This document shows, in pieces, positions 1 to 64,000 of a stretch of DNA of 64,000 nt (positions are counted from its first letter, which is position 1; the number at the start of each line of letters is the position of its first letter). This stretch comes from Octopus vulgaris (lineage: Eukaryota): contig CATOCA020000002.1 of the NCBI GenBank assembly GCA_951406725.2, positions 124,001 through 188,000 of the forward strand. Direction: 5' to 3'. The notes beneath the pieces were generated by a model that was given only the letters and a program-made list of their open reading frames with translations, searched no databases and had not been told where the DNA came from. Position numbers and translations under genes: made by a program.

Positions 1-960
1 GTTGAGGCTGAGGTATCTCTTGCATTACCTGGAGGGTGATAAGGTGTGGAATCTGCTGGCAGAGGAATTCTTTCCACGACGAGCCTCTTTGAAGCAATTT
101 AAACCTAGTTTCATTAAAAGATGTAATCTGACTGAATAGCAAAAGGAGTGTTGACAGGCACTCATGCTTATCCACAAGATGGGCAATGCCGGCAGTGGGA
201 ATATCACCTTAGTTTTGTAAAGAAGGCTGGTAGAGTACAAAAACGATGGCGCCCTAGGAAGGGCTCTGGGGTTCGATGAGAACCAACTTACCAACCTGTT
301 TGAAAAAACTTTCGGACCAGGGTAATTGGATATTTACCAAAAATCTCTGGCCTGGCAGTGCTACAGGAATGCTTTACCTGTTCATGATAAGTTATCCAGA
401 CACAGAATGTCAGTGCCAATAACGTGTCCAAGATGTGGGCTGGACGATGAAACCATCCAGCACATTTTTGGGAAGAGTACAGCTATTGGTGAAATCTATA
501 ATATAGATTGTATTACCAACTGGACTCTTGAAGGAAGGTGAGGTATGTCTTTTCTGTACAGTTGTTGTGCTGAAAGAATGTGTGTGGAAGACTAGAATGC
601 AAGGACTCATGACAGGATCCTTCATCTCTGGCCCTGGTTTGCTACAATTCTTCAGATATCATCTGAAGAGCAAGATAGGGCTGGAGAGGAGGATCCTGTC
701 GTGAAGTGTGTTTGAGGAAAGATGGAAGTCTGTGTTAAGAAATGTAGGTGCAAGTAACCCTACTTAATCTGCATTGGAAAAAAAAGGAAAGGAGTAGTTG
801 CTGGGCCTTTGAGGTAACCAGGCATAAACCTCTCCCCAAAAGGAAAAAGGCTATATATTAAAATTAATCATTTCATTAAAATTTTTAAATAAGGATCATT
901 TGAACTCATATTAACTTTTTGGCATGTGTTGTCCTGTGCTGTACCATCTATGTGTGACAT
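1..960 (+). mobile_element. Degenerate 3' fragment of a Tx1/L1-group LINE, diverged relative of the array elements
   Basis: Translates to YQKSLAWQCYRNALPVHDKL..CPRCG..ETIQH and WKTRMQGL..FISGPGL, matching the ORF2 C-terminus at 51878-55264. tgtgctgtaccatctatgt near 935-953 resembles the array 3' tail tgtattgtcccatctatgt. Confidence 0.85.
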
Positions 961-1003
961 TTATTGTCTTAACAAAAAATTCAGCTAGCAAGCCATGCTA
1001 CTC

Positions 1004-1042
1004 CAGACTGATGATGAGTAATGTCTCTGAAACTAGTCTCTG
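1004..1042 (+). ncRNA. Minimal type I hammerhead ribozyme-like motif
   Basis: caga-CTGATGA-tgagtaatgtctct-GAAAC-ta-GTC-tctg. Stem I is caga/tctg, the core is intact, stem III is the palindrome actagt, and the cleavage triplet is GUC. Confidence 0.6.
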
Positions 1043-1257
1043 AATGCTGGTTTTGCTGAGAGGAGGTGCTTATCTCCCCTTTGAAAATATAAGGACACAG
1101 GAAATGTATCAAGGCCAACATGAAACAGTATATCCTAGGGCTAAATAGCAGTAGCATTCTTCTCTTTCATGGGACTGCCACATTAATTTGGCAACATAAC
1201 ATCACCTTATATTTATATATATATATATAAATACACATATATACATTCGTTTATTTG

Positions 1258-1606
1258 TTTCAGTCATTTGACTGTGCCTTTAGTCAAAGAAACTGATGCC
1301 AGGACTTCTTCTTTGTAAGCCCAGTACTTATTTTATTGGTCTCTTTTGCCAATCTGCTAAGTTACCAGAATGTAAATACACCACCATTGATTGTCAAGCG
1401 ATGGTGGGGAGTGGGGAGACAAACAGAAACGCACAGTTAAATATATATATATATTTGATGGGATCTGAAAAGAATCCACTCACAAGGCTTTGGTCAGACC
1501 AAGGCTATAGTAGAAGACACTAGCTCAAGGTGCCATGTAGTGTGACTGAACCTGGAATCATATGGTTAGGAAATAAGCTCCTTACCACACAGGCACACCT
1601 GCGCCC
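1258..1606. mobile_element. Two SINE fragments; tRNA-derived head on the minus strand at ~1470-1606
   Basis: Minus strand reads ggcgcaggtgtgcctgtgtggtaagg..aggttcagtcac (A- and B-box-like). Related copies occur at ~11910-12190, 33398-33535 and 39020-39175. Confidence 0.65.
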
Positions 1607-1637
1607 ATATATACATATACATAAATATATATATATA

Positions 1638-2337
1638 AAACAAATATAAGGTCATCCACGTAATATTTTATATCTCGAACATTTAATCACATAATGCTTT
1701 TTCTTTCACATAGAATATACATGCATAAAGTCATGGAAGATGAAACACAACTCATCAATACAAGCATATAAGAAAAATATAAGAAAAATGTGTGAATACA
1801 GTCCATCGCGGTTAAAAGTTAATGATTAATACTTTAGCGACTAAAAAAAATATATATTTTTTAACATTACAACATCTAGAATAATAAATACATAAAAATA
1901 TAAATATATAGATATATAAAAAGATATAAAAATACATATATATAGGAAACATATAAATAAATAATATATAAGGTAAGATAAAAATTCATTGTTTAGAAAT
2001 TTTTTCGATTAAAAATTACTTTTCAAGATAAGGGAAACCTATTGTTAAAAGCCAGTGTCCAAGCAAAAAAGAAGAAACCATATTCTTTATATTTTTATGT
2101 ATTTATTATTCTAGATGTAATGTTAAAAAATATTTTTTTTTTTAGTAGCTAAAGTATTAATCATTAACTTTTAACCGCGATGGACTGTATTCACACATTT
2201 TTCTTATATACTTGTATTGATGAATTGTGTTTCATCTTCCGTGATTTTATACATGTATATTCTATGTGAAAGAAAAAGCATTATGTGATTAAATGTTCGA
2301 GATATGAAATGTTATGTGGATGACCTTATATTTGTTT
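1638..2337. repeat. Fold-back inverted repeat, ~260-bp arms (1638-1904 / 2086-2337)
   Basis: aaacaaatataaggtcatccac.. is the reverse complement of ..gtggatgaccttatatttgttt. Pairing continues along the arms with few mismatches. Confidence 0.9.
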
Positions 2338-2559
2338 GTTCTGCAACCATAGTTTAATACATTTGTCTCATTTAATTGAGCACTTCTATAGCAGCCCTAT
2401 TAAACATTTTGTTCCAGATAAGAAACAATCACTTTATTATTGATATATATATGTACATGTATATATATACCTATACATAAATATATATATATATATATAC
2501 ATAAATATATATATGTACATACATACACATATATACATACATATATATATGTATATTCC

Positions 2560-4092
2560 AGGTAGAGGTAGGCGTCAACCAAGGTTCAGTCCTCAGCCCC
2601 CTCCTATTTATTATAGTCCTCCAGGCAATAATGGAGGAATTCAAGACAGGATGCCCCTGGGAGCTCCTCTATGCTGATGACCTTGCTCTAATTGCTGAGT
2701 CACTGAGTCACTGGGGGAGAAGTTTCAGGTGTGGAAGCAAGGATTAGAATTGAAAGTCAACCTAGCTAAGCCTTCAAGTAGATGGCCCTGTTTGATCTGT
2801 AGAAAAGGTGTAGGTAGAAACTCTATAAGATGCACCAAGTGTAAGCTATGGACACATAAGGGGTGCAGCAATGTCAAAGGAAGGTTAACTAGGAAGATAG
2901 TTTTTGTATGTGGCAGATGCTCAGGAGCAATAAACACTGAAAATGTTCTGAGACCAACTTCCAGGGAGAAAAACTAGAAATAGTGTATAGGTTCCGTTAC
3001 CTAGGTGACCAAGTCAGTACCGGGGGCAGGTGTGTTGAAAGTGTAACTGCTAGAGTAAGAATAGCCTGGGCAAAGTTCAGAGAGCTCTTACCTCTGCTAG
3101 GGACAAAAGGTCTCTCGCTCAGAGTAAAAGGCAGACTGTATGACGCATGTGTATGAACAGCCATGTTACATGGCAGTGAAACATGGGCCGTGACTGCTGA
3201 GGATATGCGTAAGCTCGCAAGAAATGAAACCAGTATGCTCCAATGGATGTGTAATGTCAGTGTTCATACTCGACAGAGTGTAAGTACCTTGAGAGAAAAG
3301 TTGGACCTAAGAAGCATCAGTTGTGGTGTGCAAGAGAGACGTTTGCGCTGGTATGGTCATGTGGTGAGAATAGATGAAGATAGTTGTGTGAAAAAGTGCC
3401 ACACCCTAGCGGTTGAGGGAACCTGTGGAAGAGGCAGACCCAGGAAAACCTGGGACGAGGTGGTGAAGCACTACCTTCAAACTTTAGGTCTCAACGAGGA
3501 AATGACTAGAGACCGAGATGTTTGGAAGTATGCTGTGCGTGAGAAGACCCGGCAGGACAAGTGAGACCATAACCCATGGCCTCAGTCCACTTATGCATAC
3601 CTTTCCTTCTTGGGACACAAAACTCTACTTGTGAAGACCTGTTGAGGCAAGTGAAAATCAAAATCAAAATCGATCAACATCAATGGAAATTGTAGCTGTG
3701 ATACCCGTGCCAGTGGCATATAAGAGAACCATCTGAACGTGACTGTTGCCAGCACCGCCTTGACTTGCCTCCGTGCCGGTGGCATGTAAAAAGCACCATC
3801 CAATCGTGGCCATTGCCAGCCCCACCTGGCCTCCGTGCCGGTGGCATGTAAAAAGCACCATCCGATCATGGCCGTTTACCAGCCTCGTCTGGCACCTGTG
3901 CCGGTGACATGTAAAAAGCACCCACTACACTCATGGAGTGATTGGTGTTAGGAAGGGCATCCAGCTGTAGAAACATTGCCAGATCAGACTGGGCCTGGTG
4001 CAACCTTCTGGCTTCCCAGACCCCAGTTGAACTGTCCAACCCATGCCAGCATGGAAAGTGGACGCTAAACGATGATGATGATGATGATGATG
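2560..4092 (+). mobile_element. 5'-truncated RTE-clade LINE with ~58-bp tandem repeats in the 3' UTR and a (GAT)n tail
   Basis: QGSVLSPLLF, LLYADDL, LHGSETW, RRLRWYGHV and GRGRPRKTW motifs; short-repeat tail typical of RTE. Confidence 0.9.
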
Positions 4093-4129
4093 ATATATAT
4101 ATATATATATATACATATACAAGTTTAAG

Positions 4130-5380
4130 TTTAACAATAAACTATATAAACAGATGAAAAGCGGTGCTATTGGAGTAGGGATCACCGGTGATGTTTCTAA
4201 CCTCTTCATGGTATGGTGGAACAGATATTTTAAACAGTGCCTAGCGACCCATAACATCCACTTAGCTATGTACTCTCAATACGTTGATGACATTAACCTT
4301 GTCATGAAATGTAATAGTAATACAGATATAGACACTCTATTAAATGAAGAACAGGTGATGACAGCTATACAACACATAGCTGACTCTATCCATAGCAGTA
4401 TAAAGGTTACCGTAGACTATCCCTCTAAACAACCCAGTAATAGATTACCTGTCCTAGATACTGAGCTGTGGATAGAAAAGACTATGGTTAACAGAAATGT
4501 TAAACCCTGTTTACTCCACTCACACTTTTGTTAACCTATGGCTAATCCACTGGTAATCCGTAGTAACTCAGTGATGTTGAGTACTACAAAGATCAACATC
4601 CTCATGGCAGAGTTAGAGTAATGAGGATGTATCCCCACTATGCCAACCACACATCCAGCACTACATATTCTGAATGCAACATTCTGGATACACACAGTAT
4701 GATAGAATCAGAGTGTATAAAGGAGTGAAAACAAGATTCAAATGCATTCTAAAAGATATAGTTGCCTCCTATATCGCAACAAGTTCTGGAATAGGTTAGA
4801 GAGGGACATGAACAAAAGAAATAAAAACAATAGTTGGTATGATAACAAGAAATTTCACAGTGTAATGTTTGTTGACGCGACACCTAAGAACGAATTAAGT
4901 AAGGCATTCAAGAAAATCCTGCACACAACTGGCCTTAACATCAAAGTTGTAGAAAAGACAGGTAGGACTATCAAATCTGTATTATGTAGATCATATCCAT
5001 TTGATTGAATCACGTGTCAAAATAATTGTGCAGTATGTTCTACAAACCCACATGTGAACTGCAAAACCAAGAGCACTGTATACCAGATTAAGTGCCAAGA
5101 AGGAGCTTGCACAGCTAACCCAGAGTCATACATTGATGAGACTTCTAGGAGTATCAATGAGAGGTTCAAAGAACACCTAGACAACTACATTGAAAAGAAA
5201 CCAAACTCCATCTTCTATCAGCATGCTGTAGACTGTCACAAGGGCTCCTTAGGGAGACTAAAGTTAAACATCTAATCCACTGATCCAATGCTGAGACAAG
5301 TCACTGAAGCTGTCTGTATACAAGAATACAAACCCACTCTCAACCATAAATCCGAATGGGGTAACATCCAGGTTACTGTT
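4130..5380 (+). mobile_element. Decayed Penelope-like element (RT + GIY-YIG endonuclease)
   Basis: GAIGVGITG..YSQYVDDI..LPVLD RT motifs, then VYQIKC..YIDETSRSINERFKEH. Several frameshifts. Confidence 0.85.
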
Positions 5381-5884
5381 AGACGGTGGTGAGAGGGACA
5401 AATGCACACATATGTGTGTGTGTCTATATACATGTATATGTGTGTGTATACAACCTTCTATAGCCACCCCTCTCTCTCATTTACATGTGGAAATCCATAC
5501 ATACATGTTGAAATGTATATAACCGTATGAACGTACATAGTTTGATACATATGTACGTATGTATGTGTGTACATGTGCGTATGTGTTGTGTATGTTAGTG
5601 TATGAGTATGTACATGTATGCACATATGAGCATGTGTAGATATATGTATTTATTGTATATGTATGCGTGTAAAAAAAAATTTTTTTAAGAATGAAAAGAA
5701 TAAAATAAAGCAAATTTGAATTTTAACCATTGTCCTTGAAAATAGTGTCATATATATATATATATGTGTAGAGATGGATAAGCATATATGTGTGTATACT
5801 TTAAGATTATACGTATATTTGTGAGTGTGTGTAAGTGTCTATATGATTGTGTGTACTTGTATATATGTATAAGTAAAGTTATAT

Positions 5885-6938
5885 GTGCCGTGACTGCTGA
5901 GGACATGCATAAGCTCATGAGGAATGAAGCCAGTATGCTCCGATGGATGTGTAATGTCAGTGTACTTACTCGACAGAGTGTTAGTTCCCTAAGAGAAATG
6001 TTGTACCTAAGAAGCATCAGTTGTTGCGTGCAAGAGAGACGATTGCGATGGTATGGTCATGTGGCGAGAATGGATGAAGATAGGTGTGTGAGAAAGTGCC
6101 AATCCCTAGCAGTTGAGGGAACCCGTAGAAGAGGTAGACCCAGGAAAACCTGGGACGAGGTGGTGAAGCACGACCTTCGAACATTAGGTCTCACCATGGA
6201 AATGACCAGAGACCGAGACCTATGGAAGTATGCTGTGCGTCAGAAGACCCGGCAAGACTAGTGAAGCCATAACCCGTGGCCCCTACCTGGGACGTAGTCA
6301 GTCCGCCTGTGCATACCTTCCTGCTTGTGACACTTGTGAAGACCTGTTGAGGCAAGTCAAATCAAAGTCAAATCGAATCAAGTCAAACCAAATCAAAATA
6401 GATGAACATCAATGGAATTTGTATCCTTGTGGTACCAGTGCCGGTGGCACATTAGAAAACCATCCGAACGGGACCGTAGCCAGTACCGCATCGACTGGCC
6501 TCCGTGCTGTGGGCACGTAACAAACACCGTCCGAGCGTGGCCGTCTGCCAGCCTCGTCTGGCACCTGTGTTGGTGGCACATAAAAACACCATCCGAGCGT
6601 GGCCGTCTGCCAGCCTCGTCTGGCACCTGTGTCGGTGGCACATAAAAACACCATCCGAGCGTGGCCGTCTGCCAGCCTCGTCTGGCACCTGTGTCGGTGG
6701 CACATAAAAACACCATCCGAGCGTGGCCGTTCGCCAGCCTCGTCTGGCACCTGTGTCGGTGGCACATAAAATCACCCACTACACTCTCGGAGTTGTTGGC
6801 GTTAGGAAGGGCATCCAGCTGTAGAAACACTGCCAGATCTGACTGGCCTGGTGCAGCCTTCGGGCTCCCCAGACCCCAGTTGAACCGTCCAACCCATGCT
6901 AGCATGGAAAGCGGACGTTAAACGATGATGATGATGAT
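5885..6938 (+). mobile_element. RTE LINE 3' fragment with ~59-bp tandem repeats (~6465-6770) and a (GAT)n tail
   Basis: AVTAEDM..RLRWYGHVARM..GRPRKTWDEVV. The unit ccatccgagcgtggccgtctgccagcctcgtctggcacctgtgtcggtggcacataaaaaca is repeated. Confidence 0.9.
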
Positions 6939-7076
6939 ATATATATATATATATATATACAGGGCACTGTGAATATATTATTTGTCTAAATTAGGGAAAA
7001 ATGAAAATAATACTAACATCTCATTTTAACAGATGTATTTACCAAAATTACATAAAAATGTTTTGAAATACTAAAA

Positions 7077-10000
7077 CAGTGATTCTCAACCAGTGTGTCA
7101 TGAGTCCTTCCTAAGTGTGCCATGAAATTTTGAATGACACACTGCATCACATAGCTTTGTTCATTTAGGGATGAGCGAAATGCATCCAAATGTCACAATG
7201 CTAAAAATTCTATATCTTTTATTGTTTCATTCATCATTTAGTATTGATCATATGAATGGATATTGGTTAATACTTGTTTTAAGGTGGGACCCCCCACAAC
7301 TGAAAGAAAAAAATTTATTATATTATGCATCTCTTTTTCACTTTTGTGGTAGAATCTACCTATAAAACTGAGACAAATTATATATTTCTTTTTCATCTAG
7401 TCCTAATTTTTGCTGAGATATGAAAACCAAAAGCGAGTAATTTTCAGAGTTCTTTTGAGAAAATTCAAATGAGCTATGAAGATGATTTTTACATTTTTAG
7501 AATCAGAAAACCAGTCATTGTAGGGTAATAAAACCTTTTTTTTTATATTTTGGAAAAAAAATTATCATTAGTGTGCTGGAGAGTAAAAAAAACTGAAAAA
7601 AATCATATTTTTTGGGATATAAATGACTATAACATTTTTTCAAGGGAGAATTTTTATTAAAAATTCTGTCATGGTGAAGCTACTATTATAAGGAAGGCCT
7701 CCTCAAAATTTCAAGCAAATCTATCAAATAGATTTTCTGGGAAAGAGCTTTGAAATTCTGAGAAGTACCCATTTTGAGAAAATTGCCTGTAAAGATTAGT
7801 AACACAAATGCCAGCTTCCACCTTTGTTTTGGAACAATCTATGGATGATTCCGATGATTTAGCTCAGAATTCTCTGGTTCATGTTACTTAATGAGTCCAT
7901 GTTAGCTTCCCTTTACATATACTCTATATGCCATAATTTCCTAATTTTCTGGTGTTGTCAGTGCTCAAACATTGACCATTTTTGTGCGTAATACATTGAA
8001 AATTGATGATTTCCATCTAGACATGGTCTCATAAGACATCAATTTTAGGTAGGAAGACATATTTTTATTGTTCTGCTGTGTTTGTACATGAAAGAGAAGG
8101 CTTTGTCGGACCAAAAGACACTGTTATCTCAGTATAGACAATCCTACCCAAAACTATCATATTGATATTTCATGACCCTTCACAATGGACAAATATTTGA
8201 AAAGGAAAGATATTAGTGATGAGTCTAAGTTCAGAGGTGAACAACCATCAACCTCTATTATCAAAAAGAAAAATATTAATTGACAATATTGTGAAAATTA
8301 TTTGAAATTTGGATATCATTGGTCTGGTGACATTGACAAACCAAGTCCATCATGCATAGTGTGTAGTGAAATGATGTCAAATGAATCCATGGTACCAAGT
8401 AAGTTAGAAAGACATTTTAATTCAAAACATTCATCTCTGAAAGATAAAAAGCTTGATTACTTTCAATGACTGTTAGAGCAGAACTCAAAACAGCAAAGAT
8501 ATTTTGAGAAAATAACGACCGTGTCTGTACAGGCCCAACTAGTGTCAATTCAGATGGCTGAAATAATAGCATTAGCATCTAAATCCCTCACGCTTGCTGA
8601 GTCAGTCATCCTCCCAGCTTGCAAAAAGATGGTAAAATCCATGTTTGGTGAAAAGGTTGAGAAGAAATTGAACAGTATCCTACTTTCAAATGATACAATA
8701 AGTAGAAGAATCCTAGAAATGTCAGAAAATGTTGAAGACAATGTTCAGAAAAAGCTTAAGAATTCTAATTTTGCTTTAACCATGGATGAATCAACTGACA
8801 TCAGTAATAAAAGTCAATTGCTTGCATTTGTACGTTTTATTGATGAGAATGAAATAATCAATCAATTTTTGTGCTGTAAAGAAATGTCCACAACTACAAG
8901 AGGTCAAGATATTTTTGAGGTAACAGGCTACCTCAAAGAAATAAATTTGTCTTGGAGGTCCTGTGTTGGCATTTGCACCGATGGAGACCCATGCATGACA
9001 GGCTGTATTAAAGGATTTGTATCCTTCATAGAAAAAGAAAATCCAGATCTCATTGCTTTCTACATAGAGAAGTTCTTGTTTCAAAAATATTGATGGAAGA
9101 TTTAAAGGTTGTGTTACATCAAGTTGTTGGAATGGTCAATTATATAAAAAGTAGGCCATTAAAGTCACGATTATTTGAACAACTGTGCAAAGAGATGGAC
9201 TCGCAGCATGTTAAGTTATTAATGTACACAGAGGTTCACTGGCTGTCGAACAGCAAAGTACTAAATCGTGTTCACGAAGTGCACAAGGAATTACTATCAT
9301 TTTTTTCTCCAGAAAAAGGAGAAATTCTGTGAAAACCTTAGTTGTGAATTTTGGATGTCTAAAATGGAATACCGAGTAGAAATATTTAGTGAACTAAATA
9401 TAACAAACAGTAATATGCAAGGTAAAAACGAAAATATTCTCACTTCAACAGACAAGTTACTTGCCCTCAAAAAGAAAATTGTCATTTGGTAAAAAAGAGC
9501 AATCACTGGCAATCTTGATATGTTCCCTTTATTGCGTTCTACCTGCATTAGAGAAGTGATCCCCACTGTGGTTACTCATCTGACAGCCCTGGACGAAAGC
9601 ATCAACAATTACTTTGCGTCATTAAAGACAGAAAAGTATGATTGGATTAGAGATCTTTTCACAAATCATTCTTCCAACACTTACAGGAGGAAGAATTGGC
9701 CACCCTTTCTAGTGACCGAGGGTTAAAATTAAAATATTCAACACTGCCCATTGATTCATTTTGGATTTCAATTCAAGAGGAGTATCTTATATTATGTAAT
9801 AGAGCTTTAGCAATTTTATTACAATTTTCAACTTCTTATATATGTGAATTAGGCTTCTCACTATTAAACCACATGAAAAACAAGAAGTGTGAGAGATTAC
9901 ATACAATGGAAGAAGAAATGAGGGTATGTCTGTTTCATATTCGACCAAACATTGAGAAAATTATGAATAAAAGCCAGGCACAAATTTCTCACTAAAGAAG

Positions 10001-10240
10001 CCGGATGAAATTTGAAACACTGCAATAAAGTAAGTTCATAGCTGTATTTTTCTTTCTTTAGTTTGAGTCATTCTATGTGTCTATGACTAGTCTGTGTCTA
10101 CGGTTGTATGCCATCTATGACTTGCCATGTTTTTATTTTGTAAAATTCAAAGATTTTTCATATATATTTAGCCAAGTGTGCCGCTATTTTTTCATGTGTT
10201 CCAAGATGTGCCATTGGCAAAAAAAGGTTGAGAACCATTG
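7077..10240 (+). mobile_element. Buster/Charlie-type hAT DNA transposon with both termini
   Basis: Terminal inverted repeats cagtgattctcaacc / ggttgagaaccattg. 8-bp duplication tactaaaa (7069-7076) / tactaaag (10241-10248) fits NNNTANNN. Confidence 0.9.
8185..9995 (+). pseudogene. Buster-family (ZBED5/ZBED8-like) transposase, broken by stops and frameshifts
   Basis: BED finger CIVC..KLERHFNSKH, then LSNDTISRRI, DESTD, CTDG and SYICELGFS. Confidence 0.9.
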
Positions 10241-10975
10241 TACTAAAGAGTAAATTTATTCAATAAAATCACCATTGGTTTCAACCATGGCATCCAGACA
10301 ACTTAGGAATCTCCTGCAACTCTTCTGGATGGTCTCCTTGTTTAAGCTGGTGAATGCTGCCGTAATCCTTGCCTTCACTTCATCTTTGATGTTACAAGGA
10401 GTTTTGTTGGTCTCTCACTCAAATGTGCCCCACACACAATAATGTAGGGGGCTACAGTCTGGAGAGTTAGGTGGCTGGATGTTAGGGGTTATGTGGTTAC
10501 AGAAATTGTCTGACAGCCATGACTGGGTTCTCCTGCCTGTATGGCATGGTGCAAGACATAAGGTCTTCTAGCAGCCACCCTCTTGACACAGGGCAGCACT
10601 ACCTCCTCTAGGAACTTGATGTAGGCCTCCATGTTGAGTCTGTGGCCATGTGGGAAGATGAAAGGATGCATAACATCACTAGTGATCACTTCAAACACTA
10701 TAATGTTGACTGGGTGTTTGATTTTTATCACTCTCAGGGCATGTTTTGGAGAAATGGCAAGCCAATGGTTCTTGTGTGCTCACCATCTGTTCATATTGGA
10801 GCTTCTGGTGTGAATGCCAAGCAGCACAGCATGTTATTTTCAAATTCCTGAGAGAATGAATTGTGTCATGGTGCTGTTTTTCTCACTATGTTGCATAGTA
10901 GACAAACTCAAATACAAACAATGCACATGCATAATATGGTGACAATTTACCCATTGCATCTTATGTATGTATGTG

Positions 10976-11002
<27 letters not shown>

Positions 11003-11006
<4 letters not shown>

Positions 11007-11125
11007 TATCCTCAGTGGGTTGGATTCACAACCCCTTTCTTGGAGTTATAGTTATATATATATATATATATATAACTATAACTCCAAGAAAGGGGTTGTG
11101 AATCCAACCCACTGAGGGATAATAT
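11003..11125. repeat. Near-perfect fold-back palindrome centred on (TA)n
   Basis: ctcagtgggttggattcacaacccctttcttggagttatagtta-(ta)n-taactataactccaagaaaggggttgtgaatccaacccactgag. Confidence 0.95.
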
Positions 11126-11287
11126 CTATCCAATATACTGCTGGTAGAATACAAGAGTGTTTTTTATTACATTATATATATATATATATGTTCACACACA
11201 CATATATATATACATACACACATATATATACATATACATACCTCTATATATACACACAACATATTATATACATAGTTATATACATTG

Positions 11288-11784
11288 TGACCTCCTTCGG
11301 TCATGAATGACCATGGGATTGCACCTAGAAACTTACCCTCCGAGGTACAAGTCTGGACAAGGTTGTTTATGGAAGACCAGCAGTTGCCCACGCATACCAG
11401 CCTCCCCTCTCCACACCACCGATGTTATCCAAGGGAAAGGCAAAGGCCAATACAACTTGGCACCAGTGACATCGCAGCTCATTTATTAACATGCAAATGG
11501 CAGAGCACTCCACAGACACATGTACCCTTAACGTAGTTCTTGGGGAGATTCAGCATGACACGGCTGGCCCTTTGAAATACAGATACAACAGAAACAGGAA
11601 GAAAGAGTGAGAGAAAGTTGTGGTGAAAGAGTACAGTAGGGTTCACCACCACCTCCTGCTGGAGCCTCGTGGAGCTTTAGGTGTTTTTGCTCAATGAACA
11701 CTCACAATGCCCGGTCTGGGAATCAAAACCGTGATCCTACGACTGTGGGTCCGCTGCCCTAACCACTGGGCCATTGCGCCTCCA
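11288..11784 (-). mobile_element. tRNA-derived SINE
   Basis: Minus-strand head tggaggcgcaaTGGCCCAGTGGttagg..GGTTTTGATTCCc carries A- and B-box-like motifs. Confidence 0.75.
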
Positions 11785-11804
11785 TAGTTATATAGATATG
11801 TATG

Positions 11805-11855
<51 letters not shown>

Positions 11856-12200
11856 TAGCAAAGATACCTGGCATTGCTTGGGATTAAAATGGCATAGATC
11901 TTTGTTTCGTTTTAGTCATGTGATTGCGACCATGCTGGAGCACTGCCTTTAGTCGAACAAATCAAACCCAGGATTTATTTTTTCTCAGCCTAGTAGTTAC
12001 TCTATAAGTGTCTTTTGCCAAACCAGTAAGTTATGGGGACATAAATAATACAGCAACACCGGCTGTCAACTGATGGGTGGGATACAAACAGAGAGACATA
12101 CACACACATAAATATACACATGTATATACAACAGTCTTCTTTCAGTTTCCGGGTATAGAATCCACTCACAGGATTTTGGGTGGCTTGAGGGTATAGATAG

Positions 12201-12213
12201 ATGGATATATACA

Positions 12214-12251
<38 letters not shown>

Positions 12252-12610
12252 TATATACATATATAGATAGATACATATATATATACATGTATAGATATAT
12301 ACATGTATATATAGATGTATATAATTATATGTATATATATACATATACACACACACACACATCTACATATGTATACACACACATATATATATACACACAT
12401 ATACATATACACACATATATATATATCTATGTATACATATATATATGTATATATATATATATAATATATATATATATACACATGTAAATATATACACACA
12501 TATCTACATATACACATATATAAATATACACACACACACATACACATGTATATATATATATATATACACACACACATATATACATATACACACATATATA
12601 TATATCTATG

Positions 12611-12646
<36 letters not shown>
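12201..12646. repeat. Compound (TA)/(CA) microsatellite
   Basis: Directly visible. It generates the spurious YI-rich ORFs. Similar tracts occur at 15245-15420, 16485-16657 and 26077-26126. Confidence 0.95.
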
Positions 12647-12649
<3 letters not shown>

Positions 12650-12654
12650 AATCT

Positions 12655-13245
12655 AAACATGAACAAGGACGAAAAAAAACAACGCGAGAATGTGGAATAA
12701 GTACAGTGTTATTGGACGCTCAGGAAAGGAAAGAAAAGAAAGAGGATTTCACGTTTTGAGCGGAGCTCTTCATCAGAAATAAAGAAAAAGTACAAAGAAA
12801 ATCATCAATGATACACTCACGGTCACATACACATATATAAATATATACATACATAGATATCTATATATATATACTTTATTTAAAAGCAGCAGAAAATTCA
12901 ACAAAACCTGTTACTCTGAGTTTCAGTAACAGGTTTTGTTGAATTTTCTGCTGCTTTTAAATAAAGCATATTACTCTACCACTGGTATTTGAGTACTCTT
13001 TTTTCCACCTTGTTTCACATTTATGTGTTTACTCCGGTATATATATACCAAAATGTAACCACATGTGGACCGTTGGTAATTTTTTTTCTCTGTCTTTCTT
13101 TTCTCTTGCACTTTCCTCCATCTCCTGTTTCTGATGAAGTGCTTTGTTCAAAACATAAAACTACCTTTCTTTCCATCCCTGAGCGTCTGCTACAATTTTG
13201 TATGTACCATGTTCTTGCGTTGTTTTTTTCTTGTTTTGTTTGGAT
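12655..13245. repeat. Diverged inverted pair of a Penelope pLTR-like repeat flanking a palindrome (12874-12966)
   Basis: 12655-12826 is the approximate reverse complement of 13050-13245. Each contains a ctgatgaa..aaaac hammerhead-like core. Confidence 0.65.
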
Positions 13246-15251
13246 ACTTTTGACAAAACTTTCATCAAATAATTGCTTATATCCTGTAGATTGAGTGTAT
13301 GTAAAGATTTGTTCAGAAAAAGTTTTCCGCATGTTTTGCAGAGAGGAGTTTTGGAAAATTCACAAGACCCAACATGTTCCCCCTCATAACTTTCTGGAAA
13401 ATGGGTATTTATTAATGAAATTTTATACAAATACCTTTCAGTGTTGATTATGATTACAAAGAAATTTGTAGGCAAAATTTTTGGAAGAGGGCATGGGGGC
13501 GGGGAGCATCTGGAAAACAGAGTTTCGGATCAGACGGCCCACATAAGTTGGAATTTTCCATTTTGAGAGGGACTTTTTTCAATGTTTTACACCAAAGTCT
13601 TCAGAATGATATGAGGCATCTTTTCACCAAAAAAAAAAAAAAAATGTTTTGAAAAATTTTGAAATTTTTTTCACCTCTGCCACCTCTTCACCATCCCAGT
13701 CCAAAATGATTTTGGCCATTTCTTTTTCACTATTCATTTAAGATGCATGTGAGAAACATTTTTGGTTTTAAAAAAAAAGTTCATAATTTCAGAAGATAAT
13801 ATGTGGTTTAAGGGGGATCTAGCTGTTGTTTCTAACACATCCCAAAACTTCCCTCCTCATTTCTTTCTCACTCACACATCTATTGATATTTTTCAATATT
13901 TTTCTCCACATAAACAAATTTTATGGAATGAGGATGTCAAAGTAACACACATGTAGTCTCAACCGAGCGAGGCTGTGTTATGTATGTGTGAAAGAGAAAA
14001 AACACCTAAAAAAACATCTTTAGTGTTCATATCAATCTGTCAAATATAATGCTTATTTGTTCATGTTATTTTGAATTATTCAGGTTCAAGAATGGTGTCC
14101 ACAATTTTTGCTTATAACTTTGTAAATTTTTTACGTACAGATTTGAAATTTTGTTAGTGGGTGCTTTATATACCACTGGTTTATAGTTATGTAATTTTAG
14201 CTGATCTTGCTGAGTATATTTGACTTCTGTGGCAGGTAAATTTAATTGACAGGTGTAAAAGCAATAACATTATGGATAAACACTAAAACTGAAATTCTAA
14301 ATGCATCTTACCTGTTTGATTTGCTCTTAAAATTATCCCAGATGGCAACCAACAAAAATTTTGCCACTTCTCAGGATGAGATACATTAATTTGAATTAAT
14401 GAAAATACAGGTATAATCGGAACAAGGCTGTATTCTTTCAGTAAATATTTTGTACCTCAGTGCGGGATAATTTTTTTCCACAGTTTTTCTCAGGTGCATT
14501 CAACGTATCTGACCTCCAAACCCAATGCAAGCCACTTTTTTCCAGAAAAGAAAGGTGAGAGGGGTGGTGGGAATCTTGAAGTTTCCCACCAAGGGAGTTT
14601 TGTTTTGCAGGTTGTTTTTTCTTTTCCAGGTATTTTGCATGCTTTCAACAAATGTGACACTGAAATTACATGTAAATGGCTCCTTTTTATAGAAAAGGAA
14701 AGATTTGACTGCTATTCCTAGCATGCTCTTCTACCACATAACAGGTATTTGTGTTTACAATGAAATATTTGCAGTCACACCGAAATATTTACCAACTTTT
14801 TTCCACTTTATGGAAGTCAATATTTTCTCTGTTGACATCCACTTCAGTGAGGTCACAGGTCAACTGGAAACACATCATTTGACGGGACTAAGAAATTTCC
14901 TGCTGTCTTTACAAGCAACAAGCGGGTGCATTTGGTTTCAAATGAAGGCAGGGCCAAACAAGGTCCTACAAGTTATTTATAATAATAAGTGGCATTATAT
15001 TGGGGTTGAAAGAATGACCAATACAATATTAAATATGCTGAGACAATTTGAAAACAATAGAAACTTTTAAACGTTTACTGATTTTTATGAAATTTTGGGT
15101 TAACAAGACTTGAATTAAAAGAAGCTAAATGTAACTGAAGTTAATTAGTCCGATAATGATTTTCAAAGTTAACTTCAAAGTTGAATTGTTAACAAAAATG
15201 TTAACTTTGTTAATTTACATGAACGAACTTATGCCCGGCTCTGCATATATG

Positions 15252-15357
<106 letters not shown>

Positions 15358-15385
15358 TATAGACATATATATACATATACACGTA

Positions 15386-15417
<32 letters not shown>

Positions 15418-15420
15418 CTA

Positions 15421-15930
15421 CTAGCAGCTAAACCTGGTTGGTTTGGATGATGTGGCTCTGGAGGATGTAAAACCTTCTCTGTGTAAGCATTCGACTTGTT
15501 TGGGCATGCTTACATTAAAAAACAATTTTAGAATGACTTTTTCCTGTCAAAATGCTAAAGATAACTGACCAACATAAAAAAAAAACCAAGATTCAACCAA
15601 ATCAAAAAATAAACCCAAATACTAAGTGAACAAAGATGAACCATCCTATTTCCATTGCACACGCACACACACATTCACATACCCCCCTTTTACATACACA
15701 CACATATATTCACACAGAGTTGAAATGCTCACCCCTTCCTTCCTTATTCATAGATACAAGAGTATTATTACAGTAGATTATCTTGGTAACCATGAATAGA
15801 ATACAAAGCCCAGCATCACCACCAGATCATTCTACACATCTGTGTAATTTTTCGTGCAATTCCAACCAGCTGTTTGATTGTGAATCCCAAGACAAGAAAG
15901 AATCACCCATGTCAAATTTATATGTATAGA
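15421..15930 (-). mobile_element. Non-autonomous Helitron
   Basis: Minus strand begins A|TCtatacatataaa and ends gctgCTAG|T, with no target-site duplication. Confidence 0.65.
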
Positions 15931-16064
15931 TTAAAAGTGAAACAATACAAAAGTGAAAATATTATATCACATTACAAAAAAAATGTTATTGTTTCCTTTT
16001 GACATGTAATACTGAAATAGTCTAAGAGATTGCTCCAGGCTTGCATTAGGCAATACATACATAC

Positions 16065-16100
<36 letters not shown>

Positions 16101-16146
16101 CAAAGTGAAGTTGTAAGGTACCACATGAGTGGAGTTATATATGATA

Positions 16147-16477
16147 GAAGGTTTGAAAATGCAATTTTAAAGATGTTTATTCACTTGACCAGTTTCACTT
16201 TTTTAGAAAAAGATTGTCAAAAGTAACATGTAAAAGCTTTGTTGTGTTAGGTACTGGTTGTCACAAAATATTACAATACATATATACATTCTTTGATAAT
16301 AATAAGAACATGTTAAAAACAATTTGCAAGGAAATGAATATATATATTGTAATATTTTGTGACAACCAGTACCTAACACAACAAAGCTTTTACATGTTAC
16401 TTTTGACAATCTTTTTCTAAAAAAGTGAAACCGGTCAAGTGAATAAACCTTTTTTTAAATTGCATTTTCAAACTTTC
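16147..16477. repeat. Fold-back inverted repeat, ~140-bp arms
   Basis: tcacttgaccagtttcactttttt.. pairs with ..aaaaaagtgaaaccggtcaagtga. The mirrored ORFs 16203-16409(-) and 16214-16420(+) have identical ends. Confidence 0.95.
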
Positions 16478-16503
16478 TTTCAAATATATATATATATACA
16501 TAT

Positions 16504-16548
<45 letters not shown>

Positions 16549-16608
16549 TATATATACATATATACACATACATACATATATATATATACATATATACACA
16601 TACATACA

Positions 16609-16653
<45 letters not shown>

Positions 16654-16697
16654 TATAGTGAAATTATTAAAAGTGAAACTATATATCACATTACAAT

Positions 16698-19600
16698 AGA
16701 GGGCCTACCAAATGAACAAAAGGTATACTTTTATGATAGTCTTCTGCAGGTTACCTCTAAGACGAGCGACAATGATGTCATCTTCATGGCTGGTAATTTC
16801 AATGGGCATGTTGGACGGCAGGCCAGTATCTTCCATGACATAAATGGGGGCCATGGAATTGGTTCCTGAAACAAAGAGATAACAAGGCTACTGGAGTTCT
16901 TGTGATGCAAATAACCTATTGATCTGCAACACCAACTTCAGGAAGCCGGCTAGCCACCTAATAACTTATCAATCAGGTGATTGTGCAAGTCAGATCAATT
17001 ACATTCTCATCAGACAGTGGGATGCATGGTTGCTCTTAAATACAAAAATCCTCCCTGGTGAAGAATGTGCCCCCCCTCCCTCCCAACATAGTGACTTTAG
17101 ACTCCAGGCCAGAAGGATACCAAGAAGCAGACCAATCTGGAAAAGAAGGATTTGGAAGCTTAAGGGCCTTTCATATGGTCAGAGATTTAGAGACATCCTA
17201 ATTCAGAAATTTGATGAGAGGGAGGAGGAGCTACAGACCTGGGACGTAGAGGGTAACTGGGAATTCCTGCAGGACAGCTTGTTGAGTGTCACAGACCAAA
17301 TCTGCAGCTGGTGCAAAGTCCCATCTAGACCTAGGGTGGAACGATGCTGTAGACAGGGCCATTAGAGCAAAGGAATAGGCCTGGGAGAGTGGGGGTAGAA
17401 GGGAACTGTATCAGATAGCCAGAAGGGAAGCTACGAGACAGGTATATCTAGCCAAGAGGGAAGCAGAAAAGAAGTTTGCCTATGTTCAGCAACACAAGGA
17501 CCAAAGAACTGAAGTGTTTCAGCTAGCAAGAGAGTAAGAGAAAATTACAATGTCATAGGAGAGAAAAGTGTCCACATGAATGATTTTGCACTTGCTTTTA
17601 ATGATTTTGCAAAGAAAGAAGCTTGGAAATGCCATTATGAAAGACTGCTGAATGTGAAGAATGAAGGGGAGGAGAGTCTGTCAAATGTTGACCCAACTGA
17701 GGGACCAGCTACCCAAATTGACAGTACATTGGTAGAAGGATATGAAGACAGGGAAAGTCCCTGGCTCATCAGAACCACTGCTGAGATGCTTAAAATATCT
17801 GGTGGTGTGGGTTATGGTCTAGTCACCTGTATTGTAAATCATGTGGTTCACAAAGGAGTCATACCCAATCACTGGTGTAGTAACACCATAGTCAATGGTT
17901 ACAAAGGTAAAGGTGATGCTTCAGATAGAAATAACTACAGTGGTATCAAATTGTTGGATTAGGTCATGAAAGTTACAGAGAGGGTCATAGCTCAACTAAT
18001 TAGGGAGAGAGTCAGTCTAGATGAGCTTCAGTTTGGTTTTGTGCCAGGGAGAAGCTATATTTCTGGTAAGGCAGCTGCAGGAGAAATATATAGCCAAAGA
18101 TAAATCTTTGTACTTGGCTTTTGTTGATTTGGAGAAAGCTTTTGACAGGGTTCTCCATTCCCTTATCTGGTGGCCAATGCGGAAAGTAAGGATAGTTGAG
18201 TGGTTGGTGAGAACTGTACAAGCCATGTACAAGGATGCTACCAGTAAGGTGAGGGTTGGCAACGAATACAGAGAAGAATCCAGGCTACAAGTTGGGGTTC
18301 GCCAAAAATCAGTCCTCAGCTCCCTCTTGTTCATCATAGCCCTCTAAGCAATAACAGAGGAATTTAAGACAGGCTGCCCTCGGAATTTCCTCTATGCTGA
18401 CAACCTTGTTCTTATAGCTGAATCACTACCAGAACTTAAGAAGTTCCAGGTATAGAAGCAAGGTCTAGAATCAAAGGACCTTAGATTTAACCTAGCAAAA
18501 ATCAAAGTCTTAGTAAGTAGGAAAGCGGACAAATCATTGGCCCTGCTCAATCTGTAGAAAAGGTGTAGGTAGAAACTGCATAAGATGCACCTGGTGTAAG
18601 CTTTGAACATATAAAAGGAGCAGCAATATAAGAGGAAGGTTAACAGGGAAAATAGTGTTTACATGTGGAAGATGTACAGGTACAATAAATGCTGAAAATA
18701 TATAGAAAATAGATTCTATCAACTGCCATGGAGGCAAGCTAGAGATAGTAGATAGCTTCCGTTATGTAGGTGACCAAGTTAGTAGCATAGGTGGATGTTC
18801 CAAGAGTGTAGCTGTGAGAATAAGATTAGGTGGGGCAAAGTTCAGAGAGCTCCTAACTCTGCTGGCAACAAAGGGTCTCTCTCACAGATTGAAAGGCAGA
18901 TTGTATGATGCCTGTGTGCAAACAACTATGTTACATGGCAGTGAAATGCGGGCTGTGACAGCCGAGGACATGTGTAGGCTTGAAAGTAATGAAGCCAGTA
19001 TGCTTCGCTGGATGTGTAATGTCAATGTGCATGTTCAACAGAGTGTAAGCATCTTGAGAGAAAAGCTGGACACGAGAGGCATCAGATATGGTGTGCACGA
19101 GAGATGACTGTGCTGCTGTGGCCATGTGTTGCATATGGACAAGGACAGCTGCATAAAGAGGTTCTGATTTCTAACTGTGGAGGGAGCTTGTGGCAGAGGT
19201 AGACCTAGGAAGACATGGGACGACGCAGTGAAGCATGATCTTCAAACTGTGGGCCTCACAGAGGCAATGACTAGTGACTGAAACCATTGGTGATATGCTG
19301 TGCTTCAGAAGACCCATCAAATCATAGTCATGGCTGATGCTGGTGTCATGTAACTGGAACCCATGCTGGTGGCATGTGAAAAGCACTGTTCAAGCATTGG
19401 GCCTCACGGAAGCAAAGTAGCTGAGCTCCTTTTGAGTGTTGGGCCTCATGGCTGCAGTGACTAAAACTTTTGGTATTATGTCAGGCTTGAGAAGACCCAT
19501 CAAGCCAAGTAAAATCACAGTTGTGGAAGATACTGGTGTCATGCAAATAGCACTTGTGCCAGTGGCACATAAAAGCACCCATTACACTCTTGGAGTAGTT

Positions 19601-19735
19601 GGCGCTATGAAGAGCATCCAGCTATAGAAACCAGGCCAAATCAGACTGCACTTTGGTGCAGCCTTCCAGCTGGCCAGCTCTGGTCAAACCGTCCAACCCA
19701 TGCCAGCATGGACAATAGACATTAAGTGATAATGA
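16698..19735 (+). mobile_element. Decayed RTE LINE (APE C-terminus, RT, 3' UTR)
   Basis: AGNFNGHVG, INYIL, YKGKGD..NYSGIKLL, FVDLEKAFDRV, YADNL and LHGSE motifs. Many stops. Confidence 0.9.
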
Positions 19736-19769
19736 TGTACAATGTATATGCATACAATGTGTGTGTCTG

Positions 19770-21380
19770 CGTCCTCCAGAGGATCAGTGAAATACTGAAT
19801 GTGCAATACAAGAGAGCTTTCACAACTCCACTGGGACACTTTCAAGTAGGTATGCCTAATGAGTTCTTTGGCTCCACAGATCTACACAACAAAATGGCAA
19901 TTATCAACAGAACCAGCATAGAGTAAACTGATGTGATATCAGCCACTGATGAGATGAGCACAAACTCAGCAACAGGTTCTGACGGATTCCGAGCAATCCT
20001 CCTGAAGAAATGCAAAGGGGCTCTAGCTAGACCACTTCAGATTCTCTTTCAGAGCTTCCTCACAACAGGGAGACTTCCCAAAAAGTTAAAGGAAGGCATT
20101 ATATGCCCTATCCACAAGGGAATTGGCAGAGCAGACACTAAGAATTATAGACTTGGTCTCTCTAACTTCCCATGTCAGCAAAGTCATGGAGCGCACTGAG
20201 AGGAAGAAACTAATCTCCTTCCTTGAAGATAATGTTTTGCTTCTTGACACCCAGCATGGCTTTTGCTCCAGCAGAAGCTGCCTTACATAGCTTTTGCAAC
20301 ACTATGATTGGGCGTTTAAACAATTATTGAATCACTCAAATGTGGATGTGATATATCTTGATTTTGCAAAGGCCTTTGATAAAGTTAATATGTCACAAAC
20401 TACAGAGACTCAGCATAACTGAGAAAATTGGAGAGTGCTTGCATGACTTCTAAAACGACAGAAGCCAGGTTGTAGCTTTCTCCACAGAGGCATTAATAGA
20501 AAGTGGAGTGCCTCAGGGAACTGTATTGGGGCCACTACTGTTCATGGTGGCTCTTTTCGACATGCATCAGTTGCACAGATAGCCTTACTTAATAGTTATG
20601 CTGATGACACAAAAGTAGTACAAGCAGTCAAGGAACCGTCTGATGCTAATCTTCTACAGAAAGACCTAGATGCCATATTATAAATAGGCTGAGGACAAGA
20701 ACATGCAATTTAATGCAGGCAAATTCCAAGCCCTCTGCTACCAGCTAATTGGTGCTCAGAAGTCGCAACAACAATACTTTGGGTGAAAAGGAGCAGAAAT
20801 CCAAGAAGCAAATACAGTGCGTGATCTTGGGATTGACATCAGCAACAATGCCTTGTTTCACTTGCATGTCAGCAAGATGGTGGCAGTGTGCAGGCGAATG
20901 GCCGGATGGATTCTGAGAACCTTCAGAAGAAGGGACCAGGAAACTATGCTGGTCCTATGGAGGACATTTGTCCTCAGCTATCTGGACTATGCTCTCAACT
21001 ATGGTCACCCTACACTGTAGGATTAATAGTAGAACTTGAGGCAATTCAGAGATACTACATGAAGAAGATTGCATCAATGGAACAGCTGAGCTACTGGGAG
21101 AGACTGAAAGAGCTATGGCTCTACTCCCTGGAGTGAAAACGGGAGAGATATATGTATGGAAGATACTGGAGGGAATGGCACCAAATTTTGAATTGAGAGT
21201 TATAACAGATGTCAAAATGGATGTCGCTGCACTGTTCCTAAAGTCCCAACTGTATCATCTAGGGCGAGGAACATGTACTGCAATAACTTGGGATTCAAGG
21301 CCCACAGCTACTTAGCTCCTGGCTAAAACATCTGAGGGACCTTCATGGAGTTGGAGTAGATGTTTTCAAGAAACACCTCG
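19770..21380 (+). mobile_element. Decayed CR1-group LINE RT fragment
   Basis: GSDGF..LLKKC, QHGF..RSC, DVIYLDFAKAFDKV, SGVPQGTVLGPLLF, YADDTK and LYSLE motifs. Confidence 0.85.
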
Positions 21381-22340
21381 CCACACAGAGTAGAAATGAG
21401 ATGTTCAGATAAGCAACTTTGTATTCCAACCTAGCACACATCTAAAACCTCTTTTTCAGCACAAATTATAATTACTTTATTATTTAATTTCATTATCTAT
21501 GTTTTTAAATATGGTTTCGTCTTCCATGCTGTATGTTTAGAGAAAAAACTTAAGATCCCTACACTCAATCCAGCTCTCCCTCTTTCACGCTCATTTATCA
21601 TTGTTCTCCATTCATTTATCTAATTTCATTGCAGTTTGGCTGACCAAAAACTGTTGGTTATAGCTCTAGTTAAGAATGCAAATGCCCAATTCTATCTCAT
21701 TATTATCATTACTACTCTTTCACACCAGCAGCCTGAGTTTTTGCTGTTTTGCAGTGCTCAATTCTCTCTCATTATTAGAATTACTATTCTTCTTTCACGC
21801 CAGAAGAAGCAATGTTAAACCCATTCATTCAATTATATTACCCTAAATCCCCAAATTCCATCTCCTCATGTTCTGTCTTTGATCAGCTTAACTCTGGCCT
21901 CTCTCTCTCTCTCTGTTTCATTAACCACTTGCTTCTTCCAACACTTTATCTCCACTCCCCACCCTATATAAACTAGCTCATTCAGATTCCTCTACCTCAT
22001 ATTTTTAATACCTTGCCACATGGAGTAGAAAACAGATGTTCAGATAAGCAACTTTGTTTTCCAACCTAGCACACATCTCAAACGTCTTTTTCAGGGCAAA
22101 TTATAATTACTTTATTATTTCATTTCGTTATATCCCTACACTCAATCCAACTCACTCTTTATCCCTTCTCCCCCTCTTTCACGCTCATTTATTATTGTTA
22201 TTTATTCATTCATTTATCTAATTTTGTTACAGTTTGGCTGACCGAAAACTGTTTGTTATAACTCTAGTTAAGAACTCTATCTCATTGCTATCATTACTAC
22301 TCTTTCACACCAGCAGCCTGAGTTTTTGCTTTTTCACGGT
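21380..22340 (+). repeat. Diverged direct repeat (~21380-21760 / ~22014-22340) upstream of an RTE ORF
   Basis: agatgttcagataagcaactttgt..ccaacctagcacacatct..cacaccagcagcctgagtttttgct occurs twice. Confidence 0.8.
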
Positions 22341-22629
22341 GCACCTGCTCTTCCCACCCCCACTATCTGTATTGGAAGTCTTTATCCTCTGATCTCTACC
22401 GGATGTTTTTCCCAAGAACACCTCCAAAGGCTTCATGTTCCCTCATCCCTACTTAGGGTTAATCTCTTATGTAATGTAGTGATTATGTACCGCATAAAAT
22501 GGTGTAGTGTATTCAGGTTGAAGGCTATTGTATGTTTATGAGTTCTGCCAAATGTGAGCTTTCTTTTCAGGTACATGATGCTGCTGTTCCCCATCCCAGG
22601 GTCTTGCGGGGCCACATTGTCCACACCCT

Positions 22630-24990
22630 CAGAGTTGGCACACCAAAAGGTATGTCTGGGAAATTGTTGAGATGCTTGAACAGAGACATGTAGATTTGTG
22701 CTGCATCCAAGAAGTAAGGTGGAGAGGAAGTTCTGCTAGGTTATTCACAGGCAAAGAACATAGGTATAAGATTTTCTGGGCAGGGAACACTGATGGGGTT
22801 GGGGGTGTGGATATACTTCTTGTGGAGAAATGGGTTGATAAGGTAATCAAGGTAGTCAGAGTCAGTGACAAAACTTATCATTAGATTAATGCTGCAACAT
22901 GGATTAACAACCATTATATCGGCTTATGCCCCACAGCTGGAGCTACCTGATGAACAAAAAGACCGATTTTATGACATCCCCTTGCAGACTACTTTGTCGA
23001 CGAATAATAGCGACCTTCTCTTTGTGGCTGGCAACTTCAATGGGCATGTTGGACAACATGCCAGAGGCTTCCATGGCACACATGGAAGCTATGGTTTTGG
23101 TTCCTTCAATGAGGAGAGAACCAGGCTGCTGGAGTTCTATGATGCAAATGATCTTATGGTTTGTGATATTAACTTCGGGAAACCTGTCAGTCACCTATTC
23201 ACCTACTGGTCTGGTGGACACAATAGTCAAATTGACTACATCCTCACCAGGAAATGGGAAAGATGGCTACTTATAAATGCCAAAACCTTCCCAGGTAAAG
23301 AATGCATCCCACAACATAGATTAGTAGTTAGCGACTTCAGGATCAGGGCTTTATGGATGCCCAGAATATGACCAGCATGGAGAAGAAGGGTCTGGAAGCT
23401 TAAGGATTCTGTGAATGGATAGAAATTTAGAGATGTATTACTCGAAGCTTTTGATGAAATAGAGAAAGATATAGCTTCACATGATGTGGAAGACAACAGG
23501 AGGTTTCTACGGGACAAGCTGTTGAGGGCTACTGACCAGATCTGTGAGTGGTGCAAAGTCCCCTCTCGACCCCCAGGTAACATGGTGGTGGAACAATGAA
23601 GTGAACAGGGCCATTAGGGAAAAGAAACAGGCATGGAAGGACTGGAAGAATGGTGAAAGCAGGGAATTGTATCAGATTGCCAGAAGGGAAATTGGGGGAC
23701 AGGTTTACTTAGCCAGAGGAGAAGCTGATACGAAAAAAAAAATTGTCAATGTTCTGCGTTGTGAGGACCAAAGACTTGAAGTGTTTCATGTTGCAAGACA
23801 GTGTATGAGAGAGAATCATGATGTCATAGGAGAGAAATGTGTCAGCATGGATGATGGTGCAATTGAATTTAATGAGGCTGCAAAGAGAGAGACTTGGCGA
23901 TGCCTCTATGAGAGGTTGCTAAATGAAGAGAATGAATGGGAGAGAGTCTGCCGAATGTTGACCCAATAGAGGGACCAGCTATCCGAATTGACAGTACCTT
24001 GGTAGATAAAGCAATTAAGGGTATGAAGACAGGGAAAGCCCCCGGCCCATCAGAAATCACCACAGAGATGCTAAAAATATCTGGCAGTGTTGGCTGTAGT
24101 CTAGTCACCTGTATAGTCAATCAGGTGATACATGAAGGAGTCACACCCAATGACTCGTGTAGCTGCACCATAGTCAACTGCTACAAAGGTAAGGGTGATG
24201 CATTAGATACGAATAATTACAGAGGTATCAAGTTGTTGGATCAGGTAAGGAAGGTCAGGGAGAGGGTCATAGCCCAACTAATTAGGGAGTGAGCTAGTTT
24301 AGATGAGATGCAGTTTGGGTTCGTGCCAGGGAAAAGCACCACTGATGCTATATTCCTGATAAGACAGCTGCAGGAGAAATACCTAACCAAAGATAAACCT
24401 CTGTACCTGGCTTTCATTGACATGGAGAAAGTTTTTTAGCAGGGTCCCCCGATTCCTTATCTGGTGGTCAATGTAGAAAATAGGATAGATGAGTGGTTAA
24501 TGAGAGTTGTACATGTATGCTGTCAGTAAGGTGAGAGTCAGCAATGAGTACAGTGAAGAATTCCAGGTAGAAGTAGGGGTTCACCAAGGATCAGTCCTCA
24601 GTCTCTTCTTATTCATCATAGTCCACCTGGCAATAACAGAGGAATTGAAGACAGGATGCCCCTGGGAGCTGGTCTATGCTGATGACCTTGCTCTAACAGC
24701 TGAGTCACTATCAGAACTAGAGGAGAAGTTTCAGGTGTAGTAGCAAGGTCTATAATTGAAGCACCATTCAAGTGTGGTCAATGCCAGTACTTCCTGACTC
24801 ACCCTTATGCCGGTGGCATGCAAAAGCACCTGCTACATTCTCAGAGTGGTTGGCATTAGGAATGGCATCCAGCTGTAGAAACTTTGCCAGATCAGATTGG
24901 AGCTTGGTGCAGCCTTCTGGCTTGCCAGCCCTCAGCCAAACCATCCAACCCATGCCAGCATGGAAAGTGGAGGTTAAATGATGATGATGA
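22630..24990 (+). mobile_element. Decayed RTE LINE (APE endonuclease + RT), internally deleted, then 3' tail
   Basis: DLCCIQEVRW, SAYAPQ, GNFNGHVG, QIDYIL, GKAPGP, QFGFVPGKSTTDA and VYADDL motifs. Confidence 0.9.
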
Positions 24991-25191
24991 ACTTGACTGC
25001 TTAGTATTCAAGATCTCAGATGAACCAATATCAAGGCCAGAAACTCAAAATAGGGCAGCGGTATCGAATTCCCTCCTTAACCAGAAGCCAAACCGATAGA
25101 ATTGGCCAATTAAAAGGTGATTACAATGGCAGTGCCCCAGTATGCCCACAGCCTCAGGACTGAAACATAAAAGAATAAAAGAACATATGTG

Positions 25192-25223
<32 letters not shown>

Positions 25224-25710
25224 GCGAACCATCCGATCGTGGCCGTTGCCAGCGCCGCCCCGACTGGCCTCCGTGCCGGTGGCACGTAAAAAGCATCATC
25301 CGTTCGTGGCCGTTGCCAGCCTCGCCCGGCTTCCGTGCCGGTGGCACGTAGCACCATCCGTTCGTGGTCGTTGCCAGCCTGGCCTGGCCCCCGTGCCGGT
25401 GGCACGTAAAAGCACCATCCGTTTGTGGCCGTTGCCAGCCTCACCTGGCCCCCGTGCCGGTGGCACGTAAAAAGCACCATCCGTCCGTGGCCGTTTGCCA
25501 GCTCTGTCTGGCACCTGTGCAGGTGGCACGTAAAAAGCACCCACTACACTCACGGAGTGGTTGGCGTTAGGAAGGGCATCCAGCCGTAGAAACACTGCCA
25601 GATCAGACTGGGCCTGATGCAGCCTTCCGGCTTCACAGACCCCAGTTGAACCGTCCAACCCATGCTAGCATGGAAGGCGGACGCTAAATGATGATGATGA
25701 TGATGATGAT
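25224..25710 (+). mobile_element. RTE 3'-UTR-derived element with ~58-bp tandem repeats and a (GAT)n tail
   Basis: Repeated ccgtgccggtggcacgtaaaaagcaccatccg, with the same tail as the 3930-4092 and 6775-6938 copies. Another copy lies at ~35160-35585. Confidence 0.8.
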
Positions 25711-26074
25711 ATATTACTGGTAAATATAGACTGCTCTACTTCTCAGGATTTATGTTTTTCTAAATTTATGTTTTTTGTGTGTGTGTGTGTGTGTGTATAG
25801 ATGCACATATATATGTACATACACATTGTGTGTATGTATATATATTATATCTTACATACAAGTACACATGTATGCAATCATAGGACGGGCAGCATATTTG
25901 ATTATCTTTAATTAGAAAATTCTATAACAGTGAACACGTTCATTTCTTCAAAACACTCATTCTTTTGGGAAGTTAGTGGAGACCATAGAAGTGGGTTGTT
26001 GTAACTTAGCATTACCAGAAATCGTAAATGTAATTGATAATGAATATTTGTATCACAGTAATCTCCCCTGGTAC

Positions 26075-26129
<55 letters not shown>

Positions 26130-27354
26130 CACATACATACTATTATTATTACTATGTCAAAAAATTAGTTGCAAATCATTATTATTTAGAGATGATTAAT
26201 CAATCACAGTACCTTTCTAAATTACAGTGCTTACCCAATACTTGTAATGGGGTTTAATTTTTTACAGACTCCTCATTCAACTGTCTTCAAGTACTCCATG
26301 TATATTCATATGATTCTCACATCAAGGTTTGGATGGAAGGTATCTTATAGGTTTGTATGAATTGATAAAACAATAATTGTGTGAAAGAGAAGAGTAGATG
26401 TATGTATCTTTGAAAATATGGACAATATACACATTTGAAATAGAAAGGAACTTAGTACTTATTTCTGAAGTTGCTAAGTTGATTTGAAGTATGGATGCTG
26501 AATATCAGTATGTGCTAAATATCATAAAATTCTTATATAGGCACAAGGTCTACAAATTTTGTGAGTAGTTAAGGAAGGGGGTGAAGACTTTAGTCATTTT
26601 AATAGACCCCAGTTACTTGACTGGTATTTTATTTTAATGGCATCTGCTGCATCAGTAAGATAAAAGACCAATAAGTCAATCTTGGTCGATCTAAACTCTG
26701 AACATGAAGGGACATAACTTTAGGCTAACACTACTGATATGTACGGCCCTTGTGCTTATGTAAAAATGAGTAATTTAAAAAATAAATATGTTAAAATGAT
26801 GATGTTTATAAACATTGTAGAAAATATGGAATTATAACAGAAAATGACAGTAAAAGTATATAACATATCTTAAAGATTATACTTTTGATGACAAACAGAA
26901 TAATGTGGCTTGCATATTAGCTGCTGATTCAGCAATAGGCATTGTTATTCATACAGCTATCACAGTACTATCTTAAATTTTTTTGTTCTTACTGTAAAGA
27001 AATAAGAAAATAAAAGTTCCAAGTGAAACAGCTCTGTTAACAGTACTCCCAGACTAAAACCCAACAAAGATTTTCAGCTACAAAATAATCTATAACACCA
27101 ATGTTAATAATAAACTGGAGTAATATGCTTAATGAGCTTGGCAGACAACCCTTATAAAAAGACAGCAATGCCCTAAATTTACATGATTACATTCATATAA
27201 TTGATAAATGGATGACGGAAATCTCCAGCTTGATAGGATGCTCGTTTACTGTCACAAGATATGCCTTGCAGCAGATTTCAAATCATGACCCATAAACTAG
27301 TAGTATAATAGATAGCTACTGAACCATTTAGTTTCATGCATGGAAAAGTGAGTA

Positions 27355-27396
<42 letters not shown>

Positions 27397-28619
27397 GAAA
27401 ATACTTCCAAGTAACGCGGACTCACGAAGTTTGTGCTACATGGCATTAATCGAATGAAATGAAATCTTCATTATGAGGACAAAAGACTGTAACAACAGGT
27501 AAATAATATTGTCAGAAGATTTGATTATCCTACTATCTACAGTTAGATAAATTGAAGTGGGTAGAAATCTAATGTACTTTCTGCTGAAAAAAAAAACGAA
27601 AAAAGATTACAGCAGATACATATAAATAACCAGGAGTAAATCAGTTTAACTCATAAGTTGCATTTATACACACATTCTACATCTCTAAAGTAAATGCTGT
27701 GATATTCAGAACTGTTCTAGCTTTTCCATTTGTTAGCCTGCTAACGTAAATACACATACATATACACATATAAATATACATTACACACATACATATATAT
27801 AAAAACACACACACACATTTACCTCTGTTAATTGAATGGATGAATAAAAGTGAGAAACCTGAAGTAGAAATGAAGTCAATCATTAGGTTTTAGTATATAA
27901 ACTCTACTACATATATTGAATACTTCTCTCCAATTTGTATACTTATACCCACGCATACATATACATAAAAACATACACACACTTATATGCATGAGCGTGT
28001 GTGTGTTTACATATATACATATGCATACCTCAAATTGCTGGTGACAGACATGAACAACTTCTTATATACAGTTACCAGGCAATAAAAACAATTACAATAA
28101 AACGAGCAGCATTGCATATGATATCTCTCTCTCTCTTTCACACACACTAAACAAATTTGTTGAAATGCTGGAGGATCTTCAGAAGTAAATTTTTTTTAAA
28201 GAACTAATTCTGCTGTTCAATATTATAACACCACTGATGATTAGAAAAGAAATAATGTCTAAATAGCAACAAGTAGAGATTTTAGTCAAAAATTTAGATT
28301 ATCTTTAGAAATATTTTACATTGAATTTTGATGAGATGTATTGTTTGAGTGCATGTGTTCTATCTCACTTATTAAGCTAGAGAATATGGGTAGGAAACCA
28401 ATGAGGGGATCTTAGAAGAAAAAAATTATTCAATTCAATTGAATAGGAACCACTTTAGAAAAAGGACAATGTTATAGTGCATGGCAGCAGTATGGGCTTT
28501 TCTTCATTTTTTTTTTATGCCCTACCCTCCAAAATACTAATAACAGTGTTTTATTATATAGAGCATGAAGTATGGGGTTTACATGGGGATAGAAAAATGA
28601 AAAGTGTAGATTTCATGCT

Positions 28620-28671
<52 letters not shown>

Positions 28672-28697
28672 TAATAATAACAACAACAACAACAACA
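28620..28697. repeat. (AAT)n/(AAC)n microsatellite
   Basis: Directly visible. Confidence 0.95.
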
Positions 28698-28959
28698 AAA
28701 ATATTGATGGTGATTTTTCATATTGGCACAGAGCACAAAATTATATAGGAAGAAATGTATATAGGTAATGAATTGACTTTTTGGACCTGCTCAGGACTCT
28801 GATGGGATTTGAACACAGAACTTAGAGACAAAACTAAATGCTTTAAAAAGGCTATTTAGTTAAATTCTCTACAATTTTAGACATTATTAATATTGATTTC
28901 TAACATTGGCAGAAAGCCACATAATAAAAATAGTTTTCTTATTAAAATACAAAGCCAGA

Positions 28960-29375
28960 GATTTTGAAAGGAGGGTATAAATTGATATCATTGACCCTAG
29001 TATTTTATTTTACTAGTACTTTATTTTATAGACCCCCAAGGGATGAAAGGCAAAGATAACCTTGATGGAATTTGAACCCAGAATGTAAAGAGAAATATCA
29101 TAACATATTTTCTCCAACACTAACAATTCTGCCAATCCACTGGTTTAATAATAATAATAGTTTCAAATTTTGGTACCATTTGAAACCATTATTATTATTA
29201 GACCAGTTTTGAGGGGAAGGGGTAAATCAATTACTTTGACACCAGTGCTTGGCAGGTACTTATTTTATCGACCCCGAAAAGACAATAGGCAAAGTTGACC
29301 TCAGCAGAATTTGAACTCAGAACATAAATGTCACTAAGCATTTTGTCCAGCATGCTAAGTCTGCCAGCTCACTGT
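28960..29375. mobile_element. Fragments of a dispersed SINE-like family (also ~26540-26720 and ~30040-30200)
   Basis: Recurring gacccc..ggatgaaaggcaaag..gacct..gaatttgaactcagaa block. Confidence 0.6.
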
Positions 29376-29499
29376 TTTCAACAAAATTCCATGTTGAAGG
29401 TGACAGGCAGGATTTCAACTCATTAATCAACAAAATTAATTACTGTTCAGTGCATTACCATCTGTGCCACCCATACAGACATCATAATAATAATAATAA

Positions 29500-29950
29500 A
29501 CAGCAAATATTCTGCTCAATACCACAGATTTGCTTGTCAGTTGTTTGACCGTAACCAGTTGAGCATGTCCCTTAGTGGCTGACGATATGTGCATCTCTGA
29601 TCACGAGCAGAAGTAGTGGGGGAGCATCATAGCCATGTGTTGAGAGGGACTTTTTGGGGTTTGAATAATTCACCTCTGGAAACATAGGTGTTTCGTTCAA
29701 CATCCTTAAAGAACCCTTAATCAGGGACCTTTTGAGTGGGATGGGTTACTCAACCAGAAGAAAATTCTAACTGGGCCCCACCTGCAAGGTCATGTGCTAT
29801 TTATCTTGATATGAGATCACCATATTGCACACACATGGTTGTGATGCATGTGTCTAGTGTACCCTTATCAGACGGGTAGTCATGATGGGTATACTGGGCT
29901 TCGTATATTTTACCCCAGTGTCACTTTGATGGCATGCACTCTCTCTCATT
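29500..29950 (+). mobile_element. Probable non-LTR retroelement 3' fragment bounded by (AAT)n
   Basis: GC-richer ~450-bp block with (AAT)n on both sides. No protein motif recognised. Confidence 0.4.
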
Positions 29951-29951
29951 C

Positions 29952-29987
<36 letters not shown>

Positions 29988-30540
29988 CAGCAACAACAAT
30001 AATAATAATAAAGAATAATAATAATTGATTATTTCTAGCATTGACACAGGCCACAAATTTGTAAGAAATGGATGGGGGTAAGTATACCATCAGTATTTTT
30101 TTCAACCTTAGAGGGATGAAAAGAGAAGCTGACTATGCTGGAATTTGAACTCAGAAACATAAAGGGATATAATTGCACAAGGTATTTAGTTTAGAGTGAC
30201 ATTATTGATTCTGTCATACCTCCATCTTAACAATAGTGAGCAATATGAAATCTGAACCCAATGAACCTTTTAGTTCTGTCTCAAAAAGTGGCTGACAGTC
30301 ATGTTCTCTTACTTGTCTCAATCACAACCAAGACCTTAAATATTCTGAACACATTTTGAAAGTAATGTAATGAGCAGTTTATAATCAAGTATTAAAATAT
30401 TTTTTTGTTTTCAGAAAGACAGTGAACCAACACATACATACTGAATATAACACAAAGATTAGGAACCGAGAGTGAAATGTATACTGTATAGTCCAAGTAT
30501 CTCCACACACACTCACGCATACACTAAAAGTTACAAATAA

Positions 30541-30584
<44 letters not shown>

Positions 30585-30969
30585 GTATATATATATGTAT
30601 ATATGATTGTAAAACAAATGATACATATGAAATTGAGAGTAAAATATCAATTTTGAACCAGCTCCTTATGGAATGACATTAGAACATGAATCAAATAAAT
30701 TTGGGATCATTGCATCAACTTGACTAACATAATGGTTTCAAGTTGAAAAAGGAAGGCATTGGAGAGGAAGAGGCAAAAAATATTGAAATAAGAAGAGGAA
30801 AAAATTGAGGCAAGATAAGAGACACAGTTGGAGAATGAACAGTGAAATGATGGATTAGTTATGAAAGACCTTCTATATAAATACCATCTTAAATATCCTG
30901 CCTAAACTAGAACTTAATATACAGATGAACCATTTGAAGTGAGTAGGCCACAATAAGCACTGCTCATAT

Positions 30970-32847
30970 TTACTGTTCCTGAGGCATCCCAGAATTACCC
31001 ACTGTTCCTCTACGATCAGGGGTACTGAGAATGGATTTAACACTGAAGTCAGTATGTCCACCTCCACTTCCTGAATTTAGAGCTTGTTTCCTAACTGGCA
31101 GATCTTTCTTCTCTTCTGATATAATTTTCTGTACCTTTGGCATTGATGTGGGGATGCTGCTTGTCATTCTAGGGACTACAGTGCTGTTGGTGGTTGTTGT
31201 TCTGGCATAGGTTCTGCATACATTTGTAGGCATTCTTTGATTGTTGGAGATTGTTCTGCTTTGATCAGTTGCAGGAACTGTGACACTGCTGATAACTTGA
31301 CCTGAACTAGTGAATACTGATTGGATGTTAACTATTTTATTTGTTAAATTAGATGGACTAGCAGTAGATGTGGCAGGAGATGAGTCGACAGTGGTCTGAA
31401 GAAAATGAGGTGAATCAGGTTTGATGTATAATGTACCTTCAAAAGCAAATTCATTTGGAAGGACTGGTTTAATAAAGAGACTCCCTTCACAGCTATAGGT
31501 ACTTTCATCATCTTTTCTCTCACTTTTTGGGCAGGAGTTAGTTTCTGAGATCCCGTCTTTCTTGTCAGATTTCTGTTGCTCCTGTGTTGTAGGGATATTG
31601 GTCACAGGATTCCACATCATACTTCCTTCAAATGTATAAGTATTAGAGGTAGGATCACTTTTACTTTTATTAACATTTTTACCAGTTGAATAAGTTGAAG
31701 TAACTGAAGGAAGCTTGAATGTGAAATCAGTTTCGTTTGTGCTTTTTGATTTTATATGAACTGTTTTCTTAGCTTCCTTTGCACAATCAGAAACATTTGG
31801 TGGCTCCAATTTAAAATAATTTTGACTGTAGCCCTCAGTGCCATACACTTTTGGTAACACAGGTGAACAAGCAACAGTATTTTTACTTACATCAACAGTA
31901 ACTAGTTGCTCCTGATCTGCAGATACATTTTTAGCAAGATCTGAATCTCCAAGTCTAGCTTTTTTATTTGTGTTTTCACTGGGAACAGAGTCTTTCTTCT
32001 TGTTTTTCACTTCTTGATTACGTTTGATACATGGTTTTAAATTAGTGGTCAAAAAAAAGGAACAAGATGATTGAAAACTATGTTTAAGTGGTAGTTTTAT
32101 ACCAGTGGATAAATTACCATCATTTTCAGAGACAGGCTCCTGTTTTACATTTTTTAATAGATGTTCAGTTTTTGTGTTAGTGTCAGACACTACTATTTGG
32201 GAACCATTTTTGATTTGTTTAATATTTTTGGAGGGTATGTCATTACAATTATCATACACTAATTTTGGTGGGTAAGTTGTAGGGAGCAATGAGTTATCAA
32301 GAATCTCTTTTGGAGGAGGTTTCTTGTCAGCAATGTCTTCTAGCACTGAATATTTCTGGTTGCAAACCTGACAAACAGTAATTTTTTTTTTTGAAATGTG
32401 TGCATCTTCATTCTTAGCATCATCTTCTGAGAACAGTTTATTACAAAGTTCACAACGGAGAAATCTTGAACCACTTTGTTTTTGACAAGATCTTAGTGGT
32501 GAGTCCAAATGGTAAGATAGCTGTGGATTTGCTTTAGAATTAAAGCTAGGTGAACTGAGAGTGTTAGCTTCATTCACCTCATCGGGGTTAATAGAGTCTT
32601 TGAATGTTTTATTATCACTAAGAGCACTTTGGTATGGCAGTGGTAACTTACTGTAACACTGGCTGCCCAATCTATTGTAAGACTGTGATTTCCTTGGTGC
32701 ATCTTTCTGGTCCACGCAGTTTCTTTTATACTCCATTTCAGTATCACTGCACTCAGTTGTATGGCCATTTGGTGAGGTAGCAAATTCAGCATCTCCTACA
32801 GATTTTAATGTCCCCTCGGCCATACCCTTGGAAGGAGCATTGCTCAT
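30970..32847 (-). CDS. Large coding exon of a host gene; S/T/K-rich, putative nuclear zinc-finger protein
   Basis: Uninterrupted 625-aa ORF with CELCNKLF..H and CQVCNQKY. A polypyrimidine tract plus ctacag acceptor places the exon start at 32932, and an in-frame stop lies upstream of the ATG. The ORF end overlaps a possible gtaaat donor. Confidence 0.8.
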   Translation of the reverse strand: MSNAPSKGMAEGTLKSVGDAEFATSPNGHTTECSDTEMEYKRNCVDQKDAPRKSQSYNRLGSQCYSKLPLPYQSALSDNKTFKDSINPDEVNEANTLSSPSFNSKANPQLSYHLDSPLRSCQKQSGSRFLRCELCNKLFSEDDAKNEDAHISKKKITVCQVCNQKYSVLEDIADKKPPPKEILDNSLLPTTYPPKLVYDNCNDIPSKNIKQIKNGSQIVVSDTNTKTEHLLKNVKQEPVSENDGNLSTGIKLPLKHSFQSSCSFFLTTNLKPCIKRNQEVKNKKKDSVPSENTNKKARLGDSDLAKNVSADQEQLVTVDVSKNTVACSPVLPKVYGTEGYSQNYFKLEPPNVSDCAKEAKKTVHIKSKSTNETDFTFKLPSVTSTYSTGKNVNKSKSDPTSNTYTFEGSMMWNPVTNIPTTQEQQKSDKKDGISETNSCPKSERKDDESTYSCEGSLFIKPVLPNEFAFEGTLYIKPDSPHFLQTTVDSSPATSTASPSNLTNKIVNIQSVFTSSGQVISSVTVPATDQSRTISNNQRMPTNVCRTYARTTTTNSTVVPRMTSSIPTSMPKVQKIISEEKKDLPVRKQALNSGSGGGHTDFSVKSILSTPDRRGTVGNSGMPQEQ

Positions 32848-33397
32848 TACATAAATGCAGTGGACATGGCAACAAATATAGCTCCAATCATACTGTGGTA
32901 AATGACTTCAATTCAATAACAGCTTCAATAGCCTGTAGAAGAAATTAAATAAAAAAGAAAAAAGTAGCATTAAGAATTTGGGCAAAAATTGATCACAAAA
33001 ATTTTTGATAGTTAAATATTGCTATATTTTATGAACACAAGCTAAACTGTAAACCAAATTTACTGAAGAAATAAAAAAGTAATTCGCAAACCTACACATG
33101 GTTAATTCATCTAGAAGTTTTGTTTCTTCCTCAAAGAGGCACAAAAATGTTTTCCAGTTTGTTTTAATTACTTCATCCACAACCCTCATATAAACATTAG
33201 TGGTCAAAGGAACATTAAAAAAATACATAGCAAAAGGAAAAAATTATACGCTCACATACATGGTAAATAAAAATAGATGCAACATGTAAGTGAAAATAAT
33301 TATTTAAATTTTGAATTTTCATTTTTCAAAGTCAGAGTCCTTATAAAAAAAATGTGAAATATACAAATGGGTATGCTATTTTAAGTTCATAGTTGCC

Positions 33398-36300
33398 GTT
33401 TCTGTCTACCAAATCCACTCACAAGGCTTTGGTTGGCCCGAGGCTATAGGAGAAAACACTTACCCATGCATTGGGACTGAACCCGGAACCATGTGGTTGG
33501 TAAGCAAGCTACTTACCACAAAGCCATTCCCGCGCATATATTTATTATAATCTAAGAGGTATATTATAAGTTAAGTTCCCAGTGCTATTATATACAAGCT
33601 AATATAAATTTCTAGGGGTACAAAATTAGGTTTACTTACATAAAGTCTATTATAAAAATAATAATATGATCAGTAGAATAGAACACCATAGAAAGGAATA
33701 AATAGTTTAATCACTAAAACCATGATGAAGCATATATACCTTATTATCAACAATAGGAAGGAAGATTATATAGAATTTGTTTAATAATTCTATCATTATA
33801 CTTAATTATTTACTTATTAGGTGGTATCTATAAAGACTGATCACTGGTATTTACTAAAGGAATATTGGGGTGATAGAACATGCTAACTATATATTTATTA
33901 TAATCTAAGAGGTATAATATAAGTTGTAAAGTTTCCAGTGCTAATACATACATGATAATATAGTTTCCTAGGGGTACAAAATAGGAGGACTACTTACATA
34001 AAGGCCTTTATAAAAATAATAATATGATCAGAAGGGTGGAACACTATAGAAAGGAATAAATAGTTTAATTACTAAAACCATGATGAAGTTAGACTAACTA
34101 GGTAGGAATATTCATAGAATAGTATACTAACTTACTATACTATATAGCTTATACTATATGTAATGTACTTTAATTCTTCATGTAACTGAATATCACCTGA
34201 TTTATATATATATAATCAAAATAAGCAACAAGGATATCCAGAGGTAATGCAGTACGATCGTTTCATGTGACTCCATTTAATTAAACAATGCAAACATCAC
34301 ATCAATTTAAAATGTAGAGCAATTTTCAGCTGCACAAAAATATAGAATTTAATTAAATTCGAAGGACTCATTAGCATAATTTTATCCAAAATCTCCAAAA
34401 GGATTAGGAGATAGACAAAGAACATGTTTTACCAACAACATCACAGTTGTAACTGAAATTTAAAAAAAAAAGACACTGCTTTTCACTGATTATTTGTTAT
34501 TTAGATTTAATTATGGGAGGGGGGGGGCGTCAGTTTTAATTTATAGGCTAATTTATCAAATCTGAGAGAAGACAGAGGGTAGTATCATTTTGGGGGTAGG
34601 GCAAAGTAGATAGACAATTTAAGTGGCATAGTCATAAATCAAGATTTATTTGAAGCAAAGCCATTTGGCTCAGTAAGAAGATATTTCAAACAAGATGTTG
34701 GCTGCTATTAAGTAGACCAATGCTAATGGGACAGGGGAAGTCTTACATTTACCTACTATAAAACAATGTTGTTATTTGTATATATACAGATAAATTTTAG
34801 AGTTAATCTAAAGAATACTAAGAAGAATATTTATGAATACTTTCAGTATATATCAAAATTTTACACAATAGAGGGACAGAAAATATAGAAATAGTTCAAT
34901 ATTTATATATTTAAATACTAACTTAACATATATTTATAATTATTGATTAATTGGTATTTACTGGTATTAATAAAGGAAAATTGAGGTAAATTTTCAGTTG
35001 CATAGCTGAACGAGTGAGAATATTAAAAAAACTCCCTCGACCCAGGGAACACCTTAAATTCAAGAGTAGCAGCATTCAAACTCTGCTTATACTTCAGGAG
35101 ATGCCTACTGAAGTCCTGGAACCTACAAGCCAGTGACATTAATGATGGATAGCGATCTAAGGGAGAAGACCTAGCAAGCTAAGTGAAATCATAGCTATGG
35201 CCTATGCCAGTGTCACATAATCAGCCCATTTAAGTGTTCCCTTCAATCATCAAGCAATGTGCTGTGCTTGAGAAGACCTATTGAGTCAAGTAAAATCACT
35301 GTCGTGGCTGATGCCAGTACTGTCTGACTGGCACTCATGCCACATAAAAAGCACCATTCAAGCATGGTCGATGCCAGTACCACTTGGCTGGCCCCAATGC
35401 TGGTGGCACGTAAAAAGCACCCATTACATTCTTGGAGTGGTTGGCATTAGGAAGGGCATCCAGCAGTAGAAACCTTGCCTGATCAGATTGGGGCCTGGTG
35501 CAGCCTCCTGGCTTGTCAGTCTTTAGTCAAACTATCCAACCTATGCCAGCTTGGAAGGCGGACATCAAATGATAATGATGATGACACACACATACATATA
35601 TATATACATAAACACACACACACATATATATACACACACACACACACGAGTGTGTGTGTATGTGTGTGTCTTAAATATAATAAAATGCAATGTATGTCCT
35701 GTCGGTCATGCTTGGGGGAAAGAAGAGTAAAGCAACAAGCAGAATGGGAATGAGTGATAATCAGAGACAGTAAAGCATGTGAACAGGCTTCAAAGATTTT
35801 GCTCTGAAAGACACTAAACCATAAGCCCAACTTCCTCTCCAATCCCAAATGCAGGCTGATCAACCCGTCTAAGGGTGAGATAGGTATCATTAGCAAATGT
35901 ATTCTCGATACTATCAACTCTGATATCAGAAGGTCTATAAGGTTGACTCAATGGAACTCCAGTGCAGCCTTGATTGATTGATTCTGTGGTACTGAGAATA
36001 AATCAGTTTGCAGATTTACCCAGTCCGACATTGTCGACTTCTACCCTTCCATATCTAAGCCCCTATTTCAGAAGGCCCTAAATTTTGCTGAGCTATATCC
36101 CAGCATTAGTGATCTTGATATCAGAATTATCATGAATGCCAGAAAGTCAATTCTGGTCCATGATGATTCCTTTCGCGTGAAGAAAGAAGGCAATCCATTG
36201 TTTGATGTTCCTATGGGTAACTTTGACGGGGCTGAAATTGCCGACCTTGTCAGGTTATACATCTTGGATACCCACGAGAGATATACCCATCCACATAGGT

Positions 36301-39159
36301 TGGCCCTCTTTAGGGATGATGGCTTGGCTATCTCAAGCCATACAAACTGGTTTCAGGCATAAGCAAATGACTATCTAATCTCTCGGCCAATAGAAATATC
36401 ACTTATGTGGACAACCCCCAAACACCCTCTCCTCACCCCAAAAGGATAATTATATAGTATAACCCCCTTTTCAACCTAGAAGTTTCCACCAATGTAGCTA
36501 GAAGTTTCCTATCATTAATTAAGGAACACTCCCCCAGAGGTCACAAATGTTACAAATACTTCAACCTCCATAATGTCAAGATGAACTACTTATGCTTAGA
36601 CAACATCGCCCCAACCTGCAGCTGCTGAAACCCCACCATGAGTCCTTTAGATGGATCCTGCCTCTCAAGTGTCGTAGTATACAGGGCCATCTTTACACCA
36701 TCCAATGGCATTACCAGGCACTATACGGGTATTACAGTCAATGACTTCAAGGGAAGATACTCCGAGCATATGCAACTCATTCAGATCCAGGGACAGAGAA
36801 AATTCTACTTCCCTATCTCATTTTCTCTGGAGACTCCATGACCTCTAAGATGAAACATCCAGCATCAAGTGGACTATTGTTGGCAGAGTGCCACTATATT
36901 CACTTGGCACCCTCAGCTGCCAGCTCTGCCTCTGCAAAAAACTGCATATCCTCCAACCCACAGTATCCATCAACAAGAAATACAATTTATCTTATTGCTG
37001 TCACTAGATGTATGCCCTTCAGGCTAATTTCAAGCTTCTGACTGCCCACTACCCAGATATACCACCTTAGCTGCTACTCTGCACCAAGATCACTGTCAGC
37101 AACCAACCCCATGAGCAAGACTGCAAATTACCAGTTCCCAATGCTTACCAATCTCCAATGCTTACCAATTCCCAATGCTTACTAATCCCCAATGCTTGTT
37201 ATGTGCATATATACTCATGTATCCACACGCACTTGCATGTGTGTGTGCGTACATGTGTATGCATGTATGTGGGTGTGCATGCACACATGTTCGCTCATAT
37301 ATGTGTTTGTGCACCTGTGTACTGATACGCATTCTCACATCAATACAGACATGCATACAAAACCATATCAGCACATCCACACACCCACACATACAACTAT
37401 ATACCTGCCCACAATAAAAGAAACAGTAAAAGGTTGTCTTTATAGTACTCGGAGTTTTGAAGGCCGGAGCGAAGAACTACAATACATTCTCATCAGCTAT
37501 TAATGGCAACAGACACTATGAATAACTGTTGAATAAAAGGTAAGTTACTCTAACAGGTAGGAAAAGAAAAAAAAGAAAAAGATAAAATAAACGCAAGCAT
37601 ATTCTCACAATACATTGACATAAACCTCTTGTGTTCATGTACATACACACTCACACAAACATATATATGTACATGCACATACACACACACACACAAACAT
37701 ATATGTACGTACACATATCCACATAGTATTCTTTAGATTAACTCTAAAATTTATCTGTATATATACAAATAACAACATTGTTTTATAGTAGGTAAATGTA
37801 CTACTGTATGATAAGACTTCCCCTGTCCCATTAGCATTGGTCTACTTAATAGCAGCCAACATCTTGTTTGAAATATCTTCTTACTGAGCCAAATGGCTTT
37901 GCTTCAAATAAATCTTGATTTATGACTATGCCACTTAAATTGTCTATCTACTTTGCCCTACCCCCAAAATGATACTACCCTCTGTCTTCTCTCAGATTTG
38001 ATAAATTAGCCTATAAATTAAAACTGACGCCCCCCCCTCCCATAATTAAATCTAAATAACAAATAATCAGTGAAAAGCAGTGTCTTTTTTTTTTTAAATT
38101 TCAGTTACAACTGTGATGTTGTTGGTAAAACATGTTCTTTGTCTATGTCCTTATCCTCTTGGAGATTTTGGATAAAATTATGCTAATGAGTCCTTCGAAT
38201 TTAATTAAATTCTATATTTTTGTGCAGCTGAAAATTGCTCTACATTTTAAATTGATGTGATGTTTGCATTGTTTAATTAAATGGAGTCACATGAAACGAT
38301 CGTACTGCATTACCTCTGGATATCCTTGTTGCTTATTTTGATTATATATATATAAATCAGGTGATATTCAGTTACATGAAGAATTAAAGTACATTACATA
38401 TAGTATAAGCTATATAGTATAGTAAGTTAGTATACTATTCTATGAATATTCCTACCTAGTTAGTCTAACTTCATCATGGTTTTAGTAATTAAACTATTTA
38501 TTCCTTTCTATAGTGTTCCACCCTTCTGATCATATTATTATTTTTATAAAGGCCTTTATGTAAGTAGTCCTCCTATTTTGTACCCCTAGGAAACTATATT
38601 ATCATGTATGTATTAGCACTGGAAACTTTACAACTTATATTATACCTCTTAGATTATAATAAATATATAGTTAGCATGTTCTATCACCCCAATATTCCTT
38701 TAGTAAATACCAGTGATCAGTCTTTATAGATACCACCTAATAAGTAAATAATTAAGTATAATGATAGAATTATTAAACAAATTCTATATAATCTTCCTTC
38801 CTATTGTTGATAATAAGGTATATATGCTTCATCATGGTTTTAGTGATTAAACTATTTATTCCTTTCTATGGTGTTCTATTCTACTGATCATATTATTATT
38901 TTTATAATAGACTTTATGTAAGTAAACCTAATTTTGTACCCCTAGAAATTTATATTAGCTTGTATATAATAGCACTGGGAACTTAACTTATAATATACCT
39001 CTTAGATTATAATAAATATATGCGCGGGAATGGCTTTGTGGTAAGTAGCTTGCTTACCAACCACATGGTTCCGGGTTCAGTCCCAATGCATGGGTAAGTG
39101 TTTTCTCCTATAGCCTCGGGCCAACCAAAGCCTTGTGAGTGGATTTGGTAGACAGAAAC
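33398..39159. repeat. Long near-identical inverted repeat, arms 33398-34820 and 37724-39159, ~2.9 kb spacer
   Basis: Arms are reverse complements end to end, apart from a ~13-bp indel near 37801 and a few substitutions. Confidence 0.95.
35720..37010 (+). mobile_element. Decayed Penelope-like element (RT + GIY-YIG)
   Basis: DIVDFYPSI, FDVPMGNFDGAEIADLV, LFRDDGL and VVYRA..HYTGITVNDFKGRYSEH motifs. Confidence 0.85.
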
Positions 39160-39174
39160 TGAAAGAAGCTCATC

Positions 39175-39226
<52 letters not shown>

Positions 39227-39764
39227 CCTAAACAGGTTTTTTCCTGTTGTCTAAGCTGAAGTGACAACAGCATGGACTTTGTCTGTCTTCTTACCCTCTT
39301 AGAGGATTTAAGTAAAAATTATACAAATGTGACCAACTGATTTTTAAAATTCTATTTATTTATTTATGCAGCTGAGGAAGCCCTGCATTTAAATTGATGT
39401 AATGATTGCATTGTTCAATTAAATTGAGCCACTTAAATCGGTCGTACCGCATCACTTCTAGATATTCTGTTCCTTATTTTGATTTTATCACCTTATTTTA
39501 AAGTTGTATGGATAATGTATTTACATTTATGCAATGTTTTGATCAGTTTGTTACCTGCTTATCATTGTCTTATTCCTGAATATGTACATAGTACAAAACT
39601 GGATTTGTACCACAAATCCAGAAATTAATCATCTGATGAGAACTAGAAATCAAACCAATCAAAATGTAGTGTACAAAATGTAGTGTACAAAACTTTTTCA
39701 TCTGAAAATTAGGATTTGCATTTTTCATATCAATGCTTCTAATAGGAATAAATTTTGTTCCCAT

Positions 39765-40385
39765 TCTATTCCATATATTATATATATAAAACTGAGAATG
39801 TGTGTCTGTCTGTCTGTGTGTTTCCCTAAAACTTGAGAACTACACAACCAATTTCATTAAAACTTTACACATGCCTTACTTAGGGTCCGGGGAGTGTCAT
39901 CGGCAAAAAATTTTTTTAACCTTTTGCCTAGGGCGAGCCCACAGCAATATTATATCTTCTCCACTATGATTCCCTAAAACTTGAATACTACACAACCAAT
40001 TCCATTCAAATTTTACACATGCCTTACTTAGGGTCCACGTAGTTTCATGGGCAAAAAAAATGTTCAACTTCTTGTCTAGATCGAGCCCATAGCAACATCA
40101 TATCTTCTCCACTATTTCAGTATTACGTGTTAAAAGTGAAACAAAAACGTTTCTCTATTTTATGTCAGATACTTTCACTTTAACAGTAAAAATAATAATA
40201 ACAATTGAATTATATGTAGTAAGTAATAATTAAAATCAAACTAAAGTATAATATAATCGTAACATATCAAAAGTAAAAATAGCAATTGGTATAAAATTGC
40301 ATCAATGATTTGAACTTGAATAAGTGGTTTCACATGAATGGGAATAAATTAAAAATAAAATTAGTGTGCAGAAATGGAATAGTCC
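39765..40385 (+). mobile_element. Helitron-like non-autonomous element, 5' portion, with an internal ~150-bp duplication
   Basis: tc..tatatataaaactgagaatgtgtgtctgtctgtctg start. ccctaaaacttga..ctacacaaccaatt..cttacttagggtcc occurs at ~39824 and ~39971. The exact 5' end is uncertain. Confidence 0.5.
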
Positions 40386-40405
40386 AGATGGATAATAAAA
40401 AATTA

Positions 40406-40478
40406 AATTAAAGAAAAGACTATTGTCTATAAAGTATACAATGTAGAGAAAAAAGAAGATTTGAACACATCGAGGAAA
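40406..40478 (+). pseudogene. 5' part of an older Tx1-like ORF1 fragment interrupted by the array
   Basis: IKEKTIVYKVYNVEK/RFEHIEE (one frameshift in an A run) aligns to EKKRIIYKTYDTTTRMIQTIEE of the autonomous ORF1. Confidence 0.7.
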
Positions 40479-42249
40479 TTTACCCACGTGTGTTGTTATC
40501 TGTGATTAGACGTTGAAATTTTGTTGTGTAAAGTGATTAATATCGCGCGAGGCATTTGCCTCCACGTTTGGAAACCTTCCGAAGAAGGTGAATTGACCCT
40601 CTAGTCATGGCGACTTACGCGGGGGTCACGGGAAAGAATAATAGTGATTTGGCAATAATCGTGAAGGATGTTTTCTTTGAGAAGAGTAAACTCAAAGAAT
40701 ATGAAAAACTATTCAAAAGGGAGGGTGATAGCGTGAAGCTAATCCCCCCGCGAAAGCAAAAGAGGACAAAGAAAACAAGACTGTAACATATAGAACCCAA
40801 GAAAAAAATACAAAGAAACTGGCAAGAGTGGAGATAGCAGAAATTGAAAAATGTCTGGGAGACATAATGGGGAAATCGACCTACGTGAGTAGAGGCAAGA
40901 AATTTGGTACGGTGGAGGTGAGATATGCAACGGAAGAAATTGCAGCCTCACTGGCTACCACTGTACTAAGAGCGGAAACATTTATAATGTGGCCCTCATA
41001 CAAGGGAAGAAGAGGGGTCCGGGTTAAAATCCCGAATATACCCCCAGAAGTAAAAACAGAATGGCTGGCAACAGCTATTCTAGGAGCAGCAGAAGAGGAA
41101 GTGGAGGTGGAATCCTTTAAGGAGTCCAACGTGATAAACTGGAGAGGATATGGGGTGGAACTGTGTTTGATGGCCACAAAAGAGGACATTGAAAGGTTCC
41201 CCTACAGAATAGAAATTGAAGATGAGAAAACCCTCAGTGTAATTGTAGAGGGAAGAAAGCCAAACTGCTACTTGTGCGGGACAAGGGGGCACATTAAAAA
41301 AGAGTGCCCGTTATACGAATTCGTAGCGGAGTGCGAGCAGGAGCTCGAAAAGAAGAATACGGTAAATGAAAAAGAAAACATAGAAAAGGAAACAAAACAA
41401 CAAGAGAAAGGAAATAATAAGTCAATGAAGGAAAAAGAAATAAAAGAAAAGAAAGAAATAGAACCAAAACAGAGTCAGGAAAAGAAAAAGGAAAAAGAAA
41501 CAACAGGAAAAAAACAAGAGAGAGATCAGAACCAAACGAAAAGAAAAGACGGCACACAAAAAGAAAAAGAAAAGGAACATAAAACACGAGAGAAAGATAG
41601 AACAGACAAAGAACCAAAAAGACAAGAGAAGGAAGAGGAAAGAAAAGAAGGCAAAAAGAGAGAAAGAGAGAAACAAAGAGAGGAGAACAAGGAAGAAATA
41701 AGCCCGAAAAGAAAAACGAGGGAAAACGTAGGACGGAAACAAGATCACGGCTTCTACAAGTTAGTAACCTTCCATTTCTGCCCTGAAATGAAAGAATTGA
41801 CAAGTAGTACGGAGGGACATATATGGGTCGACAGGATGACCGATCAGTGGCAGGAGACTGCTCTAATCCCCGAAGAAAGAGTCGCTGAGTTCCTCAGAGC
41901 TGCCGGTGAGAGTGTAACATTTTACACGAGTGTTCGAGTGAGAGAGCGGCTGCCTGAGGGCTCAGTGATAGACTTTAGAGAATTGAAAACTATCATGGAA
42001 TATGTATAGAAATGTGAGAAGAGAGAGAAGAAAGAAGAGAAAAAAGAAAATATTGTGAAATATATGTGACGAAAATGTAACCTCTCGATTCCGGGGATCG
42101 AGTGGGCATTTACATCTCATTGTAAATATTCTTTCATATGTCATTTTTTACTTTTATTTTTTCCTTTTCTTGTCATTCGCTTTCTTATTTTAAGTTCCCC
42201 GATTGTATTGTCCCCTCTATGTTCGCCCCTTGTGGGTAATAATAAAATC
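40479..42249 (+). mobile_element. ORF1-only non-autonomous LINE derivative (HAL1-like), copy 1
   Basis: ATG at 40607, frameshift in a C6 run, ORF ends 42009. RRM-like RGKKFGTVEVR, CCHC knuckle CYLCGTRGHIKKEC and a K/E-rich region; no RT. Bounded by ACATCGAGGAAA. Confidence 0.9.
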
Positions 42250-42261
42250 ACATCGAGGAAA

Positions 42262-43253
42262 TTTACCCACGTGTGTTGTTATCTGTGACTAGACAGTGAA
42301 ATTTTGTTCGGTGTAAATTGATTAATATCGCGCGAGGCGTTTGCCTCCACGTGTGGAAACGTTCCGAAGAAGGTGAATTGACCCTCTAGTCATGGCGACT
42401 TACGCGGGGGTCACGGGAAAAAATAATGATTCGTCGATAATCGTGAAGGATGTTTTCTTTGAGAAGGATAAACTCAAAGAATATGAAAAGCTTTTCAAAA
42501 GGGAGGGTGATAGCGTGAAGCTAATCCCCCCCCCCCCCCCCGCGAAAGCAAAAGAGGACAAAGAAAGCAAGACAGTGACATATAGAACCCAAGACAAAAA
42601 TACGAAGAAGCTGGCTAGAGTGGAGATAGCCGAAATTGAAAAATGTCTGGGAGACATAATGGGGAAATCAACCTACGTGAGTAGAGGCAAGAAATTTGGT
42701 ACGGTGGAGGTGAGATGTGCAACGGAAGAAATTGCAGCCTCACTGGCTACCACTGTACTAAGAGCGGAAAAATTTATAATGTGGCCCTCATACAAGGGAA
42801 GAAGAGGGGTCCGGGTTAAAATCCCGAATATACCCCCAGAAGTGAAAACAGAATGGCTGGCAACAGCTATTCTAGGAGCAGCAGAAGAGGAAGTGGAGGT
42901 GGAATCCTTTAAGGAGTCCAACGCGGTAAACTGGAGAGGATATGGGGTAGAACTGTGTTTGATGGCCACAAAAGAGGACATTGAAAGGTTCCCCTACAGA
43001 ATAGAAATTGAAGATGAAAAAACCCTCAGTGTAATTGTAGAGGGAAGAAAACCAAACTGTTACTTGTGCGGGACAAGGGGGCACATTAAAAAAGAGTGCC
43101 CGTTATACGAATTCGTAGCGGAGTGCGAGCAGGAACCTGAAGAAAAGAAGAATACGGTAAATGAAAAAGAAAACATAGAAAAGGAAACAAAACAACAAGA
43201 GAAAGGAAATAATAAGTCAATGAAGGAAAAAGAAATAAAAGAAAAGAAAGAAA
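42262..43253 (+). mobile_element. ORF1-only element copy 2, 3'-truncated
   Basis: ORF from ATG 42392 is in frame through a C16 run. It is cut at gaaagaaa|tttaccc where copy 3 begins. Confidence 0.9.
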
Positions 43254-45003
43254 TTTACCCACGTGTGTTGTTATCTGTGACTAGACAGTGAAATTTTGTT
43301 CGGTGTAAATTGATTAATATCGCGCGAGGCGTTTGCCTCCACGTGTGGAAATGTTCTGAAGAAGGTGAATTGACCCTCTACGGGAAAAAATAATGATTCG
43401 TCGATAATCGTGAAGGATGTTTTCTTTGAGAAGGATAAACTCAAAGAATATGAAAAGCTTTTCAAAAGGGAGGGTGATAGCGTGAAGCTAATCCCCCCCC
43501 GCGAAAGCAAAAGAGGACAAAGAAAGCAAGACAGTGACATATAGAATCCAAGACAAAAATACGAAGAAGCTGGCTAGAGTGGAGATAGCCGAAATTGAAA
43601 AATGTCTGGGAGACATAATGGGGAAATCAACCTATGTGAGTAGAGGCAAGAAATTTGGTACGGTGGAGGTGAGATGTGCAACGGAAGAAATTGCAGCCTC
43701 ACTGGCTACCACTGTACTAAGAGCGGAAAAATTTATAATGTGGCCCTCATACAAGGGAAGAAGAGGGGTCCGGGTTAAAATCCCGAATATACCCCCAGAA
43801 GTGAAAACAGAATGGCTGGCAACAGCTATTCTAGGAGCAGCAGAAGAGGAAGTGGAGGTGGAATCCTTTAAGGAGTCCAACGCGGTAAACTGGAGAGGAT
43901 ATGGGGTAGAACTGTGTTTGATGGCCACAAAAGAGGACATTGAAAGGTTCCCCTACAGAATAGAAATTGAAGATGAAAAAACCCTCAATGTAATTGTAGA
44001 GGGAAGAAAACCAAACTGTTACTTGTGCGGGACAAGGGGGCACATTAAAAAAGAGTGCCCGTTATACGAATTCGTAGCGGAATGCGAGCAGGAACTTGAA
44101 GAAAAGAAGAATACGGTAAATGAAAAAGAAAACATAGAAAAGGAAACAAAACAACAAGAGAAAGGAAATAATAAGTCAATGAAGGAAAAAGAAATAAAAG
44201 AAAAGAAAGAAATAGAACCAAAACAGAGTCAGGAAAAAAAAAAGGAAAAAGAAACAACAGGAAAAAAACAAGAGAGAGATCAGAATCAAACGAAAAGAAA
44301 AGACGGCACACAAAAAGAAAAAGAAAAGGAACATAAAACACGAGAGAAAGAGAGAACAGACAAAGAACCAAAAAGACAAGAGAAGGAAGGAGAAAGAAAA
44401 GAAGGCAAAAAGAGAGAAAGAGAGAAACAAAGAGAGGAGAACAAGGAAGAAATAAGCCCGAAAAGAAAAATGAAGGAAAACGTAGGACGGAAACAAGATT
44501 ACTGCTTCTACAAGTTAGTAACCTTCCATTTCTGCCCTGAAATGAAAGACTTGACATGTAATACGGAGGGACATATATGGGTCAACAGGATGACCGATCA
44601 GTGGCAGGAGACTGCTCTAATCCCCGAAGAAAGAGTCGCTGAGTTCCTCAGAGCTGCCGGAGAGAGTGTAATATTTTACACGAGTGTTCGAGTGAGAGAG
44701 CGGCTGCCTGAGGGCTCAGTGATGGACTTTAGAGAATTGAAAGCTATTATGGAATATGTATAGAATTGTGAGAACAGAGAGAAGAAAGAAGAGAAAAAAG
44801 AAAATTTTGTGAAATATATGTGACGAAAATGTAACCTCTCGATTCCGGGGATCGAGTGGGCATTTACATCTCATTGTAAATATTCTTTCATATGTCATTT
44901 TTTACTTTTATTTTTTCCTTTTCTTGTCATTCGCTTTCTTATTTTAAGTTCCCCGATTGTATTGTCCCATCTATGTTCGCCCCTTGTGGGTAGTAATAAA
45001 ATC
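43254..45003 (+). mobile_element. ORF1-only element copy 3
   Basis: ORF 43534-44763. A ~25-bp deletion near 43380 removes the ATG. Full 3' terminus present. Confidence 0.9.
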
Positions 45004-45015
45004 ACATCGAGGAAA

Positions 45016-48000
45016 TCAATTTTTTGCGTTATTAGTAAGTTGATATATATTTTTGCTCTCGTACTATTATCTCTGTTATTATATACTGTTGGTCTACCTG
45101 TTTTGTCTATTGTTGTCTAACTGACGAAGTCAGCCTTCGCGCGAAGACTTCGCGTTGGTGTTCCCCCCTCAGTGGGGGAAAACTACAATTAATTTGGATT
45201 TACCAAAGGCTTGTTAAAGCCATTTGTTCAAGATGGAGTCCCCCATCTCTTATTCGCCCGTGACGAGCGAGGATGAATACCCGGCGTTGTCGCCAGGAAA
45301 AAAAGAGGCGTTGTCGCCAAGAAAAAAAGAGGCGTTGTCGCCGAAGAAAAAAGAGGCGGCGTCGCCCAAGAAAATGGAAAAACCAGTACCAGCATCAACT
45401 CCAGCAAAAAAATTCGCTGAAGTGGCTGGGAAAAAGATCAAAAAATAAATATAGAAAATTTTGGAAAATTTGCAGACTGTGTTAAAAAAGAAGGCACAGA
45501 AGTGACTGTGGCCACAAATATACAAAAACATGACGAGATAGAAAAAAAAAGAATAATATTTAAAACTTACGACACAACGACAAAAATGATACAAAAAATC
45601 GAAGAAAAAAAATAGAGTATTGTCTAAAACCTTTTATGGATAAAATAACGTATATAAACAGAGGAAAAAGATACGGCACAGTGGAGGTGCGTTTTACTAC
45701 GGAGGAGATAGCGAAGAAAATATCAATGGAGCCGATCAAAGCGGAAAACATTGTCTTACTACCATTGTATAAAGGAAAAAGGACGTCGAAAATTTCAATG
45801 AACAACATACCGCCAGAGGCAGATGCTGAATGCCTAGTGGCAGCAGTGATGGTAGGTCTGGAGGAAAAAATAAACATCCTCCAGGCCACAGTGGAGGAAG
45901 AGGAGTTCTGGAAAGGGCAGAAAATAGTGATAGCCATTCAGGCAGAAGTGCAAACCCTGGAAGAGATCCCAGAGACTCTTAGGATAAGCGAAGATGAAAG
46001 AGTCACAGTCTTCGTAGAGGGCAGAAAGCCGAGGTGCTTCGGCTGCGGTAAGAAGGGGCATGTAAGGGCGGAATGCCAGCCCCAACCCAAACCGCAGGAA
46101 GCACCTAAGCCAAAAGAAAAAGAAGACAATGTGTCACCAGAAGCAGCGTCAGACGGCCCAGAAGGGAAGACTGAAGGTGTGGAGGTGAGTGACAGCAGAA
46201 CCAGCGGCGGAGGAAAAAAAGAGCGAGGAAAAGATAAATGAGGAGGGGTGGGCAAAAATTATCGGAAAAAAAAAAAGAAAAACGGAAACCACCCCTCCCA
46301 GAGTAATTTTAAAAAAGAAAAAAGAGTCAATAAACTCATATATGGCCGTAAAAGCATCAAATAGCAGACTCGGAAACGTGTTGGCAGCCATGGCCAAAGT
46401 GAAGAAAGTAGAGAAAAAAAATGACTTTGTAATTTACAGAATAGACCGGAAGGATTACGGGCGGATAAAGTCAGAATTCTTCCATGACGTAGGCCCACTT
46501 AGGTTGGATGTGACATCTCCACATATATTCGAGGGCCTACGTCAGACTCCCCCACGAGGCCCAGAAAAAGAGTTAGAGAAGAAGAAAAACCGAACCACTG
46601 ATATAAAGGTAAGTAATGGATTACATTTATGTTGGTTGTTTAAATGTGCGCGGCCTGGGAGCAGGCTGGAAGCAAGGTCGCTTCCTGCATGATATCAGGT
46701 CGCGTAATTTAGATGTTATTGTTGCTACAGAAACCCGGTTAGAGGGGCCAAGAGGTCTACTCCCGCTGTTTGACGGCTACGAGAGTTTTTTCTCTCCTGG
46801 CAGTCCTACAGGCGGGAGTGGGGTGTTGGTCCTATTAAAAAGAAACCGGGTTTCTGAGAAAAAGTTAATTTTTGCAGATCCAGAAGGTAGGCTGGTCGTC
46901 ATGGATTTGACGTTCAGTAATGGTAAAGTTATCAGACTGGTTGCAATTTACGCACCCAACCATACAGGGCAAAGTGATTATTTTCGTGAACTAGAAAACT
47001 TTCTTGGTACTTCGCATTCATTAGTGGTGCTAGGAGACTTTAACACAATTTGCAAAGCGGATGTAGATTATGTTGGCTCGTGTCCAGACAGAAAAGGCAA
47101 CAGTGGCTTCATGGAACTGCTAAGCCGCTTTGAGCTAGCAGATCCTTATAGGCTGGAATTTCCGAACGCTCCATTGTGGACATGGTCAGACAGCGACGGA
47201 TCTTCCAGGTCATATTTAGATAGAATACTAATTAGAAAAGTAGACAGTAAAATAGCTAAGTGTCCACAGTTTTACCCGATCAGCTACAGTGATCATAAAA
47301 TGGTCACTTGTAAGCTTGACATAGATAAGGTTAAAAATAGAGGATCCGGTTACTGGAAACTTAATACGTCCCTTTTGGCGATTAAGGAGTACAAAGACCG
47401 GATTAGGAATATAATTCAGAGGGCACTATCTGGTACCATCATTAATAACAAATGGTGGTACGCCCTCAAACGAGCCATCAAGTTTGAGTCTATTAGATAT
47501 AGCATAGGAGTAGTGGCTAGAGAGGCTAGAAGGGAAACTACTCTAGTTAAGGAATTAGAGGAAGCCATGAAAACTGGCTCTGCGGCTCAGGTGGCGTCCA
47601 AGAGACTGGTGTTAAACCAGCACCTCGAGGCCAAACACATGGGCAGCATTGTCAGGGCTAGAATCCGCCATATGGGATGTGAAGGAATCAACGCCGTGAG
47701 ATGGGCCCGAGTGGTGGAAGCTCAGCATGGTAACGATGCCACGATTCGATCTTTGCCGAACCAACAAGGTGAGTTGATAAACGAACCCGAGGAGATGTGT
47801 GAGGCCTTTCAGGAGCACTTCGCTCAGCTTTTCGGTGAGTGCGGCGGGCTGGATAGGAAGAGGGCCTTTACGGACCTACTCGACGGTCTGCCGCGCTTAT
47901 CGCGGCGAGATACGGAGGGCTGTGAAGGTCCAATCACGCCTGAGGAGGTGGTTGAGGCAATGGCGGACTGCGGCGCGGGCAAGGTGCCGGGTTTGGATGG

Positions 48001-50259
48001 TCTACCCTATGAGTTATATAAGAGTATGCCAGACTTGTTCGGGCACCTACTGGCGGAGGTCTATGCGAACTGGCAGCAGAACGGGCTTATACCCAGATCT
48101 GTGCGCCGGGGAGTAGTGACTCTCGTCAGAAAGGACCCGAGCAAGGGGGAGTGTATTGATAATTTCAGGCCCATCACTCTGCTAAACACAGAGTTGAAGA
48201 TTTTGGCCAAAGTGTTATCGAAAAGATTGGCCGCGTGTCGCGGATGGTCTGATCGGAGGGGCACAGACATGTGCCGTTCCGGGCAGATCCATTCAGGATA
48301 ATCTCCATCTAATGCGGTACACTATAGAGGGGTTTAATAGTGATTCTGGCAAGGGTGGGGCACTGGTCCATTTAGACCAATCTAAAGCTTTTGATAGGGT
48401 CGACCATCGTTACCTGGTATCTGCCCTGGCACAGTTCGGGCTGAGCCTTGGATTCCTCAGGTGGATTATCCAAATTTATGATAACATCGACTCGGTAGTT
48501 CGGGTGAACGGCTTCTTGTCGAAGCCGTTCAAAATCAAACGCTCGGTTCGTCAAGGGTGTCCGCTCTCCCCGCTTTTGTACGTGATGGCTCTTGAGCCAT
48601 TACTGCGAAAACTGAGCGGCATCCCGAGACAGCCAGGTAATGGAAAATCAGTGTCAGCGTACGCGGATGACATCACCATCATCGTAACCGAAATGGACCA
48701 CCTATGTAAAGTAGGCAAGGCCATAGAGGTGTACGAGACGGTGACAGGAGCAAAAGTTAATCGCGAAAAGTCAGTCGGCTTGCAACTCGGCACCTGGAGA
48801 GGCAAGTCGATGCCTCCTGACAGCGTCGTGGGACGTTGGACGGAGGGTCCGATTAAACTGCTAGGGGTCTGGTTCGGTCCAGACCTCCAAATAGAGAAGA
48901 ATTGGGGCGAGGTAACGAGCAAGGTGGCTGCAGTAGCCAAGACCTGGTCTTGGCGGTGGCTATCCCTGAAAGGGAGGGCGGAGGTGGCCAATGTGTTTAT
49001 CGCATCGGTTATCACCTACCGCCTTTCCGTCGTTCCTTGCCCTGATTCGTGGTTGATCAAGTTGGAAAGACAGCTCTTCTACTTCTTGTGGAAGGGCGGG
49101 AAACCACTTGTGAAACGCTCTACTTGCTGTCAACAACCGTTAAAGGGTGGGCTAGGGATGCCTTGGCTGATGATGCGCAGACATGCGCTGAGGTTAAGAC
49201 ATCTGTGGCTCTACCTGGATGGTGAACGGGTGTGGTCTTCGCTAGCAAAACTGATGTTTCCCAAGTTCACTAGTTTCGGTGGATGGGAAACCTGGCTGAA
49301 TCGTAGATCGAAACTTGGTACTTGGTACACGGAGTGTCGCAAGGCTCTCCTGCTATTCCGTCGCTCGGGCAACGCCTGCGGTGGGGGTTCCACCCACATT
49401 CTTCTATAGAGGGTTGGTAGAGGCGGAATGTGAAGATACCTTGGGGGAAACCCTGGGTCTCGACGATAATCAGCTGGCCAGTCTGTTCCGACGTACGTTC
49501 GAGCCGAGGACACCGGACAACTTCCAGAAGTCTCTGGCATGGCAATGCTACAGAGGAGCTCTACCTGTTCGGGATAAACTCGCAAGGCACGGTGGCCAAG
49601 ACAGTCCGATATGTCCAAGATGCGGGCGGGATAGGGAAACCGTCCCGCACGCTATTGTTCATTGTCCGGACGTGTCTGAGGTGTGGGTTTATGCCGAACA
49701 CCTGTTGTCAGGTACACGAAGAGTACAGCTGTCGACTGAGTCGATTACAAAAATTGACCCACCGGATTTCCTCGTGAATGAAGGTAAGTTTCGTTTTCTC
49801 GTTGTAGTAGCAATCGCGAAAGAGGTGATATGGAAGACGAGAATGAAAGGTTTACAGTCAGGCAAGTTCATCTCCGGCCCTGGTTTGATGAATTATTTCA
49901 TCTTTCACCTGAAAAGGAAGATAGGGCTGGAGAGAATATGCCTGACTAGGAGAGTGTATGAAGAACGATGGAAGGATGTAGCACGAAAGTTGCGAGTGAA
50001 AGACACAACATAAATGTAATACCAAGCGCAACCAAAAGTATCAGTGGGGAGGCGGGGCTCGTGGGGTCCGAGCTAAACCCGCACCCACTCCACCCGTAAT
50101 GTTTTCCGGTCTGTCCCATCATCCGATTTCTGTCCATTTATTGTAATTCATGAAAATTTTTAAATTCGATTTATTGTAAAAACCCATTCGTGTGTCTGAC
50201 CCCATCATCAGATTGTATTGTCCCATCTATGTTCGCCCCTTGTGGGTAATAATAAAACA
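45016..50259 (+). mobile_element. Full-length Tx1/L1-group LINE, copy 1
   Basis: ORF1 from 45233 with CCHC CFGCGKKGHVRAEC and frameshifts. ORF2 46616-50013 has frameshifts near 48231 and 49393. Confidence 0.95.
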
Positions 50260-50271
50260 ACATCGAGGAAA

Positions 50272-53200
50272 TCAATTTTTTGCGTTATTAGTAAGTTGAT
50301 ATATATTTTTGCTCTTGTACTATTATCTCTGTTATTATATACTGTTGGTCTACCTGTTTTGTCTATTGTTGTCTAACTGACGAAGTCAGCCTTCGCGCGA
50401 AGACTTCGCGTTGGTGTTCCCCCCTCCGTGGGGGAAAACTACAATTAATTTGGATTTACCAAAGGCTTGTTAAAGCCATTCGTTCAAGATGGAGTCCCCC
50501 ATCTCTTATTCGCCCGTGACGAGCGAGGATGAATACCCGGCGTTGTCGCCAGGAAAAAAAGAGGCGTTGTCGCCAAGAAAAAAAGAGGCGCTGTCGCCGA
50601 AGAAAAAAGAGGCGGCGTCGCCCAAGAAAATGGTAAAACCAGTACCAGCATCAACTCCAGCAAAAAAATTCGCTGAAGTGGCTGGGAAAAAAATTAAAAA
50701 AATTAACGTGGACAACCTGGGAAAATTTGCAGACTGTGTAAAAAAAGAAGGCACAGAAGTGACTGTGGCCACAAACTTACAAAAACATGACGAGATAGAA
50801 AAAAAAAGAATAATATATAAAACTTACGACACAACGACAAGAATGATCCAAACAATCGAAGAAAAAAAGTAGAGTTTTGTCTAAAACCTTTTATGGATAA
50901 AATAACGTATATAAACAGAGGAAAAAGATACGGCACAGTGGAGGTGCGTTTTACTACGGAGGAGACAGCGAAGAAACTATCAATGGAGCCAATCAAAGCG
51001 GAAAACATTGTCTTACTACCATTGTATAAAGGAAAAAGGACGTCGAAAATTTCAATGAACAACATACCGCCAGAGGCAGATGCTGAATGTCTGGTGGCAG
51101 CAGTGATGGTAGGCCTGGAGGAAAAAATAAACATCCTCCAGGCCACAGTGGAGGAAGAGGAGTTTTGGAAAGGGCAAAAAATAGTGATAGCCATTCAGGC
51201 GGAGGTGCAAACACTGGAAGAAATTCCAGAAACGGTAAAGATTAGTGAAGACGAGAAAATAACAGTTTTCGTGGAGGGCAGGAAGCCGAGGTGCTTCGGC
51301 TGCGGTAAGAAGGGGCATGTAAGGGCGGAATGCCACCCCAACCCAAACCGCAGGAAGCACCTAAGCCAAAAGGAAAAAGAAGACAATGTGTCACCAGAAG
51401 CAGCGTCAGACGGCCCAGAAGGGAAGACTGAAGGTGTGGAGGTGATGGTAACAGCAGAACCAGCGGCGGAGGAAAAAAAGAGCGAGGAAAAGATAAATGA
51501 GGAGGGGTGGGCAAAAATTATCGGAAAAAAAAAAAGAAAAACGGAAACCACCCCTCCCAGAGTAATTTTAAAAAAGAAAAAAGAGTCAATGAACTCATAT
51601 ATGGCCGTAAAAGCATCAAATAGCAGACTCGGAAACGTGTTGGCAGCCATGGCCAAAGTGAAGAAAGTAGAGAAAAAAATGACTTTGTAATTTACAGAAT
51701 AGACCGGAAGGATTACGGGCGGATAAAGTCAGAATTCTTCCATGACGTAGGCCCACTTAGATTGGATGTGACATCTCCACATATATTCGAGGGCCTACGT
51801 CAGACTCCCCCATGAGGCCCAGAAAAAAAAGAGTTAGAAGAACAAGAGAAAACCGAACCACTGATATAAGGTAAGTAATGGATTACATTTATGTTGGTTG
51901 TTTAAATGTGCGCGGCCTGGGAGCAGGCTGGAAGCAAGGTCGCTTCCTGCATGATATCAGGTCGCGTAATTTAGATGTTATTGTTGCTACAGAAACCCGG
52001 TTAGAGGGGCCAAGAGGTCTACTCCCGCTGTTTGACGGCTACGAGAGTTTTTTCTCTCCTGGCAGTCCTACAGGCGGGAGTGGGGTGTTGGTCCTATTAA
52101 AAAGAAACCGGGTTTCTGAGAAAAAGTTAATTTTTGCAGATCCAGAAGGTAGGCTGGTCGTCATGGATTTGACGTTCAGTAATGGTAAAGTTATCAGACT
52201 GGTTGCAATTTACGCACCCAACCATACAGGGCAAAGTGATTATTTTCGTGAACTAGAAAACTTTCTTGGTACTTCGCATTCATTAGTGGTGCTAGGAGAC
52301 TTTAACACAATTTGCAAAGCGGATGTAGATTGTGTTGGCTTGCGTCCAGATAGAAAAGGCTTCATGGAACTGCTAAGCTGCTTTGAGCTAGCAGATCCTT
52401 ATAGGCTGGAATTTCCGAACGCTCCATTGTGGACATGGTCAAACAGCGACGGATCTTCCAGGTCATATTTAGATAGAATACTAATTAGAAAAGTAGACAG
52501 TAAAATAGCTAAGTGTCCACAGTTTTACCCGATCAGCTACAGTGATCATAAAATGGTCACTTGTAAGCTTGACATAGATAAGGTTAAAAATAGAGGATCC
52601 GGTTACTGGAAACTTAATACGTCCCTTTTGGCGATTAAGGAGTACAAAGACCGGATTAGGAATATAATTCAGAGGGCACTATCTGGTACCATCATTAATA
52701 ACAAATGGTGGTACGCCCTCAAACGAGCCATCAAGTTTGAGTCTATTAGATATAGCATAGGAGTAGTGGCTAGAGAGGCTAGAAGGGAAACTACTCTAGT
52801 TAAGGAATTAGAGGAAGCCATGAAAACTGGCTCTGCGGCTCAGGTGGCGTCCAAGAGACTGGTGTTAAACCAGCACCTCGAGGCCAAACACATGGGCTGC
52901 ATTGTCAGGGCTAGAATCCGTCATATGGGATGTGAAGGAATCAACGCCGTGAGATGGGCCCGAGTGGTGGAAGCTCAGCATGGTAACGATGCCACGATTC
53001 GATCTTTGCCGAACCAACAAGGTGAGTTGATAAACGAACCCGAGGAGATGTGTGAGGCCTTTCAGGAGCACTTCGCTCAGCTTTTCGGTGAGTGCGGCGG
53101 ACTGGATAGGAGGAGGGCCTTTACGGACCTACTCGACGGGCTGCCGCGCTTATCGCGGCGAGATGCGGAGGGCTGTGAAGGGCCAATCACGCTTGAGGAG

Positions 53201-55508
53201 GTGGTTGAGGCAATGGCGGATTGCGGCGCGGGCAAGGCGCCGGGTTTGGATGGTCTACCCTATGAGTTATATAAGAGTATGCCAGACTTGTTCGGGCACC
53301 TACTGGCGGAGGTCTATGCGAATTGCCAGCAGAACGGGCTTATACCCAGATCTGTGCGCCGGGGAGTAGTGACTCTCGTCAGAAAGGACCCGAGCAAGGG
53401 GGAGTGCATTGATAATTTCAGGCCCATCACTCTGCTAAACACAGAGTTGAAGATTTTGGCCAAAGTGTTATCGAAAAGATTGGCGCGTGTCGCGGATGGT
53501 CTGATCGGAGGGGCACAGACATGTGCCGTTCCGGGCAGATCCATTCAGGATAATCTCCATCTAATGCGGTACACTATAGAGGGGTTTAATAGTGATTCTG
53601 GCAAGGGTGGGGCACTGGTCCATTTAGACCAATCTAAAGCTTTTGATAGGGTCGACCATCGTTACCTGGTATCTGCCCTGGCACAGTTCGGGCTGAGCCT
53701 TGGCTTCCTCAGGTGGATTATCCAAATTTATGATAACATCGACTCGGTAGTTCGGGTGAACGGCTTCTTGTCGAAGCCGTTCAAAATCAAACGCTCGGTT
53801 CGTCAAGGGTGTCCGCTCTCCCCGCTTTTGTACGTGATGGCTCTTGAGCCATTACTGCGAAAACTGAGCGGCATCCCGAGACAGCCAGGTAATGGAAAAT
53901 CAGTGTCAGCGTACGCGGATGACATCACCATCATCGTAACCGAAATGGACCACCTATGTAAAGTAGGCAAGGCCATAGAGGTTTACGAGACGGTGACAGG
54001 AGCAAAAGTTAATCGCGAAAAGTCAGTCGGCTTGCAACTCGGCACCTGGAGAGGCAAGTCGATGCCTCCTGACAGCGTCGTGGGACGTTGGACGGAGGGT
54101 CCGATTAAACTGCTAGGGGTCTGGTTCGGTCCAGACCTCCAAATAGAGAAGAATTGGGGCGAGGTAACGAGCAAGGTGGCTGCAGTAGCCAAGACCTGGT
54201 CTTGGCGGTGGCTATCCCTGAAAGGGAGGGCGGAGGTGGCCAATGTGTTTATCGCATCGGTTATCACCTACCGCCTTTCCGTCGTTCCTTGCCCTGATTC
54301 GTGGTTGATCAAGTTGGAAAGACAGCTCTTCTACTTCTTGTGGAAGGGCGGGAAACCACTTGTGAAACGCTCTACTTGCTGTCAACAACCGTTAAAGGGT
54401 GGGCTAGGGATGCCTTGGCTGATGATGCGCAGACATGCGCTGAGGTTAAGACATCTGTGGCTCTACCTGGATGGTGAACGGGTGTGGTCTTCGCTAGCAA
54501 AACTGATGTTTCCCAAGTTCACTAGTTTCGGTGGATGGGAAACCTGGCTGAATCGTAGATCGAAACTTGGTACTTGGTACACGGAGTGTCGCAAGGCTCT
54601 CCTGCTATTCCGTCGCTCGGGCAACGCCTGCGGTGGGGGTTCCACCACATTCTTCTATAGAGGGTTGGTAGAGGCGGAATGTGAAGATACCTTGGGGGAA
54701 ACCCTAGGTCTCGACGATAATCAGCTGGCCAGTCTGTTCCGACGTACGTTCGAGCCGAGGACACTGGACAACTTCCAGAAGTCTCTGGCATGGCAATGCT
54801 ACAGAGGAGCTCTACCTGTTCGGGATAAACTCGCAAGGCACGGTGGCCAAGACAGTCCGATATGTCCAAGATGCGGGCGGGATAGGGAAACCGTCCCGCA
54901 CGCTATTGTTCATTGTCCGGACGTGTCTGAGGTGTGGGTTTATGCCGAACACCTGTTGTCAGGTACACGAAGAGTACAGCTGTCGACTGAGTCGATTACA
55001 AAAATTGACCCACCGGATTTCCTCGTGAATGAAGGTAAGTTTCGTTTTCTCGTTGTAGTAGCAATTGCGAAAGAGGTGATATGGAAGACGAGAATGAAAG
55101 GTTTACAGTCAGGCAAGTTCATCTCCGGCCCTGGTTTGATGAATTATTTCATCTTTCACCTGAAAAGGAAGATAGGGCTGGAGAGAATATGCCTGACTAG
55201 GAGAGTGTATGAAGAACGATGGAAGGATGTAGCACGAAAGTTGCGAATGAAAGTTACAACATAAATGTAATACCAAGTGCAACCAAAAGTATCAGTGGGG
55301 AGGCGGGGCTCGTGGGGTCCGAGCTAAACCCGCACCCACTCCACCCGTAATGTCTTCCGGTCTGTCCATCACTCGATTTTTGTCCATTTATTGTAATTCA
55401 TGAAAATTTTAAATTCGATTTATTGTAAAAACCCATTCGTGTGTCTGACCCCATCATCAGATTGTATTGTCCCATATTTGTTCGCCCCTTGTGGGTAATA
55501 ATAAAACA
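50272..55508 (+). mobile_element. Full-length Tx1/L1-group LINE, copy 2
   Basis: ORF1 from 50489 is frameshifted mainly in homopolymer runs. ORF2 is intact. Confidence 0.95.
51878..55264 (+). CDS. Intact LINE ORF2: APE endonuclease, reverse transcriptase, C-terminal CCHC
   Basis: 1128 aa. LNVRGL, ATET, LGDFN, YLDRIL, SDH; GYWKLN; FRPITLLN, LDQSKAFDRV, RQGCPLSPLLY, YADD; GGLG; CPRC..ETVPHAIVHC. Confidence 0.95.
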   Translation: MDYIYVGCLNVRGLGAGWKQGRFLHDIRSRNLDVIVATETRLEGPRGLLPLFDGYESFFSPGSPTGGSGVLVLLKRNRVSEKKLIFADPEGRLVVMDLTFSNGKVIRLVAIYAPNHTGQSDYFRELENFLGTSHSLVVLGDFNTICKADVDCVGLRPDRKGFMELLSCFELADPYRLEFPNAPLWTWSNSDGSSRSYLDRILIRKVDSKIAKCPQFYPISYSDHKMVTCKLDIDKVKNRGSGYWKLNTSLLAIKEYKDRIRNIIQRALSGTIINNKWWYALKRAIKFESIRYSIGVVAREARRETTLVKELEEAMKTGSAAQVASKRLVLNQHLEAKHMGCIVRARIRHMGCEGINAVRWARVVEAQHGNDATIRSLPNQQGELINEPEEMCEAFQEHFAQLFGECGGLDRRRAFTDLLDGLPRLSRRDAEGCEGPITLEEVVEAMADCGAGKAPGLDGLPYELYKSMPDLFGHLLAEVYANCQQNGLIPRSVRRGVVTLVRKDPSKGECIDNFRPITLLNTELKILAKVLSKRLARVADGLIGGAQTCAVPGRSIQDNLHLMRYTIEGFNSDSGKGGALVHLDQSKAFDRVDHRYLVSALAQFGLSLGFLRWIIQIYDNIDSVVRVNGFLSKPFKIKRSVRQGCPLSPLLYVMALEPLLRKLSGIPRQPGNGKSVSAYADDITIIVTEMDHLCKVGKAIEVYETVTGAKVNREKSVGLQLGTWRGKSMPPDSVVGRWTEGPIKLLGVWFGPDLQIEKNWGEVTSKVAAVAKTWSWRWLSLKGRAEVANVFIASVITYRLSVVPCPDSWLIKLERQLFYFLWKGGKPLVKRSTCCQQPLKGGLGMPWLMMRRHALRLRHLWLYLDGERVWSSLAKLMFPKFTSFGGWETWLNRRSKLGTWYTECRKALLLFRRSGNACGGGSTTFFYRGLVEAECEDTLGETLGLDDNQLASLFRRTFEPRTLDNFQKSLAWQCYRGALPVRDKLARHGGQDSPICPRCGRDRETVPHAIVHCPDVSEVWVYAEHLLSGTRRVQLSTESITKIDPPDFLVNEGKFRFLVVVAIAKEVIWKTRMKGLQSGKFISGPGLMNYFIFHLKRKIGLERICLTRRVYEERWKDVARKLRMKVTT

Positions 55509-55520
55509 ACATGGAGGAAA

Positions 55521-58500
55521 TCAATTTTTTGCGTTTATTAGTAAGTTAATATATTTTTGCTCTCGTACTATTATCTCTGTTATTATATACTGTTGGTCTA
55601 CCTGTTTTGTCTATTGTTGTCTAACTGACGAAGTCAGACTTCGCGTTGGTGTTCCCCCCTCCGTGGGGGAAAACTACAATTAATTTGGATTTACCAAAGG
55701 CTTGTTAAAGCCATTTGTTCAAAATGGAGTCCCCCATCACTTATTCGCCCGTGACGAGCGAGGATGAATACCCGGCGTTGTCGCCAAGTAAAAAAGAGGC
55801 GTTGTCGCCAAGAAAAAAAGAGGCGCTGTCGCCGAAGAAAAAAGAGGCGGCGTCGCCCAAGAAAATGGTAAAACCAGTACCAGCATCAACTCCAGCAAAA
55901 AAATTCGCTGAAGTGGCTGGGAAAAAATTAAAAAAATTAACGTGGACAACCTGGGAAAACATGCAGACTGTGAAAAAAGAGGGCACAGAAGTAACCGTGG
56001 CTTCAAACGCCAAAATACAGAGGATATTTCGAATAGGAGAATAATCTATAAGACATTCAGTATAACAAACAGAGCAATCCAAAAAATAGAAGAAAAAAGA
56101 TTGAAAACTGCTTAAAACCAATAATGGACAAAATTACGTATATCAATCGAGGGAAGAAATACGGCACAGTGGAGGTGAGATTCACGTCAGAGGAGGTAGC
56201 AAAGAAGCTATCCATGGAACCCATAAAAGCGGAAATATTGTCTACTACCATTGTATAAAGGAAAAAGGACGTCAAAATCACAATGAACAACATCCCGCCA
56301 GAAGCGGATGCGAATGTCTGGTGGCAGCAGTTATGGTAGGCCTGGAGGAAAAAATAAACATCCTCCAGGCCACAGTAGAGAAGAAGAATTCTGGAAAGGG
56401 CAAAAGATAATAATAGCCATTCAAGCAGAGGTGCAAACCCTGGAAGAGATTCCAGAGACTCTTAAAGATAAGCGAAGATGAAAAGTCACAGTCTTCGTAG
56501 AGGGCAGAAAGCCGAGGTGCTTCGGCTGCGGTAAGAAGGGGCATGTAAGGGCGGAATGCCAACCCCAACCCAAACCGCAGGAAGCACCTAAGCCAAAAGG
56601 AAAAGAAGACAATGTGTCACCAGAAGCAGCGTCAGACGGCCCAGAAGGGAAGACTGAAGGTGTGGAGGTGATGGTGACAGCAGAACCAGCGGCGGAGGAA
56701 AAAAAGAGCGAGGAAAAGATAAATGAGGAGGGGTGGGCAAAAATTATCGGAAAAAAAAAAAGAAAAACGGAAACCACCCCTCCCAGAGTAATTTTAAAAA
56801 AGAAAAAAGAGTCAATAAACTCATATATGGCCGTAAAAGCATCAAATAGCAGACTCGGAAACGTGTTGGCAGCCATGGCCAAAGTGAAGAAAGTAGAGAA
56901 AAAAATGACTTTGCAATTTACAGAATAGACCGGAAGGATTACGGGCGGATAAAGTCAGAATTCTTCCATGACGTAGGCCCACTTAGGTTGGATGTAACAT
57001 CTCCACATATATTCGAGGGCCTACGTCAGACTCCCCCACGAGGCCCAGAAAAAAAGAGAAGAAGAAGAAAAACCGAACCACTGATATAAAGGTAAGTAAT
57101 GGATTACATTTATGTTGGTTGTTTAAATGTGCGCGGCCTGGGAGCAGGCTGGAAGCAAGGTCGCTTCCTGCATGATATCAGGTCGCGTAATTTAGATGTT
57201 ATTGTTGCTACAGAAACCCGGTTAGAGGGGCCAAGAGGTCTACTCCCGCTGTTTGACGGCTACGAGAGTTTTTTCTCTCCTGGCAGTCCTACAGGCGGGA
57301 GTGGGGTGTTGGTCCTATTAAAAAGAAACCGGGTTTCTGAGAAAAAGTTAATTTTTGCAGATCCAGAAGGTAGGCTGGTCGTCATGGATTTGACGTTCAG
57401 TAATGGTAAAGTTATCAGACTGGTTGCAATTTACGCACCCAACCATACAGGGCAAAGTGATTATTTTCGTGAACTAGAAAACTTTCTTGGTACTTCGCAT
57501 TCATTAGTGGTGCTAGGAGACTTTAACACAATTTGCAAAGCGGATGTAGATTGTGTTGGCTCGTGTCCAGATAGAAAAGGCAACAGTGGCTTCATGGAAC
57601 TGCTAAGCCGCTTTGAGCTAGCAGATCCTTATAGGCTGGAATTTCCGAACGCTCCATTGTGGACATGGTCAAACAGCGACGGATCTTCCAGGTCATATTT
57701 AGATAGAATACTAATTAGAAAAGTAGACAGTAAAATAGCTAAGTGTCCACAGTTTTACCCGATCAGCTACAGTGATCATAAAATGGTCACTTGTAAGCTT
57801 GACATAGATAAGGTTAAAAATAGAGGATCCGGTTACTGGAAACTTAATACGTCCCTTTTGGCGATTAAGGAGTACAAAGACCGGATTAGGAATATAATTC
57901 AGAGGGCACTATCTGGTACCATCATTAATAACAAATGGTGGTACGCCCTCAAACGAGCCATCAAGTTTGAGTCTATTAGATATAGCATAGGAGTAGTGGC
58001 TAGAGAGGCTAGAAGGGAAACTACTCTAGTTAAGGAATTAGAGGAAGCCATGAAAACTGGCTCTGCGGCTCAGGTGGCGTCCAAGAGACTGGTGTTAAAC
58101 CAGCACCTCGAGGCCAAACACATGGGCTGCATTGTCAGGGCTAGAATCCGTCATATGGGATGTGAAGGAATCAACGCCGTGAGATGGGCCCGAGTGGTGG
58201 AAGCTCAGCATGGTAACGATGCCACGATTCGATCTTTGACGAACCAACAAGGTGAGTTGATAAACGAACCCGAGGAGATGTGTGAGGCCTTTCAGGAGCA
58301 CTTCGCTCAGCTTTTCGGTGAGTGCGGCGGACTGGATAGGAGGAGGGCCTTTACGGACCTACTCGACGGTCTGCCGCGCTTATCGGGGCGAGATGCGGAG
58401 GGCTGTGAAGGGCCAATCACGCCTGAGGAGGTGGTTGAGGCAATGGCGGACTGCGGCGCGGGCAAGGCGCCGGGTTTGGATGGTCTACCCTATGAGTTAT

Positions 58501-60739
58501 ATAAGAGTATGCCAGACTTGTTCGGGCACCTACTGGCGGAGGTCTATGCGAACTGGCAGCAGAACGGGCTTATACCCAGATCTGTGCGCTGGGGAGTAGT
58601 GACTCTCGTCAGAAAGGACCCGAGCAATGGGGGAGTGCATTGATAATTTCAGGCCCATCACTCTGCTAAACACAGAGTTGAAGATTTTGGCCAAAGTGTT
58701 ATCGAAAAGATTGGCGCGTGTCGCGGATGGTCTGATCGGAGGGGCACAGACATGTGCCGTTCCGGGCAGATCCATTCAGGATAATCTCCATCTAATGCGG
58801 TACACTATAGAGGGGTTTAATAGTGATTCTGGCAAGGGTGGGGCACTGGTCCATTTAGACCAATCTAAAGCTTTTGATAGGGTCGACCATCGTTACCTGG
58901 TATCTGCCCTGGCACAGTTCGGGCTGAGCCTTGGCTTCCTCAGGTGGATTATCCAAATTTATGATAACATCGACTCGGTAGTTCGGGTGAACGGCTTCTT
59001 GTCGAAGCCGTTCAAAATCAAACGCTCGGTTCGTCAAGGGTGTCCGCTCTCCCCGCTTTTGTACGTGATGGCTCTTGAGCCATTACTGCGAAAACTGAGC
59101 GGCATCCCGAGACAGCCAGGTAATGGAAAATCAGTGTCAGCGTACGCGGATGACATCACCATCATCGTAACCGAAATGGACCACCTATGTAAAGTAGGCA
59201 AGGCCATAGAGGTTTACGAGACGGTGACAGGAGCAAAAGTTAATCGCGAAAAGTCAGTCGGCTTGCAACTCGGCACCTGGAGAGGCAAGTCGATGCCTCC
59301 TGACAGCGTCGTGGGACGTTGGACGGAGGGTCCGATTAAACTGCTAGGGGTCTGGTTCGGTCCAGACCTCCAAATAGAGAAGAATTGGGGCGAGGTAACG
59401 AGCAAGGTGGCTGCAGTAGCCAAGACCTGGTCTTGGCGGTGGCTATCCCTGAAAGGGAGGGCGGAGGTGGCCAATGTGTTTATCGCATCGGTTATCACCT
59501 ACCGCCTTTCCGTCGTTCCTTGCCCTGATTCGTGGTTGATCAAGTTGGAAAGACAGCTCTTCTACTTCTTGTGGAAGGGCGGGAAACCACTTGTGAAACG
59601 CTCTACTTGCTGTCAACAACCGTTAAAGGGTGGGCTAGGGATGCCTTGGCTGATGATGCGCAGACATGCGCTGAGGTTAAGACATCTGTGGCTCTACCTG
59701 GATGGTGAACGGGTGTGGTCTTCGCTAGCAAAACTGATGTTTCCCAAGTTCACTAGTTTCGGTGGATGGGAAACCTGGCTGAATCGTAGATCGAAACTTG
59801 GTACTTGGTACACGGAGTGTCGCAAGGCTCTCCTGCTATTCCGTCGCTCGGGCAACGCCTGCGGTGGGGGTTCCACCACATTCTTCTATAGAGGGTTGGT
59901 AGAGGCGGAATGTGAAGATACCTTGGGGGAAACCCTAGGTCTCGACGATAATCAGCTGGCCAGTCTGTTCCGACGTACGTTCGAGCCGAGGACACTGGAC
60001 AACTTCCAGAAGTCTCTGGCATGGCAATGCTACAGAGGAGCTCTACCTGTTCGGGATAAACTCGCAAGGCACGGTGGCCAAGACAGTCCGATATGTCCAA
60101 GATGCGGGCGGGATAGGGAAACCGTCCCGCACGCTATTGTTCATTGTCCGGACGTGTCTGAGGTGTGGGTTTATGCCGAACACCTGTTGTCAGGTACACG
60201 AAGAGTACAGCTGTCGACTGAGTCGATTACAAAAATTGACCCACCGGATTTCCTCGTGAATGAAGGTAAGTTTCGTTTTCTCGTTGTAGTAGCAATTGCG
60301 AAAGAGGTGATATGGAAGACGAGAATGAAAGGTTTACAGTCAGGCAAGTTCATCTCCGGCCCTGGTTTGATGAATTATTTCATCTTTCACCTGAAAAGGA
60401 AGATAGGGCTGGAGAGAATATGCCTGACTAGGAGAGTGTATGAAGAACGATGGAAGGATGTAGCACGAAAGTTGCGAGTGAAAGATACAACATAAATGTA
60501 ATACCAAGTGCAACCAAAAGTATCAGTGGGGAGGCGGGGCTCGTGGGGTCCGAGCTAAACCCGCACCCACTCCACCCGTAATGTCTTCCGGTCTGTCCAT
60601 CATTCGATTTCTGTCCATTTATTGTAATTCATGAAAATTTTTAAACCCGATTTATTGTAAAAACCCATTCGTGTGTCTGACCCCATCATCAGATTGTATT
60701 GTCCCATCTATGTAGCCCCTAGTGGGTAATAATAAAACA
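55521..60739 (+). mobile_element. Full-length Tx1/L1-group LINE, copy 3
   Basis: ORF1 has a diverged N-terminal segment and several frameshifts. ORF2 57099-60495 has one frameshift near 58627. Confidence 0.95.
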
Positions 60740-60751
60740 ACATGGAGGAAA

Positions 60752-61050
60752 GCACCTTCGAAAAGTGTCTTGGTGCGACTATGAAAGGTATCTAATCAGA
60801 GGCGGTAAATTTGCCACAATAGAAGCAAGGTTCGAGTCAACGGAGCGTGCAAGGGAGTACTCGACTCGAACTTGCAAAGTGGAAATATTTTATTTTTACC
60901 TTTATATGAGGAGTAGATAGGACGTCCCGGGAAAAAATTTAACCCCCCCCCCCCCCCGAAGTAGAGGTAGGCTGGATTGTAGCCACACTTCTATACAAGA
61001 AGGAGGACACGATACAATTGATCGAAATTACAAGAGACGGGCTAACAATT
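60752..61050 (+). pseudogene. 3' continuation of the older Tx1-like ORF1 fragment
   Basis: STFEKCLGATMK..RGGKFATIEARFESTERA..GNILFLPLY..PPEVEVGWIVATLL aligns to EIEKCLGDIMGK..RGKKFGTVEVRYATEEIA..PPEVKTEWLATAIL. Confidence 0.8.
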
Positions 61051-61188
61051 CCAGTCTGTTATATATTTTGAGTGTTGTTATCACTAGCGATATCAAGATA
61101 TAACTTTGTATTTTGTATTTTATGTGTAGATGTATATATATAGATGTACATGTAATATGTACACATATATATACACATATATACATGC

Positions 61189-61230
61189 ACTAGCACTATG
61201 ACCCGGCAACGACGGGTCTTTAATGCTAGT
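61189..61230 (+). mobile_element. Helitron-like 3' terminus
   Basis: Hairpin gacccg-gcaacga-cgggtc (61200-61218), 7 nt upstream of CTAG|T (61226-61230). Confidence 0.6.
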
Positions 61231-61233
61231 ATA

Positions 61234-61266
<33 letters not shown>

Positions 61267-61360
61267 ATATGTATGCAACCTCATCCTCATATACATATAG
61301 GTGCTTACATGCATACACATAACATAATGCATATATATTCAGACATTTATATGTATATAT

Positions 61361-61504
61361 ATACAGACATACATTCACAATCCTGCATATATACAAACAT
61401 ATATATCATCATCATTATCATCATCATCATCATCGTTTAACGTGATGATGATGATGATGATATATATGTTTGTATATATGCAGGATTGTGAATGTATCTG
61501 TATA
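61361..61504. repeat. Fold-back palindrome centred on an RTE tail end
   Basis: acattcacaatcctgcatatatacaaacat-(cat)n-cgtttaacgt-(gat)n-atgtttgtatatatgcaggattgtgaatgt. Confidence 0.9.
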
Positions 61505-62065
61505 AATGAAGAGGCGTGTACATAAAAGTTGCACATATGCACCGGACACAGTTGTACATACATATACTCATACACACACATATAAGATATATACATACAT
61601 ATACATACACACACACATGTACACACTCACACCATTAAAAAGGAAAAGGGAAAAAACGAAAAAACATATATAAAAAATAAAAAATTAATGGAAGTTAAAA
61701 CATGGAAAAGCTTGTGCAGGAACATAGTAGAAATGTGGATTCTGGCCATGATCTCAAAACCATAACATAGACATGATCCCAAAAGTTGAGTTCTTGAATT
61801 TAAACAAGTAGCAGGGTCCAAGGAACTTTTCCAGATGAGCCATATATATTGTCGTTCAATGCTCAAAATGAGGAGTAGATAGACAGCCAACAACTGATGA
61901 AAAGTTGTTCTTTAAGTTACCTGTCCTGTTTTCCATATGTTTCTCCCGTTGTTTGTATATTGAACACATTTGTTTTTGTATTTCATGTTGCTTACTGTTG
62001 GTGATGTTTTGTACCAATATATGCATGCGTGTGTGTGTGTATATATATATATATATAATTTATAT

Positions 62066-62134
<69 letters not shown>

Positions 62135-62138
<4 letters not shown>

Positions 62139-62485
62139 GAAACTGATGATATTAGCTCAAACTCAGTCACAGGGCCTGATGGATTCCCAGCAATCCTCCT
62201 AAAGAAATGCAAAGGAGCTCTAGCAAAACTGCTTTAGATTCTCTTTCAGAGCTTCTTCATGACTGAGAGACTTCCCAAAAGAATTAAAGGAAAGTATAAT
62301 ATGCGCTATCCATAAGGGAGGTAGCAGAGTAGATGCTAAAAATTATTGACCTGTATCTCTAACTTCCCATATCAGCAAAGTCATGGAACGCATTGTCAGG
62401 AAGAAGCTGCCTTACACAGCTTTTGCAACATTATGACTGGGTGTTGAAACAATTAATCGCTCAAATGTGGATGTACTATATCCAG
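62135..62485 (+). mobile_element. CR1-group LINE fragment, same family as 19770-21380
   Basis: NSVTGPDGFPAILLKKCKGALA, and RSCLTQLLQHYDW. Confidence 0.8.
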
Positions 62486-62724
62486 GCAGGAAACTCAAAA
62501 GAGGGCAGCAGAGTCAAACTTCCTCCTTCACCAAAATCCAATCACATAGAATTGACCAGTTTAAGGATGATTACACTGTCGATGCTCCAGCATGGCCACA
62601 GCCTCAGGGCTGAAACACATAACAGAATACACACACACGCATATAAGTTTCAGTTGAATTAGGTACTTAAATTGAAGCATCAAGCCAGTTTGGTATAGTC
62701 CATGCAGCTCAAAGTCAGGTGAAC

Positions 62725-63063
62725 AAAATGCAAATAAGCAACATGGACGTCCAGATATCAATGCATTACAGCTTTTTTTTAGCGGTTCCATTTAATTGAT
62801 CAATGAAAACATTACACCAATTTGGAAGAAACCACTCTCCTCAGTTGCAGATGACCATATATATTTCCAACATAAAGGATAAACCATTTCTAGTATTTAT
62901 AGTAAATTTATATCAGTACTAGAAACCTATATGGTCATCTGCAACTGAGGAAAGAGGTTTCTTTCAAACTGATGTAATGTTTTCATTGGCTGATTAAATG
63001 GAACCGCTTGAAATGACCATAATGCATTGATAGCTGGACATTCTTGTTACTTATTTGCATTTT
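62725..63063. repeat. Diverged fold-back inverted repeat
   Basis: aaaatgcaaataag..cctcagttgcagatgaccatat pairs with atatggtcatctgcaactgagg..cttatttgcatttt. Confidence 0.85.
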
Positions 63064-63118
63064 ATATACCCATACATATATATAAATACACACATACACA
63101 CACATATACACATATATA

Positions 63119-64000
63119 TACAAGGTGTCCATAAAGTCTCTATAATTTCAAAAATTTATTACAAGAGCAAATAAATAGATAAATCTGTGGAAATGATTAC
63201 AAATTAAGGGAAAGATATTGAAGTTTGTTTTGCCTCATTTAATATATCTCTATATGGGTGCTATGAGTTGTAAGAAGCACATCAAGATGGTAATCAATTT
63301 CTTGCCATGTTTACCTTAGCATAGCATCATCAATGGTGGTAATGGCATCGGTGATCCTGTATCTTTATTCAATACATAACCCCATAAAAATTCCAGGGAA
63401 GTGATATCTGAGGACAAGGTGGCCAGGGAATTAGGCCATCCCTTCCAATACACTGGTCTAGAAACGTTTAATTTAGGAACCCACAAACATGCAGTTTCCA
63501 ATGTGGTGATGCACCATCCTGCTCGAAAATGATGGTTGGTTGAAGGTCATCCAGCTATGATGCCACATATTCAGTCAAAAGGTCATGGTAAACATTTGCC
63601 AAAATTGATCTCTCTGAAGAAAAATGGACCAATGATTTCATTGTATATCATCTCCCACCAGACATTCACCTTTGGTCTATCTCGATGAAGTTCCCTAGTC
63701 ACATTGGGGTGTTCTGATTCCCAGATCCTCACATTATGTGTGTTAAGTTTCCCTGAAACATGAAAGGTTGCCTCAGCAGTAAAACGAACTTGGGTGAGGA
63801 AAGCTGCATCCTCAGAAATTCGTTTCAGGATGTTAACTGCAAACTCATTTCATCTTGGTTAATCATTTGGTTTGTGTGCCTGTAAGAGTTGCACTTTGTA
63901 AGTGTACAATCACAAGTTCTTTTGTCGGACTTTGTGCACTGCTGAACGTGGTAGCTGTATCTGTTTGGCAGTGGTACGTATGGACTTTGGAGGAGAACTA
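63119..64000 (-). mobile_element. Decayed Tc1/mariner-superfamily transposon, running off the window
   Basis: Minus strand FEQDGASPH and SSDITSLEFLWGYV resemble QDGAPPH..SPDLTPLDFFLWG. Terminus ta|caaggtgtccataaag. Confidence 0.75.

What the first reader, a model, noticed from the sequence alone, without database searches (positions are those of the whole stretch)
39765..61230. Array and interrupted ORF1 fragment appear enclosed by Helitron-like ends
Seen: a Helitron-style 5' region at ~39765 and a hairpin plus CTAG|T at 61200-61230 bracket the ~390-bp old ORF1 fragment, which has tccag near both edges (~40383 and ~61050). The 42-nt end is itself a quasi-palindrome (actagca..tgctagt), so its orientation is ambiguous. 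Established: Helitrons capture fragments, and Xenopus Tx1L targets a DNA transposon. Inference: a Helitron carrying the captured ORF1 piece may multiply the landing pad, giving three nested levels.
Basis: inference. Interest (0 to 1): 0.7.

Follow-up and report, generated by a model that had tools for sequence, protein, structure and literature searches.

The report
Jumping gene spreads another's landing site
In octopus DNA, a small rolling-circle transposon carries a broken scrap of a retrotransposon gene in at least hundreds of copies, and at this locus six retrotransposons of that same lineage have stacked up at one 12-letter site inside the scrap, a new twist on jumping genes that land inside other jumping genes.

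Summary
Largely confirmed. A 20.3-kb array (three ORF1-only units A, three full LINEs B) sits in a 12-bp site, repeated at six junctions, inside a decayed LINE ORF1 piece of about 370 bp. Contigs of two octopus runs show that the left part of this piece is as repetitive as the Helitron-like body before it. Its summed depth is 7,000-11,000 times the flank, at least about 240-350 copies after the worst overcount. The uninterrupted site occurs in 20 and 14 contigs. The 3' end (hairpin, 7 nt, CTAG|T at 61229) has + polarity, judged from relatives lying downstream of Pif1-helicase pieces. Not shown: the 5' TC start, family linkage of the 3' end by reads, an autonomous partner, Tx1-clade membership, and arrays at other copies. 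The tccag repeats are chance-level and lie outside the homology edges. Closest known: crocodilian Tx1-Mar and SINEU-3 in Mariner-N4_AMi, and Xenopus Tx1L in Tx1D. New here: a Helitron-type host and a target made from the LINE lineage's own ORF1. New variant of a known kind; interest 0.52.

The parts
39765..39821 (+). 5' terminal region of a non-autonomous Helitron-like element: TA-rich run, AAAA, (TGTC)n. Exact first base unresolved (39765-39776).
   Evidence: only one of 3 motif hits with this layout; flank contigs end at 39775 and about 39805; same layout in L001:594-988
39822..40115 (+). Two 148-bp tandem units inside the element
   Evidence: period 148, 2.0 copies, 84% matches; high depth
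40116..40393 (+). AT-rich internal body, high copy
   Evidence: summed depth 0.6-1.3 million against a flank of 45.7 and 98
40394..40478 (+). Left part of the decayed LINE ORF1 piece, ending in the 12-bp target copy at 40467-40478
   Evidence: (loose ends before 40394 and behind 40478)
40479..42249 (+). A1: ORF1-only non-autonomous unit (1771 bp), sharing its last ~45 nt with B
   Evidence: zinc knuckle scored on A2
42250..42261 (+). 12-bp target copy
42262..43253 (+). A2: 3'-truncated A unit, joined to A3 at a 4-nt GAAA overlap without a full target copy
43254..45003 (+). A3: ORF1-only unit
45004..45015 (+). 12-bp target copy
45016..50259 (+). B1: full-length APE-type LINE (ORF1 + ORF2, both frameshifted in this assembly)
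50260..50271 (+). 12-bp target copy
50272..55508 (+). B2: full-length LINE with an open 1128-aa ORF2 (51878-55261): endonuclease, RT, zf-RVT
55509..55520 (+). 12-bp target copy with a C-to-G variant shared with the last junction
55521..60739 (+). B3: full-length LINE with a divergent ORF1 stretch (73 private substitutions in alignment columns 500-999)
60740..60751 (+). Right-hand 12-bp target copy (target-site duplication)
60752..61047 (+). Right part of the decayed ORF1 piece
   Evidence: (tblastn E 2e-6 to 6e-7); its first 30 nt are what follows 40478 in 20 and 14 contigs
61048..61188 (+). 3' internal region with TA/CA-rich stretch; membership in the family not tested by reads
   Evidence: no ORF1 homology
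61189..61230 (+). Helitron-type 3' end: hairpin 61200-61218, CTAG 61226-61229, flanking T 61230; extended to a 42-nt quasi-palindrome

Best explanation
Three layers. (1) An old LINE ORF1 gene of the same lineage as A and B decayed, and about 370 bp of it became part of a non-autonomous canonical-type Helitron of about 1.18-1.19 kb. Homology is shown; capture by the Helitron is inferred. (2) That element was copied to hundreds or thousands of places, presumably by an autonomous RepHel partner. High copy number of the 5' two-thirds and of the empty target is shown; rolling-circle movement and the link to the 3' end are inferred. (3) An APE-type LINE (B) nicks a 12-bp site inside the captured piece and inserts by target-primed reverse transcription. 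It also mobilises an ORF1-only partner (A) through a shared 3' end. Each insertion duplicates the 12 bp and so renews the target, and head-to-tail arrays build up. At least the last unit went in at the right-hand site, because a C-to-G variant is shared by the last two junctions only (inferred). The LINE most likely adopted the site because it is abundant and harmless to hit. Its origin in ORF1 may be incidental.
For: The 12-bp word occurs at 6 junctions and nowhere else exactly in 64 kb, both strands. ORF1 homology is continuous across the removed array. ORF1-left bins reach 323,049 and 667,533 (X1) and 820,185 and 615,227 (X2), which is 0.54 and 0.82 of the body's median; unit A is only 0.10 and 0.05 of that. 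The empty-site continuation is seen in 20 and 14 contigs. No loose end is listed where the body meets the ORF1 piece on the body side. A tail+target+A junction occurs in 4 contigs of X1. 3' polarity: the same hairpin-spacer-CTAG|T lies about 310 nt downstream of same-strand Pif1-helicase pieces in L002/L004 (Pfam hits in 2 of 3 pieces, one above its cut-off). In L001 a 395-bp element pairs this type of 3' end with a TCTAT...AAAA-(TGTC)n start and a repeated internal unit. The units differ from each other by about 2-4% and unevenly. A and B share their last ~45 nt. Precedent: PMC4494074.
Against: Reads were laid on the left side only; 60782-61229 is untested in other copies. Summed contig depth is not a copy number (tool's warning), and 468 of 486 loose-end rows were not shown. 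Some contigs depart from the window's form: 18 behind 40355 (X1), and 15 and 13 before 40394, where they continue into more ORF1-like sequence. Part of the depth may therefore come from a longer subfamily or from the donor family. No A|TC start is seen. No second occupied locus was seen. The two raw-read runs laid only 2 and 81 reads, mostly under 90% alike, so they gave no copy number. No close donor protein was found. The polarity search was run in one direction only; of its 8 hits, L002/L004 are duplicates, L001/L008 share one end, and L006 looks bacterial.
Confidence: 0.62

Rival explanations
1. The Helitron with its ORF1 piece is a real high-copy family, but the LINE is not specific for it. 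One chance insertion, or a weak preference, started the array, and it grew by re-insertion at its own renewed junction or by unequal exchange.
For: Only one occupied locus was seen. With thousands of copies of a 1.2-kb family, chance hits are expected (inference). A2/A3 is a deletion-type joint.
Against: Two different unit types are separated by the same 12 bp. B3 has a distinct ORF1 stretch. The only upstream context listed for A's 5' end, apart from the target itself, is tail+target (18 of 486 rows shown).
Confidence: 0.15
2. The high-copy unit is a composite whose 3' end is not 61229. The 42-nt palindrome is a separate small element or the end of another family, and the ORF1 piece was spread by a carrier with another end or by a longer subfamily.
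For: The palindrome sits between two TA-rich stretches and reads CTAG|T on both strands. Alternative continuations exist at 40355 and 40394. No A|TC start.
Against: It is the only + strand 3' end of this type that pairs with the only such 5' layout in the window. The same pairing occurs in L001. A mirrored arm also occurs in 2 of 8 motif loci, L001 and L008, so it is compatible with an ordinary end.
Confidence: 0.1
3. Hitchhiking: one Helitron copy received A or B once, and later Helitron copying carried the LINE units around. Shared sites would then reflect one insertion, not many.
For: A is only 1.8 kb and multi-copy (one X2 contig at depth 1666 against a flank of 98). The same worry was raised and tested for SINEU-3 in Mariner-N4_AMi (PMC4494074).
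Against: It does not explain six units in register at one locus, nor the variant shared by the last two junctions.
Confidence: 0.05
4. Sibling targeting: the LINE's endonuclease already aimed at this spot in the ORF1 of a sister LINE family, and the Helitron merely captured and multiplied an existing target.
For: The target lies at conserved ORF1 codons, and B1's own ORF1 has a 2-mismatch version at the homologous place (45596). A longer form of the ORF1 piece exists in three runs.
Against: None of the six units is interrupted at its own ORF1. 2-mismatch words also occur at unrelated places (18 hits in all, 6 of them junctions). No intact donor was found.
Confidence: 0.08

Closest known systems
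Crocodilian Tx1-Mar and SINEU-3 in Mariner-N4_AMi (PMC4494074; passages and section 15 read)
   Same: An autonomous LINE and a non-autonomous partner prefer fixed sites in an abundant DNA transposon family (11,801 copies). Tandem SINEU-3 insertions sandwich a target duplication and are read as sequential insertions.
   Different: The host here is Helitron-type, not Mariner. The partner is an ORF1-only unit, not an snRNA-headed SINE. The target lies in a captured remnant of the LINE lineage's own ORF1. Genome-wide preference was measured there (313 of 347) and is not measured here.
Xenopus Tx1L in Tx1D (cited in PMC4494074, PMC6719617, PMC1950540; passages read)
   Same: An APE-type LINE inserts at a specific sequence in a non-autonomous DNA transposon.
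   Different: Tx1D is described as piggyBac-type, and Tx1L endonuclease specificity was shown in vitro. In the L1 alignment B's hairpin-loop region has no gap against human L1, whereas Tx1L's tip is described as extended.
Non-autonomous canonical Helitrons (HLE1) with captured fragments (PMC11417382, PMC4067079; passages read)
   Same: 3' hairpin plus CTRR followed by T, no target duplication, no subterminal inverted repeats, a captured gene fragment, high copy number.
   Different: 5' TC after an A is not shown, no RepHel partner was found, and the captured piece serves as another element's target.
HAL1 ('half-L1') elements (recalled; PMC5753468 seen as a search listing only)
   Same: A is an ORF1-only unit that shares its 3' end with a full LINE.
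   Different: Not compared directly. Here the unit shares a target site and arrays with its partner.
MER6 (PMC6887750; abstract only)
   Same: A retroelement-derived piece spread by the burst of a non-autonomous DNA transposon.
   Different: Mariner MITE with a SINE domain; the abstract reports no targeting.

Membership tests
Canonical Helitron (HLE1), non-autonomous | 3' hairpin followed by CTRR | tested here: met
   61200-61218 hairpin, 7 nt, CTAG 61226-61229; same motif downstream of Pif1-helicase pieces in L002/L004
Canonical Helitron (HLE1), non-autonomous | 5' end starts with TC | tested here: inconclusive
   TC at 39765 and 39770 both follow T; contig arithmetic points to 39775/39776, which starts TA; the tool masked 39793-39828
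Canonical Helitron (HLE1), non-autonomous | Inserts between A and T without a target duplication | tested here: inconclusive
   T follows CTAG; no duplication beyond TA in the flanks; an A|T fit holds only for the 39775/39776 edge; the empty allele's letters were not shown
Canonical Helitron (HLE1), non-autonomous | Both termini shared by many dispersed copies | tested here: inconclusive
Canonical Helitron (HLE1), non-autonomous | Termini shared with an autonomous RepHel element in the genome | not testable with these tools
   no genome held
HLE2 / Helentron / HINE | Subterminal inverted repeats of 11-18 nt | tested here: not met
   longest exact inverted match between the 5' and 3' ends is a 10-nt TA run
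Tx1 clade LINE (unit B) | ORF2 with APE endonuclease and RT; ORF1 with zinc knuckle | tested here: met
   Exo_endo_phos, RVT_1, zf-RVT on B2 ORF2; zf-CCHC on A2 ORF1, none scored on the B2 ORF1 piece though the motif aligns
Tx1 clade LINE (unit B) | RT phylogeny within Tx1 rather than another L1-group clade | not testable with these tools
   none of 120 listed RT relatives, nor the members read from 8 of their clusters, carries a Tx1 name; no reference sequences held
Target-specific LINE | Same target and duplication at independent insertions | tested here: inconclusive
   met at one locus (6 junctions) and for one further junction type in X1; not counted across loci
Target-specific LINE | Endonuclease nicks the target in vitro | not testable with these tools
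   bench test
ORF1 piece as its own retrotransposed insertion | Flanking target duplication and 3' tail | tested here: not met
   tccag is chance-level and off the homology edges; the piece ends in mid-ORF1 with no tail

The most novel reading that the evidence does not exclude
The LINE lineage targets a spot in the ORF1 of its own relatives. A Helitron captured exactly that spot and copied it to thousands of places, so one transposon class mass-produced the landing sites (or decoys) of another out of that class's own gene. The LINE and its ORF1-only partner now live almost only in these sites, and Helitron copies may carry them onward.
Probability: 0.15. Interest if true: 0.75.

Novelty: new variant of a known kind. 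Interest (0 to 1): 0.52.

Why it matters
Target-specific LINEs need a multicopy, dispensable target, and how new targets arise is open. Here a target appears to have been created by another transposon: a Helitron-type element amplified a LINE ORF1 remnant, and LINEs of that lineage now stack in it. If genome-wide counts confirm the preference, the target's age (the Helitron burst) dates the origin of the specificity. Octopus species with and without the family would then make retargeting testable. It also gives a young, nearly intact APE-type element (open 1128-aa ORF2) with a defined 12-bp site. The general strategy, LINEs homing to DNA transposons, is already known from frog and crocodilians.

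Tried and rejected
Whole-genome search: no genome held. tccag as a target duplication: rejected. Other copies of the element in the window: only a 110-bp relative at about 15950-16050 on the - strand (score 82; 200 shuffles: mean 37.7, maximum 62). Two other GCTAG|T ends beside TA runs (11855-, 15421-) have no significant hairpin (z 0.27 and -0.82) and do not align further, so they were not counted. Raw-read runs X21 and X22 appear to be other species and gave no copy number. The metagenome scan for the 5' unit found nothing. Donor ORF1: no candidate; best identities among 159 relatives were 52-62% over 13-33 residues. The two alternative continuations seen are absent from the window. No Tx1 name was found among RT relatives. 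Earlier findings of the scan: nothing. Helentron/HINE: no subterminal repeats. Literature searches gave no listing, and the passages read gave no statement, of a LINE targeting a Helitron. Only listings were seen for most hits, Repbase is not searchable here, and Fig. 3 and the supplements of PMC4494074 and the supplements of PMC13282606 were not seen; they may list such a target or this family.
Full report
Setting. The window is octopus DNA: the ORF1 of unit A finds 14 proteins, all labelled Octopus, the best six at 43-99% and five of them at 97-99% identity. No whole genome is held, so family-level evidence comes from one laying of public runs and from relatives elsewhere.

The array. Self-comparison shows six head-to-tail units between 40479 and 60739. 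A1, A2 (3'-truncated) and A3 carry only an ORF1 with a zinc knuckle. B1-B3 are 5.2-kb LINEs; B2 has an open 1128-aa ORF2 with Exo_endo_phos, RVT_1 and zf-RVT. A and B share their last ~45 nt. The word ACAT[CG]GAGGAAA occurs six times, at both array edges and at four of five inner joints, and nowhere else exactly on either strand. The fifth joint (A2/A3) is a 4-nt overlap. The G variant is confined to the last two junctions, which fits B3 inserting last, at the right-hand site (inference). B units differ by 91-146 substitutions, unevenly, with 73 private to B3 in one 500-column stretch. Many of the gaps may be homopolymer errors of the assembly (inference).

The ORF1 piece. The right flank hits ORF1 of A and B (tblastn E 2e-6 to 6e-7). 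With the array removed, a profile of ORF1 aligns in one frame across the target (E-values there are for three frames only). 86 of 159 ORF1 relatives hit the site. Coverage rises at about 40400, ends at 61035-61047 and is zero in the rest of the element. No close donor was found. I reject it as a duplication.

Is the piece multiplied? In one search (39500-40800, 85% likeness) the raw-read runs laid only 2 and 81 reads and appear to be other species. The contig sets X1 and X2 (two organism codes) match the flank without a difference, at depth 45.7 and 98. The body (39852-40379) reaches a median summed depth of about 0.9 million. The ORF1-left bins average 495,000 and 718,000, or 0.54 and 0.82 of the body, while unit A is 0.10 and 0.05 of the ORF1 bins. 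The tool warns that summed depth is no copy number. Behind 40478, 20 contigs in X1 and 14 in X2 go on with the sequence that the window has from 60752: the empty target exists in many variants. Against a simple picture: 18 contigs leave the window's form behind 40355, and 15 and 13 contigs (plus 4 reads in X22) join 40394-40397 from a different upstream sequence. By my reading of its translation, that sequence is further ORF1. So a longer subfamily or the donor family also exists. 468 of 486 loose-end rows were not shown.

The ends. The 3' hairpin and CTAG|T are as described, and the 42-nt palindrome folds on both strands. A scan for the + polarity motif gave 8 metagenome loci (one direction only; L002 and L004 are duplicates, L006 looks bacterial). 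In L002/L004 the motif lies about 310 nt downstream of same-strand helicase pieces (Pif1_2B_dom E 3e-10; PIF1 E 5e-5, below cut-off; third piece none), as a Helitron 3' end should. L001 holds a 395-bp element that starts TCTAT, has AAAA, a (TGTC)n run and a repeated internal unit, and ends in a near-identical hairpin and CTAG|T: the same layout as here. L001 and L008 also show a mirrored arm upstream of the hairpin. In the window, 39786 on + is the only one of three 5'-motif hits with this layout. The 5' base is unresolved. Neither TC follows an A. The X2 flank contig ends at 39775, and bin arithmetic fits two continuing contigs of about half depth, only one of which follows the window. That hints at an allele difference at 39775/39776, whose letters I could not see. 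There are no subterminal inverted repeats, so it is not a Helentron/HINE by the criteria in PMC11417382 and PMC4067079 (passages).

Mechanism. Shown: homology and interruption of the ORF1 piece, the repeated 12 bp, high copy number of body plus piece, empty targets, and a Helitron-type 3' motif. Inferred: capture by the Helitron, rolling-circle spread by an unseen RepHel partner, target-primed insertion with renewal of the target, mobilisation of A by B, and genome-wide preference. I put the whole chain at 0.62. Rivals: a non-specific LINE with a local array (0.15), a different 3' end (0.10), sibling targeting (0.08), hitchhiking (0.05).

Comparison. PMC4494074 (passages and section 15) describes Tx1 families that target piggyBac-, Mariner- and Harbinger-type transposons and LTR elements, with a non-autonomous partner in tandem around a target duplication; 'Helitron' does not occur in its main text. 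PMC6719617, PMC1950540 and PMC4640811 (passages) treat such targeting as a safe-haven strategy. PMC13282606 (part 1 of 3 and a term search) lists 13 recently active L1-Tx1 and 8 Helitron families in O. vulgaris, with no use of 'nested' or 'target'. Nine searches showed no LINE targeting a Helitron, but Repbase, figures and supplements were not seen. B works like a Tx1 element; clade membership was not testable.

Verdict. It is a new variant of a known kind: a Helitron-type host and a target made from the LINE lineage's own ORF1. Interest 0.52.

Noticed in passing
window 40479-45003: Unit A is an ORF1-only derivative (about 38% identical to B's ORF1) that shares B's last ~45 nt and its target: a HAL1-like partner (name recalled). 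Near-identical proteins are annotated as octopus genes.
   Followed up: partly
window 40394-40433: In run X22 this 37-bp stretch appears to lie in an ~87-bp tandem unit made of ORF1-like sequence (4 reads on each side), while 40204-40379 of the body has no reads.
   Followed up: no
window 39775/39776: Contig arithmetic suggests that run X2 is heterozygous at the element's 5' edge; possibly a presence/absence polymorphism.
   Followed up: partly
window 337-728: Older LINE fragment about 70% identical to the 3' part of B's ORF2.
   Followed up: no
window 33398-34820 and 37724-39159: 1.4-kb inverted duplication at 98.7% identity just left of the element.
   Followed up: no
window 61357-61507 and 62725-63063: Two fold-back palindromes (86% over 153 nt; 78% over 343 nt) right of the element.
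   Followed up: no
window 30970-32907 (-): 645-aa open frame with no Pfam hit at E 0.001 but a CxxC zinc-finger-like pair; probably a host exon, so the array may lie in or near a gene.
   Followed up: partly
window 3767-3922, 6512-6776, 25228-25541: Related 61-62-bp tandem arrays at three places.
   Followed up: no
window 11855 (-) and 15421 (-): Two more GCTAG|T ends facing (TA)n runs, possibly decayed Helitron 3' ends; hairpins not significant.
   Followed up: yes
L001:553-988: Two Helitron-like elements abut: a palindromic 3' end is followed at once by a 395-bp element with the same layout as the octopus one.
   Followed up: partly
P0273 and P0345: Predicted proteins that join an ORF1-like stretch to LDL-receptor repeats or WD40 repeats; perhaps gene-prediction fusions.
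   Followed up: no

What the first reader, a model, noticed from the sequence alone, without database searches (positions are those of the whole stretch)
40406..61050. The target site lies inside ORF1 of a third, related retrotransposon
Seen: removing the array and one 12-mer gives KTIVYKVYNVEK/RFEH-IEE-STFEKCLGATMK..RGGKFATIEARF..LPLY..PPEVEVGWIVATLL. This is colinear with the autonomous ORF1 (RIIYKTYDTTTRMIQT-IEE-KKVEFCL..RGKRYGTVEVRF..LPLY..PPE) and with the ORF1-only element (..AEIEKCLG..). The 12-mer spans the H-I-E-E codons. Inference: a LINE that specifically inserts into and disrupts the ORF1 of a sister family, a possible transposon-on-transposon parasitism.
Basis: partly seen in the sequence, partly recalled or inferred. 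Interest (0 to 1): 0.9.

Follow-up and report, generated by a model that had tools for sequence, protein, structure and literature searches.

The report
Retrotransposons nesting in a Helitron's fossil
In this octopus genome a family of retrotransposons inserts again and again at one spot inside about a thousand copies of a different mobile element (a Helitron) that carries a dead fragment of a related retrotransposon's first gene; the spot is likely chosen by the retrotransposon's own DNA-cutting enzyme, so this is a parasite of a Helitron rather than an attacker of its sister family.

Summary
In detail: the flanks of the 20-kb array are one interrupted ORF1 piece of a third L1/Tx1-type family. 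But that piece is not in a LINE. It is a truncated fossil (5' UTR plus about 175 codons) carried by a non-autonomous Helitron (A|TC...hairpin-CTAG|T; 968 exact empty sites). Of 100 listed autonomous LINE 3' ends, 67 join the Helitron at this base and 20 are tandem joints. The real third family exists as stand-alone full-length, decayed LINEs; 24 of 24 copies that cover the site are uninterrupted. Sister subfamilies use three other sites in the same Helitron, and one uses an unrelated repeat; each target class has its own version of one endonuclease loop. Arrays are ordered, younger copies on the 5' side (0 of 20,000 shuffles). Tx1 elements that target other transposons and stack in tandem are known; I found no report of a Helitron target.

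The parts
39775..40477 (+). Left arm of a non-autonomous Helitron (short form, about 1.2 kb when empty); 5' end worn in this copy (A|TC in most others), (GTCT)n, 148-bp tandem duplication
   Evidence: Homology to empty copies starts at 39778; 41 of 63 copies show ATC(T/C)(T/C) just before the common start; start position approximate
40394..40477 (+). 5' part of the fossil ORF1 fragment, ending in the left copy of the target duplication (40467-40477)
40478..42249 (+). ORF1-only (HAL1-like) non-autonomous element, unit 1; 425-aa open frame with CCHC zinc knuckle
42261..43252 (+). ORF1-only unit 2, 3' part missing, joined to unit 3 at a GAAAT microhomology without the 12-mer
43253..45003 (+). ORF1-only unit 3
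45015..50259 (+). Autonomous-type L1/Tx1 LINE, unit 1 (ORF1, ORF2 with frameshifts)
50271..55508 (+). Autonomous-type LINE, unit 2; ORF2 51875-55264 open (APE endonuclease, RT, zf-RVT), ORF1 frameshifted
55520..60739 (+). Autonomous-type LINE, unit 3; most decayed ORF1, likely the first insertion
   Evidence: order inferred from other arrays
60740..60750 (+). Right copy of the target duplication (canonical ACATGGAGGAA); internal copies at 42250, 45004, 50260, 55509
60751..61047 (+). 3' part of the fossil ORF1 fragment, frameshifted, ending before the zinc knuckle
61048..61058 (+). Second target site (site C, ATTCCAGTCTG), empty here, used by a sister subfamily elsewhere
61200..61229 (+). Helitron 3' end: 19-bp palindrome (61200-61218), 11 nt to the CTAG terminus, followed by T
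   Evidence: z = -4.8; 68 of 75 copies end CTAG|T

Best explanation
A young L1/Tx1-type LINE family and its ORF1-only partner insert at one fixed base inside a multicopy non-autonomous Helitron, within a dead ORF1 fragment that the Helitron took from a third LINE family, likely because the LINE's endonuclease recognises that sequence. History (inferred): the Helitron acquired about 0.8 kb of the third family's 5' end (5' UTR and about 175 codons), by capture or by an insertion that later lost its 3' part; it multiplied as a long form and then as deleted short forms; the LINE then used these copies as a harmless, abundant landing site. Mechanism (inferred from junctions): bottom-strand nick at GAAC|ACATGG, target-primed reverse transcription, top-strand cut 11-12 bp further on. 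The duplication rebuilds a complete site only on the 5' side, next to the Helitron's left arm, so later copies are added there and the array grows 3' to 5' in time order (shown statistically). Sister subfamilies with a changed endonuclease loop after the YAP motif use other sites; that the loop causes the change is untested.
For: Helitron ends on the target: 51 of 55 arms, 68 of 75 end CTAG|T, hairpin, same layout as Helraiser (PMC4778049). 968 exact empty sites, control 0. LINE 3' ends: 25 of 30 at the Helitron site, 2 tandem, 1 odd, 2 elsewhere; 67 + 20 of 100 listed of 133 (hand count). Predicted 7-bp-longer in-frame form found in a longer Helitron with 5' UTR and start of ORF1. Third family found as stand-alone ORF1+ORF2 LINEs, 72-82% aa to the fossil, uninterrupted. 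Helitron arms 7.0% apart, LINE ORF2 about 1%: target older than invader. Rightmost joints canonical, leftmost variants match their neighbour; units of different arrays interleave on a tree; position follows lineage, 0 of 20,000 shuffles. Endonuclease loop follows target class: NHTGQ site B, NQKGQ site C 2 of 2, S(S/L)SSG site A 4 of 4, NSKKGQ other repeat 3 of 3. Tx1L endonuclease nicks its own target (PMC1950540).
Against: No biochemical test. Published Tx1L/TRAS1 endonucleases read only about 10 bp (PMC1919474), too little by itself for this enrichment; four sites in one 1.8-kb Helitron is more than independent drift of an enzyme would easily give. Loop and target both follow descent, so their concordance is not independent evidence; one copy (L068) has NSTGQ at an odd site. 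13 of 100 ends are off-Helitron. Filled sites are mostly ATGG (58 of 67), so the CTGG-like third family would be hit rarely anyway: 0 of 24 does not exclude occasional hits. The pattern forced the first two target bases. Six or more near-identical units in one array (C7) may be local duplication. No autonomous Helitron was sought.
Confidence: 0.85

Rival explanations
1. RNA-assisted homing: transcripts that carry Helitron flank (read-through at the 3' end, target-like bases at the 5' end) pair with or tether to Helitron copies, so the lineage stays on this Helitron while the endonuclease fixes only the exact base. Compatible with, and additional to, the main reading.
For: Four sites in one Helitron are used by related elements. 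Left junctions are rewritten with multi-base variants that recur at unlinked loci, as if carried by the RNA. Off-target sites begin with the same 4-5 bases as each subfamily's main site.
Against: No off-target copy examined carried a Helitron arm behind its 3' end. A subfamily 97.5% identical in ORF2 left the Helitron for an unrelated repeat. The shared bases are in both copies of the duplication, so enzyme preference explains them too.
Confidence: 0.3
2. One reading: the LINE evolved to cut ORF1 of the third family and inactivate it; the Helitron copies are a decoy that later soaked up the insertions.
For: The site is ORF1-derived, and some stand-alone third-family copies have it with only 1-2 mismatches; that family is decayed in all 6 loci read in full.
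Against: 24 of 24 covering copies are uninterrupted; 0 of 14 off-Helitron insertions are at that place in an ORF1; the preferred variant ATGG was not seen in third-family copies; sister subfamilies use non-ORF sites; the invader is younger than the Helitron burst, which is younger than the fossil's split from its family (16-27% nt).
Confidence: 0.07
3. One old insertion was spread passively, by Helitron transposition with cargo or by unequal crossing-over, with no repeated targeting.
For: Most filled Helitrons keep both ends; a block of C7 units is 0-0.06% apart.
Against: Arrays differ in number, type and order; units interleave across loci; both ATGG and CTGG Helitron variants and long and short forms are filled and keep their local variant.
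Confidence: 0.04

Closest known systems
Tx1L of Xenopus laevis (target Tx1D, a non-autonomous piggyBac)
   Same: APE-type two-ORF LINE that inserts at a fixed site in a non-autonomous DNA transposon (PMC4494074, PMC1950540 passages)
   Different: Host here is a rolling-circle Helitron; the site lies in a captured piece of a related LINE; several subfamilies use different sites in it
Crocodilian Tx1-Mar / SINEU-3, Tx1-9_AMi, Tx1-8_Crp
   Same: Tx1 families preferring Mariner, Harbinger or LTR elements; non-autonomous partners share the target; tandem copies sandwich a TSD (PMC4494074, passages and section 15)
   Different: No Helitron target named there; partner here is an ORF1-coding element; arrays reach 23 units and are time-ordered
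Drosophila R1 tandem array
   Same: Repeated insertion at one site gives head-to-tail copies separated by the duplication (bioRxiv 10.1101/158386, passages)
   Different: rDNA target; expansion ascribed to unequal exchange; here mostly independent insertions from several source lineages with 3'-to-5' order
HAL1 (half-L1)
   Same: Non-autonomous derivative encoding ORF1 only (PMC5753468, passage)
   Different: Shares a sequence-specific target and 3' tail with its driver; its ORF1 is from a different subfamily than the driver's
Non-autonomous Helitrons with captured fragments (Helraiser/Helibat type ends)
   Same: 5'-TC, 19-bp palindrome 11 nt before CTAG-3', A|T target (PMC4778049, passages)
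   Different: The cargo is a LINE 5' end, and it has become the landing site of related LINEs

Membership tests
Helitron (non-autonomous) | 3' CTAG followed by T | tested here: met
   68 of 75 copies; window 61226-61230
Helitron (non-autonomous) | GC-rich hairpin about 11 nt before the 3' end | tested here: met
   19-bp palindrome, z = -4.8
Helitron (non-autonomous) | 5' TC after A | tested here: met
   41 of 63 copies; the rest, and the window's copy, run into TA repeats or are mutated
Helitron (non-autonomous) | No target duplication, shown at an empty orthologous site | not tested
   No TIR or TSD seen by eye in flanks; no orthologous empty locus compared
Helitron (non-autonomous) | RepHel-coding partner with the same ends | not tested
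L1/Tx1 group LINE | ORF2 with APE endonuclease, RT and C-terminal zinc motif | tested here: met
   Pfam Exo_endo_phos, RVT_1, zf-RVT; best solved match L1 ORF2p E 2e-65 against R2 2e-24
L1/Tx1 group LINE | ORF1 with CCHC zinc knuckle; TSD; 5' truncation | tested here: met
   zf-CCHC in ORF1-only units, CxxCxxxGHxxxxC in autonomous ORF1; 10-18-bp TSDs and truncated copies
Tx1 clade (strict) | RT phylogeny grouping with named Tx1 references | not testable with these tools
   No named Tx1 ORF2 came back; the Tx1 label rests on architecture and target specificity (own knowledge)
Target-specific Tx1 family (Kojima's rule: one sequence type in more than 20% of flanks) | Share of flanks in one repeat | tested here: met
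   25 of 30; 67 of 100, 87 with tandem joints; rule from PMC4494074
Target-specific Tx1 family | Endonuclease nicks the target in vitro | not testable with these tools
   Bench test
LINE that inactivates a sister LINE's ORF1 | Insertions in stand-alone copies of the sister family | tested here: not met
   0 of 24 covering loci; 0 of 14 off-Helitron insertions; small samples

The most novel reading that the evidence does not exclude
An octopus LINE lineage has specialised on one Helitron and re-aims within it: swaps of 2-4 residues in one endonuclease loop move otherwise 90-96% identical enzymes between unrelated 11-20-bp targets, possibly with flank-carrying RNA keeping them on the Helitron, and each filled Helitron stores its visitors in time order. 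That would be a natural allelic series for reprogramming an APE-type retrotransposon's target.
Probability: 0.3. Interest if true: 0.75.

Novelty: new variant of a known kind. Interest (0 to 1): 0.55.

Why it matters
How site-specific APE retrotransposons change targets is an open question with engineering value; loop grafts on L1 did not transfer specificity (PMC1950540, passages). Here near-identical natural enzymes (10 differences in 250 aa between two classes) have different, well-mapped targets, which makes the question directly testable. The system also shows three layers of nesting (LINE fossil in Helitron, LINEs in the fossil, ORF1-only hitchhikers on the LINEs), and the ordered arrays date subfamily turnover without a clock.

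Tried and rejected
Self-BLAST without masking was swamped by TA repeats. A first 3'-end pattern mostly caught a SINE (83,735 hits). Word-based protein searches found no close relative of the fossil (none; other ORF1s), and the 50%-cluster search gave at most 50-56% among its best hits; 58 best in-frame or long-form genome hits of 60 fetched were Helitron copies without a downstream knuckle or ORF2 (2 had no anchor). I took this as 'donor extinct' until a query reaching past the fossil's end found the family. Single-sequence fold of the endonuclease failed (mean pLDDT 32) and was not used. Protein atlas gave only generic names. Rfam: no hit in the window or three third-family loci. Sequencing runs: no RNA holder listed. 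Contigs of four runs under four organism codes cover both LINE end and Helitron arm and show the empty site as loose ends; two show the LINE end joined to site C; no listed contig bridges site B, so conservation of that junction was not shown. Earlier findings: none in this genome or by sequence. The Tx1L endonuclease paper was not held.
Full report
Observation. Between 40478 and 60739 lie three ORF1-only units and three autonomous-type LINE units on the + strand, separated by ACAT(C/G)GAGGAA at five joints and one microhomology joint. ORF2 has APE endonuclease, RT and zf-RVT domains and is closest to L1 ORF2p among solved structures. Named homologues of the ORF1s are all Octopus proteins. The genome holds 2.8 Gb. 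The flanks match a multicopy repeat: of the 30 best hits, 21 are empty and join left flank, one target copy and right flank exactly; 9 are filled at the same base. Their frames align in order with both ORF1s.

What the target is. Homology among empty copies runs from about 39778 to 61230 in window terms and then stops. The ends are those of a Helitron: ATC(T/C)(T/C) before the shared start in 41 of 63 copies, CTAG|T in 68 of 75, and a 19-bp palindrome 11 nt before the end, the layout given for Helraiser (PMC4778049, passages). 51 of 55 target arms, filled or empty, end this way. There are 968 exact empty 24-mers, control 0. In the short form the ORF1 piece is frameshifted in empty copies too. 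I predicted from the alignment that an in-frame version would be 7 bp longer; 4 of 6 pattern hits were exactly that and lay in a longer Helitron of about 1.8 kb with a LINE-like 5' UTR and the start of ORF1 (1,527 candidates). A natural long copy matches the autonomous ORF1 at E 3e-22 at genome size, reversed control nil. None of 58 anchored long or in-frame copies, of 60 fetched, continues into the zinc knuckle or ORF2.

The third family. A query that reaches past the fossil's end found stand-alone relatives: 72-82% aa and 73-84% nt identical to the fossil for the best six, matching only Helitron positions 809-1592. Of 6 read in full, 5 carry a following ORF2 (about 45-65% aa to the invader's), all broken. 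24 of 25 loci cover the homologous site and none is interrupted.

Targeting. From a DNA search with the LINE's 3' end alone: 25 of 30 at the Helitron site, 2 tandem, 1 odd, 2 elsewhere. From a pattern: 133 ends, of 100 listed 67 at the site, 20 tandem joints, 13 elsewhere (counted by hand; the pattern forces two target bases). About 90 such junctions against at least 968 empty sites suggests roughly a tenth filled. Filled sites are 58 ATGG, 8 CTGG, 1 other, while ATGG is about 40% of empty sites (383, slightly different pattern); this is confounded with Helitron form. Fourteen off-Helitron copies start with ACAT, ACCT or ACAC, several with 10-18-bp duplications, and none lies at this place in an ORF1. 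Helitron arms differ by 7.0%, LINE ORF2s by about 1%: the target came first.

Array growth. In 9 arrays the rightmost joint, where fetched, is canonical and variants appear leftwards; the outer left joint matches its neighbour in 6 of 8 arrays where it was read, differing in C3 and C19. 51 ORF1-only units from different loci interleave on a tree, except a near-identical block in the 23-unit C7 array. On a label-free axis, position follows lineage (C7 left out: 0 of 20,000 shuffles; two small single-lineage arrays run the other way); left-type units are 1.0% apart, right-type 2.4%. New copies are thus added on the 5' side, where the Helitron's left arm and the duplication rebuild the site. Variants that recur at unlinked loci suggest the incoming cDNA rewrites the left copy (inference).

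Sister subfamilies. Site A near the start of the captured UTR (3 of 100 listed filled; five loci read), site C at the fossil's 3' break, and site D (2 of 100) lie in the same Helitron; further ORF1-only families end at site B. A subfamily 97.5% identical in ORF2 uses a different repeat. The loop after the YAP motif follows the class: NHTGQ (B), NQKGQ (C, 2 of 2), S(S/L)SSG (A, 4 of 4), NSKKGQ (other, 3 of 3), while the minor-groove hairpin is nearly constant. It aligns with L1's YAPN-TGAP; that it faces the major groove is recalled from L1/APE1 structures, not shown here. Shared descent could explain the concordance.

Known systems. Tx1L targets a piggyBac, and crocodilian Tx1 families target Mariner, Harbinger and LTR elements, with tandem SINEU-3 copies around a TSD (PMC4494074, passages and section 15). 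Tx1L endonuclease nicks its own target (PMC1950540, passages). Tandems by double insertion are known for R1 (10.1101/158386, passages). ORF1-only derivatives are known as HAL1 (PMC5753468, passage). The Octopus vulgaris repeat paper lists 13 active L1-Tx1 and 8 Helitron families and has no occurrence of 'target' or 'nested' (PMC13282606, part 1 of 3 and term search; supplements not read). Nine searches (listings only, apart from the papers named) showed no Helitron-targeting LINE; Repbase and most subscription journals are not covered.

Verdict. Shown: Helitron host, fossil ORF1, site-specific insertion, ordered arrays, several sites, uninterrupted third-family copies in a small sample. Inferred: endonuclease recognition, nick positions, how the fossil was acquired, the loop's role. 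New variant of a known kind; interest 0.55.

Noticed in passing
G000, first 100 hits on C1: A SINE-like repeat of about 184 bp, often tandem, shares the LINE's 3' tail motif; 83,735 exact hits. Likely mobilised by a related LINE.
   Followed up: no
L226:2100-2330 and 7650-7700; L228; L229: The third family is itself site-specific: three copies sit at the same point, with a duplication beginning TCTTTCGACT, just behind a CCAAT/TATA promoter-like repeat of unknown kind (no Rfam hit).
   Followed up: partly
L165-L167, L184: A subfamily with loop NSKKGQ inserts at AACTGAATACTC; three of four loci share one non-Helitron repeat.
   Followed up: partly
L061, L062, L068, L170: At least three more ORF1-only families (about 1.6-1.9 kb, intact ORF1s of about 460-500 aa) stack in the same Helitron arrays.
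   Followed up: partly
L160-L164: A still shorter Helitron form has lost site B by deletion and is filled at site C.
   Followed up: partly
L136-L142 (G000:C7:100.087-100.132 Mb): 45-kb array of 22 ORF1-only units plus one autonomous unit in a single Helitron; a nascent satellite.
   Followed up: yes
window 30970-32907 (-): 645-aa open frame without Pfam hit, with a CxxC...CxxC pair; probably a host exon, so the array may lie in or beside a gene.
   Followed up: no
window 33398-34820 and 37724-39159: 1.4-kb inverted repeat, 98.7% identical, 2.9 kb apart.
   Followed up: no
window 32-746: 3' part of another, diverged L1/Tx1 ORF2 (44-53% aa).
   Followed up: no
window 16781-18480 and 23019-24765: Two 73%-identical copies of another decayed RT-bearing repeat.
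   Followed up: no

Follow-up and report, generated by a model that had tools for sequence, protein, structure and literature searches.

The 64,000-nt stretch of Octopus vulgaris DNA analysed here (the window) contains copies of a non-LTR element, A, which encodes an ORF1 and no ORF2. The data support A as an independent non-autonomous ORF1-only family under purifying selection, of the class to which HAL1, HeT-A and Ag-Sponge belong. Probably, A is a long-lived family inserting at one base of a non-autonomous Helitron; it likely moves through RNA, and its copying is likely done in trans by the ORF2 protein of a LINE family, B, which would bind the 47-nt tail common to both.

All the features described here lie on the forward strand. 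The array is composed of three A copies, two full-length and one truncated, followed downstream by three L1/Tx1-type LINEs (B), and its host is a non-autonomous Helitron of ~1.0–1.2 kb. The left arm of the Helitron (39776..40466, the start being approximate given that its 5' TC has been lost to mutation) matches an empty copy at 94%, and its last part (40405..40466) is the beginning of a decayed ORF1 fragment from a related LINE, which resumes beyond the array. A1 (40467..42249, full-length, 1783 nt including its leader) opens with the 5' copy of the 16–17-nt target duplication (40467..40483), in a variant unlike the host allele at 60740. A2 (42250..43254) is the 5' part of a second copy, cut at element position ~981 and joined through GAAA microhomology to A3 (43255..45003), which is 94% identical to A1, has its tail at 44955–45001 and has lost its start codon in a 25-nt deletion. 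Hence, where the preliminary description placed one 1.75-kb ORF1-only element at 40479–45003, the coding content was rightly read, but the span comprises A1, A2 and A3. The three LINEs are full-length: B1 (45004..50259), with ORF1 and ORF2 both frameshifted; B2 (50260..55508), with an open ORF2 (51878–55264, 1128 aa) bearing APE endonuclease, RT and zf-RVT domains; and B3 (55509..60739), the 3'-most element and presumably the first insertion of the array. The right arm of the Helitron (60740..61229) holds the host copy of the target, the rest of the ORF1 fragment, a terminal hairpin at 61200 and the CTAG end.

The ORF1 of A1 (40607..42009) runs from the ATG at 40607 to the stop at 42009 and loses its reading frame near 40744, at a 6-C run. 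This run breaks the frame in 72 of 94 A copies, likely as an assembly error in homopolymers, and the ORF1 is open in only 5 of the 97 full-length copies; intact copies outside the window encode 465–469 aa. The RRM-like region, CCHC motif, K/E tract and distinct C-terminus first noticed by eye were borne out: a PF00098 zinc knuckle scored above cut-off, and the predicted model contains two RRM/ferredoxin-like domains plus the knuckle, together with the K/E tract and a separate C-terminal domain. With Pfam, only zf-CCHC was matched in four ORF1s, and no L1 ORF1 family. The C-terminal domain is predicted to adopt a beta-alpha-beta-beta-alpha-beta fold (pLDDT 77; alignment of 4), and it was assigned no function because its best structural match (Z 7.1, rmsd 2.0, 64 aligned) falls in the range of common arrangements. 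The ORF1 proteins of A and B, 36% identical in the core and 28% overall, are still homologous, and the 5' leaders of both are alike since they derive from the target; the initial view that only a 3' terminus is shared therefore holds for the DNA, but neither for the proteins nor for the leaders.

A and B insert at the same base of the 1-kb Helitron, and this base lies within the decayed ORF1 fragment, since the fragment coming from the left arm continues at 60740–61040. In empty Helitrons the fragment was recognized by tblastn with the ORF1s of the families (E down to 6e-8). Its best library relative is P0228 (E 4e-17); the source family was not found in the genome, the library relatives standing at 42–60%. 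Among 30 empty copies which were read, with their ends judged by eye, an A^TCT start was seen in 19 of the 24 with a visible 5' end and a CTAG^T end in 21 of the 24 with a visible 3' end. The host fits the non-autonomous class of Helitron, with a 5' TC, a 3' hairpin followed by CTRR, and insertion at A/T without duplication. In addition, a Helitron variant without the right half is still targeted at the same place. Both the Helitron target and the other ORF1-only families had been missed by the preliminary description.

The ORF2 of B, with PF03372, PF00078 and PF13966 (APE endonuclease, RT and C-terminal CCHC), belongs to the L1/Tx1 group, and its best solved relative is human L1 ORF2p (E 2e-65). 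No named Tx1 reference for B was found among the 75 matches or the 8 clusters looked up, and Tx1-type is a putative label which rests on the ORF1 type and the site specificity. The latter is reflected in the filled 3' junctions, 56 of which fall exactly on one base; a small number of copies lie off target, at sites resembling ACAT/ACGT. A and B are equally young, the median nearest distance at another locus being 0.52% for A and 0.56% for B. Furthermore, at C3:38.18 Mb an A copy lies upstream of the B91 subfamily, at the different target of B91. Since A shares insertion base and age with B, and one A copy follows B91 to its target, A likely borrows the ORF2 of the B family, a conclusion for which the tail also argues. 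The earlier attribution of the ORF2 to the neighbouring LINE is thus likely right at the family level, but the helper need not be the neighbour itself, as some arrays hold A alone, without B.

Arrays reach up to 23 units. The host allele of the target is present at 42 of 48 right junctions, compared with 10 of 31 left ones (p 6e-7); in 6 of 8 variant A|B junctions the same variant is repeated in the A leader, and at C3:117.26 Mb and C2:46.86 Mb, away from the usual target, B copies carry a leader of donor type that differs from the target present there. The junction variants indicate that arrays grow at their upstream end. Local duplication also adds to them, since the long C7 and C22 arrays hold identical copies.

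The order of the elements within the arrays is strongly biased. At the sampled loci, chosen partly for containing A, A precedes B in 23 cases and B precedes A in 1, the other counts being 62 A>A, 34 B>host and 12 A>host; genome-wide, the 3'-most element has a B/E1-type end in 51 of 56 cases and an A-type end in 5. Sharing one endonuclease is not enough to explain why A stands upstream of B when both are equally young, and age as a cause was ruled out by this same equality. It is conceivable, and we hold it as a tentative reading, that the ORF2 is borrowed but the site choice is shaped by the ORF1 of A or by a read-through RNA flank, and not by the endonuclease alone, A preferring occupied sites and B empty ones. 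The order counts and the equal ages fit this reading, as do the D elements, which were found at the Helitron site (in a search biased by the presence of the target sequence in the query) though their tail is nearer to that of a second LINE, B76 (43/46), than to that of B (38/44). Elsewhere, the ORF1 of TRE5-A binds the targeting factor in vitro (PMC3159450), and the Gag of HeT-A targets telomeres (PMC5537684). Nevertheless, A does occupy empty sites (the 12 cases above) and follows B91 to another target; moreover, bursts below the 0.5% divergence resolution could yield the same order, and the loci were partly picked for A.

The tail of A1 (42201..42247) has a GCCC-loop-GGGT hairpin candidate and an AATAAA, and no poly(A): in all the arrays printed, tails pass directly into the target duplication, as had been proposed. 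The near match with the end of the autonomous element was likewise confirmed, with 46 of 47 nt identical between A1 and B1, and in whole-element blastn the tail is the only significant A–B match (E 1e-14), the runner-up covering 22 nt at E 0.008. A 30-nt core of the tail has 225 exact genome matches, versus 0 for the reversed control. Taken together, 36 tail variants have the hairpin, already suspected, as their consensus fold, with 98.6% of cells paired and the variation in the loop; covariation did not corroborate it, 0 of 4 pairs having changed on both sides and shuffled controls doing equally well.

The helper might be another LINE of this group, whether B76 or an unsampled one, with the likeness of A and B in tail and site due to common descent or to tail swapping in one pool. 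The tail core does occur in many related LINEs, and the same tail variants turn up in copies of B, E1 and D, a sign of tail exchange. This option is, however, distinctly unlikely, since the tail of A is closest to B (45/47, against 39/46 for B76, the next LINE), B is as young as A and is the only full-length family found adjoining the Helitron site, and B76 lies mostly elsewhere (0 of its top 30 copies adjoin the Helitron right arm). What the tail does not do on its own is predict the target. A 24-nt variant of the core has 19,065 exact genome matches, the first 30 of which are all a SINE-like repeat (of tRNA origin, judging by sight; no match in an Rfam search), none followed by the Helitron target. 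This repeat and B76, both of which carry the core and are mostly found elsewhere, speak against a simple rule whereby the tail fixes the target, and on this point the wording of the original proposal was not supported.

A bears the hallmarks of target-primed reverse transcription (TPRT), namely target duplications, 5'-truncated copies at C1:93.3 and C1:133.8 Mb, and a hypermutated copy; duplications of 16–17 nt also occur at truncated and off-target copies. In 1 of 99 A copies there are 44 private changes, all of them A>G, and in 1 of 13 D1 copies 21 of 24 private changes are A>G. Such hypermutation is likely an editing-like mark of an RNA intermediate, and A likely moves through RNA. The closest relative lies at a different locus for 61 of 99 A copies. 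That A and B spread together as one read-through transcript, or that the Helitron or unequal crossing over disperses whole arrays, would accord with A standing nearly always upstream of B, with near-identical A beside near-identical B at C11, C14, C19 and C7, and with the identical neighbours of the C7 and C22 arrays. It is nonetheless very improbable: over 21 A|B pairs the A and B distances are weakly correlated (rho 0.20, p 0.06), which mostly refutes composite A+B transposition as the main route; arrays without B exist; and the closest relatives of A1 (1.33% apart) and A3 (1.46% apart) are each on another chromosome. Helitron-borne duplication of filled sites was ruled out, as Helitron arms are not common to loci with the same leader variant (0.949 vs 0.947 left, 0.917 vs 0.923 right).

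The independence of the family is seen in the 74 exact genome-wide matches of the A ORF1 end, all of which are followed by the tail after 230–249 nt and never by an ORF2; they correspond to 29 loci, 28 of them at the Helitron site, with insertions across many chromosomes. The ORF1 does not evolve neutrally, which had been named as a possible refutation. Among 74 A copies and for variants common to at least 3 loci, the core gives a pN/pS of 0.08 (11 N, 40 S), compared with 0.16 overall (49 N, 83 S), and against the sister families E1/E2 dN/dS is 0.10–0.13 at dS 1.2–1.3. In the ORF1 tree, A falls in a deep ORF1-only clade (14 rows, support 96/99) separate from the B-type ORF1 clade, and no ORF2 start was found behind the ORF1 in these 14 rows, one of which is at a locus edge. 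The other refutation named at the outset, that an autonomous element with the same ORF1 gave rise to the A copies by simple deletion, is barely credible: all 74 ORF1 ends run to the tail, A has no 3' ORF2 remnant and 0 of 30 loci read have an ORF2 start behind an A-clade ORF1. The protein search scored the 114 best of 159,485 first-look candidates, and a rare or old autonomous relative might lie beyond these.

The preferred reading, copying in trans by a B-family ORF2, can be put as a sequence of steps. A would make its own ORF1 protein, coating its own RNA in cis, and this would be why the ORF1 is kept under selection. The nick made by the B endonuclease would fall behind the target's left half (...GATTTGAAC^A); the left half would then survive upstream of each insertion, so that new copies would join at the 5' junction and arrays would grow one-ended. 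Transcription would start at the 5' duplication or a short way before it, whereby the donor version of the leader could enter the new 5' junction. As AATAAA lies only 3 nt before the end, cleavage would take place ~19–20 nt further on, past the downstream duplication, leaving the RNA with a target-matching 3' flank; this flank would prime reverse transcription, which may account for a tail without poly(A). Contigs from four sequencing runs of presumed type span the tail-to-5'UTR junction, one of them extending from the Helitron left arm into A; they are uninformative on ends, strand and level. Support from other systems comes from R2Ol, in which read-through flank increases insertion (PMC6530143), and from TRE5-A.2, with ORF1 cis preference and trans mobilisation (PMC3159450).

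A bolder and rather unlikely extension would make the ORF1-only families specialists and not passengers: the endonuclease would have evolved to cut the ORF1 of rival LINEs, capture of this piece of ORF1 by a Helitron would have provided an amplified safe harbour, and several ancient ORF1-only clades, with their own C-terminal domains, would steer one borrowed ORF2 to array slots (B first, A/E next, D outermost) through ORF1 or read-through flank, the array being a dated record of one-ended insertion.

These results bear on why elements keep ORF1 while dropping ORF2. For HeT-A, the source of RT lacks biochemical proof (PMC5537684). HAL1 is old, whereas the A-type ORF1-only families are young and probably active, with an ORF1 far from that of the helper. 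A defined single target and a 47-nt tail make plasmid tests of trans mobilisation, ORF1–ORF2 compatibility and read-through flanks feasible. Moreover, the Helitron joins the transposons known as LINE targets, and tail plus flank represents a compact site-specific cargo design for retrotransposon-based insertion.

The HAL1-like label initially given to A needs revision. HAL1 has a mammalian L1-type ORF1 (coiled coil-RRM-CTD) and a poly(A) tail. A is not HAL1 proper, as its ORF1 is of the Tx1-type RRM-RRM-CCHC arrangement with a K/E tract and it has no poly(A). It also differs in its sequence-specific target, its young copies (0–0.5% apart) and an ORF1 core only 36% identical to that of the presumed helper. 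What they have in common (PMC5753468, PMC5786205) is being non-autonomous, ORF1-only members of the L1 group, HAL1 having multiple origins. HeT-A, which accompanies TART/TAHRE at Drosophila telomeres (PMC5537684), is also ORF1-only, with its own conserved protein, one-ended head-to-tail arrays with autonomous partners, an assumed RT source and a promoter region common across the junction. HeT-A belongs to the Jockey clade and to chromosome ends, in contrast to A, which is of the L1/Tx1 group, with endonuclease-cut interior sites, 16–17-nt duplications and hundreds of separate target copies.

In a search of the openly accessible literature, no account of the A family, of ORF1-only Tx1 partners or of a Helitron-targeting LINE was found; the repeat library of PMC13282606 may contain the consensus sequences of these elements. 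TRE5-A.2 of Dictyostelium (PMC3159450) resembles A in having ORF1 without ORF2, site selectivity and ORF1 action in cis, and its trans mobilisation through the 3' end matches the route put forward for A. Unlike A, it derives from its helper by deletion and has the ORF1 of that helper. A foreign ORF1 of 25% identity failed in TRE5-A, while here that of the presumed helper is 28% identical overall. Finally, Tx1-Mar with SINEU in Mariner-N4_AMi, and Tx1L in Tx1D (PMC4494074), are Tx1-type LINEs which hit one spot of a non-autonomous DNA transposon, as B does, and Tx1-Mar/SINEU show a non-autonomous partner with the same target, a 16-nt duplication between tandem copies and a proposed flank transcription. 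Compared with SINEU, A is a protein-coding ORF1-only partner under selection, with several deep clades, and the A/B system differs from Tx1-Mar in its Helitron host, its spot in a captured ORF1 fragment and its arrays of up to 23 units.

The segment 40467 to 60739 of the window holds six units arranged head to tail: a 1.78-kb element with ORF1 only, element A, in three copies (A1, the truncated A2, and A3), and a 5.25-kb LINE, element B, also in three (B1-B3), parted by variants of one short sequence. B encodes an ORF1 and a 1128-aa ORF2 with APE endonuclease, reverse transcriptase and zf-RVT domains, the best solved relative of which is human L1 ORF2p (E 2e-65). The tails of A1 and B1 share 46 of their 47 terminal nucleotides, and no significant match beyond the tail was obtained when the DNA of A and B was compared. 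The ORF1-only element with a LINE-like tail that the preliminary description placed at 40479..45003 is real, although this span contains three copies rather than one element. Just left of the Helitron hosting the array lies a 1.44-kb inverted duplication (33398-34820 and 37724-39159, 98.7% identical, 3 kb apart), and the minus strand at 30970-32907 has an open frame of 645 codons, with no Pfam family above the cut-off.

A is a family and not a deletion product. In a protein search with its ORF1, all ten hits were labelled Octopus vulgaris, while one more distant hit, P0086, was labelled Octopus bimaculoides; a DNA search gave at least 47 scored matches on many chromosomes, mostly full-length at 93-99%. 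An exact 21-nt motif from the end of ORF1 was found 74 times genome-wide and was followed by the tail, 230-249 nt beyond, in all 74 cases, which argues against the alternative, set out in the preliminary description, that these copies derive from an autonomous element by deletion. The dN/dS comparison proposed there also favoured the family: among 74 aligned copies, variants common to at least three loci gave a pN/pS of 0.08 for the N-terminus and core, 0.19 for the K/E tract and 0.36 for the C-terminus (0.16 overall), and private variants gave 0.43. The intact ORF1 has 465-469 aa, and the model of its core (pLDDT 81, alignment of 10) resembles the RRMs of La and nucleolin (Z 8.4, rmsd 2.6, 76-79 aligned); behind this part come another ferredoxin-like domain and a single CCHC knuckle. 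Speaking against this picture, ORF1 is open in only 5 of the 97 full-length copies. Of 197 frameshifting indels, 136 are next to homopolymers, and a frame-breaking 6-C run is present in 72 of 94 copies, so that the broken frames may reflect assembly error, decay or frameshifting.

Further ORF1-only families occupy the same arrays, namely an A subfamily 88% identical to A, E1 and E2 (1.93 kb, 489-493 aa), and D1 and D2 (1.68-1.74 kb, 453-472 aa). In their cores, E1 and E2 are 72-77% identical to A, with a dN/dS against A of 0.10-0.13 at a dS of more than 1, and D1 and D2 are 29-34% identical to A. The P0086 protein search retrieved older A-clade members, several of which have a 3' UTR of A type, and no ORF2 start was seen behind an A-clade ORF1 in the 30 loci read. 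In a tree of 33 ORF1 cores, which left out rows below 130 aa or at least 90% identical to a reference and has four unsure long branches, the A clade comprised 14 rows (support 96/99), none with ORF2 behind it (one row at a locus edge). The D rows formed a separate clade, and B, its relatives B91 and B76, and others grouped apart (91/89, not starred). Together with a core identity of 36% between A and B, lower than the 53% between B and B76, this tree makes the ORF1-only lineages appear older than the split of the autonomous families they accompany. At locus L288 (C7:13.47 Mb), a B76-type copy has behind it a row of further ORF1-like frames that lack ORF2 and are much more diverged; they form the longest branch in the tree.

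A is probably a long-lived ORF1-only family, likely moving through RNA and likely copied in trans by the ORF2 protein of the B family, which would bind the shared tail. Movement through RNA is likely in view of one copy among 99 (C2:150.14 Mb, L120) whose 44 private substitutions are all A>G on the sense strand, the pattern expected from A-to-I hyper-editing of a transcript and subsequent reverse transcription. One of 13 D1 copies (L132:4195-5930) has A>G in 21 of 24 private substitutions, and in both copies these changes cluster in the A-rich tract. Duplications at truncated or off-target copies measure 16-17 nt for B and 7 nt for the single off-target A. The nearest relative of 61 of the 99 A copies is at another locus; A1 and A3 are 94% identical to each other but differ by only 1.3-1.5% from copies on other chromosomes. 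Local duplication also adds copies, since identical units are present in the longest arrays (22 A and one B on C7, 8 A on C22).

As regards the helper, B fits best: its tail matches that of A at 45/47 positions (B76, 39/46), both elements share insertion base and age, and one A copy adjoins the B91 subfamily at the other target of B91. The idea that A borrows the ORF2 of its neighbour probably holds for the B family, but the helper need not be the neighbour itself, since arrays of A alone exist. Several results speak against a simple rule by which the tail sets the target. Exact matches to a 24-nt tail variant number 19,065 in the genome; the first 30 all belong to a SINE-like repeat of ~250 nt, without the Helitron target after the tail in any of these 30. 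None of the top 30 B76-like copies abuts the Helitron right arm, several of the top copies sitting in arrays of relatives. The D tail is nearer to that of B76; yet 13 of 30 D1 loci, from a query that favoured the target, abut the Helitron, and the remaining 17 have an A, B or D downstream. The GCCC/GGGT stem of the tail is conserved, with variation in the loop, and the suggested covariation check found no stem pair altered on both sides. Moreover, the order A>B occurs 23 times and B>A once in families equally young, which a shared endonuclease leaves unexplained. The SINE-like repeat (L191-L220, e.g. L194:1280-1525), which ends in the same tail core and is absent from the window array, is frequently arranged in tandem units of 184 nt, which apparently arise when it inserts into its own head region. 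The same tail variants recur in B, E1 and D copies (one example, with a shorter loop, is at window 60692-60739), which suggests that families have exchanged tails repeatedly.

The array flanks, when joined, constitute a repeat of some 1.0-1.2 kb whose ends are those of a Helitron: in 30 empty copies it starts A^TC, has a terminal hairpin and ends CTAG^T, and its insertion left no duplication. Exact empty target sites number 256 and exact 3'-side sites filled by B-, E- or A-type ends 56, D-type ends not being counted; the 74 A hits represent 29 loci, of which 28 are at this site. The Helitron carries a decayed piece of the ORF1 of a related LINE, and the target is within this piece. The left half of the target seems to be what is recognised, judging from a Helitron variant without the right half, where E, the A subfamily and one B subfamily are inserted at an unchanged distance from the left half, and from a C20 site where A lies upstream of D with no ACAT left. 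A variant missing ~310 nt right of the site (L113, L114, L139, L141, L143, L323, L325) has a new junction used by these three groups, the leaders (5' copies of the target duplication) there deriving from the new right half. The Helitron also occurs in head-to-tail pairs (L025:3200-4769, L092, L147), one pair having an empty site beside a filled one, and often within (TA)n runs. A second repeated target, with a left half ending ...TTTCACC^AACTG, receives the B91 subfamily and other relatives at L135 (C3:136.2 Mb), L123 (C3:38.18 Mb), L146 (C4:135.9 Mb) and L149 (C5:36.1 Mb), and downstream of L224, L227, L240, L242 and L249.

The junctions indicate that A arrived after B, at the 5' junction: a host allele of the target is at the right-hand junction in 42 of 48 arrays and at the left-hand junction in 10 of 31 (p 6e-7). 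Variant A|B junctions are repeated by A's own 5' copy in 6 of 8 cases. The same multi-base leader variants recur on different chromosomes, before both A and B, at loci whose Helitron arms are no closer than those of other pairs, and in two off-target B copies the leader is of donor type, unlike the local target. From these leaders, transcription would begin at the 5' duplication or upstream of it, and the donor's copy of this duplication may sometimes be written into the new junction. At the other end, AATAAA stops 3 nt before the end of A and cleavage usually takes place 10-30 nt after this signal, so that the predicted RNA end would fall directly beyond the downstream duplication. Flanks of this kind raise R2Ol insertion (PMC6530143). 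At the 5' junctions of A, E and D, leader variants tend, by eye, toward complementarity with the first bases of the element (short hairpins), which suggests possible template switching or snap-back there.

HAL1 proper has an ORF1 of mammalian L1 type and a poly(A) tail; A functions similarly, yet lacks both features. It works like HeT-A and Ag-Sponge, known with HAL1 as ORF1-only LINE derivatives (PMC5786205, PMC5753468), and like TRE5-A.2 (PMC3159450). Tx1 elements that target a DNA transposon, share this target with a SINE and form tandem copies separated by a 16-nt duplication have also been described (PMC4494074), as has growth at one end in HeT-A/TART arrays (PMC5537684). The O. vulgaris repeat annotation lists 13 recently active L1-Tx1 families, and a term search of its main text returned no mention of ORF1 or non-autonomous elements (PMC13282606); no account of this octopus system was found in the open-access literature searched. 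What is new relative to these known kinds is the combination: protein-coding partners in deep ORF2-less clades, with an ORF1 far from that of the helper, a target within a piece of ORF1 that a Helitron has captured, and one-ended arrays.
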